From NCBI GenBank assembly GCA_032718475.1, contig JAUCBJ010007601.1, positions 37,773 through 101,772 on the forward strand: a stretch of DNA of 64,000 bases. The letters run 5' to 3'. Shown piece after piece: positions 1 through 64,000 of this stretch. The notes beneath the pieces are model-generated. The model saw only the letters and a list, made by a program, of their open reading frames with translations, ran no database searches and was not told the origin of the DNA. Source of the stretch: Nemertoderma westbladi (Eukaryota; Animalia; Xenacoelomorpha). How positions within the stretch are numbered: the first letter of the stretch is position 1; each line of letters opens with the position of its first letter. The translations under genes and the position numbers were made by a program.

Positions 1-3000
1 ACTACACTCTCTATTGCATCGTCTAATAGCCCTACAGTACTACTACACTCTCTATTGCATCGTCTAATAGCCCTACAGTACTACTACATTATCTACTGCA
101 TCGTCTAATAGCCCTACAGTACTACTACATTATCTACTGCATCGTTTAATAGGCCTAAAGTACTACTACATTATCTACTACATCGTCTAATAGCCCTACA
201 GTACTACTACATTATCTACTGCATCGTCTAATAGGCCTACAGTACTACAACATTACCTACTGCATCGTCTAATAGGCCTACAGTACTACTACATTATCTA
301 CTACATCGTCTAATAGCCCTACAGTACTACTACATTATCTACTGCATCGTCTAATAGGCCTACAGTACTACAACATTACCTACTGCATCGTCTAATAGGC
401 CTACAGTACTACAACATTATCTACTGCATCGTTTAATAGGCCTAAAGTACTACAACATTATCTACTGCATCGTTTAATAGCCCTACAGTACTACTACACT
501 CTCTATTGCATCGTCTAATAGCCCTACAGTACTACTACACTCTCTATTGCATCGTCTAATAGCCCTACAGTACTACTACATTATCTACTGCATCGTCTAA
601 TAGGCCTACAGTACTACTACATTATCTACTGCATCGTCTAATAGCCCTACAGTACTACTACACTCTCTACTGCATCGTCTAATAGCCCTACAGTACTACT
701 ACACTCTCTATTGCATCGTCTAATAGCCCTACAGTACTACTACACTCTCTATTGCATCGTCTAATAGCCCTACAGTACTACTACATTATCTATTGCATCG
801 TCTTATAGCCCTACAGTACTACTACATTATCTACTGCATCGTCTAATAGGCCTACAGTACTACTACACTCTCTATTGCATCGTCTAATAGCCCTACAGTA
901 CTACTACACTCTCTACTGCATCGTCTAATAGCCCTACAGTACTACTACACTCTCTACTGCATCGTCTAATAGGCCTACAGTACTACTACACTCTCTATTG
1001 CATCGTCTAATAGCCCTACAGTACTACTACACTCTCTACTGCATCGTCTAATAGCCCTACAGTACTACTACACTCTCTATTGCATCGTCTAATAGGCCTA
1101 CAGTACTACTACACTCTCTACTGCATCGTCTAATAGGCCTACAGTACTACTACACTCTCTATTGCATCGTCTAATAGCGCCTACAGTACTACTACACTAT
1201 CTACTGCATCGTCTAATAGCCCTACAGTACTACTACATTATCTACTGCATCGTCTAATAGGCCTACAGTACTACTACATTATCTACTGCATCGTCTAATA
1301 GCCCTACAGTACTACTACACTCTCTACTGCATCGTCTAATAGGCCTACAGTACTACTACACTCTCTATTGCATCGTCTAATAGCCCTACAGTACTACTAC
1401 ACTCTCTATTGCATCGTCTAATAGCCCTACAGTACTACTACATTATCTACTGCATCGTCTAATAGCCCTACAGTACTACTACATTATCTACTGCATCGTT
1501 TAATAGGCCTAAAGTACTACTACATTATCTACTGCATCGTCTAATAGCCCTACAGTACTACTACATTATCTACTGCATCGTCTAATAGGCCTACAGTACT
1601 ACTACACTCTCTACTGCATCGTCTAATAGGCCTACAGTACTACTACATTATCTACTGCATCGTCTAATAGCCCTACAGTACTACTACATTATCTACTGCA
1701 TCGTCTAATAGGCCTACAGTACTACAACATTACTCTACTGCATCGTCTAATAGGCCTACAGTACTACTACATTATCTACTGCATCGTCTAATAGCCCTAA
1801 AGTACTACAACATTATCTACTGCATCGTTTAATAGCCCTACAGTACTACTACACTCTCTATTGCATCGTCTAATAGCCCTACAGTACTACTACACTCTCT
1901 ATTGCATCGTCTAATAGCCCTACAGTACTACTACATTATCTACTGCATCGTCTAATAGGCCTACAGTACTACTACATTATCTACTGCATCGTCTAATAGC
2001 CCTACAGTACTACTACACTCTCTACTGCATCGTCTAATAGGCCTACAGTACTACTACACTCTCTATTGCATCGTCTAATAGCCCTACAGTACTACTACAC
2101 TCTCTATTGCATCGTCTAATAGCCCTACAGTACTACTATAATATCTATTGCATCGTCTTATAGCCCCACAGTACTACTACACTCTCTATTGCATCGTCTA
2201 ATAGGCCTACAGTACTACTACACTCTCTATTGCATCGTCTAATAGGCCTACAGTACTACTACACTCTCTACTGCATCGTCTAATAGGCCTACAGTACTAC
2301 TACACTCTCTACTGCATCGTCTAATAGGCCTACAGTACTACTACACTCTCTATTGCATCGTCTAATAGCCCTACAGTACTACTACACTCTCTACTGCATC
2401 GTCTAATAGGCCTACAGTACTACTACACTCTCTATTGCATCGTCTAATAGGCCTACAGTACTACTACACTCTCTACTGCATCGTCTAATAGGCCTACAGT
2501 ACTACTACACTCTCTACTGCATCGTCTAATAGGCCTACAGTACTACTACACTCTCTATTGCATCGTCTAATAGCCCTACAGTACTACTACACTCTCTACT
2601 GCATCGTCTAATAGCCCTACAGTACTACTACATTATCTACTGCATCGTCTAATAGCCCTACAGTACTACTACATTATCTACTGCATCGTCTAATAGCCCT
2701 ACAGTACTACTACACTCTCTATTGCATCGTCTAATAGGCCTACAGTACTACTACACTCTCTACTGCATCGTCTAATAGGCCTACAGTACTACAACATTAT
2801 CTACTGCATCGTTTAATAGGCCTAAAGTACTACAACATTATCTACTGCATCGTTTAATAGGCCTAAAGTACTACTACATTATCTACTGCATCGTCTAATA
2901 GGCCTACAGTACTACAACATTATCTACTGCATCGTCTAATCGGCCTACAGTACTACTACACTCTCTATTGCATCGTCTAATAGCCCTACAGTACTACTAC

Positions 3001-6000
3001 ACTCTCTATTGCATCGTCTAATAGGCCTACAGTACTACTACATTATCTACTGCATCGTCTAATAGGCCTACAGTACTACTACATTATCTACTGCATCGTC
3101 TAATAGGCCTACAGTACTACTACACTCTCTATTGCATCGTCTAATAGCCCTACAGTACTACTACACTCTCTATTGCATCGTCTAATAGCCCTACAGTACT
3201 ACTACATTATCTACTGCATCGTCTAATAGCCCTACAGTACTACGACATTATCTACTGCATCGTCTAATAGCCCTACAGTACTACTATATTATCTACTGCA
3301 TCGTCTAATAGCCCTACAGTACTACTACACTCTCTATTGCATCGTCTAATAGCCCTACAGTACTACTACACTCTCTATTGCATCGTCTAATAGCCCTACA
3401 GTACTACTACACTCTCTATTGCATCGTCTAATAGCCCTACAGTACTACTACATTATCTACTGCATCGTCTAATAGCCCTACAGTACTACTACATTATCTA
3501 CTGCATCGTTTAATAGGCCTAAAGTACTACTACATTATCTACTGCATCGTCTAATAGCCCTACAGTACTACTACACTCTCTACTGCATCGTCTAATAGGC
3601 CTACAGTACTACTACACTCTCTATTGCATCGTCTAATAGCCCTACAGTACTACTACATTATCTACTGCATCGTCTAATAGGCCTACAGTACTACTACATT
3701 ATCTACTGCATCGTCTAATAGCCCTACAGTACTACTACACTCTCTACTGCATCGTCTAATAGGCCTACAGTACTACTACACTCTCTATTGCATCGTCTAA
3801 TAGCCCTACAGTACTACTACACTCTCTATTGCATCGTCTAATAGCCCTACAGTACTACTACATTATCTACTGCATCGTCTAATAGCCCTACAGTACTACT
3901 ACATTATCTACTGCATCGTTTAATAGGCCTAAAGTACTACTACATTATCTACTACATCGTCTAATAGCCCTACAGTACTACTACATTATCTACTGCATCG
4001 TCTAATAGGCCTACAGTACTACAACATTACCTACTGCATCGTCTAATAGGCCTACAGTACTACTACATTATCTACTACATCGTCTAATAGCCCTACAGTA
4101 CTACTACATTATCTACTGCATCGTCTAATAGGCCTACAGTACTACAACATTACCTACTGCATCGTCTAATAGGCCTACAGTACTACAACATTATCTACTG
4201 CATCGTTTAATAGGCCTAAAGTACTACAACATTATCTACTGCATCGTTTAATAGCCCTACAGTACTACTACACTCTCTATTGCATCGTCTAATAGCCCTA
4301 CAGTACTACTACACTCTCTATTGCATCGTCTAATAGGCCTACAGTACTACTACATTATCTACTGCATCGTCTAATAGGCCTACAGTACTACTACATTATC
4401 TACTGCATCGTCTAATAGGCCTACAGTACTACTACATTATCTACTGCATCGTCTAATAGGCCTACAGTACTACTACACTCTCTATTGCATCGTCTAATAG
4501 CCCTACAGTACTACTACACTCTCTATTGCATCGTCTAATAGCCCTACAGTACTACTAAATATCTACTGCATCGTCTTATAGCCCTACAGTACTACTACAC
4601 TCTCTATTGCATCGTCTAATAGGCCTACAGTACTACTACACTCTCTATTGCATCGTCTAATAGGCCTACAGTACTACTACACTCTCTACTGCATCGTCTA
4701 ATAGGCCTACAGTACTACTACATTACTCTACTGCATCGTCTAATAGGCCTACAGTACTACTACACTCTCTATTGCATCGTCTAATAGCCCTACAGTACTA
4801 CTACATTATCTACTGCATCGTCTAATAGGCCTACAGTACTACTACATTATCTACTGCATCGTCTAATAGGCCTACAGTACTACTACATTATCTACTGCAT
4901 CGTCTAATAGGCCTACAGTACTACTACACTCTCTACTGCATCGTCTAATAGGCCTACAGTACTACTACACTCTCTATTGCATCGTCTAATAGCCCTACAG
5001 TACTACTACACTCTCTACTGCATCGTCTAATAGCCCTACAGTACTACTACATTATCTACTGCATCGTCTAATAGCCCTACAGTACTACTATATTATCTAC
5101 TGCATCGTCTAATAGCCCTACAGTACTACTACACTCTCTATTGCATCGTCTAATAGGCCTACAGTGCTACTACACTCTCTATTGCATCGTCTAATAGGCC
5201 TACAGTACTACTACACTCTCTATTGCATCGTCTAATAGCCCTAAAGTACTACTACATTATCTACTGCATCGTCTAATAGCCCTACAGTACTACTACACTC
5301 TCTACTGCATCGTCTAATAGGCCTACAGTACTACTACACTCTCTATTGCATCGTCTAATAGCCCTACAGTACTACTACACTCTCTATTGCATCGTCTAAT
5401 AGCCCTACAGTACTACTACACTCTCTATTGCATCGTCTAATAGCCCTACAGTACTACTACATTATCTACTGCATCGTCTAATAGCCCTACAGTACTACTA
5501 CACTCTCTATTGCTTCGTCTAATAGGCCTACAGTACTACTACATTATCTACTGCATCGTCTAATAGGCCTACAGTACTACTACATTATCTACTGCATCGT
5601 CTAATAGGCCTACAGTACTACTACAGTACATTATCTACTGCATCGTCTAATAGGCCTACAGTACTACTACATTATCTACTGCATCGTCTAATAGGCCTAC
5701 AGTACTACTACATTATATACTGCATCGTCTAATAGGCCTACAGTACTACTGCATTATCTACTGCATCGTCTAATAGGCCTACAGTACTACAGCATTATCT
5801 ACTGCATCGTTTAATAGGCCTAAAGTACTACTACATTATCTACTGCATCGTCTAATAGCCCTACAGTACTACTACATTATCTACTGCATCGTCTAATAGC
5901 CCTACAGTACTACTACATTATCTACTGCATCGTCTAATCGGCCTACAGTACTACTACACTATCTATTGCATCGTCTAATAGGCCTACAGTACTACTGCAT

Positions 6001-9000
6001 TATCTACTGCATCGTCTAATAGGCCTACAGTACTACAGCATTATCTACTGCATCGTTTAATAGGCCTAAAGTACTACTACATTATCTACTGCATCGTCTA
6101 ATAGCCATACAGTACTACTACATTATCTACTGCATCGTCTAATAGACCTACAGTACTACTACACTCTCTATTGCATCGCCTAATAGGCCTACAGCACTAC
6201 TACATTATCTACTGCATCGTCTAATAGGCCTACAGTACTACAACATTATCTACTGCATCGTTTAATAGGCCTAAAGTACTACAACATTATCTACTGCATC
6301 GTTTAATAGGCCTAAAGTACTACAACATTATCTACTGCATCGTTTAATAGGCCTAAAGTACTACTACATTATCTACTGCATCTTCTAATAGCCCTACAGT
6401 ACTACTACACTCTCTATTGCATCGTTTAATAGGCCTAAAGTACTACTACATTATCTACTGCATCGTCTAATAGGCCTACAGTACTACAACATTATCTACT
6501 GCATCGTCTAATAGGCCTACAGTACTACAGCATTATCTACTGCATCGTTTAATAGGCCTAAAGTACTACTACACTCTCTATTGCATCGTCTAATAGCCCT
6601 ACAGTACTACTACACTCTCTATTGCATCGTTTAATAGGCCTAAAGTACTACAACATTATCTACTGCATCGTTTAATAGGCCTAAAGTACTACTACATTAT
6701 CTACTGCATCGTCTAATAGGCCTACAGTACTACAAAATTATCTACTGCATCGTTTAATAGGCCTAAAGTACTACAACATTATCTACTGCATCGTTTAATA
6801 GGCCTACAGTACTACTACACTCTCTATTGCATCGTCTAATAGCCCTACAGTACTACTACATTATCTACTGCATCGTCTAATAGGCCTACAGTACTACAAC
6901 ATTACCTACTGCATCGTCTAATAGCCCTACAGTACTACTACACTCTCTATTGCATCGTCTAATAGCCCTAAAGTACTACGACATTATCTATTGCATCGTC
7001 TAATAGGCCTACAGTACTACTACATTATCTACTACATCGTCTAATAGCCCTACAGTACTACTACATTATCTACTGCATCGTCTAATAGGCCTACAGTACT
7101 ACAACATTACCTACTGCATCGTCTAATAGGCCTACAGTACTACTACACTCTCTATTGCATCGTCTAATAGCCCTACAGTACTACTACACTCTCTACTGCA
7201 TCGTCTAATAGCCCTACAGTACTACTACATTATCTACTGCATCGTCTAATAGCCCTACAGTACTACTACATTATCTACTGCATCGTCTAATAGCCCTACA
7301 GTACTACTACACTCTCCATTGCATCGTCTAATAGGCCTACAGTGCTACTACACTCTCTATTGCATCGTCTAATAGGCCTACAGTACTACTACACTCTCTA
7401 TTGCATCGTCTAATAGCCCTACAGTACTACTACATTATCTACTGCATCGTCTAATAGCCCTACAGTACTACTACACTCTCTACTGCATCGTCTAATAGGC
7501 CTACAGTACTACTACACTCTCTATTGCATCGTCTAATAGCCCTACAGTACTACTACACTCTCTATTGCATCGTCTAATAGCCCTACAGTACTACTACACT
7601 CTCTATTGCATCGTCTAATAGCCCTACAGTACTACTACATTATCTACTGCATCGTCTAATAGCCCTACAGTACTACTACACTCTCTATTGCTTCGTCTAA
7701 TAGGCCTACAGTACTACTACATTATCTACTGCATCGTCTAATAGGCCTACAGTACTACTACATTATCTACTGCATCGTCTAATAGGCCTACAGTACTACT
7801 ACTACATTATCTACTGCATCGTCTAATAGGCCTACAGTACTACTACATTATCTACTGCATCGTCTAATAGGCCTACAGTACTACTACATTATCTACTGCA
7901 TCGTCTAATAGGCCTACAGTACAACTGCATTATCTACTGCATCGTCTAATAGGCCTACAGTACTACAGCATTATCTACTGCATCGTTTAATAGGCCTAAA
8001 GTACTACTACATTATCTACTGCATCGTCTAATAGCCCTACAGTACTACTACATTATCTACTGCATCGTCTAATAGCCCTACAGTACTACTACATTATCTA
8101 CTGCATCGTCTAATCGGCCTACAGTACTACTACACTATCTATTGCATCGTCTAATAGGCCTACAGTACTACTGCATTATCTACTGCATCGTCTAATAGGC
8201 CTACAGTACTACAGCATTATCTACTGCATCGTTTAATAGGCCTAAAGTACTACTACATTATCTACTGCATCGTCTAATAGCCATACAGTACTACTACATT
8301 ATCTACTGCATCGTCTAATAGACCTACAGTACTACTACACTCTCTATTGCATCGCCTAATAGGCCTACAGCACTACTACATTATCTACTGCATCGTCTAA
8401 TAGGCCTACAGTACTACAACATTATCTACTGCATCGTTTAATAGGCCTAAAGTACTACAACATTATCTACTGCATCGTTTAATAGGCCTAAAGTACTACT
8501 ACATTATCTACTGCATCGTCTAATAGGCCTACAGTACTACAACATTATCTACTGCATCGTCTAATAGGCCTACAGTACTACAGCATTATCTACTGCATCG
8601 TTTAATAGGCCTAAAGTACTACTACACTCTCTATTGCATCGTCTAATAGCCCTACAGTACTACTACACTCTCTATTGCATCGTCTAATAGGCCTAAAGTA
8701 CTACAACATTATCTACTGCATCGTTTAATAGGCCTAACGTACTACTACATTATCTACTGCATCGTCTAATAGGCCTACAGTACTACTACATTATCTACTG
8801 CATCGTCTAATAGGCCTAAAGTACTACAACATTATCTACTGCATCGTTTAATAGGCCTACAGTACTACTACACTCTCTATTGCATCGTCTAATAGCCCTA
8901 CAGTACTACTACATTATCTACTGCATCGTCTAATAGGCCTACAGTACTACAACATTACCTACTGCATCGTCTAATAGGCCTACAGTACTACTACATTATC

Positions 9001-12000
9001 TACTACATCGTCTAATAGCCCTACAGTACTACTACATTATCTACTGCATCGTCTAATAGGCCTACAGTACTACAACATTACCTACTGCATCGTCTAATAG
9101 GCCTACAGTACTACTACATTATCTACTGCATCGTCTTATAGCCCTACAGTACTACTACACTCTCTATTGCATCGTCTAATAGGCCTACAGTACTACAACA
9201 TTACCTACTGCATCGTCTAATAGTCCTACAGTACTACAACATTATCTACTGCATCGTTTAATAGGCCTAAAGTACTACAACATTATCTACTGCATCGTTT
9301 AATAGGCCTAAAGTACTACTACATTATCTACTGCATCGTCTAATAGCCATACAGTACTACTACATTATCTACTGCATCGTCTAATAGGCCTACAGTACTA
9401 CTACACTCTATCCTGCATCGTCTAATAGGCCTACAGTACTACTACATTATCTCTGCATCGTCTAATAGGCCTACAGTACTACTACATTATCTACTGCATC
9501 GTCTAATCGGCCTACAGTACTACTACACTCTCTATTGCATCGTCTAATAGGCCTACAGTACTACTACACTCTCTATTGTATCGTCTAATAGCCCTACAGT
9601 ACTACTACACTCTCTATTGTATCGTCTAATAGGCCTAAAGTACTACTACACTCTCTATTGCATCGTCTAATAGCCCTAAAGTACTACTACACTCTCTATT
9701 GCATCGTCTAATAGGCCTACAGTACTACTACACTCTCTATTGCATCGTCTAATAGGCCTACAGTACTACTACATTATCTACAGCATCGTCTAATCGGCCT
9801 ACAGTACTACTACACTCTCTATTGCATCGTCTAATAGCCCTACAGTACTACTATACTCTCTATTGCATCGTCTAATAGGCCTACAGTACTACTACATTAT
9901 CTACGCATCGTCTAATAGGCCTACAGTACTACTACACTCTCTACTGCATCGTCTAATAGACCTACAGTACTACTACACTCTCTATTGCATCGTCTAATAG
10001 CCCTAAAGTACTACTACACTCTCTATTGCATCGTCTAATAGCCCTACAGTACTACTACATTATCTACTGCATCGTCTAATAGCCCTACAGTACTACTATA
10101 TTATCTACTGCATCGTCTAATAGACCTACAGTACTACTACACTCTCTATTGCATCGTCTAATAGGCCTACAGTACTACTACACTCTCTATTGCATCGTCT
10201 AATAGCCCTACAGTACTACTACACTCTCTATTGCATCGTCTAATAGCCCTACAGTACTACTACATTATCTACTGCATCGTCTAATAGCCCTACAGTACTA
10301 CTATATTATCTACTGCATCGTCTAATAGCCCTACAGTACTACTACACTCTCTATTGCATCGTCTAATAGGCCTACAGTACTACTACACTCTCTATTGCAT
10401 CGTCTAATAGGCCTACAGTACTACTACATTATCTACTGCATCGTCTAATAGCCCTACAGTACTACTACACTCTCTATTGCATCGTCTAATAGCCCTACAG
10501 TACTACTACATTATCTACTGCATCGTCTAATAGCCCTACAGTACTACTAAACTCTCTATTGCATCGTCTAATAGCCCTACAGTACTACTACACTCTCTAT
10601 TGCATCGTCTAATAGCCCTACAGTACTACTACACTCTCTATTGCATCGTCTAATAGGCCTACAGTACTACTACACTCTCTATTGGATCGTCTAATAGGCC
10701 TACAGTACTACTACACTCTCTATTGCATCGTCTAATAGGCCTACAGTACTACTACATTATCTACTGCATCGTCTAATAGGCCTACAGTACTACTACACTC
10801 TCTATTGCATCGTCTAATAGGCCTACAGTACTACTACATTATCTACTGCATCGTCTAATAGCCCTACAGTACTACTACACTCTCTATTGCATCGTCTAAT
10901 AGCCCTACAGTACTACTACATTATCTACTGCATCGTCTAATAGCCCTACAGTACTACTACATTATCTACTGCATCGTCTAATAGGCCTACAGTACTACTA
11001 CATTATCTACTGCATCGTCTAATAGGCCTACAGTACTACTACACTCTCTATTGCATCGTCTAATAGGCCTACAGTACTACTACATTATCTACTGCATCGT
11101 CTAATAGCCCTACAGTACTACTACACTCTCTATTGCATCGTCTAATAGCCCTACAGTACTACTACATTATCTACTGCATCGTCTAATAGCCCTACAGTAC
11201 TACTACATTATCTACTGCATCGTCTAATAGCCCTACAGTACTACTACATTATCTACTGCATCGTCTAATAGGCCTACAGTACTACTACACTCTCTATTGC
11301 ATCGTCTAATAGCCCTACAGTACTACTACACTCTCTATTGCATCGTCTAATAGGCCTACAGTACTACTACACTCTCTATTGCATCGTCTAATAGGCCTAC
11401 AGTACTACGTACTACTACATTATCTACAGCATCGTCTAATCGGCCTACAGTACAACTACACTCTCTATTGCATCGTCTAATAGCCCTACAGTACTACTAC
11501 ACTCTCTATTGCATCGTCTAATAGCCCTACAGTACTACTACACTCTCTATTGCATCGTCTAATAGGCCTACAGTACTACTACATTATCTACAGCATCGTC
11601 TAATCGGCCTACAGTACTACTACACTCTCTATTGCATCGTCTAATAGCCCTACAGTACTACTACACTCTCTATTGCATCGTCTAATAGGCCTACAGTACT
11701 ACGACATTATCTATTGCATCGTCTAATAGGCCTACAGTACTACTACACTCTCTATTGCATCGTCTAATAGGCCTACAGTACTACGACATTATCTATTGCA
11801 TCGTCTAATAGGCCTACAGTACTACTACACTCTCTATTGCATCGTCTAATAGCCCTACAGTACTACTACACTCTCTATTGCATCGTCTAATAGGCCTACA
11901 GTACTACTACACTCTCTATTGCATCGTCTAATAGCCCTACAGTACTACTACACTCTCTATTGCATCGTCTAATAGCCCTACAGTACTACTACATTATCTA

Positions 12001-15000
12001 CTGCATCGTCTAATAGCCCTACAGTACTACTACATTATCTACTGCATCGTCTAATAGGCCTACAGTACTACTACACTCTCTACTGCATCGTCTAATAGGC
12101 CTAAAGTACTACTACACTCTCTACTGTATCGTTTAATAGCCCTACAGTACTACTACACTCTCTACTGCATCGTCTAATAGGCCTACAGTACTACTACATT
12201 ATCTACTGCATCGTCTAATAGCCCTACAGTACTACTACACTCTCTATTGCTTCGTCTAATAGCCCTACAGTACTACTACAGTACATTATCTACTGCATCG
12301 TCTAATAGGCCTACAGTACTACTACATTATCTACTGCATCGTCTAATAGGCCTACAGTACTACTACATTATCTACTTCATCGTCTAATAGGCCTACAGTA
12401 CTACTGCATTATCTACTGCATCGTCTAATAGGCCTACAGTACTACAGCATTATCTACTGCATCGTTTAATAGGCCTAAAGTACTACTACACTCTCTATTG
12501 CATCGCCTAATAGGCCTACAGCACTACTACATTATCTACTGCATCGTCTAATAGGCCTACAGTACTACAACATTATCTACTGCATCGTTTAATAGGCCTA
12601 AAGTACTACAACATTATCTACTGCATCGTTTAATAGGCCTAAAGTACTACTACATTATCTACTGCATCGTCTAATAGGCCTACAGTACTACAACATTATC
12701 TACTGCATCGTTTAATAGGCCTAAAGTACTACAACATTATCTACTGCATCGTTTAATAGGCCTAAAGTACTACTACATTATCTACTGCATCGTCTAATAG
12801 CCCTACAGTACTACTACATTATCTACTGCATCGTCTAATAGGCCTACAGTACTACAACATTACCTACTGCATCGTCTAATAGGCCTACAGTACTACTACA
12901 TTATCTACTACATCGTCTAATAGCCCTACAGTACTACTACATTATCTACTGCATCGTCTAATAGGCCTACAGTACTACAACATTACCTACTGCATCGTCT
13001 AATAGGCCTACAGTACTACTACATTATCTACTGCATCGTCTTATAGCCCTACAGTACTACTACACTCTCTATTGCATCGTCTAATAGGCCTACAGTACTA
13101 CAACATTACCTACTACATCGTCTAATAGTCCTACAGTACTACAACATTATCTACTGCATCGTTTAATAGGCCTAAAGTACTACAACATTATCTACTGCAT
13201 CGTTTAATAGGCCTAAAGTACTACTACATTATCTACTGCATCGTTTAATAGCCCTACGTACTACATTATCTACTGCATCGTCGAATAGGCCTACAGTACT
13301 ACTACACTCTATCCTGCATCGTCTAATAGGCCTACAGTACTACTACATTATCTCTGCATCGTCTAATAGGCCTACAGTACTACTACACTCTCTATTGCAT
13401 CGTCTAATAGGCCTACAGTACTACTACACTCTCTATTGCATCGTCTAATAGGCCTACAGTACTACTACATTATCTACAGCATCGTCTAATCGGCCTACAG
13501 TACTACTACACTCTCTATTGCATCGTCTAATAGCCCTACAGTACTACTATACTCTCTATTGCATCGTCTAATAGGCCTACAGTACTACTACATTATCTAC
13601 CGCATCGTCTAATAGGCCTACAGTACTACTACATTATCTACTGCATCGTCTAATAGCCCTACAGTACTACGACATTATCTACAGCATCGTCTAATCGGCC
13701 TACAGTACTACTACACTCTCTATTGCATCGTCTAATAGCCCTACAGTACTACTACACTCTCTACTGCATCGTCTAATAGGCCTACAGTACTACTATATTA
13801 TCTACCGCATCGTCTAATAGCCCTACAGTACTGCTACATTATCTACTGCATCGTCTAATAGCCCTACAGTACTACTACATTATCTACTGCATCGTCTAAT
13901 AGACCTACAGTACTACTACACTCTCTATTGCATTGTCTAATAGGCCTACAGTACTACTACATTATCTACCGCATCGTCTAATAGGCCTACAGTACTACTA
14001 CATTATCTACTGCATCGTCTAATAGCCATACAGTACTACTACACTCTCTATTGTATCGTCTAATAGGCCTACAGTACTACTACACTCTCTACTGCATCGT
14101 CTAATAGGCCTACAGTACTACTACATTATCTACTGCATCGTTTAATAGGCCTACAGTACTACTACATTATCTACTGCATCGTCTAATAGCCCTACAGTAC
14201 TACTACACTCTCTATTGCATCGTCTAATAGCCCTACAGTACTACTACATTATCTACTGCATCGTCTAATAGCCCTACAGTACTACTATATTATCTACTGC
14301 ATCGTCTAATAGCCCTACAGTACTACTACACTCTCTATTGCATCGTCTAATAGGCCTACAGTACTACTACACTATCTATTGCATCGTCTAATAGGCCTAC
14401 AGTACTACTACACTCTCTATTGCATCGTCTAATAGCCCTAAAGTACTACTACATTATCTACTGCATCGTCTAATAGCCCTACAGTACTACTACACTCTCT
14501 ACTGCATCGTCTAATAGGCCTAAAGTACTACTACATTATCTACTGCATCGTCTAATAGGCCTACAGTACTACTAAATTATCTACTGCATCGTCTAATAGG
14601 CCTACAGTACTACAACATTATCTACTACATCGTCTAATAGCCCTACAGTACTACTACACTCTCTATTGCATCGTCTAATAGCCCTAAAGTACTACTACAC
14701 TCTCTATTGCATCGTCTAATAACCCTACAGTACTACTACACTCTCTATTGTATCGTCTAATAGGCCTACAGTACTACTACACTCTCTATTGCATCGTCTA
14801 ATAGCCCTACAGTACTACTACACTCTCTATTGCATCGTCTAATAGGCCTAAAGTACTACTACACTCTATATTGCATCGTCTAATAGGCCTACAGTACTAC
14901 TACATTATCTACTGCATCGTCTAATAGGCCTACAGTACTACTACATTATCTCTGCATCGTCTAATAGGCCTACAGTACTACTACATTATCTACTGCATCG

Positions 15001-18000
15001 TCTAATAGGCCTACAGTACTACTACACTCTCTACTGCATCGTCTAATAGCCCTACAGTACTACTACATTATCTACTGCATCGTCTAATAGCCCTAAAGTA
15101 CTACTACACTCTCTATTGCATCGTCTAATAGGCCTAAAGTACTACTACATTATCTATTGTATCGTCTAATAGGCCTACAGTACTACTACACTCTCTACTG
15201 CATCGTCTAATAGCCCTACAGTACTACTACATTATCTACTGCATCGTCTAATAGCCCTAAAGTACTACTACACTCTCTATTGCATCGTCTAATAGGCCTA
15301 AAGTACTATTACATTATCTACTGCATCGTCTAATAGGCCTACAGTACTACTAAATTATCTACTGCATCGTCTAATAGGCCTACAGTACTACAACATTATC
15401 TACTACATCGTCTAATAGCCCTACAGTACTACTACACTCTCTATTGCATCGCCTAATAGGCCTAAAGTACTACTACATTATCTACTGCATCGTCTAATAG
15501 CCCTACAGTACTACTACACTCTCTACTGCATCGTCTAATAGGCCTACAGTACTACTACACTCTATATTGCATCGTCTAATAGGCCTACAGTACTACTACA
15601 CTCTCTATTGCATCGTCTAATAGCCCTACAGTACTACTACACTCTCTATTGTATCGTCTAATAGGCCTACAGTATTACTACACTCTCTATTGTATCGTCT
15701 AATAGGCCTAAAGTACTACTACATTATCTACTGCATCGTCTAATAGCCCTACAGTACTACTACACTCTCTATTGCATCGTTTAATAGCCCTAAAGTACTA
15801 CTACACTCTCTACTGCATCGTCTAATAGGCCTACAGTACTACTACACTCTATATTGCATCGTCTAATAGCCCTACAGTACTACTACACTCTCTATTGCAT
15901 CGTCTAATAGCCCTACAGTACTACTACACTCTCTATTGTATCGTCTAATAGGCCTAAAGTACTACTACATTATCTACTGCATCGTCTAATAGCCCTACAG
16001 TACTACTACACTCTCTATTGCATCGTTTAATAGCCCTAAAGTACTACTACACTCTCTACTGCATCGTCTAATAGGCCTACAGTACTACTACACTCTATAT
16101 TGCATCGTCTAATAGCCCTACAGTACTACTACACTCTCTATTGCATCGTCTAATAGCCCTACAGTACTACTACACTCTCTACTGCATCGTCTAATAGCCC
16201 TACAGTACTACTACATTATCTACTGCATCGTCTAATAGCCCTACAGTACTACTACACTCTCTATTGCATCGTCTAATAGGCCTACAGTACTACTACACTC
16301 TCTATTGCATCGTCTAATAGCCCTACAGTACTACTACACTCTCTACTGCATCGTCTAATAGGCCTACAGTACTACTACATTATCTACTGCATCGTCTAAT
16401 AGCCCTAAAGTACTACTACATTATCTACTGCATCGTCTAATAGCCCTACAGTACTACTACACTCTCTATTGCATCGTCTAATAGGCCTAAAGTACTACTA
16501 CACTCTCTATTGCATCGTCTAATAGGCCTACAGTACTACTACACTCTCTACTGCATCGTCTAATAGGCCTACAGTACTACTACACTCTCTATTGCATCGT
16601 CTAATAGCCATACAGTACTACTACACTCTCTATTGCATCGTCTAATAGCCCTACAGTACTACTACACTCTCTATTGCATCGTCTAATAGGCCTACAGTAC
16701 TACTACACTCTCTATTGCATCGTCTAATAGCCCTACAGTACTACTACACTCTCTACTGCATCGTCTAATAGGCCTACAGTACTACTACATTATCTACTGC
16801 ATCGTCTAATAGCCCTAAAGTACTACTACATTATCTACTGCATCGTCTAATAGCCCTACAGTACTACTACACTCTCTACTGCATCGTCTAATAGGCCTAA
16901 AGTACTACTACACTCTCTATTGCATCGTCTAATAGGCCTACAGTACTACTACACTCTCTACTGCATCGTCTAATAGGCCTACAGTACTACTACACTCTCT
17001 ATTGCATCGTCTAATAGCCATACAGTACTACTACACTCTCTATTGCATCGTCTAATAGCCCTAAAGTACTACTACACTCTCTATTGCATCGTCTAATAGG
17101 CCTACAGTACTACTACATTAGCTACTGCATCGTCTAATAGCCCTACAGTATTACTACATTCTCTACTGCATCGTCTAATAGCCCTACAGTACTACTACAC
17201 TCTCTATTGCATCGTCTAATAGCCCTACAGTACTACTACATTATCTACTGCATCGTCTAATAGCCCTACAGTACTACTACATTATCTACTGCATCGTCTA
17301 ATAGGCCTACAGTACTACTACACTCTCTATTGCATCGTCTAATAGCCCTAAAGTACTACTACACTCTCTATTGCATCGTCTAATAGCCCTACAGTACTAC
17401 TACATTATCTACTGCATCGTCTAATAGCCCTACAGTACTACTAAATTATCTACTGCATCGTCTAATAGGCCTACAGTACTACTACATTATCTACTGCATC
17501 GTCTAATAGGCCTACAGTACTACTACACTCTCTATTGCATCGTCTAATAGCCCTACAGTACTACTACACTCTCTATTGCATCGTCTAATAGCCCTACAGT
17601 ACTACTACATTATCTACTGCATCGTCTAATAGCCCTACAGTACTACGACATTATCTACTGCATCGTCTAATAGCCCTACAGTACTACTATATTATCTACT
17701 GCATCGTCTAATAGCCCTACAGTACTACTACACTCTCTATTGCATCGTCTAATAGCCCTACAGTACTACTACACTCTCTATTGCATCGTCTAATAGCCCT
17801 ACAGTACTACTACATTATCTACTGCATCGTCTAATAGGCCTACAGTACTACTACATTATCTACTGCATCGTCTAATAGCCCTACAGTACTACTACATTAT
17901 CTACTGCATCGTCTAATAGCCCTACAGTACTACTACATTATCTACTGCATCGTCTAATAGCCCTACAGTACTACTACACTCTCTATTGCATCGTCTAATA

Positions 18001-19153
18001 GGCCTACAGTACTACTACATTATCTACTGCATCGTCTAATCGGCCTACAGTACTACTACACTCTCTATTGCATCGTCTAATAGCCCTACAGTACTACTAC
18101 ATTATCTACTGCATCGTCTAATAGCCCTACAGTACTACTACACTCTCTATTGCATCGTCTAATAGCCCTACAGTACTACTATATTATCTACTGCATCGTC
18201 TAATAGCCCTACAGTACTACTACACTCTCTATTGCATCGTCTAATAGCCCTACAGTACTACTACACTCTCTATTGCATCGTCTAATAGCCCTACAGTACT
18301 ACTACATTATCTACTGCATCGTCTAATAGCCCTACAGCACTACGACATTATCTACTGCATCGTCTAATAGCCCTACAGTACTACTATATTATCTACTGCA
18401 TCGTCTAATAGCCCTACAGTACTACTACACTCTCTATTGCATCGTCTAATAGGCCTACAGTACTACTACACTCTCTATTGCATCGTCTAATAGCCCTACA
18501 GTACTACTACATTATCTACTGCATCGTCTAATAGCCCTACAGTACTACTACATTATCTACTGCATCGTCTAATAGCCCTACAGTACTACTACACTCTCTA
18601 CTGCATCGTCTAATAGGCCTACAGTACTACTACACTCTCTATTGCATCGTCTAATAGCCCTACAGTACTACTACACTCTCTATTGCATCGTCTAATAGCC
18701 CTACAGTACTACTACATTATCTACTGCATCGTCTAATAGGCCTACAGTACTACTACATTATCTACTGCATCGTCTAATAGCCCTACAGTACTACTACACT
18801 CTCTACTGCATCGTCTAATAGGCCTACAGTACTACTACACTCTCTACTGCATCGTCTAATAGGCCTACAGTACTACTACACTCTCTATTGCATCGTCTAA
18901 TAGCCCTACAGTACTACTACACTCTCTATTGCATCGTCTAATAGCCCTACAGTACTACTACATTATCTACTGCATCGTCTAATAGCCCTACAGTACTACT
19001 ACATTATCTACTGCATCGTCTAATAGGCCTACAGTACTACTACATTATCTACTGCATCGTCTAATAGGCCTACAGTACTACTACACTCTCTATTGCATCG
19101 TCTAATAGGCCTACAGTACTACTACACTCTCTATTGCATCGTCTAATAGCCCT
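1..19153. repeat. 41-bp tandem satellite array, about 465 copies, running off the left edge of the window
   Basis: Unit ACTACACTCTCTATTGCATCGTCTAATAGCCCTACAGTACT recurs head-to-tail with period 41. Common variants are CTCTCTATT/TTATCTACT, GCCC/GGCC and TCTAAT/TTTAAT. It ends mid-unit (GCCCT) at the LTR. The ORF track has no entries here. Confidence 0.99.
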
Positions 19154-19605
19154 TGTGCACGTATCCGTGAATCTTCAATATAATTTCTATAGTAGAGTAT
19201 AAGGAGCAATCGGTTACTAAAAATAATATCTTGCTTACTACACACAACCCTTGTTAGTTAGGTGATAAATAAATTTGGCCCTTCAGCTGTTTGTAGTTAG
19301 TTAGCCTGCGGTATCATCCTACGATTGGTTGATGGGCTATTGTCTGTGCTCTATATATAATATTGGCATTATTCATTTAAGGTGACTTCTCTATCTGGGT
19401 ACAAATGTCTACTGGTGTATTAGGTTGTATTATATAGTAGTTATATTGGGCAGTAGGAAATATTATTTAACAAGTTGAAAGAACATTATACAGTTTCTCT
19501 GACAATATTATAGATTTCAACTTCGTAATAAGAACTTATTTCCCCTAATAAATCAGCGTCTTCCGCCTAAAAATATTCCTAAACAGACGGGGACAATCGT
19601 CTACA
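19154..19605 (+). repeat. 5' LTR (452 bp)
   Basis: TGTGCACG...CGTCTACA, no differences seen by eye from 30204-30655. TATA-like boxes at about 19352-19360 and 19431-19437, AATAAA at 19547-19552. Confidence 0.97.
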
Positions 19606-19617
19606 GTTAAATAATAT
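19606..19617 (+). promoter_or_regulatory. Non-tRNA primer-binding site, putative self-priming PBS
   Basis: GTTAAATAATAT abuts the LTR-terminal CA, lacks the TGG of tRNA PBSs, and is the exact reverse complement of LTR positions 19460-19471 (ATATTATTTAAC). Confidence 0.75.
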
Positions 19618-20415
19618 CATCTTCGAAGATAAAGACATTTCTCGGATAGAGAATTCAAGAGACGGAAATCTTAAAAGATAAGTATTATTCTTTAGGAACC
19701 GTGGTGCGGTACTTGAGGAATTAATTATTTGTTTATTTCCATTTCCAACTCTCCAACCAACGTTCAGCGCTACTCCTTTTCTCCCAGCTGTTGGTCTCTA
19801 TCAACAAGAACCGGTCGTGAGGATTCGGCGACTTGATGGGGCAAGTACTCTTTTTTTTGGGCCAGACTTGAACTCAAGAAAAGATAATATCGCCAAGCGG
19901 CACACGGGCGCGAAGGATTACGTCTGCGACTAACCTAGTTGAGGCCAATACAAGGCAGTGCAACCAGGACTTTCAGGACCGGAATTTATTCCGTAACGTA
20001 TAATTTATTACTTTATTTCTTATGTTCAGTAATTTTACTGTAGGTATTCTATACTGTAAGTAAGAAGATACAGTAGATAGACCTACACTTTGTTCTTTGA
20101 CTATAATTACTAGTGGAGGCACCACTGAAGCTAGAAGATAGTTGTAGTATATTTTTCTAATATCTCGGGTATTTTTTCTCTTCGTTTTTAACCCGTACTA
20201 ATATTTTTCTTTTCGTAATTTGTCACCTAACCGGTGATATGCTAAAGCTGAGCCAAGACTGACTCAGTTAGTACGATTAATATGGTCGTCAGATTATAAT
20301 TTTTGTTTTATTGTAATATAATTACTGTATCCTTATTTATATTCTTTATCAGGTAAATTGAGAGTGAACTTTCGAAAATAAAAAATAAAAATTTGATAAC
20401 ATCCGTACCTTTATC

Positions 20416-23400
20416 ATGTCTACCGATGCATCTACGGAACAGGAGACCCCTCAAAGCGAGTTCGTTCCCAGTGGTAATGGATTAGACTCGGACGAGACTT
20501 CGTCGGCGTTTCAACGGCCTACGATCTCGGTAAATGAAACAGAGCCCATTGGGCAGCTGCCAGTAGACTCATATCCTGTCCACAACATCCTCTCACTTGG
20601 TGAGAACGCGAACTCTCACTGTGCTATTGGCAGTGAGCAAAGTGCCGTACACGAAACTCGTGACACATTAATCGGAACTCTTAGTTCTAGAACAAAGTCT
20701 AGAACAACAAAAGAAATCCCTGCTGTGGATATAGCCACCATCAACCGCCAACTTGGTCAATTCTATCACCATTTAGACGTTGGAATAGTTGAGTTGGAAG
20801 CCCAAGCAAGATTTCCCAAAACAGGTAAGTCTTTAGACAACATTGATAGGAATCTTGCACGTTTAGAATCTAGGTGGCAATCAATTACCAAGTTATATAA
20901 ACAGCAAATTGATTTCTTAGAAACTCAAGGAACCTTCGGTGAGTACCAACGGGCCAAAAATAAGTTTGTAACGGATGAATGTAAGTATCGGGAATTTAGG
21001 GATAGTTTAATTCAGGTGTATGACAAGGTATCTGCCAGTAATGTGTGTGTGCCTAGTGCGACTGTGTGTGTTCCTAGAGTGATCCGAAGTCCGGTAAACT
21101 CTTCCCAGTCTCGCATGTCAAATATGCAGTGGGATAACTATCCATTGTCCTCAATATTGAGGTCAGACCTTGAACAAACAATGACCCATCAAACCAGTTT
21201 AGAAAATGTAGGGCATTCTGAATTACTTAATTTTCCTTTGCAAAACCACCGGCTTGAGGGAGGTACATTAGAATCAGTTGCTAGTAGTATTGGTAAAGTA
21301 ACTACTGATATGTCATTACACTCTCAGAGATCTGATAATAAGTCTTCTAAGTCATCTAAACTGAGAAGAATAGCAGATGCTAATATGGCTGTATTAGCTA
21401 AGAGACAAGCGGAAGAAACTTTGCGCTTGTCTCATCAAATAGAGAGAGAAAAAATCCATGTTCAAAATGAACTTATGTCAGAACAAGCAAAAGCACGCAT
21501 AGAGGAAGCCAAGCGTCAGGTTGCAGACACAGCAATAGAAGCCAACCGCATGATTTCGAAGACTACCCAGCAGGCTGAAGATGCAAGACGGGAAGCTATT
21601 CTTCTCACAGAGAATGCAGAGAAACAGTTGAAACGCGTGGAACAGGCTGAACAAGCTAGAGTGGTAGAAAGTCGAAGGAGAAGTGATATTTATGATCGCA
21701 TACGTCAGCTTGAAGATGCAATGGATATGCAGACTGTGCACCACCAGCTACAGGTGGAAGAATGTCGTCAGCAAGCAGAAATATTGAATTGTACGGACGT
21801 AGTTTCGGACGAATTGGCAGGTCTAGGTGTTGTACCTTCAATTAAACCAGTCCGATCTATACCCCTAATTAGTAATGACTATTCAACATTTCCCCCTCCC
21901 CTTAGATCCACACCTAATAACCATCCATTACCAGCAGAAAAGACAGCCAGCAAACCTGTTGTTTTTCAGGATTGTTCTATCCCCTCTGAAACTAAAACCA
22001 TCCACCCTAAAGGACCCATAGACAGGATGAAACTGATATTTAGTGACGAGTGTAAGGTAATTAGGACTGACACAGAAGAATCACCTGATGAATCAGCTGA
22101 TTCAATTGCGTTGGAACCACAAAGGACTAGAATCTTCCGGCGTCAAGTTGTACAGCCACAATCTTCAAGTAATAACAATAATATGACTTCCATCCCCGAG
22201 AATCCGGTTACTCAACAGCAGCTAGAGGATGCAGTAACTTCCGTTAAAGAGGCTATTAACCTTTTAACACAACAAATAGTAACCCCAACTGTGCCAAAAC
22301 ACAATGCGCCAGGTGCAGCAAGTAGACGGATTAAGGTTGAATCCTCATTTACAGAGAACAATGAAGTTAGGGGTAATACGCACCATAGGGGTAGTATGTT
22401 CTTGCATGAGCAGCCAAGCTATTACATTCCAGATATTCGAAAAAAAGGTTCATTTCATATTCCCGGGACACCCCAGATACACTTACCATGTGCAGCGAGT
22501 GCATATCAAACAGTGAGAAATCCATATCCTCTGCCAAAAAAGGCAGAAACAACTGATAATAGACAAGTTAATGTTACTTCAGAACCTTTTTGTTTACCGC
22601 GAGGACCGCGGGACTGTGATTTTTATGTTAAACCACGAGAAACACATCAATGGTCTAAATGTTACACTGAGCAGACCCCAAGAAAATCAGGGGACTCAAT
22701 GTCAGTAAGTAGGCCACCCTTAAGACAGTCTGATACTACTAGTAATCCCACGGGTGTCAATCGACCTGCAAGTCGAAGCAATACGGGCAGGTATCCGGAC
22801 AGGGAACCGGGCAGATATCCGGACAGGGAACCGAGCAGGTATCCAGACAGTAACCCAGGTAGATATTCAGACAGAGACCCGGACAGGGAACCGGGCAGGT
22901 ATCCAGACAGGGAACCGGGCAGGTATCCAGACAGGAACCCAGGTAGATATTCAGACAGAGACCCGGACAGGGAACCGGGCAGGTATCCAGACTGGAACCC
23001 AGGTAGATATTCAGACAGAGACCCGGACAGGGAACCGGGCAGGTATCCAGACTGGAACCCAGGTAGATATTCAGACAGAGACCCGGACAGGGAACCGGGC
23101 AGGTATCCAGACAGGTATCCAGACTGGAACCCGGACAGGGACCCAGATAAAGACCCAGAGGGGGACCCGGACAAATACTCAGACAAAGATTCAGACAGAC
23201 CACCAGACCGTGAAATCTTTGGTAAAAAGTATAACAGTGGCCGTTCTAGAGATTGCCTGGGTGAAAGCAATTGTAATCACCCAACCTCACATCAACAACA
23301 TGCCCTTTTTGAAAAATTGGCATTATCCCTCGAGGCGCCTAAGTTAGACCCAACTCCTTTCACAGGGGACCCAAAAATGTTTCTGGTTTTTAAAAATAGA

Positions 23401-26145
23401 TTCAGGACACAAGTGGATAATAAAGAAGTTACAGATGACGTCAAACTAAGATATCTAATAACATATTTCCGAGGTGAGCCTTTAGAAATGATTGAGCATT
23501 ATGAAGGAATGGAAAATGGTTATGAACAAGCTTGGAATACACTCGAACGGCTTTATGGCCAACCTACCAGAGTAATGAAGGCAGTTATTTATGATGTTAC
23601 TAGATGTCGGTACCCAGTGTCTTCTCCAAAAGAACTTTTAAAATACTCTCATGACGTTAGGAGAACGATGGACGTATTACAAACATTAAATTGTTATGAA
23701 TATGTAAATAATCCGGATTTCATCCAACAAGTAGCTTCAAACTTAGCAAACAATCTCAGATGGCGATGGGCCAGACAGACACATAACTTTAGGAAAGTCA
23801 ATGGTAGAGATCCAGGTATGTCCGAATTGGTAGTATTCTTAGACGAGGAGACAAGTATTGCGACATGTCCATTGTATGGACCACAAGCTGCAGAGGAAGT
23901 ATTACGCTGTAAGATGGGTGAAAAATTTAAAGGTTTTGGCAATAATTCAACGCCTGCACCTATCACTCAACGGACCCAAAAACAACCTGTCGAGCCCAAA
24001 GTGACCAGCACCATGGATAATTTTTATGCAGACGAGAACACTGTTAATTTTTCTATGAAAGAAGATGTAGTGCTACCTGTGTCTGAGCAAAGTAACTTTT
24101 CCAGCTATCTACCTGCCAATGATGAAAGTGTTGAAATACATACTATTGACACAGAGATAAAACCCTGTTTATGTTGTAGTAAGTTTCATCTTCTGACGAG
24201 ATGTTCCCAGTTTTTCTCTTTGGGTGAACAGGAATGTTGGAATTTTGTTATAGATCATAAGTTATGTAGCTTATGTTTGAAATCTGGCCATTGGCGTAAA
24301 AAGTGCCGTTCTCTCTACCGTTGCACGGTGAATGGCTGTGGGAGGAAACACGCTAAATGTTTGCATCCTGAATTAGGTAAAACAGATGAGGAGACAGAAG
24401 GTCTTATTAAGAATTTCTACGCATTGCAACGTGATAGTAAAACTCCGATGAAATTTAGTGAGTTTACCAATCGTAAGCAAGTAGGATATGAAGCTTATAA
24501 AAGTGTGGCGTCCATGACAGTGAACCATTACGCAAATTTGACGCCCAGCCCCAGTCAAACAAGTATTAAAGCAGTATTTTTACGAGTTGTTCCGATGGCA
24601 GTGAGCAATCCCATCACCGGTTGTAGACTCACTACGTTTGGGTTATTAGATGAAGGATCTACTGGTTCTTTTATGGATAAATCACTGGGCGAGTTACTGA
24701 CATTAGAAAGTTATCCAGTATCAGTTAAACTAAACACCCTACTTTCACAGGAAGGAAAAGAACTTCAACAGACGTCTTGTCTAATTAGTTCTATAATGCC
24801 AGATAGTAATATTACATTACATGCCAGTGAACTACTATTAATTCAGAATTTGCATTTGAACTATACTAGACCGTCCCAATGGTCGTTAGATCGTCTACCT
24901 TATTTGAAGAATTTAAATTTGGAATATCCAACGGTGGACGTCAATCGGATTTCTATGCTAATTGGCTTGAATAATCCACGTGCCCATCGCGTCTATAAGA
25001 CTGTATGGGGACCAACCCCTTACGACGAAGAAAATAATCCACACGCGATTAAGACTCCCTTTGGATGGACAATAGTGGGTCCAATCACTGACTGTAGAAT
25101 AAAACCCTCACTGCCTACATCGAGTATAAAACCAGTTGTGGAAACAAACCCCGATATAGATCTAGAAATACATACCTGCGTGCCAATGGTAAGTGAGAAG
25201 TATGACTTTGTAGAGCAGATGGAGAATGTGGAGCAGCCATGCACATGGCGTTTACAGAATGATGGCGAACATGATGTTTTCCATAACGAAGTCGCAACAA
25301 TAGACATAAATCATGTACAATGTTGTCCATGGAGAGTTGATACGAGTACAGGGGACGAAGCAACCCATGATTTGTTAAAGAAATTTTTTGATTCGGAAGC
25401 ATTTGTTTGTCCTACCCGCATTGTCAATAAATCTATACAAGATCATAAATGCGAGAAAATTTTGAAAGAAAGCACTCGTTTCATCAATGGACACTACCAC
25501 GTAGAAATGTTATGGCTTGATAAAGACAAACCACTGATTAATAATAAATATTTAGCCCTGACCCGCTTAAGATGGATAAAGCGTAAATTGATTAAAATGC
25601 CTGACGAACATAATAAATACCAAGCAATACTAGACGATTATGAAAAAAAGGGTTATGTCAGACGCCTTTCCTTGGTGGAAAAGTTGTTACCGGATGGTCC
25701 TAGGAAATATTACCTCCCAACTCACCCCGTATGGGATCCAAATAAACCAGGTAAGTTACGCATTGTACTTAATGCTGCAGCGCAATATAAAGGGATGAGT
25801 TTAAATTCAGAGCTCATGGAAGGACCCAATATATACACATCTATTGTTGATGTCCTCCTTAAGTTTCGTCAACATCGTGTGGTGTTTGGATCAGACGTGG
25901 AAGGTATGTTTCACCAAGTACGGACATTCGATAGAGATTCGCAATCCCAGAATATTCTTTGGTGGGAGGGGGACACTGAGCCAAGTGAGTTACAGGACTT
26001 AATTGTGTATCAAATGCTAGTGCATGGGTTCGGGAAAAAGGATTCTCCATGCGTTGCAACGCACGCATTGCGTCAGTCGGCGTACGACCATCGTGAAGAG
26101 TACCATCGTTCTGTTAAGAAGCGATTACAAGAGCATTTTACGTAG
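20416..26145 (+). CDS. gag-pol: BEL/Pao polyprotein, N-terminal part: coiled-coil and capsid-like Gag, zinc knuckles, aspartic protease, first half of RT
   Basis: 1909-aa ORF. FTGDPKMFLVFKNRF capsid-like region, CLCCSKFHLLTRC / CSLCLKSGHWRKKC / CTVNGCGRKHAKCLH knuckles, protease LLDEGS, RT motifs KLRIVLNAAA, SDVEGMFHQV and FGKKDSP. Stops at the YVDD frameshift. Confidence 0.95.
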   Translation: MSTDASTEQETPQSEFVPSGNGLDSDETSSAFQRPTISVNETEPIGQLPVDSYPVHNILSLGENANSHCAIGSEQSAVHETRDTLIGTLSSRTKSRTTKEIPAVDIATINRQLGQFYHHLDVGIVELEAQARFPKTGKSLDNIDRNLARLESRWQSITKLYKQQIDFLETQGTFGEYQRAKNKFVTDECKYREFRDSLIQVYDKVSASNVCVPSATVCVPRVIRSPVNSSQSRMSNMQWDNYPLSSILRSDLEQTMTHQTSLENVGHSELLNFPLQNHRLEGGTLESVASSIGKVTTDMSLHSQRSDNKSSKSSKLRRIADANMAVLAKRQAEETLRLSHQIEREKIHVQNELMSEQAKARIEEAKRQVADTAIEANRMISKTTQQAEDARREAILLTENAEKQLKRVEQAEQARVVESRRRSDIYDRIRQLEDAMDMQTVHHQLQVEECRQQAEILNCTDVVSDELAGLGVVPSIKPVRSIPLISNDYSTFPPPLRSTPNNHPLPAEKTASKPVVFQDCSIPSETKTIHPKGPIDRMKLIFSDECKVIRTDTEESPDESADSIALEPQRTRIFRRQVVQPQSSSNNNNMTSIPENPVTQQQLEDAVTSVKEAINLLTQQIVTPTVPKHNAPGAASRRIKVESSFTENNEVRGNTHHRGSMFLHEQPSYYIPDIRKKGSFHIPGTPQIHLPCAASAYQTVRNPYPLPKKAETTDNRQVNVTSEPFCLPRGPRDCDFYVKPRETHQWSKCYTEQTPRKSGDSMSVSRPPLRQSDTTSNPTGVNRPASRSNTGRYPDREPGRYPDREPSRYPDSNPGRYSDRDPDREPGRYPDREPGRYPDRNPGRYSDRDPDREPGRYPDWNPGRYSDRDPDREPGRYPDWNPGRYSDRDPDREPGRYPDRYPDWNPDRDPDKDPEGDPDKYSDKDSDRPPDREIFGKKYNSGRSRDCLGESNCNHPTSHQQHALFEKLALSLEAPKLDPTPFTGDPKMFLVFKNRFRTQVDNKEVTDDVKLRYLITYFRGEPLEMIEHYEGMENGYEQAWNTLERLYGQPTRVMKAVIYDVTRCRYPVSSPKELLKYSHDVRRTMDVLQTLNCYEYVNNPDFIQQVASNLANNLRWRWARQTHNFRKVNGRDPGMSELVVFLDEETSIATCPLYGPQAAEEVLRCKMGEKFKGFGNNSTPAPITQRTQKQPVEPKVTSTMDNFYADENTVNFSMKEDVVLPVSEQSNFSSYLPANDESVEIHTIDTEIKPCLCCSKFHLLTRCSQFFSLGEQECWNFVIDHKLCSLCLKSGHWRKKCRSLYRCTVNGCGRKHAKCLHPELGKTDEETEGLIKNFYALQRDSKTPMKFSEFTNRKQVGYEAYKSVASMTVNHYANLTPSPSQTSIKAVFLRVVPMAVSNPITGCRLTTFGLLDEGSTGSFMDKSLGELLTLESYPVSVKLNTLLSQEGKELQQTSCLISSIMPDSNITLHASELLLIQNLHLNYTRPSQWSLDRLPYLKNLNLEYPTVDVNRISMLIGLNNPRAHRVYKTVWGPTPYDEENNPHAIKTPFGWTIVGPITDCRIKPSLPTSSIKPVVETNPDIDLEIHTCVPMVSEKYDFVEQMENVEQPCTWRLQNDGEHDVFHNEVATIDINHVQCCPWRVDTSTGDEATHDLLKKFFDSEAFVCPTRIVNKSIQDHKCEKILKESTRFINGHYHVEMLWLDKDKPLINNKYLALTRLRWIKRKLIKMPDEHNKYQAILDDYEKKGYVRRLSLVEKLLPDGPRKYYLPTHPVWDPNKPGKLRIVLNAAAQYKGMSLNSELMEGPNIYTSIVDVLLKFRQHRVVFGSDVEGMFHQVRTFDRDSQSQNILWWEGDTEPSELQDLIVYQMLVHGFGKKDSPCVATHALRQSAYDHREEYHRSVKKRLQEHFT
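22785..23210 (+). repeat. In-frame coding minisatellite in gag (24/60-nt units, GRYPDREP / GRYSDRDPDREP)
   Basis: Repeated GGCAGGTATCCAGACAGGGAACCG-type units that keep the reading frame. Confidence 0.9.
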
Positions 26146-28832
26146 ACGACTGTTATACTGGAGCAGAAACTGTAGATGAGGCAGTTAGATTAGCCCATGG
26201 TATCACCAATTGTTTAAAAATGGGGGGGTTTAATTTAACTAAATTTGTATCCAATTCGAGGGAATTTTTAAAGTTAATCCCTGAAGAGAAGCGAGCCCAG
26301 AGAGATCTCGATTTGAACTTTGATGAACTGCCAGTGACCAGAGCTCTGGGGACTCTTTGGTCCCCCGAAAGTGATATTTTTACGTTCACAACGTCCACTA
26401 AGGAACACCCAGCATCTAAACGTGGTTGTTTGAGTGCGGTAGCATCCATCTATGACCCAATTGGTCTAGTGGCACCGGTAGTCTTACAAGGCAAACAATT
26501 CCTACAAAAATTGTGGGCAAATAAAGTAACCTGGGATGGTATATTATCATCTGACATGTCTTTAGAATGGGCTCAGTGGTATGAGCAATTAACACTCCTC
26601 TCTAAACTCTCAATACCGCGACATTATTTCCTCAATGAGATTTCCCATCCTGATGATATTTTACAGTTACATCACTTTTGTGATGCTAGCTTAAGTGGTT
26701 ACGGATGTGTCTCTTATCTGCGTCGGGTGTCTACCATAGGTCTCATTTCATGTACATTGGTATTTGCAAAAACCCGTACAGCACCAGCACCTTCGAAGGG
26801 AATTTCTATCCCTAAACTAGAATTACAAGCAGCGGTATTGCTTTCCCGTAGCCATGTTCAGATTATGTCCAGCATCACCCTGCATATCCAACCTAACAAC
26901 ATAATCTGTTGGTCGGATTCTACGGTTGTTTTGTGTCAAATAGCTAATGAGGCACGTAGATTTGAAACATACGTAGCAAATCGCACTGTTGAGATTGGTC
27001 GACATTTAAACCCAGAACAGTGGCGGTATATTCCCGGAACTCGAAATCCCGCCGACATTGCCAGCCGAGGTTCTACACCTTCAGAATTTGTCACTAAATA
27101 CCAAGATTGTTGGTTTAATGGACCCAAAGTTTTGAGGCGACCTGAGATTGAATGGGATGAATCTCTTAGACTTTCCAACCCTATGAAAGATCAAGTAATT
27201 CCCCAAGACGCTGGATTAAAATCAGAAAAATATACTAAACCAATTAAATCGAAGGTGATTGCTGCGGTAATAACTGGAAATCACTTTAGAGGGATACATA
27301 ATTTACTTCATCGGTTTAATTCTTTCGAAATGTTAGTAAAAGTGGTAGCTCGCTTTCTTGTAAAGTTTCACTACAATAGGTGCCGGTTGAGCGTTCAAAC
27401 TGACCAATTAATTGATGTGATAAATCCAGAAACACTTTATAAGACATGTAACCAACAAGCTCAAGTAAGAGTACTCGCCTTAGTACAGAAAGATGTCTAT
27501 GGAGATATAATTAGATCGATGTTAAACAAACAAACTACCCGCTTACCCAGATCTCTAGCTATTCTTAACCCATTCATCGGCAAGGATGGTTTGCTCCGAG
27601 TTGGTTCTAGAATACCACTAATAGACTCCTCAGAATATGACTTTATATTTCCCATCATATTACCTGCCTCGCATCACGTATCTATGGTAATTGTAAGAGA
27701 TATTCATATAAATACTGGACATTTAGGAATCGACTATACAGTTCAAAAGGTACGTAAAACTTACTGTATAAATTCGTTACGCCGATTAGTTAAGGCGATT
27801 CAACGTAAGTGTATATTCTGCCGCAAGAAATACGCCCAGCCACTTACACAGATGATGGCACCCCTTCCGGCAGTACGAACAATTGGTTATGTTCCTCCCT
27901 TTTCCAGAACTGGAGTAGATTTATTCGGACCTATGTATGTTGTTCGGGGGCGTGGGTCAGAGAAACGCTACGGTGTACTATTAACATGTATGATATCACG
28001 TGCCATAGTATTAGATCTATCTATGAATTATAGTGCAGATGCATTGTTGTGCGTCCTCAGACGCTTTATTTGTAACCATGCTGGCGTCGAACGTATTTAT
28101 TCTGACCAAGGCAGCCACTTTGGAGGCAGTAAAACAGAACTTGACAATTTACTTATCCAAGCCAAAGAACTTGGCATACCTGATGAAGTAATTGGAAAAA
28201 TCGAATGGGAGTTTCAAACACCAACCGCAAGCCATCACGGGGGCGTCTGGGAACGTCTAATTAGGACCACAAAAGATACACTAAACGCCTTATTAACTAA
28301 ACGACATTCTCAACATAAACTTGTTACTGAAGAGGTGCTACGTACTACGTTGTCTGAGGTACAATATTTAATTAATGACCGCCCATTGTGTGCATTGAAT
28401 GACGATGTAACTTCTACTGAGGTTCTTACTCCCAATCATTTGCTGTTGCGTCGAACAACAGCACTCCCGCAGTCTATTAAATTGATACATGAGATGTATG
28501 ACGGTAATGAGAATGAAGTGCAGTACAGATCTATGTGGCGCAAATCGCAGCATATTGCAAGTCAATTCTGGAGAATATGGCGGAATACTTATATCCAACT
28601 CTTAATCTCACGACAAAAATGGTTCAAACCAAGTCGAAATTTAGCAGTTGGAGATTTAGTTTTGGTTACTGATCCGGATACTAAACGGTTTAAATGGAAA
28701 CTCGGAAGAATTGAGAGTGTATTACCTAGTTCTGATGGATTCGTGCGATCAGTACATGTAAGAACAGGTACTTCAGTTCTATGTCGCCCCGTTCAGCGTT
28801 TATGTCTGTTAGAGATGGCTGTCGATGGTTAA
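26139..28832 (+). CDS. pol: BEL/Pao polyprotein, C-terminal part: RT catalytic YVDD, RNase H, integrase (-1 frame relative to ORF1)
   Basis: TAC GTA GAC GAC (YVDD) at 26139 is in frame with the 870-aa ORF starting at 26220. RNase H FCDAS, integrase H..H/C..C zinc finger, DDE motifs GVDLFGP, YSDQGSHF and GVWER. Confidence 0.95.
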   Translation, partial: YVDDCYTGAETVDEAVRLAHGITNCLKMGGFNLTKFVSNSREFLKLIPEEKRAQRDLDLNFDELPVTRALGTLWSPESDIFTFTTSTKEHPASKRGCLSAVASIYDPIGLVAPVVLQGKQFLQKLWANKVTWDGILSSDMSLEWAQWYEQLTLLSKLSIPRHYFLNEISHPDDILQLHHFCDASLSGYGCVSYLRRVSTIGLISCTLVFAKTRTAPAPSKGISIPKLELQAAVLLSRSHVQIMSSITLHIQPNNIICWSDSTVVLCQIANEARRFETYVANRTVEIGRHLNPEQWRYIPGTRNPADIASRGSTPSEFVTKYQDCWFNGPKVLRRPEIEWDESLRLSNPMKDQVIPQDAGLKSEKYTKPIKSKVIAAVITGNHFRGIHNLLHRFNSFEMLVKVVARFLVKFHYNRCRLSVQTDQLIDVINPETLYKTCNQQAQVRVLALVQKDVYGDIIRSMLNKQTTRLPRSLAILNPFIGKDGLLRVGSRIPLIDSSEYDFIFPIILPASHHVSMVIVRDIHINTGHLGIDYTVQKVRKTYCINSLRRLVKAIQRKCIFCRKKYAQPLTQMMAPLPAVRTIGYVPPFSRTGVDLFGPMYVVRGRGSEKRYGVLLTCMISRAIVLDLSMNYSADALLCVLRRFICNHAGVERIYSDQGSHFGGSKTELDNLLIQAKELGIPDEVIGKIEWEFQTPTASHHGGVWERLIRTTKDTLNALLTKRHSQHKLVTEEVLRTTLSEVQYLINDRPLCALNDDVTSTEVLTPNHLLLRRTTALPQSIKLIHEMYDGNENEVQYRSMWRKSQHIASQFWRIWRNTYIQLLISRQKWFKPSRNLAVGDLVLVTDPDTKRFKWKLGRIESVLPSSDGFVRSVHVRTGTSVLCRPVQRLCLLEMAVDG

Positions 28833-29984
28833 AAATTAATAATTATTTAGTAAAATAAATAATAATAAATACACTGGGACTGAGTGTTGTATGTGTGATG
28901 AACTAAATACATTGTTTGGAGTATGTAGAATTATTATTTCACATTAACGAACATTTTCCTGCAAGTTACTTACTTGTTATTTATTTCATTTTTATGAAAT
29001 TATAGAGTTTATAAGTCTGTAATGATCGACGCATAATTTGTTTGCCTTCAATACAAACACATATGATTAATACAATACACTAATAGAATTGATTTCAATG
29101 TTTTCACCTTAAAAATGTAAACATAAAAAATAAACCTATTAAATAATCCAATAACAAGGCTTCATTTAACAAAGTTAGATCGATGTGTTGTGGCTGGCCT
29201 GTGATTGGTCAAAATATTTATTTGATAAATAGTGAGAATACTACAGATTTGTGTAACAGTGCAATGTGCTATTGGTCATTGGCTTTGCATAAAATAGCGA
29301 ATTCCTAATGTGTTTGTTAGCCTGCTCAGTCTGTAGGTAATTAATCAGATCAAAAATGTATGTAAGTTAAATTAATCTACGTTGAATTAATAAGGTATTA
29401 ATTGCTTTATGGTAGAGCGAAGAAAACTGGTAAACATTTCTTCCAAATGCCTAGGTATCGCCGGAGATGTATCACGCCGTTTTGCAGCCGAAACAGGTAT
29501 GTTAAATATTTAGCAATTCTACTGCATGGCTTGGGCTGCTTCCTCAACTTCTCCCAACGGAGACAATTAATCGTTTTTTTTTTATTCGCGTTATAATTCA
29601 CAACATCCACCCACCGTTGTTGCGCCGATCAGGGCTCGCTTGGATTTCAACCAGCGCTAATGCGGCCGGCTCGCGTTTGAGGGTATTTCTCCACATGTTC
29701 CCCAGGCGTCAAAGATATGATAACGGTTTCCGGAATGTAAATTATAATAATTTTTATCATTGGACCTACGTGAAAAAAGGTTTCAGTTCACACTCAGTTG
29801 TCTTACAATGTGCATTATCTTAACATATCTCAAAACGTCTTTATTATTGTTGCTATTAAAACTGATTTTTTCAAATATTACCAATGCCATTACATCTGGC
29901 TTCTGAGTGTTTTGTTTCAATTAAGTGTAAATATTTCTTAATCGAAGGAAATAGTTATATATAGTCGACTTTGCTATTTTTTAG

Positions 29985-30130
29985 AGATTTATAGTATGTA
30001 AGGTTTGTACATATATTGAAAGATTTGTAGTATGTAAGATTCAAGTTTGTACATATATTAAAAGATTTATAGTATGTAAGATTCAAGTTTGTACATAGAT
30101 TGAAAGATTTGTAGTATGTAAGCTTCAAGT
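29985..30130 (+). repeat. Short tandem repeat (about 36-42 bp, 3.5 copies) in the retrotransposon 3' UTR
   Basis: AGATTT(A/G)TAGTATGTAAG(ATTCAAG)TTTGTACATATATT recurs. Confidence 0.75.
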
Positions 30131-30187
30131 GCCTTCACTATTTTTGGTGTAATTTTCAATTATTTTTGTAATTTTTGCTAGGGCAAT

Positions 30188-30203
30188 GAAAAAATTAGGG
30201 GAC
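30188..30203 (+). promoter_or_regulatory. Polypurine tract
   Basis: GAAAAAATTAGGGGAC immediately before the 3' LTR. Confidence 0.65.
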
Positions 30204-30655
30204 TGTGCACGTATCCGTGAATCTTCAATATAATTTCTATAGTAGAGTATAAGGAGCAATCGGTTACTAAAAATAATATCTTGCTTACTACACACAACCC
30301 TTGTTAGTTAGGTGATAAATAAATTTGGCCCTTCAGCTGTTTGTAGTTAGTTAGCCTGCGGTATCATCCTACGATTGGTTGATGGGCTATTGTCTGTGCT
30401 CTATATATAATATTGGCATTATTCATTTAAGGTGACTTCTCTATCTGGGTACAAATGTCTACTGGTGTATTAGGTTGTATTATATAGTAGTTATATTGGG
30501 CAGTAGGAAATATTATTTAACAAGTTGAAAGAACATTATACAGTTTCTCTGACAATATTATAGATTTCAACTTCGTAATAAGAACTTATTTCCCCTAATA
30601 AATCAGCGTCTTCCGCCTAAAAATATTCCTAAACAGACGGGGACAATCGTCTACA
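30204..30655 (+). repeat. 3' LTR (452 bp)
   Basis: Direct repeat of 19154-19605. Confidence 0.97.
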
Positions 30656-30747
30656 ATATGGTCAGCGTATAATGGGTTGGTAGAGTTTGTCTCAGGTTGA
30701 TGAAGGGGCTCTAACATCTGTTGGACTTTATCAAATATGTGGACCTG

Positions 30748-32556
30748 CAGGGCCGGATTAACCAATAGGCTAACCAAGCTGAGCCTTGGGGCCCCCGAAC
30801 TTTAGGAGCCCCCAAATTTTTGATTGAAATTGAAAGTGAAAGTTTTATACTTTTAAAGAAAACAACAGGTACCGTTACTGTATTCTTAGTAGATACCGGT
30901 AAATGTATAGTACTATCTGTCTTTTTCTTAATCGTTGTCTTGTCGCTATAAACACCCTTGCAATTTCTACTTACCATATTTAGTACCAATATTTTTTTAA
31001 CGAACAAAATTTCTGGACGCGATTCTGAGTTTCAAAGTTGATTTAGTCACTTTTGTAAGTTCGTTACCCAGCAGTTTGTGGCTGAAGATAAAGATGTAAA
31101 GATATCAGATATAGTGCTAAGTTATCAGCACAATATCTGTACCAACTACCAACTGTTGATGAGAAAAACCTAGAGTCCACGTTCCCATATGTTGAAATAG
31201 CGTTGAGAATGTATTTGTGTCTTATGTGCACCAACTGCGGTGGGGAATGGTCGTTTAGTCAACTGAAGCGAATAAAAAATGCGTTAAGGGCGTCTCGTCT
31301 ATGGGTGACGCAAGGCTGAGTGATTTCCTCACTATTTTGCATTGAGTTTGAAATACTTCGTCAAATTGATTTCGAAGGTATCAATGATTCATTTGCGAAG
31401 AAAAAGCCAAAAAGCCCATGTAAACCAATAACTCATTTAAAATACTAAATACCTTTCAATTTAAATACAGAGGTATGGATAACAGGAGTGCTAAACAGAC
31501 CATTATTGGATGTTTGCAACCGAATGCTGAAAGGGGAAAAGCCACTACCAATTTGGACTAAAGGTCAACTAAAGCCTCTCCCTAAGATAGGAGACCTCGG
31601 TATACCAACAAACTATCGTGGGATCTGTCTGTGGTAGCTGCCAAAATATACAATAAAATGATTCTATATAGGATTAGGCCTCACATAGAGAAACTACTGT
31701 GTAAGAGCCAAAACGGATTTCGACCAAGTAGATCAACAATAGCTCAGATACTTGTACTGCGGAGACTGATTGAAGGAATTAAGTCAAAGAATCTCCCCGA
31801 AGTCATGACTTTTGTGGACTTCAAGAAGGCATTCGACTCCATCCATAGAGGTAAAATGCTTGAAATCCTAAGAGCTTATGGAATACCAGAGGTAATTGTT
31901 GCTGCCATTGGATTATTATATTGTGAACTATTAAAAGTATATTGTGAAGTATCAACACTGAGACTGACGAAATCACTTGAACACCGAATTGATGGTTGCT
32001 ACACAACACTACTAAGTGCAGCCCTAAACATCAGCTGGAGATAACACATGACAAACGCCGAGCTCCCTGGTACTATACCACCTGTATCAACCACCCTCCG
32101 TGAACGCAGATTAAGATTCAGTGGGCACTGCTGGCGAAGTAAAGACGAGGTCATTCCAGATCTACTTCTCTGGCAACCAACACATGGAAAGCGAGCCGTG
32201 GACGACCAGCTATAACATATATAGATCAACTTGAAAGGGATACTGAACTTGGGATAAACGAAATTGCGACAACTATGGAGAATCGGATGGAGAACCACTG
32301 TCCGAGTTGGCTCGAGCTAGTAACAATATTACTTTTAAATACTAAAAAACCATATTATACTAATACTAAATGATATACCTACAATATGTTGGTTATTTTT
32401 AGAATAAGAAATACAATGTTTCCCATTAAAAAGTTGCCCATAATTTGCCAAATAGAGAGGCTGGCTTGCCCTATGCCAAGAATTATGAAAAATAAAATTT
32501 TAGGGGCCCAAATATACCATTAGTCTATGGGCCCCCAAAACCTTAATCCGGCCCTG
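30748..32556 (+). mobile_element. Non-autonomous hAT DNA transposon (internal deletion derivative)
   Basis: 14-bp TIRs CAGGGCCGGATTAA / TTAATCCGGCCCTG and an 8-bp TSD TGGACCTG (30740-47, 32557-64). Remnant hAT dimerisation motif FPYVEIALRMYLCL..TNCGGEWSFSQLKRIKN at about 31180-31290. Confidence 0.92.
31469..32333 (+). mobile_element. 5'-truncated, internally deleted RTE LINE nested in the hAT element
   Basis: Same family as 44275-48710 (QNGFRPSRSTIAQI, FVDFKKAFDSIHR, matching 3' end). Flanked by TTTAAATAC at 31460-68 and 32334-42, a likely TSD. Confidence 0.88.
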
Positions 32557-33764
32557 TGGACCTGAAAATAACTATAGGTTCTCCTTAATATTTAGTTTAA
32601 ACACCAAGTTAGGATTAGGTTTAGGTTACCCATATCCAATGATGGTTTAGGTCTAATATTGTTTTGAGTCATCGAAATACTGAAGGAAGTTAGCATCCTT
32701 CCTTCTGTTGTTCTCGATATGAACCAATAAACGCTTCAAACTCAGCATTAGCTCTTAGCTTAGCTGCGAAAGCTAGCTTAAAATTGTCACACCATCTCGA
32801 AGCCTATATAAGAATCTAAGAAATTTAGGGGAATTTTGGGCATTATTGTAATGTGCCTAAAGGGCCGCGTTGACCAACAAACCCTAACCAAAAACTAACA
32901 CCACTGAGGTCTACCCGAATGCATGAACTGCCTACCGATAACTGATACCGTTTCCATACAAAATCTAGGTGGGATCTGAAGTCACATTCGGGATCAAGAG
33001 TAGCGTGGGATCTAAACTCCTGAGACCATTGGAATGCAACATTTTTCTAATTAACTGTATGATGTATGTATGATTTTTTAAAATATATTTTCGTAAATTC
33101 AGCCATGTCTGCAATTCACTGGTGAATTCAAATGTACAGGATTTACATTCCATTTAACTTTATGAAATACATTTTTTTACGATTGTATTATTATTTAAAT
33201 TAATTAAGAATTATTTTAAATTACAGGACGATATCTACAACATTGATGTGTGCTGCAAAGCCAAAACTGTACAAGGTGAAAAAACGTCATGTCGAAACTG
33301 CTAAACAACTGATCAAAATTCCAATGAAATAATATAAATAATATACCTGTAATGAAATAAAATTTTAATGATATTAATATATCACAATATTGTCCCGCTG
33401 TCCACCATTTCTTATTTTCTGGAAATATTAATTTGCAAACTACCCGGATGCATGCCTCAATAAACCGCAGGACTCCCAACCCACCACAGCAACAAGGGGA
33501 AATCACTACTCTGGCAGTAAAGCCGCAGTTGACATGCACTTGCCTGACTGCAGTTGGTATTCAGAAACATCGCATAATATGCTCTGAAGAGGTAAGATAT
33601 CATCAGAACATGGGTGGTGGTTGCGGTGAATGGTCAGGGATATGGGGGAGTGGGTCTGGTTCTAAATCTTACTGCTTTTGTCAGAATTGGACAAGGTAGA
33701 ACCCATTTCCTCCCTATCAATTTATAATCGTAGTTTCAAATTAACAGTTAAGATAATTACAGAT

Positions 33765-34010
33765 AGAGGGGAAACTGGACGCAATAAAAATTCATCCCTC
33801 TTCAGGGGAAATTGGACGCAAATAACAGCTGATTACTCTCAAAAATAAAACTGTAAGCTGTTCTATTGGGTTCAATTTATTGTTTTGGTTAAAATAACGT
33901 GCCACTGTAACCTGCTCCTTTCCCTAAATTGAGAATTTAACATTGAGGCGGGATATTAATTCGTCAAGGCGGGTTTTGCGTCCAATATCCCCCCCCCCCC
34001 CCCCCCCCCT
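33765..34010. mobile_element. Small MITE-like remnant
   Basis: GGGGAAA(C/T)TGGACGCAA twice on the left; inverted TTGCGTCCAATATCCCC on the right. Confidence 0.4.
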
Positions 34011-34179
34011 GTCTCGATAATTAAGAGTGAAAGCTGCAGTGAAATTTTAAACAGGCAATACTCCCCTAATAAAGCAGAGCTAATCAGCCAGCAGGTTGGT
34101 GCTATAAATGTTACTGATGAAAGTAGGAAATATGCCGAAGCCTGACAGATTTAACCTGCTCTAGATGCCCTAGGTAGAT

Positions 34180-34490
34180 GCAAAAATATATATACTGTAT
34201 AATAAAATGATTCTATATAGAATTAGGCCTCATATAGAGAAACTGCTGCATAAGAGCCAAAATAGATTTCGACCAAATAGATCAACAATAGCTCAGATAC
34301 TTGCACTACGGAGACTGATTGAGGGAATTAAGTCAAAGAATCTCCCCGCAGTCATGACTTTTGTGGACTTCAAGAAGGCATTCGACTCCATCCATAGAGG
34401 TAAAATGCTGGAAATCTTAAGAGCTTATGGAATACCAGAAGTAATTGTCGTTGGCATTGGATTGTTATATTGTGCACAGAATCTCAGGTA
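34180..34490 (+). mobile_element. RTE LINE reverse-transcriptase fragment
   Basis: MILYRIRPHIEKLL...DFKKAFDSIHRGKMLEILRAYGIP, nearly identical to the other two copies. Confidence 0.88.
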
Positions 34491-34554
34491 ACCTCACTCA
34501 CTAACTACTCAATCCTAGCGGGAGCACATTAACTCCATTCCTATTCTTAATTGT

Positions 34555-34800
34555 ATTGGATTACTACGCATTGTGGGCAGCCAGAACTGGTGAAATTTAT
34601 ATACAGTAGAACATTCACACTACAAGAACATTTGGCCATTATTCAAAACGTGTGACATTTTCAGTCATTTTTCAAAATTGGATTACTACGCATTGTGGGC
34701 AGCCAGAACTGGTGAAATTTATATACAGTAGAACATTCACACTACAAGAACATTTGGCCATTATTGAAAACGTGTGACATTTTCAGTCATTTTTCAAAAT
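34555..34800. repeat. 122-bp tandem duplication spanning the left end of the Sola-like element
   Basis: GGATTACTACGCATTGTGGGC...TTTTCAAAAT present twice with period 122. Confidence 0.9.
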
Positions 34801-35464
34801 AACTTTTCTCAAATTTTTTCGGGAATGTGTTTAGGAATAATAGTAGTATTAGAATCTGGTTAACCAAAATATATTAGTTCGCTTTAAATGCTCTAAAAAT
34901 CAATTTGAATGCAATGGCAATTGCCGAATATTATTCTGTCCCTGACACTGAACAAATAAGGAAAGTTCAAGTCTAATTAAAATGCATCCAATCAGTTTTA
35001 TTTAATAATTTCATTTAATTGCGTGCAGGAAGGCTTATTGTTACTAATATATTTTCACTTTTTACTGTCTGGAAGTTGTCCCTGACTTCTGTCCCTGACT
35101 TCTGTCCCTGACAAATTTTTCGAGTTTTTTCTTTGGCGGGAATTTTAAATCATGTGTGACAATGGTTTCTTCTAATTTATCGGGTTTTACTTATGCTGAA
35201 CTTTGTTGTTTTGCCTGTTAGCCTAAATTCACATTTGCAGTATGCTGACAGGTCAAAAAATTATGTCTGTCCCTGACATATTCTGTTCCCGACGTTACTG
35301 TAGGTAATACTATCTGTCCCTGACGAGAGTGCTTTCTGGGTGTCTTCTCGCCGCCCACTGGCTGTAAGTTGTAAGTAAGTTGATGTAAGTATTTTAGAGA
35401 GTTTTTAGAGAGAGAGAGTAAGTTTTTTCTACTGTAGCGTTGTTCAGCAAGTCCTATCAAGACA

Positions 35465-36535
35465 TAGACTAGAAAGCCAGCAAGCTGGCTGGAAGGAGCC
35501 CGGGGGAAAAATCCTAGCCAAGACTATTACAAAGAACTATGTCAGTCAGCAGTAAGTAAACTAAAATTGTCTAAACTGCAAGTCGTGAGGCTAGCTGACT
35601 TTGTGGCTCGCCCCACATAATAAAAAATGCAACTTAGCTACCACTAACAAAAATATAATATGAAGCAAATAATTTCATTATCAAGAACGTTTACAAGATA
35701 TAAGATGCGATTACCGAATATTTATAAAAAATGCCCATGATGCACAACCAGATAAATAACAACGAATAGAGCCAAATAATAAATTTAGTTTCCTTCTATA
35801 GGTATTACCCCGTCGTCAAGCGGAATATCTCTTCCCAGTGAATTCTATGTGAATATGTAATATAGGTACTCCTTAGGCGGTAGGCCAGAGCGGGCTCCTT
35901 AAATACATGCAACTACTGTATTATAGTGTAGGTCAACTATAAAACATTTTGCAATCCACAGTGAGTATCGACTGCAATAGGACACAACACACTGCTTTGT
36001 GTAACTAAAATTCATTCTCCTGATCCACCCCCTAACATAGCAGAGTGAGTAACCTTATTGTAGATATACCCTTAGGAAGCACTGGGAGAGCAATCAGCTT
36101 ATGGGGTAATACATTAGAAACCAACAGCTTATGTGTGAGTAAACATTGCCTTTCCTTATAGCCTACTAGTAAAACTTGGCAACCAACACGTTTTTCTATG
36201 ACTGTGTATAACATATTAAGCCATATTTCATCATGAACACCAGCTGTTATTTTACCATTGCTTTTAATTTCGCGACAAAACAATGTCAAAAAACCAAATA
36301 TATCGAATACCACACATAGAATCGATCTGAAATTTTGTAACGCGATTATGAACCACCAAAGCAATGTACTTGCAAAATTTCATCAAAATCGCCAGGCAGG
36401 AAGTGCCTTAACCTAGATAATTATCAGTCAGTATGTCAGTCAGTATGTCAGTCAGTGTAATGTATCCTGAGATTTTTACAGAAGGTATCCCTGAGATTCT
36501 TACAGTAAGTATCCCGCTGTCAAGCGGGCTCCTAA
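35465..36535. mobile_element. Possible non-autonomous Helentron/DINE-like element nested in the Sola-like element
   Basis: Subterminal inverted AGGAGCCCG / CGGGCTCCT, terminal hairpin CCCGCT-GTCA-AGCGGG (36513-28) and an internal (CAGT)n microsatellite. Confidence 0.35.
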
Positions 36536-36643
36536 TAACTACATAGATAGTTGTAGTTAGTCATACAGTAGGATTTCAGTAGTCCCAGTATGTACAAATG
36601 CATTATTTTTGTGATGGCCCTTCTCTAATCGATATATACTTAA

Positions 36644-37772
36644 GGTGGGGGTAGCGCATTTTCTGACCAAAAAGTCTCATTTTTGAAATATATCCTATCT
36701 GATGCAGAATTTCATGCTGAATCCAAATATGGAAACCGTTTTCCCATATGTTGCTTAGTTTTCGAGATATCTGGGATAGAAGATACTGGCTCCGCTATAT
36801 CGCGATACCGGTAATGGAGATGAAGTTTGGGGTTTGCATTCAATTTCTGCAAATTTCTGTGCTCAATGGTGCTAATTGGATGTCTCCACGAGAAAGAGCA
36901 CAAAATTTTAATTGAGAATGTATTTTTTTATGATTATTGGACCTACTGATCAGTTTATAAGGCAATTTCAAGTCTCTGGAATGAAGATGGGACTCGAATA
37001 AGCGACTCTGCGGTTTTTGCGGGATTACACGGAATAGACTTATCGGTCATCGGAGATCTTCAAAATGTATAATCTCCAGTTCTTGTGGTCGTACGATGTT
37101 GGTTTTAGGCTCATTCGAAAGCTCTTTTCTTAGAGAACAAAGTTACCATTTGATTTAAGATAAAATGGTTGTGAAGCAACATAACATGAATTTGGGTAAA
37201 ATCTGCCTTGCAAATTTTGTTCAAGTTATGATTGCTCAGGCAGCTTTCAAGAGTTCGCCAAACCAAATGGTAACTTTGGTCTCTGAGAAAAGAGCTTTCG
37301 AATGAGCCCAAAACGAACTCCGTACGTCCACTAGAACTGGAGATTATACATTTTGAAGATCTCCGATGACCGATAAGTCTATTCTGTGTAATCCCGCAAA
37401 GACCGCAGGGTCGCTTATTCGAGTTCCGTCTTCATTCTAGAGACTTGAAATTGTCTTAACTACTGATCAGTAGGTCCAATAATCATAAGAAAATACATTC
37501 TCAATTAAAATTTTGTGCTCTTTCTCGTGGAGACATCCAATTAGCACCACTGAGCACAGAAATTTGCAGAAATTGAATGCAAACCCCAAACTTTATCTCC
37601 TTTACCGATAACGCGATGTAGCGGAGCCAGTATCTTCTATCCCAGATATCTCGAAAACTAAGCAACATATGGGAAAACGGTTTCCATATTTGGATTCAGC
37701 ATGAAATTCTGCATCAGATAGGATATGTTTCAAAAATCCGACTTTTTGGTCAGAAAATGCGCTACCCCCCCC
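36644..37772. mobile_element. TTAA-targeting foldback non-autonomous DNA transposon (Kolobok-like)
   Basis: TTAA TSD (36640-43, 37773-76), GG...CC termini, and inverted arms of about 515 bp around a spacer of about 100 bp. Confidence 0.88.
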
Positions 37773-40039
37773 TTAAGGCTAAGACAGGCAGAGAAAGACA
37801 GGCCGCAAGTGCAGTGAGAAAACAGGATAAATTAGGTGACATTGCATATAAAGAAATTGAGCGAAAAAGGAAACAAAGGTACCGACAAAAACTGAAAGAG
37901 ACCAATGTTGAGAAATACGAGAGTGTCAAAGAAAATGATAGGAAACAAAAGTTGACGAAGAGATTGCAGAAGAAAAATCCCCAACCGATAAGCCCTACTG
38001 CAACTCCGAGTACTTCTGGATTTACCAACAGGCAAACATTAAGCAGGTCTGTTAATAAAGTTGACCGGGTGTTATGTTTTCTCCTCACAAGAGGAATGAG
38101 GTTTTAGCTTCTATTGTTTCAAGTTTGTCACCAACTAGCAAATCTTTAATCACCTCAATCAACACCTTTAGGTGGTCGTCCATCGTTGAACACTTCAAGT
38201 CAGAAAGACATCGTGACTTTTCTTGAATCCCTAGATGTCAGTTACTGTTGCCGAGCTGAAAAGATACTGGATACATAGGAAAAGTCAATAGTCTGTCAGT
38301 TTTCAAACCAAAGCATTATTTGTTCTGGACTCTTGAATTATACAAGAAAGAGAAAGGACCATTAACGTACCATGCTTTACAGAAAATTGTAAATGAAACT
38401 AAACATATTTTTCTTAATGGAAGTATTCCAAAGGACAATTGTAGGTGTGATACATGCGAGAACTTCGAATTACTGTTGGAGAAGGCTGGCTCATTGTGTA
38501 AGAAACCAGCTGAGCTCTTGAAGCATTTGTACCCTGGCTTAAAGTCTACTGGTGATACAATGAGTTTTTGCCCAGGAATCAACGCGATATAGAGCTGAAT
38601 GAACTGAAACTACAAGATTCCTTCTTTATTACCAATGGGTGGTAGTCACACTTGATAATAACAAGAAACAACATAAGAAAGCTCTTATGGAATCAGCTGG
38701 AAATGAATTTGTTGAGATACTTAAAAATAACTATAAATATAAGGTGTCTATAAATTTGACACAAACCTCAGCATTTCTGGACACATTAAGACATTCCAGA
38801 ACTCAAAGTAAATAGGTTGAGAACAATCCTAACACATAGCAACTCGTACATTAATGTGTATATCAACACTGTTATGGATATACTGTATACTTATATAGTA
38901 AAATATACTACGGTTGTAAATCTTACCGATAATTACTGTATATCACTTTTGCTTACTTGTAAATCTACAACGAAATATACTATTTCTGGTAAAAAATATG
39001 TCTGTCCCTGACAATATAATATACATTTTTTTTTTAATATCTTGCAGCCTATATGAGAAATACCTCTTTTTTTCGGTTGTAATGTGTCCGCAATAAGATT
39101 CCATAGCTTTTTGTAAATTCAAAGCTACGAAATTGCAATTATCTTGATAGATATCTGAAATTGATAACTTAACTGTAAAACTGAGCAGTTTACCAAGTCT
39201 GTGCCTGACGAATATATCGAGTTGAATATCAGGCTCTAATTTGGTTATATTTACTCAAAAACATAACTAAGTGAATAGGGTATGTGATGCTTCAATTTAG
39301 CAACTTTTTTTATAAAATAATATGGCTCAATAAGAACTACGAGCGAATTTAATGCACCATTTCTCTGTCCCCGACAAAATGGGGTTTTCAATAATGGCCA
39401 TTTGCAAAATAATTTTTCACAAAAAAATTACAAAATGGTCCGAAATTGGCCGACAAAATGGGATCATCCCCTACGTTGATCCCTACCCTAATTTATGTTG
39501 AATTTAGAAAAAGTAGACAATAGACTGGTACCATCCAGGGAGAAGGACGGGGAAATTTCAGCATAATAGCGGTGAAAGCGGGGTCAATGGACCACATGAA
39601 TAAGAGGGTGCAACCCAATGCAAAACAAGGAGGCAGAACAATATGAACACCGTAAAAATATAGATTTTTTTTATAATTATTATGATTATTGCACAAGATA
39701 ACAACGTTAATACAGTATTAATTAAATCCTCATCATTGTTAGATTAAATTATCATACATCAGTAATCTAATGTTCGAAAATTATAATATGAGAAGTAGGC
39801 CCTATATTTGAATAATACATTCCCTGATATTTATAAGAAAATATTACACGGAGAGAATATTCCTACGCCTAGTAAAGTTACATCCTTTTTAACATGGAGT
39901 TATAGATAGAGATACCTTACCGTATTACGTACGTTATGTGCTTTAAAAACCTTATCCACTACTATTTGAAGTATTTAATTTGAGCTCGAAATTGTATGTT
40001 GTATGTATATAGTCCTAGGAATTGACCCTCGTACTATTG

Positions 40040-40300
40040 CCCTTGGACAAACATTGTCACACAATCTCCACACATCTACAACCAGACACTATATAACATT
40101 GGAGGCGTCTCATTGGTTCCCCCAAGCTTGACACTAGAACAAAATCGCTTCCGCTTAACAAGACATTGCTTTCGCCGTGAGGACCAGCCTGTTCACTATA
40201 TTGTAATTTGGCGGCCACATGGAGAAATTTAGCATGGTGGACAGCGCATGACTTTCTTGAAACGTCTTTTAAAGGACACTGGCATTGAAGATGCGGAAAA
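40040..40300 (+). mobile_element. Old RTE LINE 3' fragment
   Basis: Translates as ...PPSLTLEQNRFRLTRHCFRREDQPV..IWRP, resembling the RTE C-terminus. Homologous to 57955-58130 in inverted orientation. Confidence 0.55.
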
Positions 40301-40679
40301 AATCACGCGAAAGTCATGGGGGATAGGGAGTTGTGCCGATCCAATTTAGTCGATAAGCCGGCATACCATTCTAAATAAACCAATAATACACCTAATTTTA
40401 TTGAGTTTTCTAATTATATACTGTAGTAGTAACTTGATTTAATTCTAATTTCTAGTAAATTATTAATAGTAAATTCATTCATTAATAGTAAATTAATTAT
40501 TTAAAAATTATTTAATAGTAATTTCAAATTATATAGTAGTAACTTGTTTTAAAATAATCGTTTTCTTAAACGGAAAACTGTTGATTGACAATTAGTGTCG
40601 GACAAATTGTGTCCGAAATTACGTCTGAAAATATGAAACTATTTGGTTAGGAACTCCCGCCACAGTAACTTCCTCTTAA

Positions 40680-41535
40680 GGGGGGTACACCATTTTGGTC
40701 CAAAATATGTCGAATTTATTCGTTTAATTGTCGAGTTTAATGTCGAATTATAATCCACCATTGAATGGTGTTTCCAAATCTGAAAACCGCTATTTAATAG
40801 TTCTTTTAGTTTTCAAGTTATAACAATTTCCATTTAGGGAATCCTATTGAAATTACTATCACACTTATACAAGTATAATGAAAGGTCGATATTATCTCCA
40901 AATATTTTTTTTCTGAAATTGTCAACTTCAAAACCCTACTACAATTTTTGAGCAATTAGTCTGAAACTTTCTGTGGGTGTCTACATAGCCACCCTGCATA
41001 AAAGTATCAGACAGCTTTTCGAAATTTTTTGTTAATAAATTTAATACTATTTATAACAAACCTAAAAATTTAGCATAAATTTGCAGCGCCACCTAGCGGT
41101 GCAGAAATATTTTAACAAAATTTCGCCTGATAGATATGTTGCCCCATCTTTGATCTATCATATAAAAAAAATTTCCTGTGATTAGATTCCAAACTGTAAA
41201 AGCCTTAGGGTTTTAAGCGCAACCAAGTTTTTTTTATTGTTAACTAGTATTAACATAAATAATAACGATCCTATCAGTAACGTACCTATCAGTTCGTTAA
41301 AGGCCTGTTGGCCGCAATATAACTGAAATTAATTATATACACGGTCACTAGTAAAAGATCCAGTTTACACACACCTTAAGATTTGAAAATATTAAATAAC
41401 GAAAAAAATTTTCTGACCTGTCATGTAGAATAGCATTTTAGGCACCTACATTCCAAATTTTAGCCAAAACCAAACAATTTTGAAGCGCTGGGAGTGATAA
41501 ATCGAAGAGTTGTTCGAAAATGGTGTACCCCCCTC
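40680..41535. mobile_element. TTAA-targeting MITE (Kolobok/Sola3-like)
   Basis: TTAA-GGGGGGTACACCATTTT ... AAAATGGTGTACCCCCC-TC-TTAA. Confidence 0.8.
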
Positions 41536-42094
41536 TTAACTCAGCAACTGGTAAAGGAAAATGCAGTTTTTTTGCGAGTAGTTTATTCGCGTGTCCGGAC
41601 ACACGATGTCCGGACACGAGTTGTCGCGTTGTCCAAATGAACCTTAGTTAGACAGCTATACAGTAGCTTGGTAGTTTCTGATGTGGATTTTCCCTACCGT
41701 ATTCAACCAACCTACGATATACCTAACGATTTGGCATATTTAAGCATCTTAAATTCATTAGCGCTATACCTACCATTCACCGGAAACTACAAAATACAAG
41801 AAAACAAGTCAGCGAGATCGCGAAGTTAGCGAATCAATATCTTACAGTTTTTTATGCGGTCCAAATAAGTATGCGAAGCCGAAGCCGCATCTTTAATTTT
41901 CAAAATTTAAAAATTTTTTATCTACGAACTGCAGTGCAGACATAAACAATTAGAGCCGTTACTCAGATATTGATGTAACTCTACGCTCTACGCTACGTCT
42001 CAGTGAATTCCTAGGTCGTCCCACAAAAAATACTGTAAAACTCCAAAAAAATAGTAACTCGCTAAGACTAACTAACTAACTAAACACTAAATAA

Positions 42095-42640
42095 TTACAC
42101 TCCCAAATCCGGTTCACACATTCCATCTACCTTCATATCCTTAAATTCGGTAGGAAAGGCAATGAATATGAGCATTGTTATAAGAAATGAGGTGAATATA
42201 AAAGCGATTAGTAACAACCGGTTCAGTACACTAGCCACCTCTACCCAATCGTTGTGTATTCGTGAGGATTTCTCCTTGCGAGCTTTAGCGAGAGTGAAAC
42301 AGTCCAAATGGTTTGTCACTTTATCTACCAGAGTGTCAACCAACAATAGCAACTCCTCGTTGGTTGAGTCAGAGGCTTTCCGTTTGCGGTGCTTGTGTCG
42401 TTTTGTGTGGTGTCCGGTGCAGGTGGTGTTGGTGCAGTAGGTCGTGGAGGTGTCCGCCGACGGTGGCGCGGTTTCTGTATAGCACCGGTTTCGGTGCGGG
42501 CTGTATTTGGCGGCGAGTTGTCGTTGGTTCTTTAGGGGATCTTCGAGTTCGCATTCCAGGCATCCGTTTGGTCGATCTGGGAACATCGGGAATTGGTTGC
42601 CTCGGTTGCAGCGGTTGTCTAAGAATTTCTGCGCGTCAAC
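42095..42640 (-). CDS. Receptor last exon: M3-M4 cytoplasmic loop, M4 and stop
   Basis: ttttgag acceptor; DWVEVASVLNRLLLIAFIF is an M4 signature. Confidence 0.9.
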   Translation of the reverse strand, partial: VDAQKFLDNRCNRGNQFPMFPDRPNGCLECELEDPLKNQRQLAAKYSPHRNRCYTETAPPSADTSTTYCTNTTCTGHHTKRHKHRKRKASDSTNEELLLLVDTLVDKVTNHLDCFTLAKARKEKSSRIHNDWVEVASVLNRLLLIAFIFTSFLITMLIFIAFPTEFKDMKVDGMCEPDLGV

Positions 42641-45600
42641 CTCAAAACAAGAATATTGAGTAAATTAAACGTATAAGCCAACCCAAACTACCACCCATCC
42701 ACTCTTTATGAGAATTTCCAGGATTTAAGAATGCACTTTATCTTAAGTTCCACAGACTTCGTGTTTTAACTAGATTTTATGTGACTTTATTTCCCGTGAC
42801 GTACTATTGTACAGTTACAGTAATATCCGATACAGCCACCTATAGATAAAGATTAAAGAAAGAAAGTTTATTTGTGACTACTGTAGATATTGTTTGTTTG
42901 AAATTAAATTTGATTAAATCCACCTTTATTAAATCCACATTTCCTCAAAATAATGAAGGTGTTTTTTCTCTGTTTTTAGACCTTGAAAATAAGGATTGAA
43001 GAGTAGGACAAAAAATATAAACTAAGTTTTATAAGTTAAAATCAATTAAACATCTCAACTAACTTCTCTTTCATCCCAGATGTTGGAATTCCGTCGCCGT
43101 CGAACAAATACAATGTAGGAGAGATAGTGTAGGAATACCAGACGGATACAGTACGGGACCGGTGTAGTCATTGCTGTGAAACAGTAGACCAACACGTTGA
43201 ATGCAGTAGCCACGGTAATTAGTAGAATATTACCACCGTAGTACATGCCTTGGAGAAAACAAAACGTTGAAGTATTAAAAAGGTTCAGTTGAAACATATA
43301 AGTTATAAACGTACCGGCAGTATACAGTAGTTATGTCTCTTAAATCCATAAATTAGGTCGGCAAAAGTACGATAATTGACACACGTGTAGATACTTACCA
43401 TACCTTTCATTTTTTTTTAATTTCTTCCATGGCACAATCCTAATTTAACCTGGAGCCACTCCATGTGAACTCGGCGCAAATAACAGCTGATTTCGAGCAA
43501 AAATGGAAATGTAACCTGAGCTTTTGTCTTACGTTTATTGTTTTGTAAGAATGTACAAAATATAATATTTGCTATAATATTTATTTGGTTCGGTGTTGTT
43601 AGTGACCTGTTCATAAATACACTGTTGCGATTTGACAGTTTATAAAACCTCAAGCAATAATAACTAACCTAAAAGAGGAACAGACTCAGATGCGGGCATC
43701 ATCTGGCCTATTAGTAACAGGAAGACAGCCATCGACATAAACAGAGAAACGACCAGTTGAACTTTAGCTGGGCCGGCAGTACAAGGCAGAAACTGAAAGT
43801 AACAAAAATAGAAACTTCTGTACATACCTTGATAATTGATGTCATAGGTTGTGCTGAATGCAACAAACAATGTTTATGGTTACGCTATCATGATTGCGTG
43901 CATGTGCAGGGAATACTTTTATATGAATAGGCCTACAGCGCACAGATTAAAGCCTCATAAATAATTAAATAATTATTCCTAAAACTATAAATATATATCC
44001 CTCCAAAGAATGATAAGAATATTGTTTTAGTGAGAGTATACCGATAATGTAATGTTTATTGTAATGCCTAACTATACTAAATATTAATCTGCACTGGTCA
44101 AAGATGTTGCAACATGTGATAAGTGGAAATATAGGAAGTTCCTAATAGGCCCCCAATAATTGATTGATGATTAATCAACGCTCTCAATATTCGTAAATTT
44201 CAATGAGAGTTTGTGAGTGAGCGAAATGCACCTAATAAGGATATGCAGTACTGTAATCCACCAGCATGGACTATACTACTACTACTACTAGGTCGAGCGA
44301 ACTCGGACAGTGGAAATGAAATCCTTCCAGGCTTCCCGATTCTCCATAGTTGTCGCAATTTCGTTTCTCCTAAGTTCAGTATCCCTTTCAAGTTGATCTA
44401 TATATGTTATGACCGGTCGTCCACGACTACGCTTTCCATGAGTTGGTTGCCAGAAAAGTAGATCTGGTATGACCTCGTCTTTACTTCGCCAGCAGTGCCC
44501 ACTGAATCTTAATCTTCGTTCACGGAGGGTGGTTGATACAGGTGGTATTGTACCATAAAGCTCGGCGTTTGTCATGTGTTGTCTCCAGCTGATGTTTAGG
44601 GCTGCCCTTAGTAGTCTTGTGTAGCAACCATCAAATCGTTGTTCAAGTGATTTAGTCAGTGTCCAGGTCTCACCCCCATATAAAAATACACTTTCCACTG
44701 TGGCTCGAAAAAACTTAGTCTTCAGGTGCCTGGAGAGATCTGATTTCCAGATGGTATCCATTTTTGATAGAGCTACCCAAGCCTTTGCTTTCCTAACTTC
44801 TATGTCCTTTTTGCTACTCTCTATCCATGATCCAAGGTACTGGAAGTCATCGACCTTCCTTAGTTGATTATTATCAATGGTTGTCAAGTTTCCATCAACA
44901 TTAAAGGTCATGAATTCGGTCTTTGTAGCATTTATATGCAATCCAACCTCCTTAGCAGCCCTCTCCACTTTATTTAGTAGAAGCTGTGCATCTGCTAGGG
45001 TATTAGAGAGCAGGGCGATGTCATCCGCAAAGTCGGTGTCTGTGACTGTAGTTGCTGGATATCTACTACTTCTGCGTTCTTGAAGTGTGAATCCCAGGTC
45101 TTCACCCTTTGTGGCCGTCCTCATTGCGTAATCCAGCACAATTACAAATAGTAATGGTGCTAATGTGTCACCTTGCAGTACGCCAGCCAGGATTGAGAAA
45201 AACTCAGTTTCACCATCTGGTGAGAGTACCTGCGCTTCTGTGTCAAAATATAACACGTTCGTGGGGACTTCGCGCAGCACGTAGTCGGCAAGCCTTGGCA
45301 TACGGTTCATATAGAGCAAATGGGGCATGTCTAGTTTGGACCCCATATCCCATGCTATAAATGTATTCATTCGATATACAATCATATGTTAATCCGCTAG
45401 GTGGTGTCAAATTGTTATTCTGCAATTTCGTACTTACCAGTGCAGCACTGTACAGCAGTACCGTACCGGTAGGCCTATGTCATTACTTCTGAGTCTCTAG
45501 CGGATCCCCAATTAAATGTCTTAACTTTTCAATTTCGTAAAAGATAGACTTCATGATTCTCTACAGGCCACCAAAATTTCAGCTCAGGAAAATGAGGCCT

Positions 45601-48600
45601 TCCCGAGAAATTTAACATTTTCTAAAAACCACATAATCTGTCGTAGCTGACGTCAGACTGCATGATTTTTCACCAAACTTTACAAACTTTCTAAACTTTC
45701 TCTCTACTACTTACCTACTAAGTTTGGTTCAATTCCGAACGAGCGATGCCGAGAAATTCGCGTTCAAACATTTACCAGACAGACGGACAGACAGACAGAC
45801 GGACAGACGGACATGCCCCATTTGCCCTATATGAACCGTATGCAAAGGCTCGCCGACTACGTGTCTCGCCCCACAATCCAATGCCAGCAACAATTACTTC
45901 TGGTATTCCATAACCTCTTAGGATTTCAAGCATTTTACCTCGATGGATGGAGTCGAATACCTTCTTGAAGTCCACAAAATTGATGACAGCGGGGAGATTC
46001 TTTGACTTAATTCCTTCAATCAGTCTCCGTAGTGCAAGTATCTGAGCTATTGTTGATCTATAATAATAAGTGAATTGTTGTGGGGTGAGTGACGCGGTGT
46101 ATTGAATATACAATGTGAATAAGACAATATGATGATGCTCTCCATAGCGAAAAATATCAACCGGCCCTATTGGGGCTCGAACCCGATACCTAGGTTTCAA
46201 ACTTCTGGTTATCATCAGCCGGGTGAGTGTACTGAGCTACCAGACCGGATGAATATTTCGCTGTGGAGTGGGAGATCATATTTAGGCCAACTAATCACTC
46301 AAAGGAAAGTACAAGTTCGTTGCTATTGTTGATCTACTTGGTCGAAATCCGTTTTGGCTCTTACGCAGTAGTTTCTCTATGTGAGGCATAATCCTATATA
46401 GAATCATTTTATTGTATATTTTGGCAGCTACCACAAGCAGACAGATCCCACGATAGTTTGTTGGTATGCCGAGGTCTCCTTTCTTGGGGAGAGGCTTTAG
46501 TTGACCTTTAGTCCAAATTGGTGGTGGCTTTTCCCCTTTTAACATCCGGTTGCAAACATTCAATAATGGTCTGTTTAGCACTCCGGTTTTCCATACCTCC
46601 GCTGGGTTTTCATCTAATCCACTCGCTTTATTATTGGACATGCTTTTAATGCTTCTTTGGAGTTCGGCAGGTGTGAAGTCCCCTGTTTCTATAGGTAGTG
46701 TCTTGTCATATATTTTCCTTGTAGGGCTGACCTCGATGTTTGGTGGCTGCCCAAGCAAGTTGCTGAAGTGATTTTTCCACTTCCCAACACTTCAGGACTA
46801 TCGGCTTTGAGGCGCCCCTTTGCACAACTTTTCCGACCAGATACCTCATTTACAGTTTGCCAGGTAAGCCTTGATTGTTGCTGTATGTGAGCAGTTGTAA
46901 TTGCTTCAGTTTTATCCTGTATGTACTTTTCCTGGCTGATGTTGTAGGCCAATTTAAGATCGTCCTTAGCTTTCTCAACCTTGTTAATAATGTTTTCGGT
47001 TGTTGGTTGTTCGGTTTTAACTTTGTAGGCTATCTTAAGATCTTCTCTCTTACAAGTAACCTCAGAGTTTAGCCATGCCACATATTGTTTTCGTTTGGGT
47101 TTCTGGGGGATATGCCTCTTAGCTGAATCCTTGTGGGCTGTTATTATATTCTGGTATATTGAATCGGTGGACTGGTCTTCATCCATTGACTGAAGTGCTT
47201 CAAAGCGATTTTGAACTTCTACTGTGTAAGCATCCTATACTCATTGTCAGTTCTGAGTTTCTCCCAGTCATAGTTGATTTGCTTGCTTGTCCTGGGTTTG
47301 CTGGCTGTCAAACTGAGTCTGATTTCTGCAGTCACAATTCTGTGGTCCGTACCAATTAGGTTGAACGAACTGTATGCCTCACAGTTGATCATGCTGTTTC
47401 TCCACTTTTTGTTTATGAGGATGTAATCCAGTTGTGCTTTGGTTCCATTAGGGTATTGAAAGGTCCATAGCTTCCCCTTACTCTTTTCGAATGTGTTGTT
47501 TGTTGGTATCAATTCACATTCTTCCATTAGGTCTAAAAGTAAGTATCCATTTCTGTTAGAACTGGTGTTATAGGTGTAACCTTTGATGTCTTCTGGGCCA
47601 ATTTGGGCATTCAGGTCACCAGCAATGACTTTAACATTGTGTTTCGGAATGTCCTTTATAAGCCCAGTCAGTTCTTCATAAAACTTGACTGCTTGTTCTG
47701 GCTCTGAGGCATTGGTTGGACTGTAGCAACATATAACTGTTGCCTTGGGATTCCCATCAAATGTTGCGATCATAACCCTGGAATTTATAGATTCGATGTT
47801 GTTTAGGGTCTTAAGTGCAAATGGGCTTAGCAGAATTCCTACTCCACCAATTGATGCATTGGCCGAGTTTCTTACTGCTGAGCTTGTTACTAACGTCCAT
47901 CCATTTCCAATGTCATTGTACTTCATGGCAGTGTCTTCATGACAAATCCGATGTTCTTGGATGCAGATGATGTCGATGTTATATTCCATTGCCAGAGCGA
48001 CCATGTCACCCTGTTTGGTATGTGCTTTCAGCGTGCGTGCATTCATTGTAGCAATCTTTAGTGTCTTTTTACATTTCAACAGGTTGGTTCTTCTTTCTTC
48101 TCGGTCTTCTGTTCCAGTAGCCAATTTATCGACCCCAGCCTGGTGTACCACTGGGGGACGCGGTCCTTGTTGACCCGGGCGACGACCGAGCCGGTATTTC
48201 TCCTGGAGGGTTCTCATACTCATATCTTTCAGTTGCGGGAGTAAACCGCTTGTGGTCGCAACTCCTACAAGCGTCTTCGCAGTAGAGCGCCGTTGGTTGA
48301 TTACCTTCCGCCGACCTTGTCAGCATGTCTAGCCGTTGGTTGATTACCTTCCGCCTATCCATGGCCTACAGCCCTGCTGCCGACTGTAGGGGTCCTTTTG
48401 TTACACCCTGAACCAAGTGTGCCTCCTGGGTTAGGTTACCTAACACTGGTAGAGGAGCATCCAGTATAGACAGGGCGGGGCGTGTATCATCTCTAATGCA
48501 GATGCGTATCAAGCCTTTGCCTTCAATGGTGCCCTAGGCGCTATAGCCCTCAATGACTTATTTAGTTGACGGGGCTGAACCAACCCACTCTTGATCAACT

Positions 48601-51600
48601 AAATAATGAATAGGCTATGCTTATCGGGCCTGCCCTACTGGGCTGGCAGCTACAGGTAGTACCACATTACTGCCATAGTGGTAGCAGGATCTGGGGACCT
48701 GACCTGACCTATGGACCATATCGACGACCATAGAGCCAGAACAACACACATCAAAACCGTATCGTTTCGAGGAAAACCCAAAACACCTTCCAATCTCTTT
48801 TGCCTCAGTGTGGATCGCATCTCCTAATTTTTTCACTGAGGTATGGAAAGATACAATGAGCAGTTTTAAAATAGGCACTTGCTATCAGAATTTAATGAAA
48901 ATAAAGGTACTGTGGTTATTTTCAGAGAGGCAGAACAACACATAAAAAATTAACATTACTATTCTCATATTAACTCATTTTCTTCTAAAAAGACAATATA
49001 CGGTTATAGAATTTAAACATATGATGCATAACGAAAAATTGTGACTGAAAAGGTTTTGAAAAATTGTGGAATGTAATTCTCAATTCGTTTAGTAAATGTG
49101 AAGAAATCCAGATAGAATCCAGAGCAATAAGTAACGTACCTGGCATAATATTATAACCGAGGTAAGGAATATACAGGGAACTATCAGGTTAAACTCATAG
49201 AAGCCAGACTTCCGTCGGAGGTGCAGATAGGCTATTGCGAACCGGTACCGCAGTACTGGAGTGGTGGTTGTAGCCGCGTACATTGTCTCATGTATCCGCA
49301 TGTACTTATCCTCAACCGCCCACGCCGAACTCTCTTTGTAAGACGACATGTCGATTTTTCCCTCTTCAATTTCCTAATGTGAAAAAATATTGGATATTTA
49401 CAGAGTTCATTATAAAGTGACGGAACATCCTGGAATTTTGTTCCAAAATAATTCTACTGTAGTTCCAGATATAAATTTAGTAAAAATGTTAGATAATATC
49501 CTATAAGCCATAAACCTAATTTAATAATTTAGGACCCGTATTATTCAATAAGCCATGATTCAGAGTTAATAAGTCAGGATCTGATGTCTTTTGATTTCGT
49601 TGATATTTGATAAAAATATAATTAACATTAAATAATAGCGAATTCAACCGAAAATAATTATCTGCTCACCTTAATAGTGCCATTGACTTTGTACTTTTTG
49701 GTGGATTGACCCTCGATGTTTATGTGAACTAAATCGGCGGTGTAGGCCCAGGAGCTGAAGATGAGGCAGCAGACCTGTTTGTCGAAAGGAAAGTTTCGAA
49801 CATCTATCTCACAGCGAGATGTCGCGATTATTGGCGTCGGCCACAGTGCAGTCTTCCCGTTGCTTTCTATTATTGCGGTCGACTCCAACCGATTAGTACC
49901 AATAATGTTCTTTTCGTCAGCTCTAAAATAAAACATTATTAAATAATTTGAATTGATTAAATAATTAATTGAAAGTCGATTTGTTTGCTGTGTTGAGTCT
50001 TTAACGTAAACTGCGATTTGTTAAAATAGTAAATATTCGTTTTGGGATCAATCCTACATTCAGGCCAGTATCAACCTACAATAAAGGTAAATACGCACCG
50101 AACGGAAACTTTCTTTAACATAACTAAATACACCTCCTCACTAGAGCACTAGAGGAAGCCTGAACTTCCGATGGTTAAATTATAACGAAAATTTAATAAA
50201 GTGAACCCGTAGGGGGTGTATTTATCGCGGTAACTTACTGGTTATACAGTATGATATCAGGTTGCCATATCTGGTACGCCGACATGCGGAAACTAGAAAT
50301 GTTTTTAAATTTAGTTTTATCCCACATGAGGTATTCGTCAGTCCAAACCTAAAATAAATAACGCAATTAGAGAAATAGGCCTAATCCATTACTGGTAGGC
50401 TGCGATAGGACAGGCCCGGGGGCAATAACAAAGCTGGTTCCCCTTACATCGGAGTAGTTTATGGAGCTATTAGTTAGCTAATTGCTATACCCGCGGCTGA
50501 GCAGTGCATTTGTATAAATCTTAAATTGGATTGTTATTACAAATTATGCAGGTTAGTAAAAGAATGTGTTACAGAGGCAGGTGGGAAGGTACCAAAACAA
50601 TAAACAAGTGTTGGGAATATTTTATAAAAACCAAAAGCAGGAGTCTTTATTTCATATATATCGCCCGTCATCCTTCGTCACATACAATACCAATAAAGAG
50701 TCATGATTCCTAATGTTCATCATAGGCATTGTATATCTCGTTTAACAAACGAGGCATTGCACAATCTCTAGCACCACCCTGCTGGCACTACGTATGAATC
50801 TTTCCAACCACTTTCACCAACCAAACTCTATGGTCACTGATCGATCAACCTTGTTATGTAGCAGCCTGGTGGTGAGAGAGAATGTGGTGGTCAGCACTTG
50901 TCATTCCTTTATTTTCTGCTGAAAGACCCTGGTTTTATTGATAATGCAGATGAATAAGGTATTTTATTCCAAAATTGTAATATTACTCAACGCTGTTAGT
51001 ATTAACAGCGAGTTGTTATTTAGCACTTTACATACAACTTTAGAGGACATTACCGTATTGTATGGGCCTGTACATTTACTGTAGTATTGTATTTGGTGTT
51101 ATTGTTTACGTGGTAACCATGACGGCGTTTACTAATGTCCACTAAGGGGACATAACTTAATGCCGTCATTGGATACCACGTAAACAATAGGTGGTATTTA
51201 TAATTAATTGCCTGACTGCCAGATAAGCATACCTACCTGTAGCTATTAATAACCAGTAGCTATAAACTATTAACATGGGTCCAAACGCCACCATAAATAT
51301 AAGCGAACTTATTTATAACAAAATTTATTTCATTTTATACATTTATTTATACAGCAACTAATATAATTTGTGCAGTTTCTATCACTTATAATGTATAAGT
51401 ACAATTATTTCGTAATGTTACAACTTTGGAATAAAACTCATACATACTTGTTGCAAAGTACTTTACAGTGTTCTCATCCTCGTGGCTTTATTTTCACTCA
51501 CTCACTAACGTTCGTTCGTGTAACAAAACCGCTCGGATCATCACACTGCAAAGTGCTACTTTACACACAAGTACGTAAATAGTTATTTTACATGGGTTTT

Positions 51601-54600
51601 CACCTGGGTAGGAACTGTTAATTTCTGGGTTGGTTGACCGACTGGCCTGTAATACATCCTAGTGGTATGAACGATACGTATATATATTATTGCAATAGTG
51701 TTACAGAAAATTATCAAATGATAATTTTCAACATTATCTCGTTTGATATCATTTATTACTTACCATCGTCAACCAGAAGGTGGATCTAAGTTGTTGCATT
51801 CGCTCTTCCACACTAATTATTTGAAGTAAATAAAGAGTAATATAGACTGGAACAGCTGTAAGATGGCTCCTTACAGGTCGAACGTGTTTGCTGTAAGATA
51901 ATATAACATCAGTAAGATGGTTCCTTAAACTCTTCGCGTTCTTTAGATTCAAACGCGGAAATTATACGGAGATACGGTATGTCATAGTAAAGGTACATAT
52001 TTATTATTAAATTCAGTAATAAGTTCCCTGCGGAAAATTAAGTTAATTTTAAAACAAAGAATAAAAACATATTTTCATTATTTTGTAAAAATTAATTCAA
52101 ATTAAAGTTAAAAGAAAATATAAATAACATATTGTTAGAAGTATTTCATTACCTGTAATGGGAATTAGGGCCTAACAGCTGAAACTCCAACGTTTTCTCA
52201 TTGACCTCCTGAGGGTAATAGTTGTACGGATCCTGTGTCGATCTACAGTCACAGTAATCCCGTTGACGTTTGGAACGCTGCAATGAAACTCCTGAAATAA
52301 ACATTAAATATTGCATATAAATTATGTTAAATTATATTAAGTCACCGACCGCACTAACAATTAATATATATTACATGTACTTAGTGAAGAATCTTTTAAT
52401 TTCTGAAAGCCTAAATGTTTAGTAGATTGAAAATGCTGCTGTTGCAACTAGAGTGCAGCAGTTCTGTAGCTCTCAACTCTCTCTTGTATGTAGCTCTCAA
52501 CAGCGATCCATATGCGCACGCACATGTACGACATGCAAATGGCCTTTCGTCAGATTTGTCAACACTAGCCCTGATAGTATGTAATTGGCTGATCTCCAAC
52601 AACCTTCTTATGGATATAGAGCAGCTACATAATGAGGTTTTGTTTAGGTTGATATATGCTTCATAGCGTATAGCAGCTATCATACGGTGGATTCGGTGGA
52701 TATCATTAGGTGGATTCTGTGACCTTCTTTTTGAATGGGGAAGCACGGTTTTACTAATTACCTTTAGTGACTAATTGATCTGAATGTGCATCTCCATAGC
52801 AGCCACTGTATGTGTATCTATGGATTTGATATCACTGTAGAACAACTTACCAGCTTCTGAAAAGGCAGGATTATAATTGATATAGAACACACCCGAATCG
52901 CAATTACCATTTTGTTCAAGCAGCAGCTAGGTCTAGTGGTGACATTCCTGGAGTTCCAATTAGGAAGCCCTGCCTGGTTCTATCCTTAGATGGGGCAGCA
53001 CTATTTAGGCGCAGTGCTTTAAGTGCTGCAGTCTAGACCAACCTCGGCTTTCATCCTTCAGAGGTCGATAAATGGGAACCAAGACAACTTGGGAAAGAGG
53101 GTGGAAGGGTTTACTGTGGAAGATCACCCATGGTGGTGAACAGGCATTCATTCCTTGGCTTAACGAGCCTAAAAGATTCTCCCATTCATAATATCATTTT
53201 TGTATCCTTATGGGTTTCCTTCTTTAAAAGAGCAAATGTCATCACTGCCAATAGAAATATTCCAAGGAAGTAGGACTGCGCTCGATGGGAATCGTAAAAG
53301 AGAATACCGTAGCGTGTGGTTCGCGAGTTGAGTAGTGGGTGGGCGGATACCGAGACATTGCTAGCTAAAACACAACCGGTCACAAAGACAAGAGACTGAA
53401 GCAATTTACTGCTGAAATTCGACGGGAGTTAATTGGCCGAGTTAACGGGCTTTGCTTGATCCCAACGGTTGTGCGGCCGTTCATCTACTCGTGATGTACT
53501 GAGTCGGTCCCAGGTGGCTGCTTCAGGTTTACATACCTCCATCTCTCTAATTCCGCACTCTCTGTGCTTAACTGCTTGCCCGCTTTTCGATAAATTGATT
53601 TTACAATCTCCTTTACCGTTTCGGTTTAGAACCACTGAAAATTAATGTGTTAAAAGCCGAGAAAGTTGCGAGTGAGAGAGCTTCAAAGGTCAATAAAACA
53701 GGATGGAAATGTATTGGAACACTTTGAATTTTAATTTTGATTACACGAGGCCCAAGTTGTTGTTGTACTGTAGGACTTATTGTTTTGATTATAACACGAC
53801 GTGTTGTTTAAAGTTCTTTATGGTGTTGGTAAGATATTCCTACTGTATCAAAACAAACCGCGATGTTTACGACACAAAATATCTAATGAGATCGCATGTG
53901 TTATTTTTCACATTTTTACAGTCGCATTTCAACTTCGATTAATAAAATATAGTGTATATTACGATTTCACAGCAATGTGTTGTGTAGTACTATTTGACAT
54001 CTTTATGGCCGAGTGTGTTTGATTCCTGAGCGGTGCGCTGCAATAAAGAGAAAACGAGATTAGTAAACTGATTACCGTAGCCGTAATGATAATATTGAAT
54101 ATCATAATATAAATTAACTTTATTGTATATTCAGCACCCCCAACTTTAAAGCTTTAATATAAAGAAGTTATAAAGCTACTTCATAAAACAAATATCAGAA
54201 AGAAAATGGCTCGAATAAGTTAAAATATAAAAAGATAAAACAAATGAAGGACTGTCAGCCACAGGTATGTGATATGGTATTTGAATTTTACTGTATATGT
54301 GCGTTCTATTTTTTGTATACTGTATAGTATATACTGCTAGGCCTATATACCGGTAACTTTGCTGTCCAGTGCCCAATAATTAAAATTTAGCATTGATAAA
54401 GATAGCCATTGGCTTTCGAAACGTCTGCTAGGCCTAACTACCTACTATTGTTTCATACCTGTGGCTGACAGTCCTTCATTTGTTTTATCTTTTAATATTT
54501 ACTCGCCACATTCCCCACCATGATTTTTAAGTTAAAATATAGTTAATTATCACTTTATTTAGTTATATTAAATATTGTATATTTTACAAAGCTTTGCTAT

Positions 54601-57600
54601 ACCATGTAATATTATGGTTTTGTTCAGAAATTGAAAAAATGAGAAAGCGCGTCACCGGGGGTTGAACCAGCGCTTTACGTACGTTTCAGCCTATCAGGCC
54701 TCATCAGTAGCGCTAACCAGTGATTGATTGATTGATTGATTGATTCGTTTTAATTCCTGTACAAAACATGTAAAAAGGAAATCATTTGTCAAATCAGTTC
54801 AGCCACTATTACGTAGCCCTACATGTTTTACATAGCTTTGCTATACCATCAGCTTTACGTAGCCCTTAATGCCGGAACATTGTGCTGGCTTCTTTCAATT
54901 CACAATCGTAATGGTTCAATGCGGCTTGGATTGAGAAAGCTGTGCCGGCTTATCGACAAAATTGCGCTGCCACTACCCTTTATCCTCCATTACTTTCGCG
55001 AAATTATCCGCATCTTCAAGGCCATGTCTGGACAGGTGCCGATTTAGGTGCCGATATAGGTACTCAGGTTTCTCTCTGCATGTTTATCTCACTATGTGTC
55101 TTACCCTGCTGTGACGTCACTCCATACTGTTCTGTTATTCTAACATTACGGAAGATTAACCCCATCAGCATGATACGTCAACAAAATATTTTATACCGTA
55201 CATGAAGTCACCTTTGTAATAGGGAACACATGTGGCATAAAAAAATCCTGCTGTCAATAATTAACACAAATCATATATTTAATTCGCCCAATAATCCTTG
55301 CCGTATATTTTGGAATAGTGTCAGAGTGTTATTATTAACTACCGGTCACATAAAAATAATTATTAATTTTCATCAGCATCAGCATCAGCATCCATTCAGA
55401 ATACTAAAGCGAACGAATACAAAACATGGAGTCTAAACAATTACCCATTTATATCCTCATCATATGTCAGTCAAAAATATTTTGAATTCATATCATTAAA
55501 TTCTACGGCAGACCTTAGAATAGTGCCGATGGGGTTAATCTGCCGTAAATCTTTTAGAATTTGATTTTTCTAAAAATATCAGAACAGTATAGAGTAGTTG
55601 ATGTCACAGCATGGTAAGGAGAGCATGGCACAGAGTGAGAGAAACATACAAAGAGAAACATGAAAACCTGCGTCGGCACCTGTGTCCGAACCTATGTCGG
55701 CACCTGTGTCGGCACCTGTGTGTCGGCACATTTGTCGTCAGCACATATATCTGCAAATGTGTCGGCACCTATGTCTACACCTATGTCGGCACCTGTCTCG
55801 TCGCTATACGTCGGCACCTATGTCGGTACCTGTGTGTTGGCACCTGTGTCGGCACATTTATCGTCAGCACCTATGTCGACACCTGTCTCGTCACTTACGT
55901 CAGCACCTATGTCGGCAACTGTGTCGGCACCTGTCTCTCGTCACTTACGTCGGCACCTATGTAGGTACCTGTGTCGGCACCTGTGTGTTGGCACCTGTGT
56001 CGGCACATTTGTCGTCAGCACCTATGTCGACACCTGTGTCGACACCTGTCTCGTCAATTACGTCAGCACCTATGTCGGCACCTGTGTCGGCACTTGTCTC
56101 GTCACTTACGTCAGCACATATGTCGGCATCTGTGTCGGCACCTGTCTCGTCGCTATACGTCGGCACCTATGTCGGTACCTGTGTCGGCACCTGTGTGTTG
56201 GCACCTGTGTCGGCACATTTATCGTCAGCACCTATGTCGACACCTGTCTCGTCACTTACGTCAGCACCTATGTCGGCAACTGTGTCGGCACCTGTCTCGT
56301 CACTTACGTCGGCACCTATGTAAGCACCTGTGTCGGCACCTGTCACGTCACTTACATCGGCACCTGTGTAGGAACCTGTGTCGGCATCTGTGTCGGCACC
56401 TATGCCGGCACCTGTGTCGGCACCTGTCTCGTCACTTACGTCAGCACCTATGTAGGCACCTATGTCGGCATCTGTGTCGGCACCTATGTCGGCACCTGTC
56501 TCGTCACTTACGTCAGCACCTATGTAGGCACCTGTGTCGGCACCTGTGTCGGCACCTGTCTCGTCACTTACGTCAACACCTATGTCGGCACCTGTCTCGT
56601 CACTTACGTCGGCACCTATGTAGGCACCTGTGTCGACATCAGTGTCGGCACCTATGTCGGCACCTGTGTCGGCACATTTGTCGTCAGCACCTATGTCGGC
56701 ACCTGTGCCGGCACCTGTGTCGGCACCTGTCTCGTCACTTACATCAGCACCTATGTCGGCACCTGTGTCGGCACCTGTCTCGTCACTTACGTCGGCACCT
56801 ATGTAGGCACCTGTGTCGGCATCTGTGTCGGCACATTTGTCGTCAGCACCTATGCCGGCACTTGTGTCGGCACCTATGTCAGCACATGCCGTGTCTGTCT
56901 TATGCTATGTCTTAATATAGTTAAAACAATCCGGGATGCTCTCGACAATAAAGACTACACATCAGTTATATACAATACATAGACCTCAGGAAAGCATTTG
57001 ACTCCTTAGACCACTCCATTCTTCTTAAAAAACTTAACTGTTATGGTATTTGCGGCACTCCTCACCATCTTCTCTCTGACTATCTTACAAACCGCTCTCA
57101 ATTTGTTTCTCTTGGAAATGTCAACTGCGTCAACAGATCTATTCCATGTGGTATTCCCCAAGGCTCCGTCCATGTCAATGATCTTCCCAACTGCAGCTCC
57201 TTTCTCACAACTCTATTCGCCGACGACACCTCTTTAGTGCACCGTTCTGGTGCATCTTCACAATTAATTCCAACCGTTAATTTACATCTTGCCAAGGTGT
57301 CAGATTGGCTTATCGATAACAGACTCTCTCAATCAACACTAAGAAAACTGAGTTTACTATGTTTTCCAATACTTTAAACTTTGACTCATCCAACTCTTCC
57401 ATCATCATTAACGGCAAACGAATTGCGGAAACGTATTCTTCTAAATATCTAGGACTTCATATTTATAAGAAATTATCGTTTCGCTTACATATAAATAGTA
57501 TGCTCGAAAAATTTCAAAATCAGGAGGTCCGGGGTTCTATAAGCTGCGAAATATAAATAATGCGCTCATTATTTTTAACAGTGATATATCCTTATGTTTA

Positions 57601-59226
57601 TTATGTTTGTTCACCATGGTTGGTTGCAGTTTGATATAGTAAACGAAAGATGCAAATAAATAAATCAAAATAAATCAATCATGTCTCGTCACTTACGTCG
57701 GCACCTATGTCGGCACCTGTGTCGGCACATGTGTCAGCACTTATTTCGGCACCAGTTTCGGCACCTGTGTCGGCACCTATGTCGGCACCTACCTCGTGAC
57801 TTACGTCGGCATCTATGTCAGCACCTGTGTCGGCACCTATGTCCGTATCTCTCGCACCTATGTCGACACTTGTCTTGTTTTAGCACTTGTATGTCAGTAC
57901 TTCTGTCGGCACCTCTAACGGAACTTGTGTCGTCTCATCCCCCATCCACGCCCCCATCCACCATGTTATCCTTTCAATGATGCTGCTGCCAAAGCACACG
58001 ATGATGCACTGGCTGGTCCTCATGGCGAAAACAATGTCCTGCAAAGCGGAGGCGGTTCCGTTCAAGTGTAAAGCTTGGGGGAACCAATGAGACACCAACA
58101 ATGTTATATAGAGTCTGGTTGGAGATCTGTGCATTCTACTTCACACCATGAACCCGACGTAGCATTCGTGTGAATGTGCCATCCGGAGATTTGGGTCATC
58201 AGTAGTTAGAGCCCAGCATAGACTCCCACAAGAGTACTGGTATTACTGCTGCCATAAATAATCCAACCTTAAGGTTCCGTTTTATTCTATGTGACTTCAA
58301 AATCCTGGACAGACTATTCAATTCTACCCATGCCTTCCCCTTACGTATCCGAAGGTATTCAATTGACTTCTGGATCCCTGATCCCAAGCAGCAGAAGATA
58401 TCCCCTATGGCATCCCTGGAGCTTACGCCCTTACGATCAGACATTTCCTGAGAGCTGTCACAGTTCACTGTTTAAATTTTGGTCTTCCTGGAGTTTACAG
58501 AAAGGACCAACACTAGAAGCAACCTGCTCCAATGAGAAGAGGAGCCTTTGGGCTCCCTCTAGTGATTCTGTGAGTACTCCTGAGTCACCAACAAAGTCTA
58601 AATCATTTAGGTACTTGGCTGGAATTTTTCTCGATTTCGGGGGCTAGTACGTGTACCCTATCTTCATTATGAAACAAAACAAAAAAAAATGAACTAAAAT
58701 AAAATTAAACAATTGAAGTTAAATAAAAGTGTATTCAACTAAAATTAACAGTTTAATAAGAAAATAATAATTTAATAATAAAATAATAATTGAATAATAA
58801 AATAATAATTGAATAATAAAATAATAATTGAATAATAAAATAATAATTTAATAAGAAAATAATAATTGAATAATAAAATAATAATTGAATAATAAAATAA
58901 TAATTGAATAATAAAATAATAATTTAATAATATATTCATAAAATATATTTTATTTTTATTTTTAAATATGGTTATAACTAAATAAATATATATATATATA
59001 TTGGTTTAATCAAATTAATTGATATATTTAGATTGCTCGATAAAACAATATTAATAATAAAATATTAATTTAATAATAACACATATCCATTTCATCATAT
59101 CGTTTAACCTACAGAGTAACGTAATGTTTGAAGTTTCTAATAAATATATTATCACATACCGCAGTTACCACCAAGACATTCGAAGCATAATACAAGCAAC
59201 ATAGGTTGGTAGAAATACCGAAACAT
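42095..59226 (-). CDS. Divergent nicotinic acetylcholine receptor-like (non-alpha) Cys-loop ligand-gated ion channel subunit, spliced, about 621 aa in the best model
   Basis: Phase-compatible GT-AG exons: 59226-59160, 52291-52153, 52027-51997, 51940-51764, 50348-50239, 49922-49670, 49373-49140, 43792-43669, 43248-43064, 42640-42095 (sum 1866 nt). Motifs VRPV, WTDEYLMWD, IWQPDIILYN, Cys-loop CEIDVRNFPFDKQVC and M1-M4. The first three exons are tentative. Confidence 0.85.
43064..43248 (-). CDS. Receptor exon: M3 and start of cytoplasmic loop
   Basis: GMYYGGNILLITVATAFNVLVY...PVPYCIRLVFLHYL with AG/GT borders. Confidence 0.9.
43669..43792 (-). CDS. Receptor exon: M1-M2 linker and pore helix M2
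   Basis: FLPCTAGPAKVQLVVSLFMSMAVFLLLIGQMMPASESVPLLG, with ttcag acceptor and gttag donor. Confidence 0.92.
45256..45872. mobile_element. MITE/HINE-like element inserted in the LINE RT
   Basis: Imperfect inverted repeats of about 54 bp (CACGTAGTCGGC...GGGCATGTC), a (CAGA/CGGA)n microsatellite and ACA duplicated at the junctions. Removing it restores the LINE frame (GIGLLYFDTEAQV). Confidence 0.8.
46061..46321 (-). mobile_element. tRNA-derived SINE inserted in the LINE
   Basis: 15-bp TSD GCTATTGTTGATCTA, A box TAGCTCAGT, B box GGTTCGAGCCC and a (TTA)n tail. Confidence 0.88.
49140..49373 (-). CDS. Receptor exon: loop F, loop C and M1
   Basis: IDMSSYKESSAW...LHLRRKSGFYEFNLIVPCIFLTSV with AG/GT borders. 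Confidence 0.92.
49670..49922 (-). CDS. Receptor exon: Cys-loop and loop B
   Basis: C-X13-C loop with FPFD, followed by FSSWAY. Confidence 0.95.
50239..50348 (-). CDS. Receptor 110-nt exon (loop A), not in the ORF track
   Basis: VWTDEYLMWDKTKFKNISSFRMSAYQIWQPDIILYN, with ttttag acceptor and gtaagt donor. Confidence 0.93.
51100..51189. repeat. Short palindromic mini-MITE
   Basis: TATTGTTTACGTGGTAACCATGACGGC ... GCCGTCATTGGATACCACGTAAACAATA. Confidence 0.55.
51764..51940 (-). CDS. Receptor exon: N-terminal helix, beta1-beta2 (loop D)
   Basis: YSKHVRPV...LLQIISVEERMQQLRSTFWLTM with gtaagt donor. The acceptor position is uncertain. Confidence 0.85.
52153..52291 (-). CDS. Putative receptor exon 2 (N-terminal extension with RSKR)
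   Basis: Strong tttcag acceptor and AG/gtaatg donor around an open frame VSLQRSKRQRDYCDCRSTQDPYNYYPQEVNEKTLEFQLLGPNSHY. Confidence 0.55.
52921..53185 (+). mobile_element. Degenerate tRNA-headed SINE with Meta-type central domain
   Basis: GGTCTAGTGG A box, GGTTCTATCC B box and CTCGGCTTTCATCCTTCAGAGGTCGATAAATG core. Confidence 0.6.
54208..54510. mobile_element. Penelope-like element remnant (inverted pseudo-LTR arrangement)
   Basis: Inverted repeat of about 50 bp (AAAAGATAAAACAAATGAAGGACTGTCAGCCACAGGTATG and its complement) enclosing a minimal hammerhead motif. Confidence 0.6.
54388..54430 (+). ncRNA. Minimal type I hammerhead ribozyme variant (U3/A8), PLE-type
   Basis: TAGCA-TTGATAAA-GATAGCC ATT GGCTTTC-GAAACGTC-TGCTA: stem I TAGCA/TGCTA, stem II hairpin, palindromic ACGT stem III and GUC triplet. 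Confidence 0.65.
54667..54716 (-). ncRNA. Minimal type I hammerhead ribozyme motif
   Basis: Minus strand AGCGCTA-CTGATGA-GGCC TGATA GGCT-GAAAC GTAC GTA-AAGCGCT. Canonical core, with an A-A mismatch at the stem I closing pair. Confidence 0.72.
55033..55690. mobile_element. Degenerate inverted-repeat (foldback/MITE-like) element
   Basis: 55033-55170 is an imperfect reverse complement of 55523-55690 (e.g. TTACGGAAGATTAACCCCATC vs GATGGGGTTAATCTGCCGTAA). Confidence 0.6.
55670..57915. repeat. 12-bp GTCGGCACCT(A/G)T minisatellite with 24-bp variants, split by a LINE fragment
   Basis: Arrays at about 55670-56888 and 57681-57915. Confidence 0.93.
56895..57680 (+). mobile_element. 5'-truncated CR1/L2-group LINE RT fragment
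   Basis: DLRKAFDSLDHSILLKKLNCYGI, YLTNRSQFV, GIPQGS, LFADDT and KYLGL motifs, with an AATAAATAAATCAA tail. Confidence 0.85.
57950..58430 (-). mobile_element. Old RTE LINE 3' fragment
   Basis: IRKGKAWVELNSLSRI...LKVGLFMAAVIPVLLW aligns with VRKAKAWVALSKMDTIW...FFRATVESVFLY of the RTE at 44288. Confidence 0.65.
58755..58935. repeat. AT-rich 19-bp minisatellite
   Basis: AATAATAAAATAATAATT(G/T), about 9 copies. Confidence 0.85.
59160..59226 (-). CDS. Putative first coding exon (signal peptide)
   Basis: MFRYFYQPMLLVLCFECLGGNC-G, with a gtatgt donor in phase 1 that matches the next exon. Confidence 0.45.
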
Positions 59227-62018
59227 TTTTACTCAACGAGTGAAGTCTGTGATGATATAATCTACAATAAATAAAAAAAAACAATAGAATAACATAACTA
59301 TTTATTTGTTCTAACAGATAGTGACGTGGTGACGACAATAATTTGGTAATATTGTTGACCCTAAGCCATATGATCACAATATCTGTACCTAATCAATCTA
59401 CCTAAGCTATGCAATAATTCCGTCTACCAGCTTTTCACTTTTCAGTCGACATTTTATCGGAATTTTATATATAAAATTCCGATAAAGAATTTATTTGTAT
59501 ATTTTTTAGATTTCACATGATTAAGTGTTCTATCTCATAACCTGTGCTTATACTAATTCGTTTATTGTTTTAGTTAGATTCAGCCCTTCTGTAACCTGGG
59601 TTTTTAGTGACAACTTTGAATATTTCACATGGGGTTAAACTGCAAAGTGAAATATAACGGCAGAAAGTCTGGTATACTTCACATGCGCCCAATATTTTAT
59701 GTTAATAATATACAATAGTCTAACTTGCCTTTAACTAAACCTAACACATAACGCTCATAACACATAACACATAACGGTACAACAACTCGTGCGTTTGCTC
59801 CCGCCCTTAACGTGTTAAATACAAATATGGTAATTTCAACATTTTTAATTGTAATTATTTTAAACTCGATATTAAAATTAGTAAAATTGTAAATATGAAC
59901 GCTGAACAAAGAATGGACAAACAAATGACGGGATGAGAAAATACCAATGCTAAAGGCACTGACTGCAAATTTTCGAATAAAGAAAAATGATGTGTGTATT
60001 GTACCTATATATTCTTTTTCCAATTATTGAATCAATAACTTTTAAAATAAAAATTTCACCATAATGATAAAGCTTTGATAAAAAAATGGGAAATATGGAT
60101 TGGTTTAATTTTTAAAAATTGGAAATGGTTTCATCCATGGATTAGAATCAATAATTTTGTATTTGTAATTCATTCGCCTCATGGAACTACATGCAACTCC
60201 CCGGCAACGTAAGTTTGTCTCTCAGCAAAATGTAACTTCCCTCCACACCACTATACTATTATCGTACAGTCTTATTTACATTTAAGCGTAAGATCTCGTA
60301 GGGCTGACTCACTATGCACTGTACTTGCTATTGATTGATAGTTTTTCGCTCTCCGCCACGAATAGTTTGTCCGAATGCAAACCAAGTATGTTCTACAGTA
60401 ACAAAAATACCAGTTTACTACAGCAGTTCCTGGATTTGCATTAGGCAGCGACAAAGCTATATTTTTAATTGTCTACTACAGTACCACTAGGACGAGTGGG
60501 CGCGGACAGTGGATATGAGGTCCATCCCCTTTGTTTATTCCCCACAGTCCATTGTGTGGTGCGTAGTTATGGGTCACTATTATCTAAATATGAGGGCCTG
60601 TGCCTGAACAGTTTGATATATATTATTATTATTATTATTACATTGAATCAATTTAAAATTGACATAAATAAAAAGTGCACAGCACGAATATAACATACGA
60701 ATAAAACGAATAGACGAACAGCACTGTAAACATATTAATTGCGTGGGATTAGGTTGCTTAGATAAGTCAAAACAAGAACATGAATGTGGTACATAATTTG
60801 ATTAATTTAAATCGTTAGGGTCGGCTGTTAAAAACTGGACTTCAAATCGAAAGAATGGTATTTTTCGGTATCGTCCTAGTCAGCAGTTGTTTGCTACATT
60901 GTAATGATCGGAGATCAGGGCTGCCTTTATTTATTGCCGATGTAAATTAGTGCGGCCTCGAAAATGGGTTGTTTCACCAATGTACTCCTCAGTCCCCTGA
61001 CAAAAGCCACCACATATTAAAAAATATTAGTACATTCATACTTTCTTGTACTACAGTAGTATATTAGTACATTCATACTTTCTTGTCTACATCTGCCTCT
61101 GCAGTCACGATGCTGTGGTCCGATATTGTGACACTTAAATGTACTACTGTATGCTAAAGCTACCACTCAAAACCGAATACAAACCGAATAAGTCATGTTG
61201 TAGATCCACAATTTGCCCAAGTTGATTTCGACAAAACTAAAGCAATTTCATAATGAATCAATTTATTCGAGTGTCCAATCTTTTTGAAAGCTAAATTATC
61301 AGCATCACTATTCTGTTAGTGATGTGTTAGGCCTAAGGCCGAGGCACTTAAGTTAACAAGTGTCATCCCAGTCAAACATCTTTATTTCATATTTAACTCA
61401 TCCACTTGCAACACTTCATTTATGTAGTTGCGTGGTATTCCATTATTCAGAAGCTTTAAAGTAATTTCCCATGAGAAAACTTCCATCCCTATTAAAATAA
61501 AAGCAAAATATTACAGTATCACAAGAAGCAGGTATCACTGAATAAAGCTCCAAACACCAAGATGGTTTAATTCTTAAGCCCGAATGTCCACGAATCGAAC
61601 ACTTGGCATTTTGTTGTTAGGCAATAACGGCACTTACATACATACACGTACATGTCGTACGCGTTCCTGCCTAACAACTAAATGAAAAAAAAACGATAAA
61701 TCAGTTTTTATCACCCCGCTGTAAAATATGCAACTTCAGCCCGTAAAGTTTCACAAACAGTTGGCATTCAGGTTGTACGGCCAACTAAAATATCGAGCAT
61801 ATCATGAAAATATCTGGAGGCCAATCCGTTGCAAATGTTCAACAGCTTTCAGGACAAGGTGATTGATTTTGTGGTTAAATAATTTTTTTCGATACGAAGC
61901 AAGCAGGGGATAATACTAAATTAAAAATAAACTCATTCAAACACAAGAGGTAACAAGCTCACAGACCAACACACAACCCAAATCATATAGTTTAGCCTCA
62001 AACAAAGCAAAAAAAAAC

Positions 62019-62235
62019 AGTCGGCCGAAGTTGGAGGCGACCCGAAGGCTCCTCTTTCGATAGCTGCTACCCGAGGGTGGGGGTGGGCGCTCCTCCTATC
62101 CCGAGATTTGCTCCCAGTTATTTAACTGGTACTCATTTTATCGACCCCAGTGGATGAAAGGCTGAGTGGACCCTGGCGGGGCTGAACCTACAACCAATAG
62201 ATTGCAGGCCCGGCGCTCAACCAACTGAGTTTAGC
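62019..62235 (-). mobile_element. tRNA-headed SINE with Meta domain
   Basis: Minus strand: AACTCAGTTGG...GGTTCAGCCC head, then CTCAGCCTTTCATCCACTGGGGTCGATAAAATGAGTACC. Confidence 0.78.
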
Positions 62236-64000
62236 CTTAAAGATTAAACATAGAGGCCAGTCGATTACTTCCTGAAAGCTGACACATCTGATAAAAGACA
62301 CAATGCTGATTAATAGGGGACATGGATGTTTGTTTGCTAACTGTGGCACTGTTGTGTTGATAAGAGCGATATTACGGTAGTCGATACAGACCAGCTGGGG
62401 GAATTCATAGCTCTGTAAGAATTGTGGTCTTTCTAGCTTCCACAAACAGACTGACATTGGATAATGCCTGTTCTAGAATGCTGAGTAGTATTTGTGCACC
62501 ATCCAATGTTAATGACATTAAATCGAGATCATCAGAAAATCCAAACTCTTAGTCGAAGTGAGTTACCGGTAGTGGTTTATTCTACTTCTGGGTGTTCCTG
62601 TATTTCCACCTCATCTATATTATGTTGGCCGAAACCCATTCGTAGCACATAGTCCACCAAAACCACAATTATCCTGTCTGTAACTCCATCTGTTGTAGAA
62701 AGACAATGTTAGGAAGCCATCATCCAGTGATTTGATTGTAAAAAATTGAGTCACAAATCATGGATAAACCCAGCATACGCAGCATACAGCAGCATACATT
62801 GCAGCAAAAAAATAGTGAAGGCCTATCGTTCCTTCACTCTATGACGTCTTTTTAAACCACAAAATTAAATTACGCATTCTCGATACTGGGTTGTTGGCAA
62901 GTTTGTCATTGCGTTTCTGTTTAACAGTTCCCCAGGTAGTGACTCTGTAATTGGATTGGTATACAGTGTAGGAATAGGATGAACTCGTGACTATCCCGTG
63001 GACTACAGGGAATCGCGTAGATGTATTATTGAAAGTCCAGGACTCCGGTACAATCACTGTAAAGCCGATTATATTTACCTAACGAGGTTGGGATGTGACT
63101 CCACAAGGTTTGGAATATTGATAGTACATATTTAAAAAGCACTAAAATCTCAAAACGTTTTCCTCACCAAAAAGTCAAACTATGGTAAGTCAATTTTTGT
63201 GATTATGAGAAATCAGTTAACAAGATATGTAGGATATATAGTCATAAACATTTTGTAGTGTGTTCTATTTCAGCGCGGTTTGAAGCTACTTGTAGAAAAA
63301 CTATTCTATTTGTATTTATAATTAGGCATTTCGCCAAAAAACATGTAAATTGTCTCAACAACAAAAAAACAAATAATAATATAAGCATGTCGGACATACG
63401 ATAGTTTGACAAAACGGTATTTGAATCAAAATGGCGGTTACCACACTTTGTCAAAAATAAATTTTATGGAATGCTATTATGCTATTATTATGCTATTATT
63501 ATGCTTTCATGATTTGGATGACGAGCGTAGAGAGTCAACAAATGTGAATTTATTTTGATCCGTTTATAAAATGTGAGTGCATTTTTTTCACGAGCTGACG
63601 AGCAAGGTGTTTGATATTTTCGGAGGAAGACAAGTGTTATTGCAAAGAAAAACGTGTTGAAATTTTTATTGCATGTATTGCAAAATAGGTTGTTTTACAG
63701 CTGTTCTGGCTCTAAGATTATGCTCTATATGATTAATATCTATCTACAATACCAAAACAAGTAACGCGAGTTAAGTTTATTCAATTTTATTGTCATTTTA
63801 AAATAATTTACTTATAATGTTGTAGATATTAATAATGATGTGATTTATATTCTATCTATGAAATTTATATGTGGAATCTCATCTAACTATTTCTCACATT
63901 AGGATAAAATTAACTAACTATATTTGCGATAAACTTATTCTCTCTACTGACAACTGAACTTCATTCATGTTGGAGAAGTTCGTACTGGAGAAGGTATGAG

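Follow-up and report, generated by a model that had tools for sequence, protein, structure and literature searches.

Which molecule primes reverse transcription in an LTR retrotransposon whose 5' LTR is not followed by a tRNA-type primer-binding site (PBS)? This question is raised by an element located in the window, i.e., the whole stretch of 64,000 nucleotides from Nemertoderma westbladi that was analysed. The initial annotation had proposed that this element primes itself in the manner of Tf1, with a segment of its own RNA.

The retrotransposon and its candidate primer-binding site

Self-comparison of the window revealed two LTRs (19154-19605 and 30204-30655) of 452 bp each, which are 100% identical and read TGT...ACA. 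Outside the satellite, this pair is the sole long exact repeat in the window, and it bounds a young element of 11,502 bp (11.5 kb). To judge from its protein sequences, this is a BEL/Pao element. It exhibits Pfam matches to DUF1759, Peptidase_A17, Integrase_H2C2 and DUF5641, the order of Pfam domains and motifs is Gag followed by PR-RT-RH-IN, and a TG...CA LTR pair and a polypurine tract are present. All 120 listed homologues carry PF05380; they are 27-41% identical, and the best ones, at 28-41%, share the domain set. ORF1 is unusually long, and its Gag part includes an expanded repeat of a 12-bp unit (22784-23115) encoding PGRYPDRE-type peptides. Between ORF2 and the 3' LTR, a stretch of 1.37 kb contains plus-strand ORFs of 105 codons at most.

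Despite the identical LTRs, the reading frame changes inside the RT, just upstream of YVDD (26118-26145), through either a mutation or an error of the assembly, and this frame-broken RT of the window copy counts against the self-priming reading. The flanks are also unusual. The satellite is found only on the left, the right flank beyond the element being non-satellite, and no target-site duplication was observed (GCCCT on the left versus ATATG on the right). As the satellite is on one side only and the duplication is absent, this mismatch suggests that two copies recombined or that the assembly was joined here. Neither event affects the relation between LTR and PBS. Elsewhere in the window, a fragmented non-LTR element lies on the minus strand at 44288-48319, where different ORFs encode its endonuclease and RT domains, and pieces of it recur at 31470-32286 and 34198-34474. 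A GC-rich minisatellite with a 12-bp unit, open in several frames and with no Pfam match, is located at 55639-57934.

Table 1 Positions in the window of the features of the BEL/Pao element and its left flank.
Feature	Position	Strand	Remarks
Satellite array	1..19153	.	41-bp unit, about 467 units, 93% matches, ends exactly at 5' LTR
5' LTR	19154..19605	+	452 bp, 34% GC, TGT...ACA
Best TATA box, TATATATA	19352..19360	+	perfect TATAWAWR; predicted start near 19384
Outer stem, 5' arm	19384..19410	+	begins at predicted upstream start; pairs with leader 19633-19656
TATA-like TATATAG	19431..19437	+	weaker, two mismatches; would give a start near 19460-62
Candidate self-primer	19460..19471	+	contiguous, intron-less, ends in AC; predicted cut after 19471
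Helix at cut	19472-80/19515-23 (19472..19523)	+	9 bp, flush with predicted cut
AATAAA	19547..19552	+	R end predicted downstream of cut
U5 hairpin	19585..19602	+	small, chance level (p=0.51)
Candidate PBS	19606..19617	+	self-complementary, offset 0 from LTR end
Outer stem, 3' arm	19633..19656	+	in the leader, just past PBS
Leader			810 nt between 5' LTR and first Met of ORF1 (20416)
ORF1	20416..26145	+	Gag (DUF1759, Cys-His fingers, long PGRYPDR-type repeat), protease (LDEGS), first part of RT
ORF2	26118..28832	+	different frame; remaining RT (YVDD 26139), RNase H region, integrase H2C2, DUF5641
RNase H region in ORF2			Pfam Peptidase_A17; motifs FCDAS, KLELQAA
Polypurine tract	30187..30203	+	directly before 3' LTR
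3' LTR	30204..30655	+	identical to 5' LTR; contains the 12-mer again (30510-21)

The initial annotation had reported that no TGG follows the 5' LTR and that the next 12 nt perfectly complement a segment of the LTR. Both observations were confirmed. The closest TGGTGC lies 97 nt downstream, at 19702, which is too distant to define the LTR end, and it was rejected as a PBS. No tRNA was found within the window by ARAGORN, and Rfam gave no match across 19100-20500. The segments 19606-17 and 19460-71 are exactly reverse-complementary, with 12 Watson-Crick pairs. The duplex cannot be extended either way and ends at the first base past the LTR (offset 0). A chance match had initially been estimated at well below 1%. 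When the LTR was shuffled 20,000 times with its dinucleotides preserved, the 12-mer turned up in 7 shuffles (in 16 of 20,000 with offsets 0-3). As a background, a 12-nt complement occurs within the 452 nt ahead of 118 positions out of 43,800 in the window (0.27%), and runs of adjacent positions make up many of these matches. The 12-mer comprises 11 A/T, and its duplex (-8.4 kcal/mol) is among the weakest of the set (mean -13.1).

Pairing and predicted primer introns among the relatives

Relatives were searched with an alignment of ORF2 and 33 of the 120 listed homologues. This gave 95 loci, 78 from metagenomes (from the best 80 of 577 confirmed) and 17 from prokaryote assemblies. The latter (L079-L095) are probably contamination from animal hosts; some lie on megabase contigs (L089, L093). 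Viral contigs yielded 152 pattern matches and no relatives. A self-complementary site was observed in 35 of the 95 loci and a tRNA-type site in 13 (8 scored computationally and 5 read by eye), while one locus with a readable LTR, L082, exhibits neither signature. The remaining 46 were unscored, being duplicates or having no readable LTR end with a PBS. Self-complementarity with differing letters in these 35 loci amounts to covariation. Three cases are weaker: L035 pairs over 9 nt only, L068 over 7 nt in the scored copy, and L083 needs a 900-nt window.

As the LTR ends of 28 of the 35 self-complementary relatives were located via the signature itself, the weight rests on three unbiased tests. 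The first is limited to elements whose LTR end is fixed by two LTR copies: all seven non-tRNA relatives pair over 10-15 nt, whereas the six tRNA-type relatives all reach just 4-6 nt. In the second, 2,871 ACA sites lying upstream of gag were scanned blindly, which gave 16 spliced matches of at least 10 nt (in 15 loci) versus 0 in a control with the sequence reversed but not complemented, and 10 contiguous matches of at least 11 nt versus 2. In the third, PBSs and LTRs were swapped among 32 elements, leaving out the near-duplicates L059 and L069, the broken-donor L068 and the truncated L029. Pairing of at least 10 nt was found with the own LTR in 30 of the 32 elements and in 16 of 992 foreign combinations, 10 of which are between close kin.

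The PBS letters differ between elements, with a mean of 4.3 of 10 identical and 28 distinct primer ends among the 32 elements, so no single tRNA explains them. The primer ends in AC in 25 elements, in AT in 5 and in CT in 2 (AC in 24 of the 31 relatives), and the duplex begins 0-4 nt from the LTR end across all 32. The letters thus vary while the position of the duplex and its end persist, which points to compensatory change where a primer must end. The self-pairing is a real, group-wide feature. Some variation is also observed around the LTR end: the PBS occurs in three tandem, decaying copies in the leader of L015, the tRNA-type TGGTGC occurs three times in tandem after the LTR of L061 (470-600), and the LTRs of L040 and L075 end in TA instead of CA.

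In 27 of the 35 self-complementary relatives, the complement exists only after removal of a GT-AG intron of 33-478 nt, which argues that the pairing operates at the RNA level; this aspect is absent from the initial annotation. Particularly short LTR introns, of 38 nt in L040 (1-480) and 33 nt in L046 (6900-7340), are predicted to split the primer. With loose splice rules, chance matches are common, and the AT-rich PBS of the window element gave one chance 11-nt spliced match among 31 foreign LTRs. The window element itself is of the intron-less type, its primer being contiguous. Splicing within its LTR to build or extend the primer was rejected, the best spliced match (8 nt) being shorter than the contiguous one (12 nt). 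A good donor-like AAG/GTGACT (19379-19387) and a possible acceptor at 19513 (19493-19513) are present in this LTR; an intron joining the two would remove the primer. In L010, one LTR bears an acceptor and another is intron-less, and the two part exactly in the middle of the primer, with the caveat that the contig does not include the donor and that the two LTRs may be from sister copies. On the unrooted tree, contiguous types require 4 changes, as would fit introns having been lost repeatedly by way of reverse transcription.

The pol tree comprised 44 labelled sequences and was unrooted; L059, L069, L012, L050 and all unlabelled loci were left out, and the trees were built without named BEL/Pao reference sequences. 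The priming type requires a single change on this tree, compared with a mean of 9.2 in shuffles, none of 500 being as low. The branch dividing self-complementary from tRNA-type elements has an SH-aLRT support of 56. The window element is placed on a long branch as sister to the spliced L001 (support 99). In a FastTree analysis of 85 rows, it is found near L040 and L046, still among the self-complementary elements. Joining it to the tRNA-primed group is not rejected by the AU test (p-AU 0.076).

Proposed mechanism and alternative readings

Based on these sequence comparisons, we consider it likely that the pairing primes reverse transcription from the element's own RNA instead of a host tRNA. 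This assessment covers the observed pairing, the annealing and the RNase H cut, and two variants regarding the start and the copy used are nested within it. The first step is observed: the tRNA site is absent, an exact complement is present at offset 0, and relatives have the same layout with different letters. Folding of the RNA would anneal 19460-71 to 19606-17. If Tf1 is taken as a model, the RNase H encoded by the element would then cut after the conserved ...AC (C19471), and the freed 3'-OH would extend into U5. The RNase H motifs of ORF2 appear compatible with such a primer-releasing cut. The strong-stop DNA would cover 19472-19605 and jump to the 3' R region, and the primer sequence would be restored by the 3' LTR. 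With AATAAA at 19547, R would end downstream of the cut, which is required for strand transfer. Transcription would somewhat preferably start near 19384, the primer being the 3' end of a capped fragment of roughly 88 nt, and the window element would be an intron-less member of a group that usually assembles its primer by LTR-intron splicing.

We lean, by a little, towards a broader scenario. A large BEL/Pao branch would have swapped tRNA priming for an internal self-primer, which the host spliceosome would assemble from an LTR intron, so that only spliced RNA could be copied. The window element would derive from such a form, the spliced junction having become fixed in both of its LTRs by reverse transcription, and it may use two starts (19384 and about 19460) that separate messenger from replicating RNA.

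The position of the start is where a strict copy of Tf1, itself a variant of self-priming, has to be weighed. In that scheme, TATATAG would direct an RNA start at about 19460, and the primer would consist of the first 10-12 nt of this RNA, as the initial annotation had proposed for the first 12 nt. TATATAG and AATAAA are indeed present, the former 29 nt above the 12-mer, and the complementarity stops sharply at 19460. However, TATATATA at 19352, which lies 108 nt upstream of the primer, is a perfect box, whereas the one at 19431 has two mismatches. Among the 12 relatives with a near-consensus TATA, just one has it 24-36 nt above the primer, and the other 11 do not; L075 has a TATA 28-32 nt above its primer. 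The 18 of 30 relatives that have no near-consensus TATA leave their starts unconstrained. Moreover, a start at the primer would require first exons of 3-10 nt in the spliced relatives.

The folding evidence is divided. An outer stem of 21 bp, with 2 G-U pairs and a 3-nt bulge, pairs 19387-19410 with 19633-19653 (1 of 1,000 shuffles). It begins at 19384-87, which argues against a start at the primer, and L066 has a similar arrangement in two segments of 14 and 12-15 nt. The segment 19384-19700 folds with z=-3.2, and the predicted probability of this stem is 1.0. Across the group, it reaches p<=0.05 in 4 of 31 self-complementary elements, including that of the window, and in 0 of 7 tRNA-type elements; it was therefore rejected as a group-wide feature and retained as local evidence. 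Possibly, this stem is left over from the copying of a long primer fragment into plus strand, or it acts as a structural switch. In contrast, the primer:PBS helix has a probability of only 0.00-0.05 at 37 C for RNA starts at 19375-19420, lying 5.5 kcal/mol above the minimum for a start at 19384, and of 0.92-1.0 for starts at 19450-19462, although only for two of four 3' ends. From the TATA boxes, a primer made up of the first 12 nt of the RNA thus seems improbable, whereas this part of the folding fits the start initially noted. On balance, we modestly favour an internal primer with transcription starting near 19384, and regard the strict Tf1 scheme as less likely than not. The conflict between the TATA and stem evidence and the folding could disappear if the nucleocapsid acts as a chaperone or if two start sites are used; with two coexisting starts, the long RNA may serve translation and the short RNA replication.

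Two further structures had been put forward in the initial annotation. The 9-bp helix at the cut is real, being rare in the window LTR (p=0.003, 300 shuffles) and predicted to be paired at 0.98-1.0. Nevertheless, relatives exhibit only 2-6 bp at this place, and the mean excess over shuffles in 33 elements, including that of the window, is 0.33 +/- 0.22, so this helix was rejected as a conserved signal. The U5 hairpin exists as described, but at chance level, and its conservation was not found in 32 relatives. The fold proposed for 19460-19640 was reproduced (z=-1.9, 10 of 200 shuffles being equally stable).

Internal self-priming must also be compared with readings in which the pairing has another role or another partner. 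The pairing could be a regulatory RNA structure acting in translation, packaging or masking of the 5' polyA signal, with a host tRNA fragment or small RNA as the primer. Half-tRNA priming is known in Ty1/copia groups (PMC6317226, in part), and the window duplex is weak and AT-rich. We find this reading unlikely, because the duplex always ends where a primer has to, at 0-4 nt from the end of the LTR, and has a fixed 3' dinucleotide, because 28 distinct primer ends would demand equally many host RNAs, and because the pairing is missing from tRNA-type relatives. Less likely still is a primer from another copy of the 12-mer, either the one in R of the 3' LTR (30510-21) of the same RNA molecule or one on the second RNA of a packaged dimer. 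Both LTRs have the 12-mer upstream of AATAAA, and on the long RNA the 5' copy is predicted to be occupied by other pairing; against this, sequence alone does not separate the 5' from the 3' copy, no precedent was found in the portions of papers covered, and Tf1 uses the 5' copy (PMC7175516, in part). Finally, a chance match in an AT-rich LTR, which the A/T content of the 12-mer and the inverted repeats behind the window background might favour, is very improbable given the shuffles at offset 0 and the recurrence of the signature and its AC end in relatives.

If self-priming holds, several consequences follow. Should a large share of BEL/Pao elements prime themselves, self-priming would be found in all three LTR superfamilies. 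Annotation filters based on the PBS would miss such elements. Silencing can act through the pairing of tRNA fragments at the PBS, and these elements would escape it. If the primer is built across an intron, replication would depend directly on splicing. If it is internal, hardly more than an RNA duplex of 11-12 bp ending in AC would have to specify the cut. The predicted positions make the mechanism directly testable.

Comparison with known systems

In the literature covered, i.e., the ICTV text and portions of the papers named below, no report of self-priming in BEL/Pao was found. A missing or self-complementary PBS may be remarked on in Repbase entries or in the papers on Saci-1 or Suzu. By term look-up, the portions covered of the Sinbad paper, of de la Chaux and Wagner 2011, of the mollusc survey and of the Troyka paper contained no discussion of the primer, and those of the annelid paper a generic mention only. 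BEL/Pao self-priming was likewise absent from the portions covered of PMC2582038, PMC6934838, PMC3601003, PMC4600332 and PMC11042837.

According to the ICTV, the Belpaoviridae (Semotivirus) have an 18-nt PBS for tRNA-Arg or tRNA-Gly and a genome of 4.2-10 kb (PMC8742986). The window element shares with them the LTRs, the gag-PR-RT-RH-IN order, the polypurine tract and the BEL/Pao-specific Pfam families. It differs from them in its self-complementary PBS and in its size of 11.5 kb, whereas a tRNA-type site like theirs is found in 13 of the 95 related loci. As no TGG follows its LTR, it was filed as a variant that is BEL/Pao by protein only. Compared with this family description of host-tRNA priming, the likely self-priming in BEL/Pao would be a departure.

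Self-priming has been listed for Tf1/sushi, Tcn1 and the copia TAR lineage (Neumann 2019, PMC6317226, in part). In the TAR lineage of Ty1/copia (Houba, Osr-1), it was predicted with a rule of at least 10 nt, 0-5 nt after the LTR (PMC6317226, in part). The same sequence rule describes the window element; the superfamily and the plant hosts differ, and the portion covered of that paper does not mention an intron-spanning primer.

The closest likeness is with Tf1/Tf2/Tj1, Tf1/sushi (Ty3/gypsy chromoviruses) and Tcn1, which likewise have no tRNA site and a PBS complementary to their own LTR over 11-12 nt. Tf1 primes with its first 11 bases, RNase H cutting between bases 11 and 12 (PMC7175516, in part), and a predicted cut at the primer 3' end is common to Tf1 and the window element. 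Tf2 uses alternative starts (PMC5341516, in part). The Tf1 primer is its first 11 nt, whereas that of the window element is probably internal. The Tf1 primer also sits within a three-duplex pretzel (PMC10085805, in part), in which sequence next to the PBS forms two further duplexes with the LTR downstream of the primer; in the window, by contrast, the stem before the PBS has 5 bp (p=0.51) and that in the leader 4 bp (p=0.98), and on average over 33 elements, pretzel-type flanking helices did not exceed those of shuffled sequences. Of the Tf1-style self-priming proposed initially, the tRNA-independent part is thus strongly supported by covariation in 35 relatives, whereas the Tf1-specific parts are not, given the distant TATA box, the unconserved helix and hairpin and the absence of a Tf1-type leader duplex. 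Priming of the window element is probably not a plain copy of Tf1. Moreover, Tf1/sushi elements are chromoviruses with a chromodomain, whereas the window element has BEL/Pao proteins and no chromodomain match in Pfam, and in most of its BEL/Pao relatives, in contrast to Tf1/sushi, the primer would span an intron.

Follow-up and report, generated by a model that had tools for sequence, protein, structure and literature searches.

The locus and its surroundings

The window, by which we mean the whole stretch of 64,000 nucleotides that was analysed, carries on its minus strand an intact-looking gene for a Cys-loop receptor subunit, with a splicing pattern deduced from the DNA. The model contains eight exons running from 52291 to 42095 with 571 open codons, all seven introns are GT-AG with consistent phases, and the product (the window subunit) possesses the C-x13-C loop, the PF02931 and PF02932 domains and four transmembrane helices. 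Pfam ligand-binding or transmembrane families match six of the eight exons, one of them weakly (E 0.084), and the family HMM matches seven; no second pLGIC gene was seen in the window with this HMM. The features of the locus, in the direction of transcription, are as follows.

59160..59226, minus strand: candidate signal-peptide exon, hydrophobic and in the right phase
52153..52291, minus strand: inferred exon for the N-terminal extension and first helix (without Pfam match, and placed by its splice sites, its phase and its alignment with relatives)
51764..51890, minus strand: exon for beta1-beta2 and the loop D Trp (PF02931, E 4.5e-6)
50239..50348, minus strand: exon for loop A with its Tyr (PF02931, E 6e-10)
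49670..49922, minus strand: exon for beta5-beta6 with the one-residue insertion of the family, the Cys-loop and the loop B Trp (PF02931, E 2e-16)
49140..49373, minus strand: exon for the end of loop F, loop C without vicinal Cys, pre-M1 and M1
44291..48319, minus strand: LINE retrotransposon within the 5.3-kb intron that separates the M1 and M2 exons, filling most of this intron directly upstream of the M2 exon
43669..43792, minus strand: M2 exon, with the end of M1, the M1-M2 linker (P-2' A-1' K0'), M2 and the M2-M3 loop (PF02932, E 1e-5)
43763..43771, minus strand: codons of P-2', A-1' and K0'
43064..43248, minus strand: exon for M3 and the start of the intracellular loop (matched by the family HMM at E 7e-8 and by no Pfam family)
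42095..42640, minus strand: last exon, with the intracellular loop, basic MA helix, M4 and stop

The modelled N-terminus (52291-52153, minus strand) contains a basic motif that we take to be furin-like, followed by two cysteines ahead of the first helix. A signal-peptide-like ORF near 51296 was ruled out, as it lies within a very high-copy interspersed intronic repeat (about 50960-51590) whose summed depth is thousands of times that of single copy. Comparison of DNA runs revealed at least six exonic differences, and among those listed five are synonymous and one changes Ala to Val in the M3-M4 loop. The M2 exon is identical in all three runs, which come from two samples and two studies and include one that is possibly the source of the window. 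No paralogous exons were found in the DNA runs at 90% or 80% likeness.

Elsewhere in the window, a 41-bp satellite occupies positions 1-19153 (about 467 copies, 93% matches, strong skew of C over G), and a Pao/Bel LTR retrotransposon lies at 20389-28829 on the plus strand, with two long ORFs of 1918 and 904 codons and with 24-, 60- and 84-bp repeats in its gag region. Further LINE elements or fragments are found at 31586-32041, 34174-34488, 45775-46236 and 56952-57374, and 12-bp minisatellite arrays at 55666-56885 and 57686-57843 yield long spurious ORFs. The word TAGGCCTA, which is common in echinoderm DNA, is enriched outside the satellite (6 occurrences vs 0.55 expected), which is too slight a hint to point to a host.

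Pore and ligand-binding site of the subunit

The earlier note had described 43669-43792 as an exon of a nicotinic-type subunit bearing an anion-type filter, and its 41-residue translation was reproduced on the minus strand. In prime numbering the pore of the window subunit reads P-2', A-1', K0', Q2', S6', M9', S10', V13', L16', L17' and Q20', with the codons of P-2', A-1' and K0' at 43771, 43768 and 43765 (minus strand). The Gln at 20', Met at 9' and Val at 13' are as that note had claimed, and it had missed the Gln at 2'. The translated M2 is devoid of acidic residues and, together with Pro-2', Ala-1' and a basic 0', this is the sequence signature of an anion-type pLGIC. Human alpha7 is the best PDB match of the exon, with a single gap that falls opposite the Pro, and the linker of the window subunit is one residue longer than that of alpha7. 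The exon has 66 PDB matches, of which the best 60 are nAChR without exception, and a tree with one long GABA-like outgroup places the subunit nearer nAChRs than GABA-A or glycine receptors, which supports the proposed origin in the nicotinic branch. AG and GT flank the exon, and only one of the seven AG acceptors in 43740-43860, that at 43792, preserves the frame after the phase-0 upstream donor. Since the Pro codon sits 21 bases into the exon, a nearby splice choice could not remove the Pro alone.

In the ligand-binding domain, alignment reveals a lengthened loop C without Cys-Cys and a loop F that is longer by about 17 residues. The vicinal Cys-Cys in loop C by which nAChR alpha subunits are recognised is therefore absent, so the window subunit does not qualify as a canonical alpha subunit, and its gating by ACh is doubtful. 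The five aromatic residues of the site are kept (TyrA, TrpB, TyrC1, TyrC2 and TrpD, the loop C tyrosines being placed by a gapped alignment), and so is the vestibule Asp after loop A.

Probable relatives among echinoderm and hemichordate receptors

A HMMER scan with the Cys-loop exon retrieved 1979 proteins at E<=0.001, and the best 150 contained no close orthologue and no orthologue from a named echinoderm or hemichordate proteome. As a guess from the relatives described below, the host may be a deuterostome or allied marine invertebrate, and in view of the missing orthologue it may belong to a poorly annotated group. The best single-domain match among those listed is P0025, an unnamed ENA fragment of 186 residues that is 57% identical to the window subunit over M1-M2 and has the same extra linker residue, with Asp in place of Pro. 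It reads Asp-Ala-Lys, Gln2', Thr9' and Thr20', with Phe at TyrC1. Two other entries, P0047 and P0069, resemble fragments of its group. Other HMMER matches, such as P0130 from Saccoglossus, carry Val-Val-Lys at the linker, and we coined for them the label GVVK family. Thus, the earlier claim of a linker insertion holds for the one extra residue and for the PAK motif, with one refinement: relatives have Val or Asp where the window subunit has its inserted Pro, so that the insertion characterises the family and the Pro alone sets the window gene apart.

A profile built from the relatives and three window exons gave 1278 matches among 5514 candidates, the best 120 being listed; it was seeded with GVVK members, which biases its ranking. 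The top ranks were held by Saccoglossus, Ptychodera, Glandiceps, Apostichopus, Diadema, Lytechinus, Asterias, Patiria, Acanthaster, Anneissia and Antedon, and Holothuria was added through cluster membership, so that the family spans three hemichordate and nine echinoderm genera. Among the matches listed, the named GVVK members are all echinoderm or hemichordate, and the remainder is mostly insect alpha7. The members P0153-P0179, P0187, P0188 and P0223 are alpha-type, with Val-Val-Lys from -2' to 0', Cys-Cys intact and a basic MA helix. Their annotation is only alpha7/9/10-like, as for Saccoglossus XP_002738695.1 and for 'alpha 9/10-like 103'. Some echinoderm and hemichordate GVVK proteins have an N-terminal Cys-rich extension. 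Other searches were less informative: single-exon word-index searches gave 16 and 4 candidates, none of which passed (weak evidence), the ESM Atlas returned generic pLGIC clusters only, and the supplements of PMC6896357 and PMC10338036 contained none of the motifs sought. A metagenome scan reduced 312 pattern matches to two loci, L001 5713-6429 and L002 1972-3423, which were set aside as bacterial-looking genes for Cys-less pentameric channels.

The window subunit and the GVVK proteins share a one-residue insertion in beta5-beta6 and another in the M1-M2 linker, the absence of Glu-1', similar M3 and M4 and a basic MA helix. They differ in that GVVK proteins carry Val-Val at -2'/-1' and Leu9', in most cases Ser2' and Glu20', and retain Cys-Cys, whereas the window subunit has Pro-Ala, Met9', Gln2' and Gln20' and has lost Cys-Cys. 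Its gene also has two more introns, in a stretch encoded by a single exon in unnamed GVVK fragments. Both insertions are common to the window subunit, P0025 and GVVK. Among the 143 domains scorable at both sites (out of 309 Cys-loop domains in the fetched proteins), 23 have both, 119 have neither, as does human alpha6, and one is discordant; the beta5-beta6 length alone is also found in seven unrelated entries.

Full-length comparisons point to the same relatives. In BLAST among the fetched proteins the top 18 hits are all GVVK (E 1e-71 to 1e-55, the next being 4e-54), and the family HMM scores of the window subunit are 313 for GVVK, 282 for cnidarian, 225 for mixed alpha9-like and 220 for alpha7. 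Identity hardly differs, at 30-37% to GVVK vs 35% to Helobdella alpha7. Trees were computed with the insertion columns and long loops removed and with AChRB sequences absent. Of 62 aligned rows, 20 that were redundant, fragmentary or very divergent were dropped for the LG+G4 tree, which was computed from the other 42 and had one long GABA-like outgroup; it joined the window subunit to P0025 (99/98) and both to GVVK (84/95, with bootstrap not fully settled). The LG+C20 tree of 26 rows gave 100/98 and 93/96 for the same groups. The branch of the window subunit is long (0.72-1.07), and AU tests retained its placement with alpha7 (p 0.098), with a Macrostomum protein (0.18) and with the heteromeric-type group (0.14), the cnidarian placement being borderline (p 0.045). 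Since the trees favour GVVK and the AU tests leave three of four alternatives standing, descent of the window subunit from the echinoderm/hemichordate GVVK family is likely but not proven. If this kinship holds, the insertion and the loss of Glu-1' are older and the Pro came later.

Predicted charge selectivity and comparison with known channels

Judging from its sequence, we lean towards predicting an anion preference for the pore of the window subunit. The complete account, of a non-alpha-type subunit derived from GVVK stock, predicted to prefer anions and likely of separate origin from the molluscan chloride receptors, is in our judgment evenly poised. According to this account, an ancestor would have acquired the extra residue in the linker and dispensed with Glu-1', as in the Val-Val-Lys relatives with their basic intracellular portals; on the branch of the window gene, Pro-Ala would later have been placed at the linker and Glu20' lost, in convergence on the motif of glycine and GABA-A receptors. 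The aromatic box might bind an amine or a quaternary-ammonium compound, be it ACh or another, and the subunit would form or join an anion-preferring channel. Without acidic rings at -1' and 20', the open pore would pass Cl- better than Na+, and in cells with low internal chloride the flow of Cl- would lead to inhibition or shunting. Met9' and Gln2' might ease opening, standing in for the engineered change at 13'.

Published work bears on this prediction from both sides. The presence of Pro-Ala goes along with anion selectivity as measured (PMC4055736; PMC9962794), and PAR follows it in nematode channels (PMC9962794). E-1'A alone makes 5-HT3A slightly anion-selective and A-1'E makes the glycine receptor cation-selective (PMC8011927). 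The anion switch of alpha7 requires Pro insertion and E-1'A together with either V13'T or L9'T (PMC6800317), and alpha7 with the first two changes and neither of the others is described there as non-functional; since the window subunit keeps Val at 13' and Met at 9', this counts against the predicted anion channel.

A channel of the same ancestry might instead be cation-permeable or non-selective, the insertion tuning conductance or Ca2+ permeability and Pro-Ala being incidental, which we regard as unlikely. Glu20' is kept by most GVVK members and the vestibule Asp by the window subunit, which would suit such a channel. Basic MA helices are present in cationic 5-HT3A too. The sister fragment P0025 has Asp at -2' and cationic GLIC has Glu there (PMC3590989), so the -2' site appears labile, and alpha7 carrying E-1'A alone remained cationic (PMC6800317; PMC8011927). 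Against this, the M2 of the window subunit unites the lack of any acidic residue with an exact Pro-Ala-basic motif, and loss of Glu-1' goes together with a basic portal in 19 of the 19 full-length GVVK proteins scored. Over the 22-residue stretch that leads up to the M4 Trp, net charge is +2 in the window subunit, +4.2 on average in these 19 proteins and -2.0 in 86 GEK/GER proteins (with two exceptions at +4 and +5); the latter are mostly insect alpha7, and the contrast amounts to one phylogenetic comparison.

It is also quite unlikely that the window subunit is silent by itself, as an accessory or orphan subunit whose partners set selectivity and whose pore residues matter in a heteromer only. 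The missing Cys-Cys, the longer loop C, the enlarged loop F and the atypical Q2' and M9' would fit such a role, and Alpo4, which likewise has its aromatics but no longer Cys-Cys, is still an orphan (PMC10338036). However, residues of both the principal face (TyrA, TrpB, TyrC1, TyrC2) and the complementary face (TrpD) are kept, as a homomer requires, and with GVVK-type partners Glu-1' would still be absent in all five subunits.

It seems highly improbable that the window subunit is a divergent lophotrochozoan member of AChRB, or that AChRB and GVVK come from one anion-selective ancestor, despite the identical PAK triplet. The oyster sequence Crassostrea K1QEQ6, which we take from its motif to be AChRB-type, differs from the window subunit in that it has neither insertion, retains Cys-Cys and carries an M2 that looks unrelated. 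In the alignment with PMC4795631 its PAK arises by substitution with no added residue: from the Pro at the M1 end to Lys0', the linker has five residues in K1QEQ6 and cationic subunits but six in the window subunit, and an unlabelled second row of that alignment has the same short linker as K1QEQ6. Moreover, a PA[KR] motif in M2 occurs in no fetched protein except the window subunit (277 scanned). Given the linker length, the missing insertion and the different M2, the PAK shared by the window subunit and AChRB looks convergent, as judged from one named and one unlabelled sequence. The AChRB-type features, assessed by eye against the one named sequence and not against a published definition, are absent from the window subunit, which is probably not a molluscan or flatworm chloride receptor of this type. 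The separate origin from Lymnaea-type channels that the earlier note had suggested thus gains support from one AChRB-type sequence without either insertion. As for a decaying or mis-modelled gene, with the M2 exon spliced otherwise or not expressed, the unfixed first exon and the long branch might hint at it, but 571 open codons, canonical splice sites, mostly synonymous exonic differences among those listed and the similarity of P0025, uninterrupted across the modelled M1/M2 junction, make it hardly credible.

The larger and more testable lead lies with the relatives of the window gene, as GVVK may be a deuterostome family of anion-type nicotinic receptors that is possibly undescribed. No description of such a family from echinoderms or hemichordates was found in full-text literature outside subscription journals, passages of PMC8634148, PMC10603993 and PMC12467107 do not mention one, and no functional paper or measured current for any GVVK member was found in the literature searched; the supplement tree of the Octopus preprint (bioRxiv 10.1101/2025.04.02.646353), in which Saccoglossus and Strongylocentrotus are represented, may already show the GVVK clade. 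More tentatively, and with somewhat less than even confidence, we propose that GVVK proteins would be a conserved family of ACh-gated chloride channels of echinoderms and hemichordates that arose from cationic nicotinic receptors, apart from AChRB, by an insertion resembling the alpha7 switch, the window gene being a derived offshoot in which Pro-Ala re-evolved and the ligand probably changed. If true, this would be a first for deuterostomes, an anion-selective nicotinic lineage now mis-annotated as alpha7/9/10-like, and inhibitory nicotinic receptors would have originated a second time, apart from the molluscan ones. Such an origin, by insertion, would give deuterostome invertebrates a molecular candidate for fast cholinergic inhibition. 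Ion selectivity is thought to shift less often than ligand preference. The natural series at -2'/-1' (Val-Val, Asp-Ala, Pro-Ala) would allow the effects of the proline, of the added residue and of the loss of Glu-1' to be tested against each other.

Several known systems resemble the window subunit in part. The AChRB, Lymnaea anionic nAChRs, Schistosoma SmACC and Octopus AChRB1 are likewise of the nicotinic branch with Pro-Ala replacing Glu-1', and are measured or proposed Cl- channels (PMC4055736; bioRxiv 10.1101/2025.04.02.646353). The Lymnaea and Schistosoma subunits with Pro-Ala form one clade inside nAChRs (PMC4055736), measurements show Octopus AChRB1 to be a Cl- channel gated by ACh, and AChRB-like channels are reported only from lophotrochozoans (bioRxiv 10.1101/2025.04.02.646353). 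The molluscan nAChR expansion is documented (PMC6896357), and mixed and PAR-type motifs occur in several molluscan clades (PMC13174522), so that motif changes are not rare in the superfamily. Alvinella Alpo4 (PMC10338036) is, like the window subunit, nicotinic-derived, without vicinal Cys and with the aromatic residues kept, and its pore is of cation type, with Glu-1' and Asp20' vs Ala-1' and Gln20' in the window subunit. Cephalopod chemotactile receptors are also nicotinic-derived and without vicinal Cys; sequence searches gave no sign of close kinship with these or with Alpo4. The engineered anionic alpha7, which combines the Pro insertion with E237A and V251T (Galzi 1992 and Corringer 1999, cited in PMC6800317), has in common with the window subunit a true insertion and Pro-Ala at the intracellular end of M2, and the natural sequence departs from it in that 13' stays Val, 9' is Met and not Thr, and both 2' and 20' are Gln.
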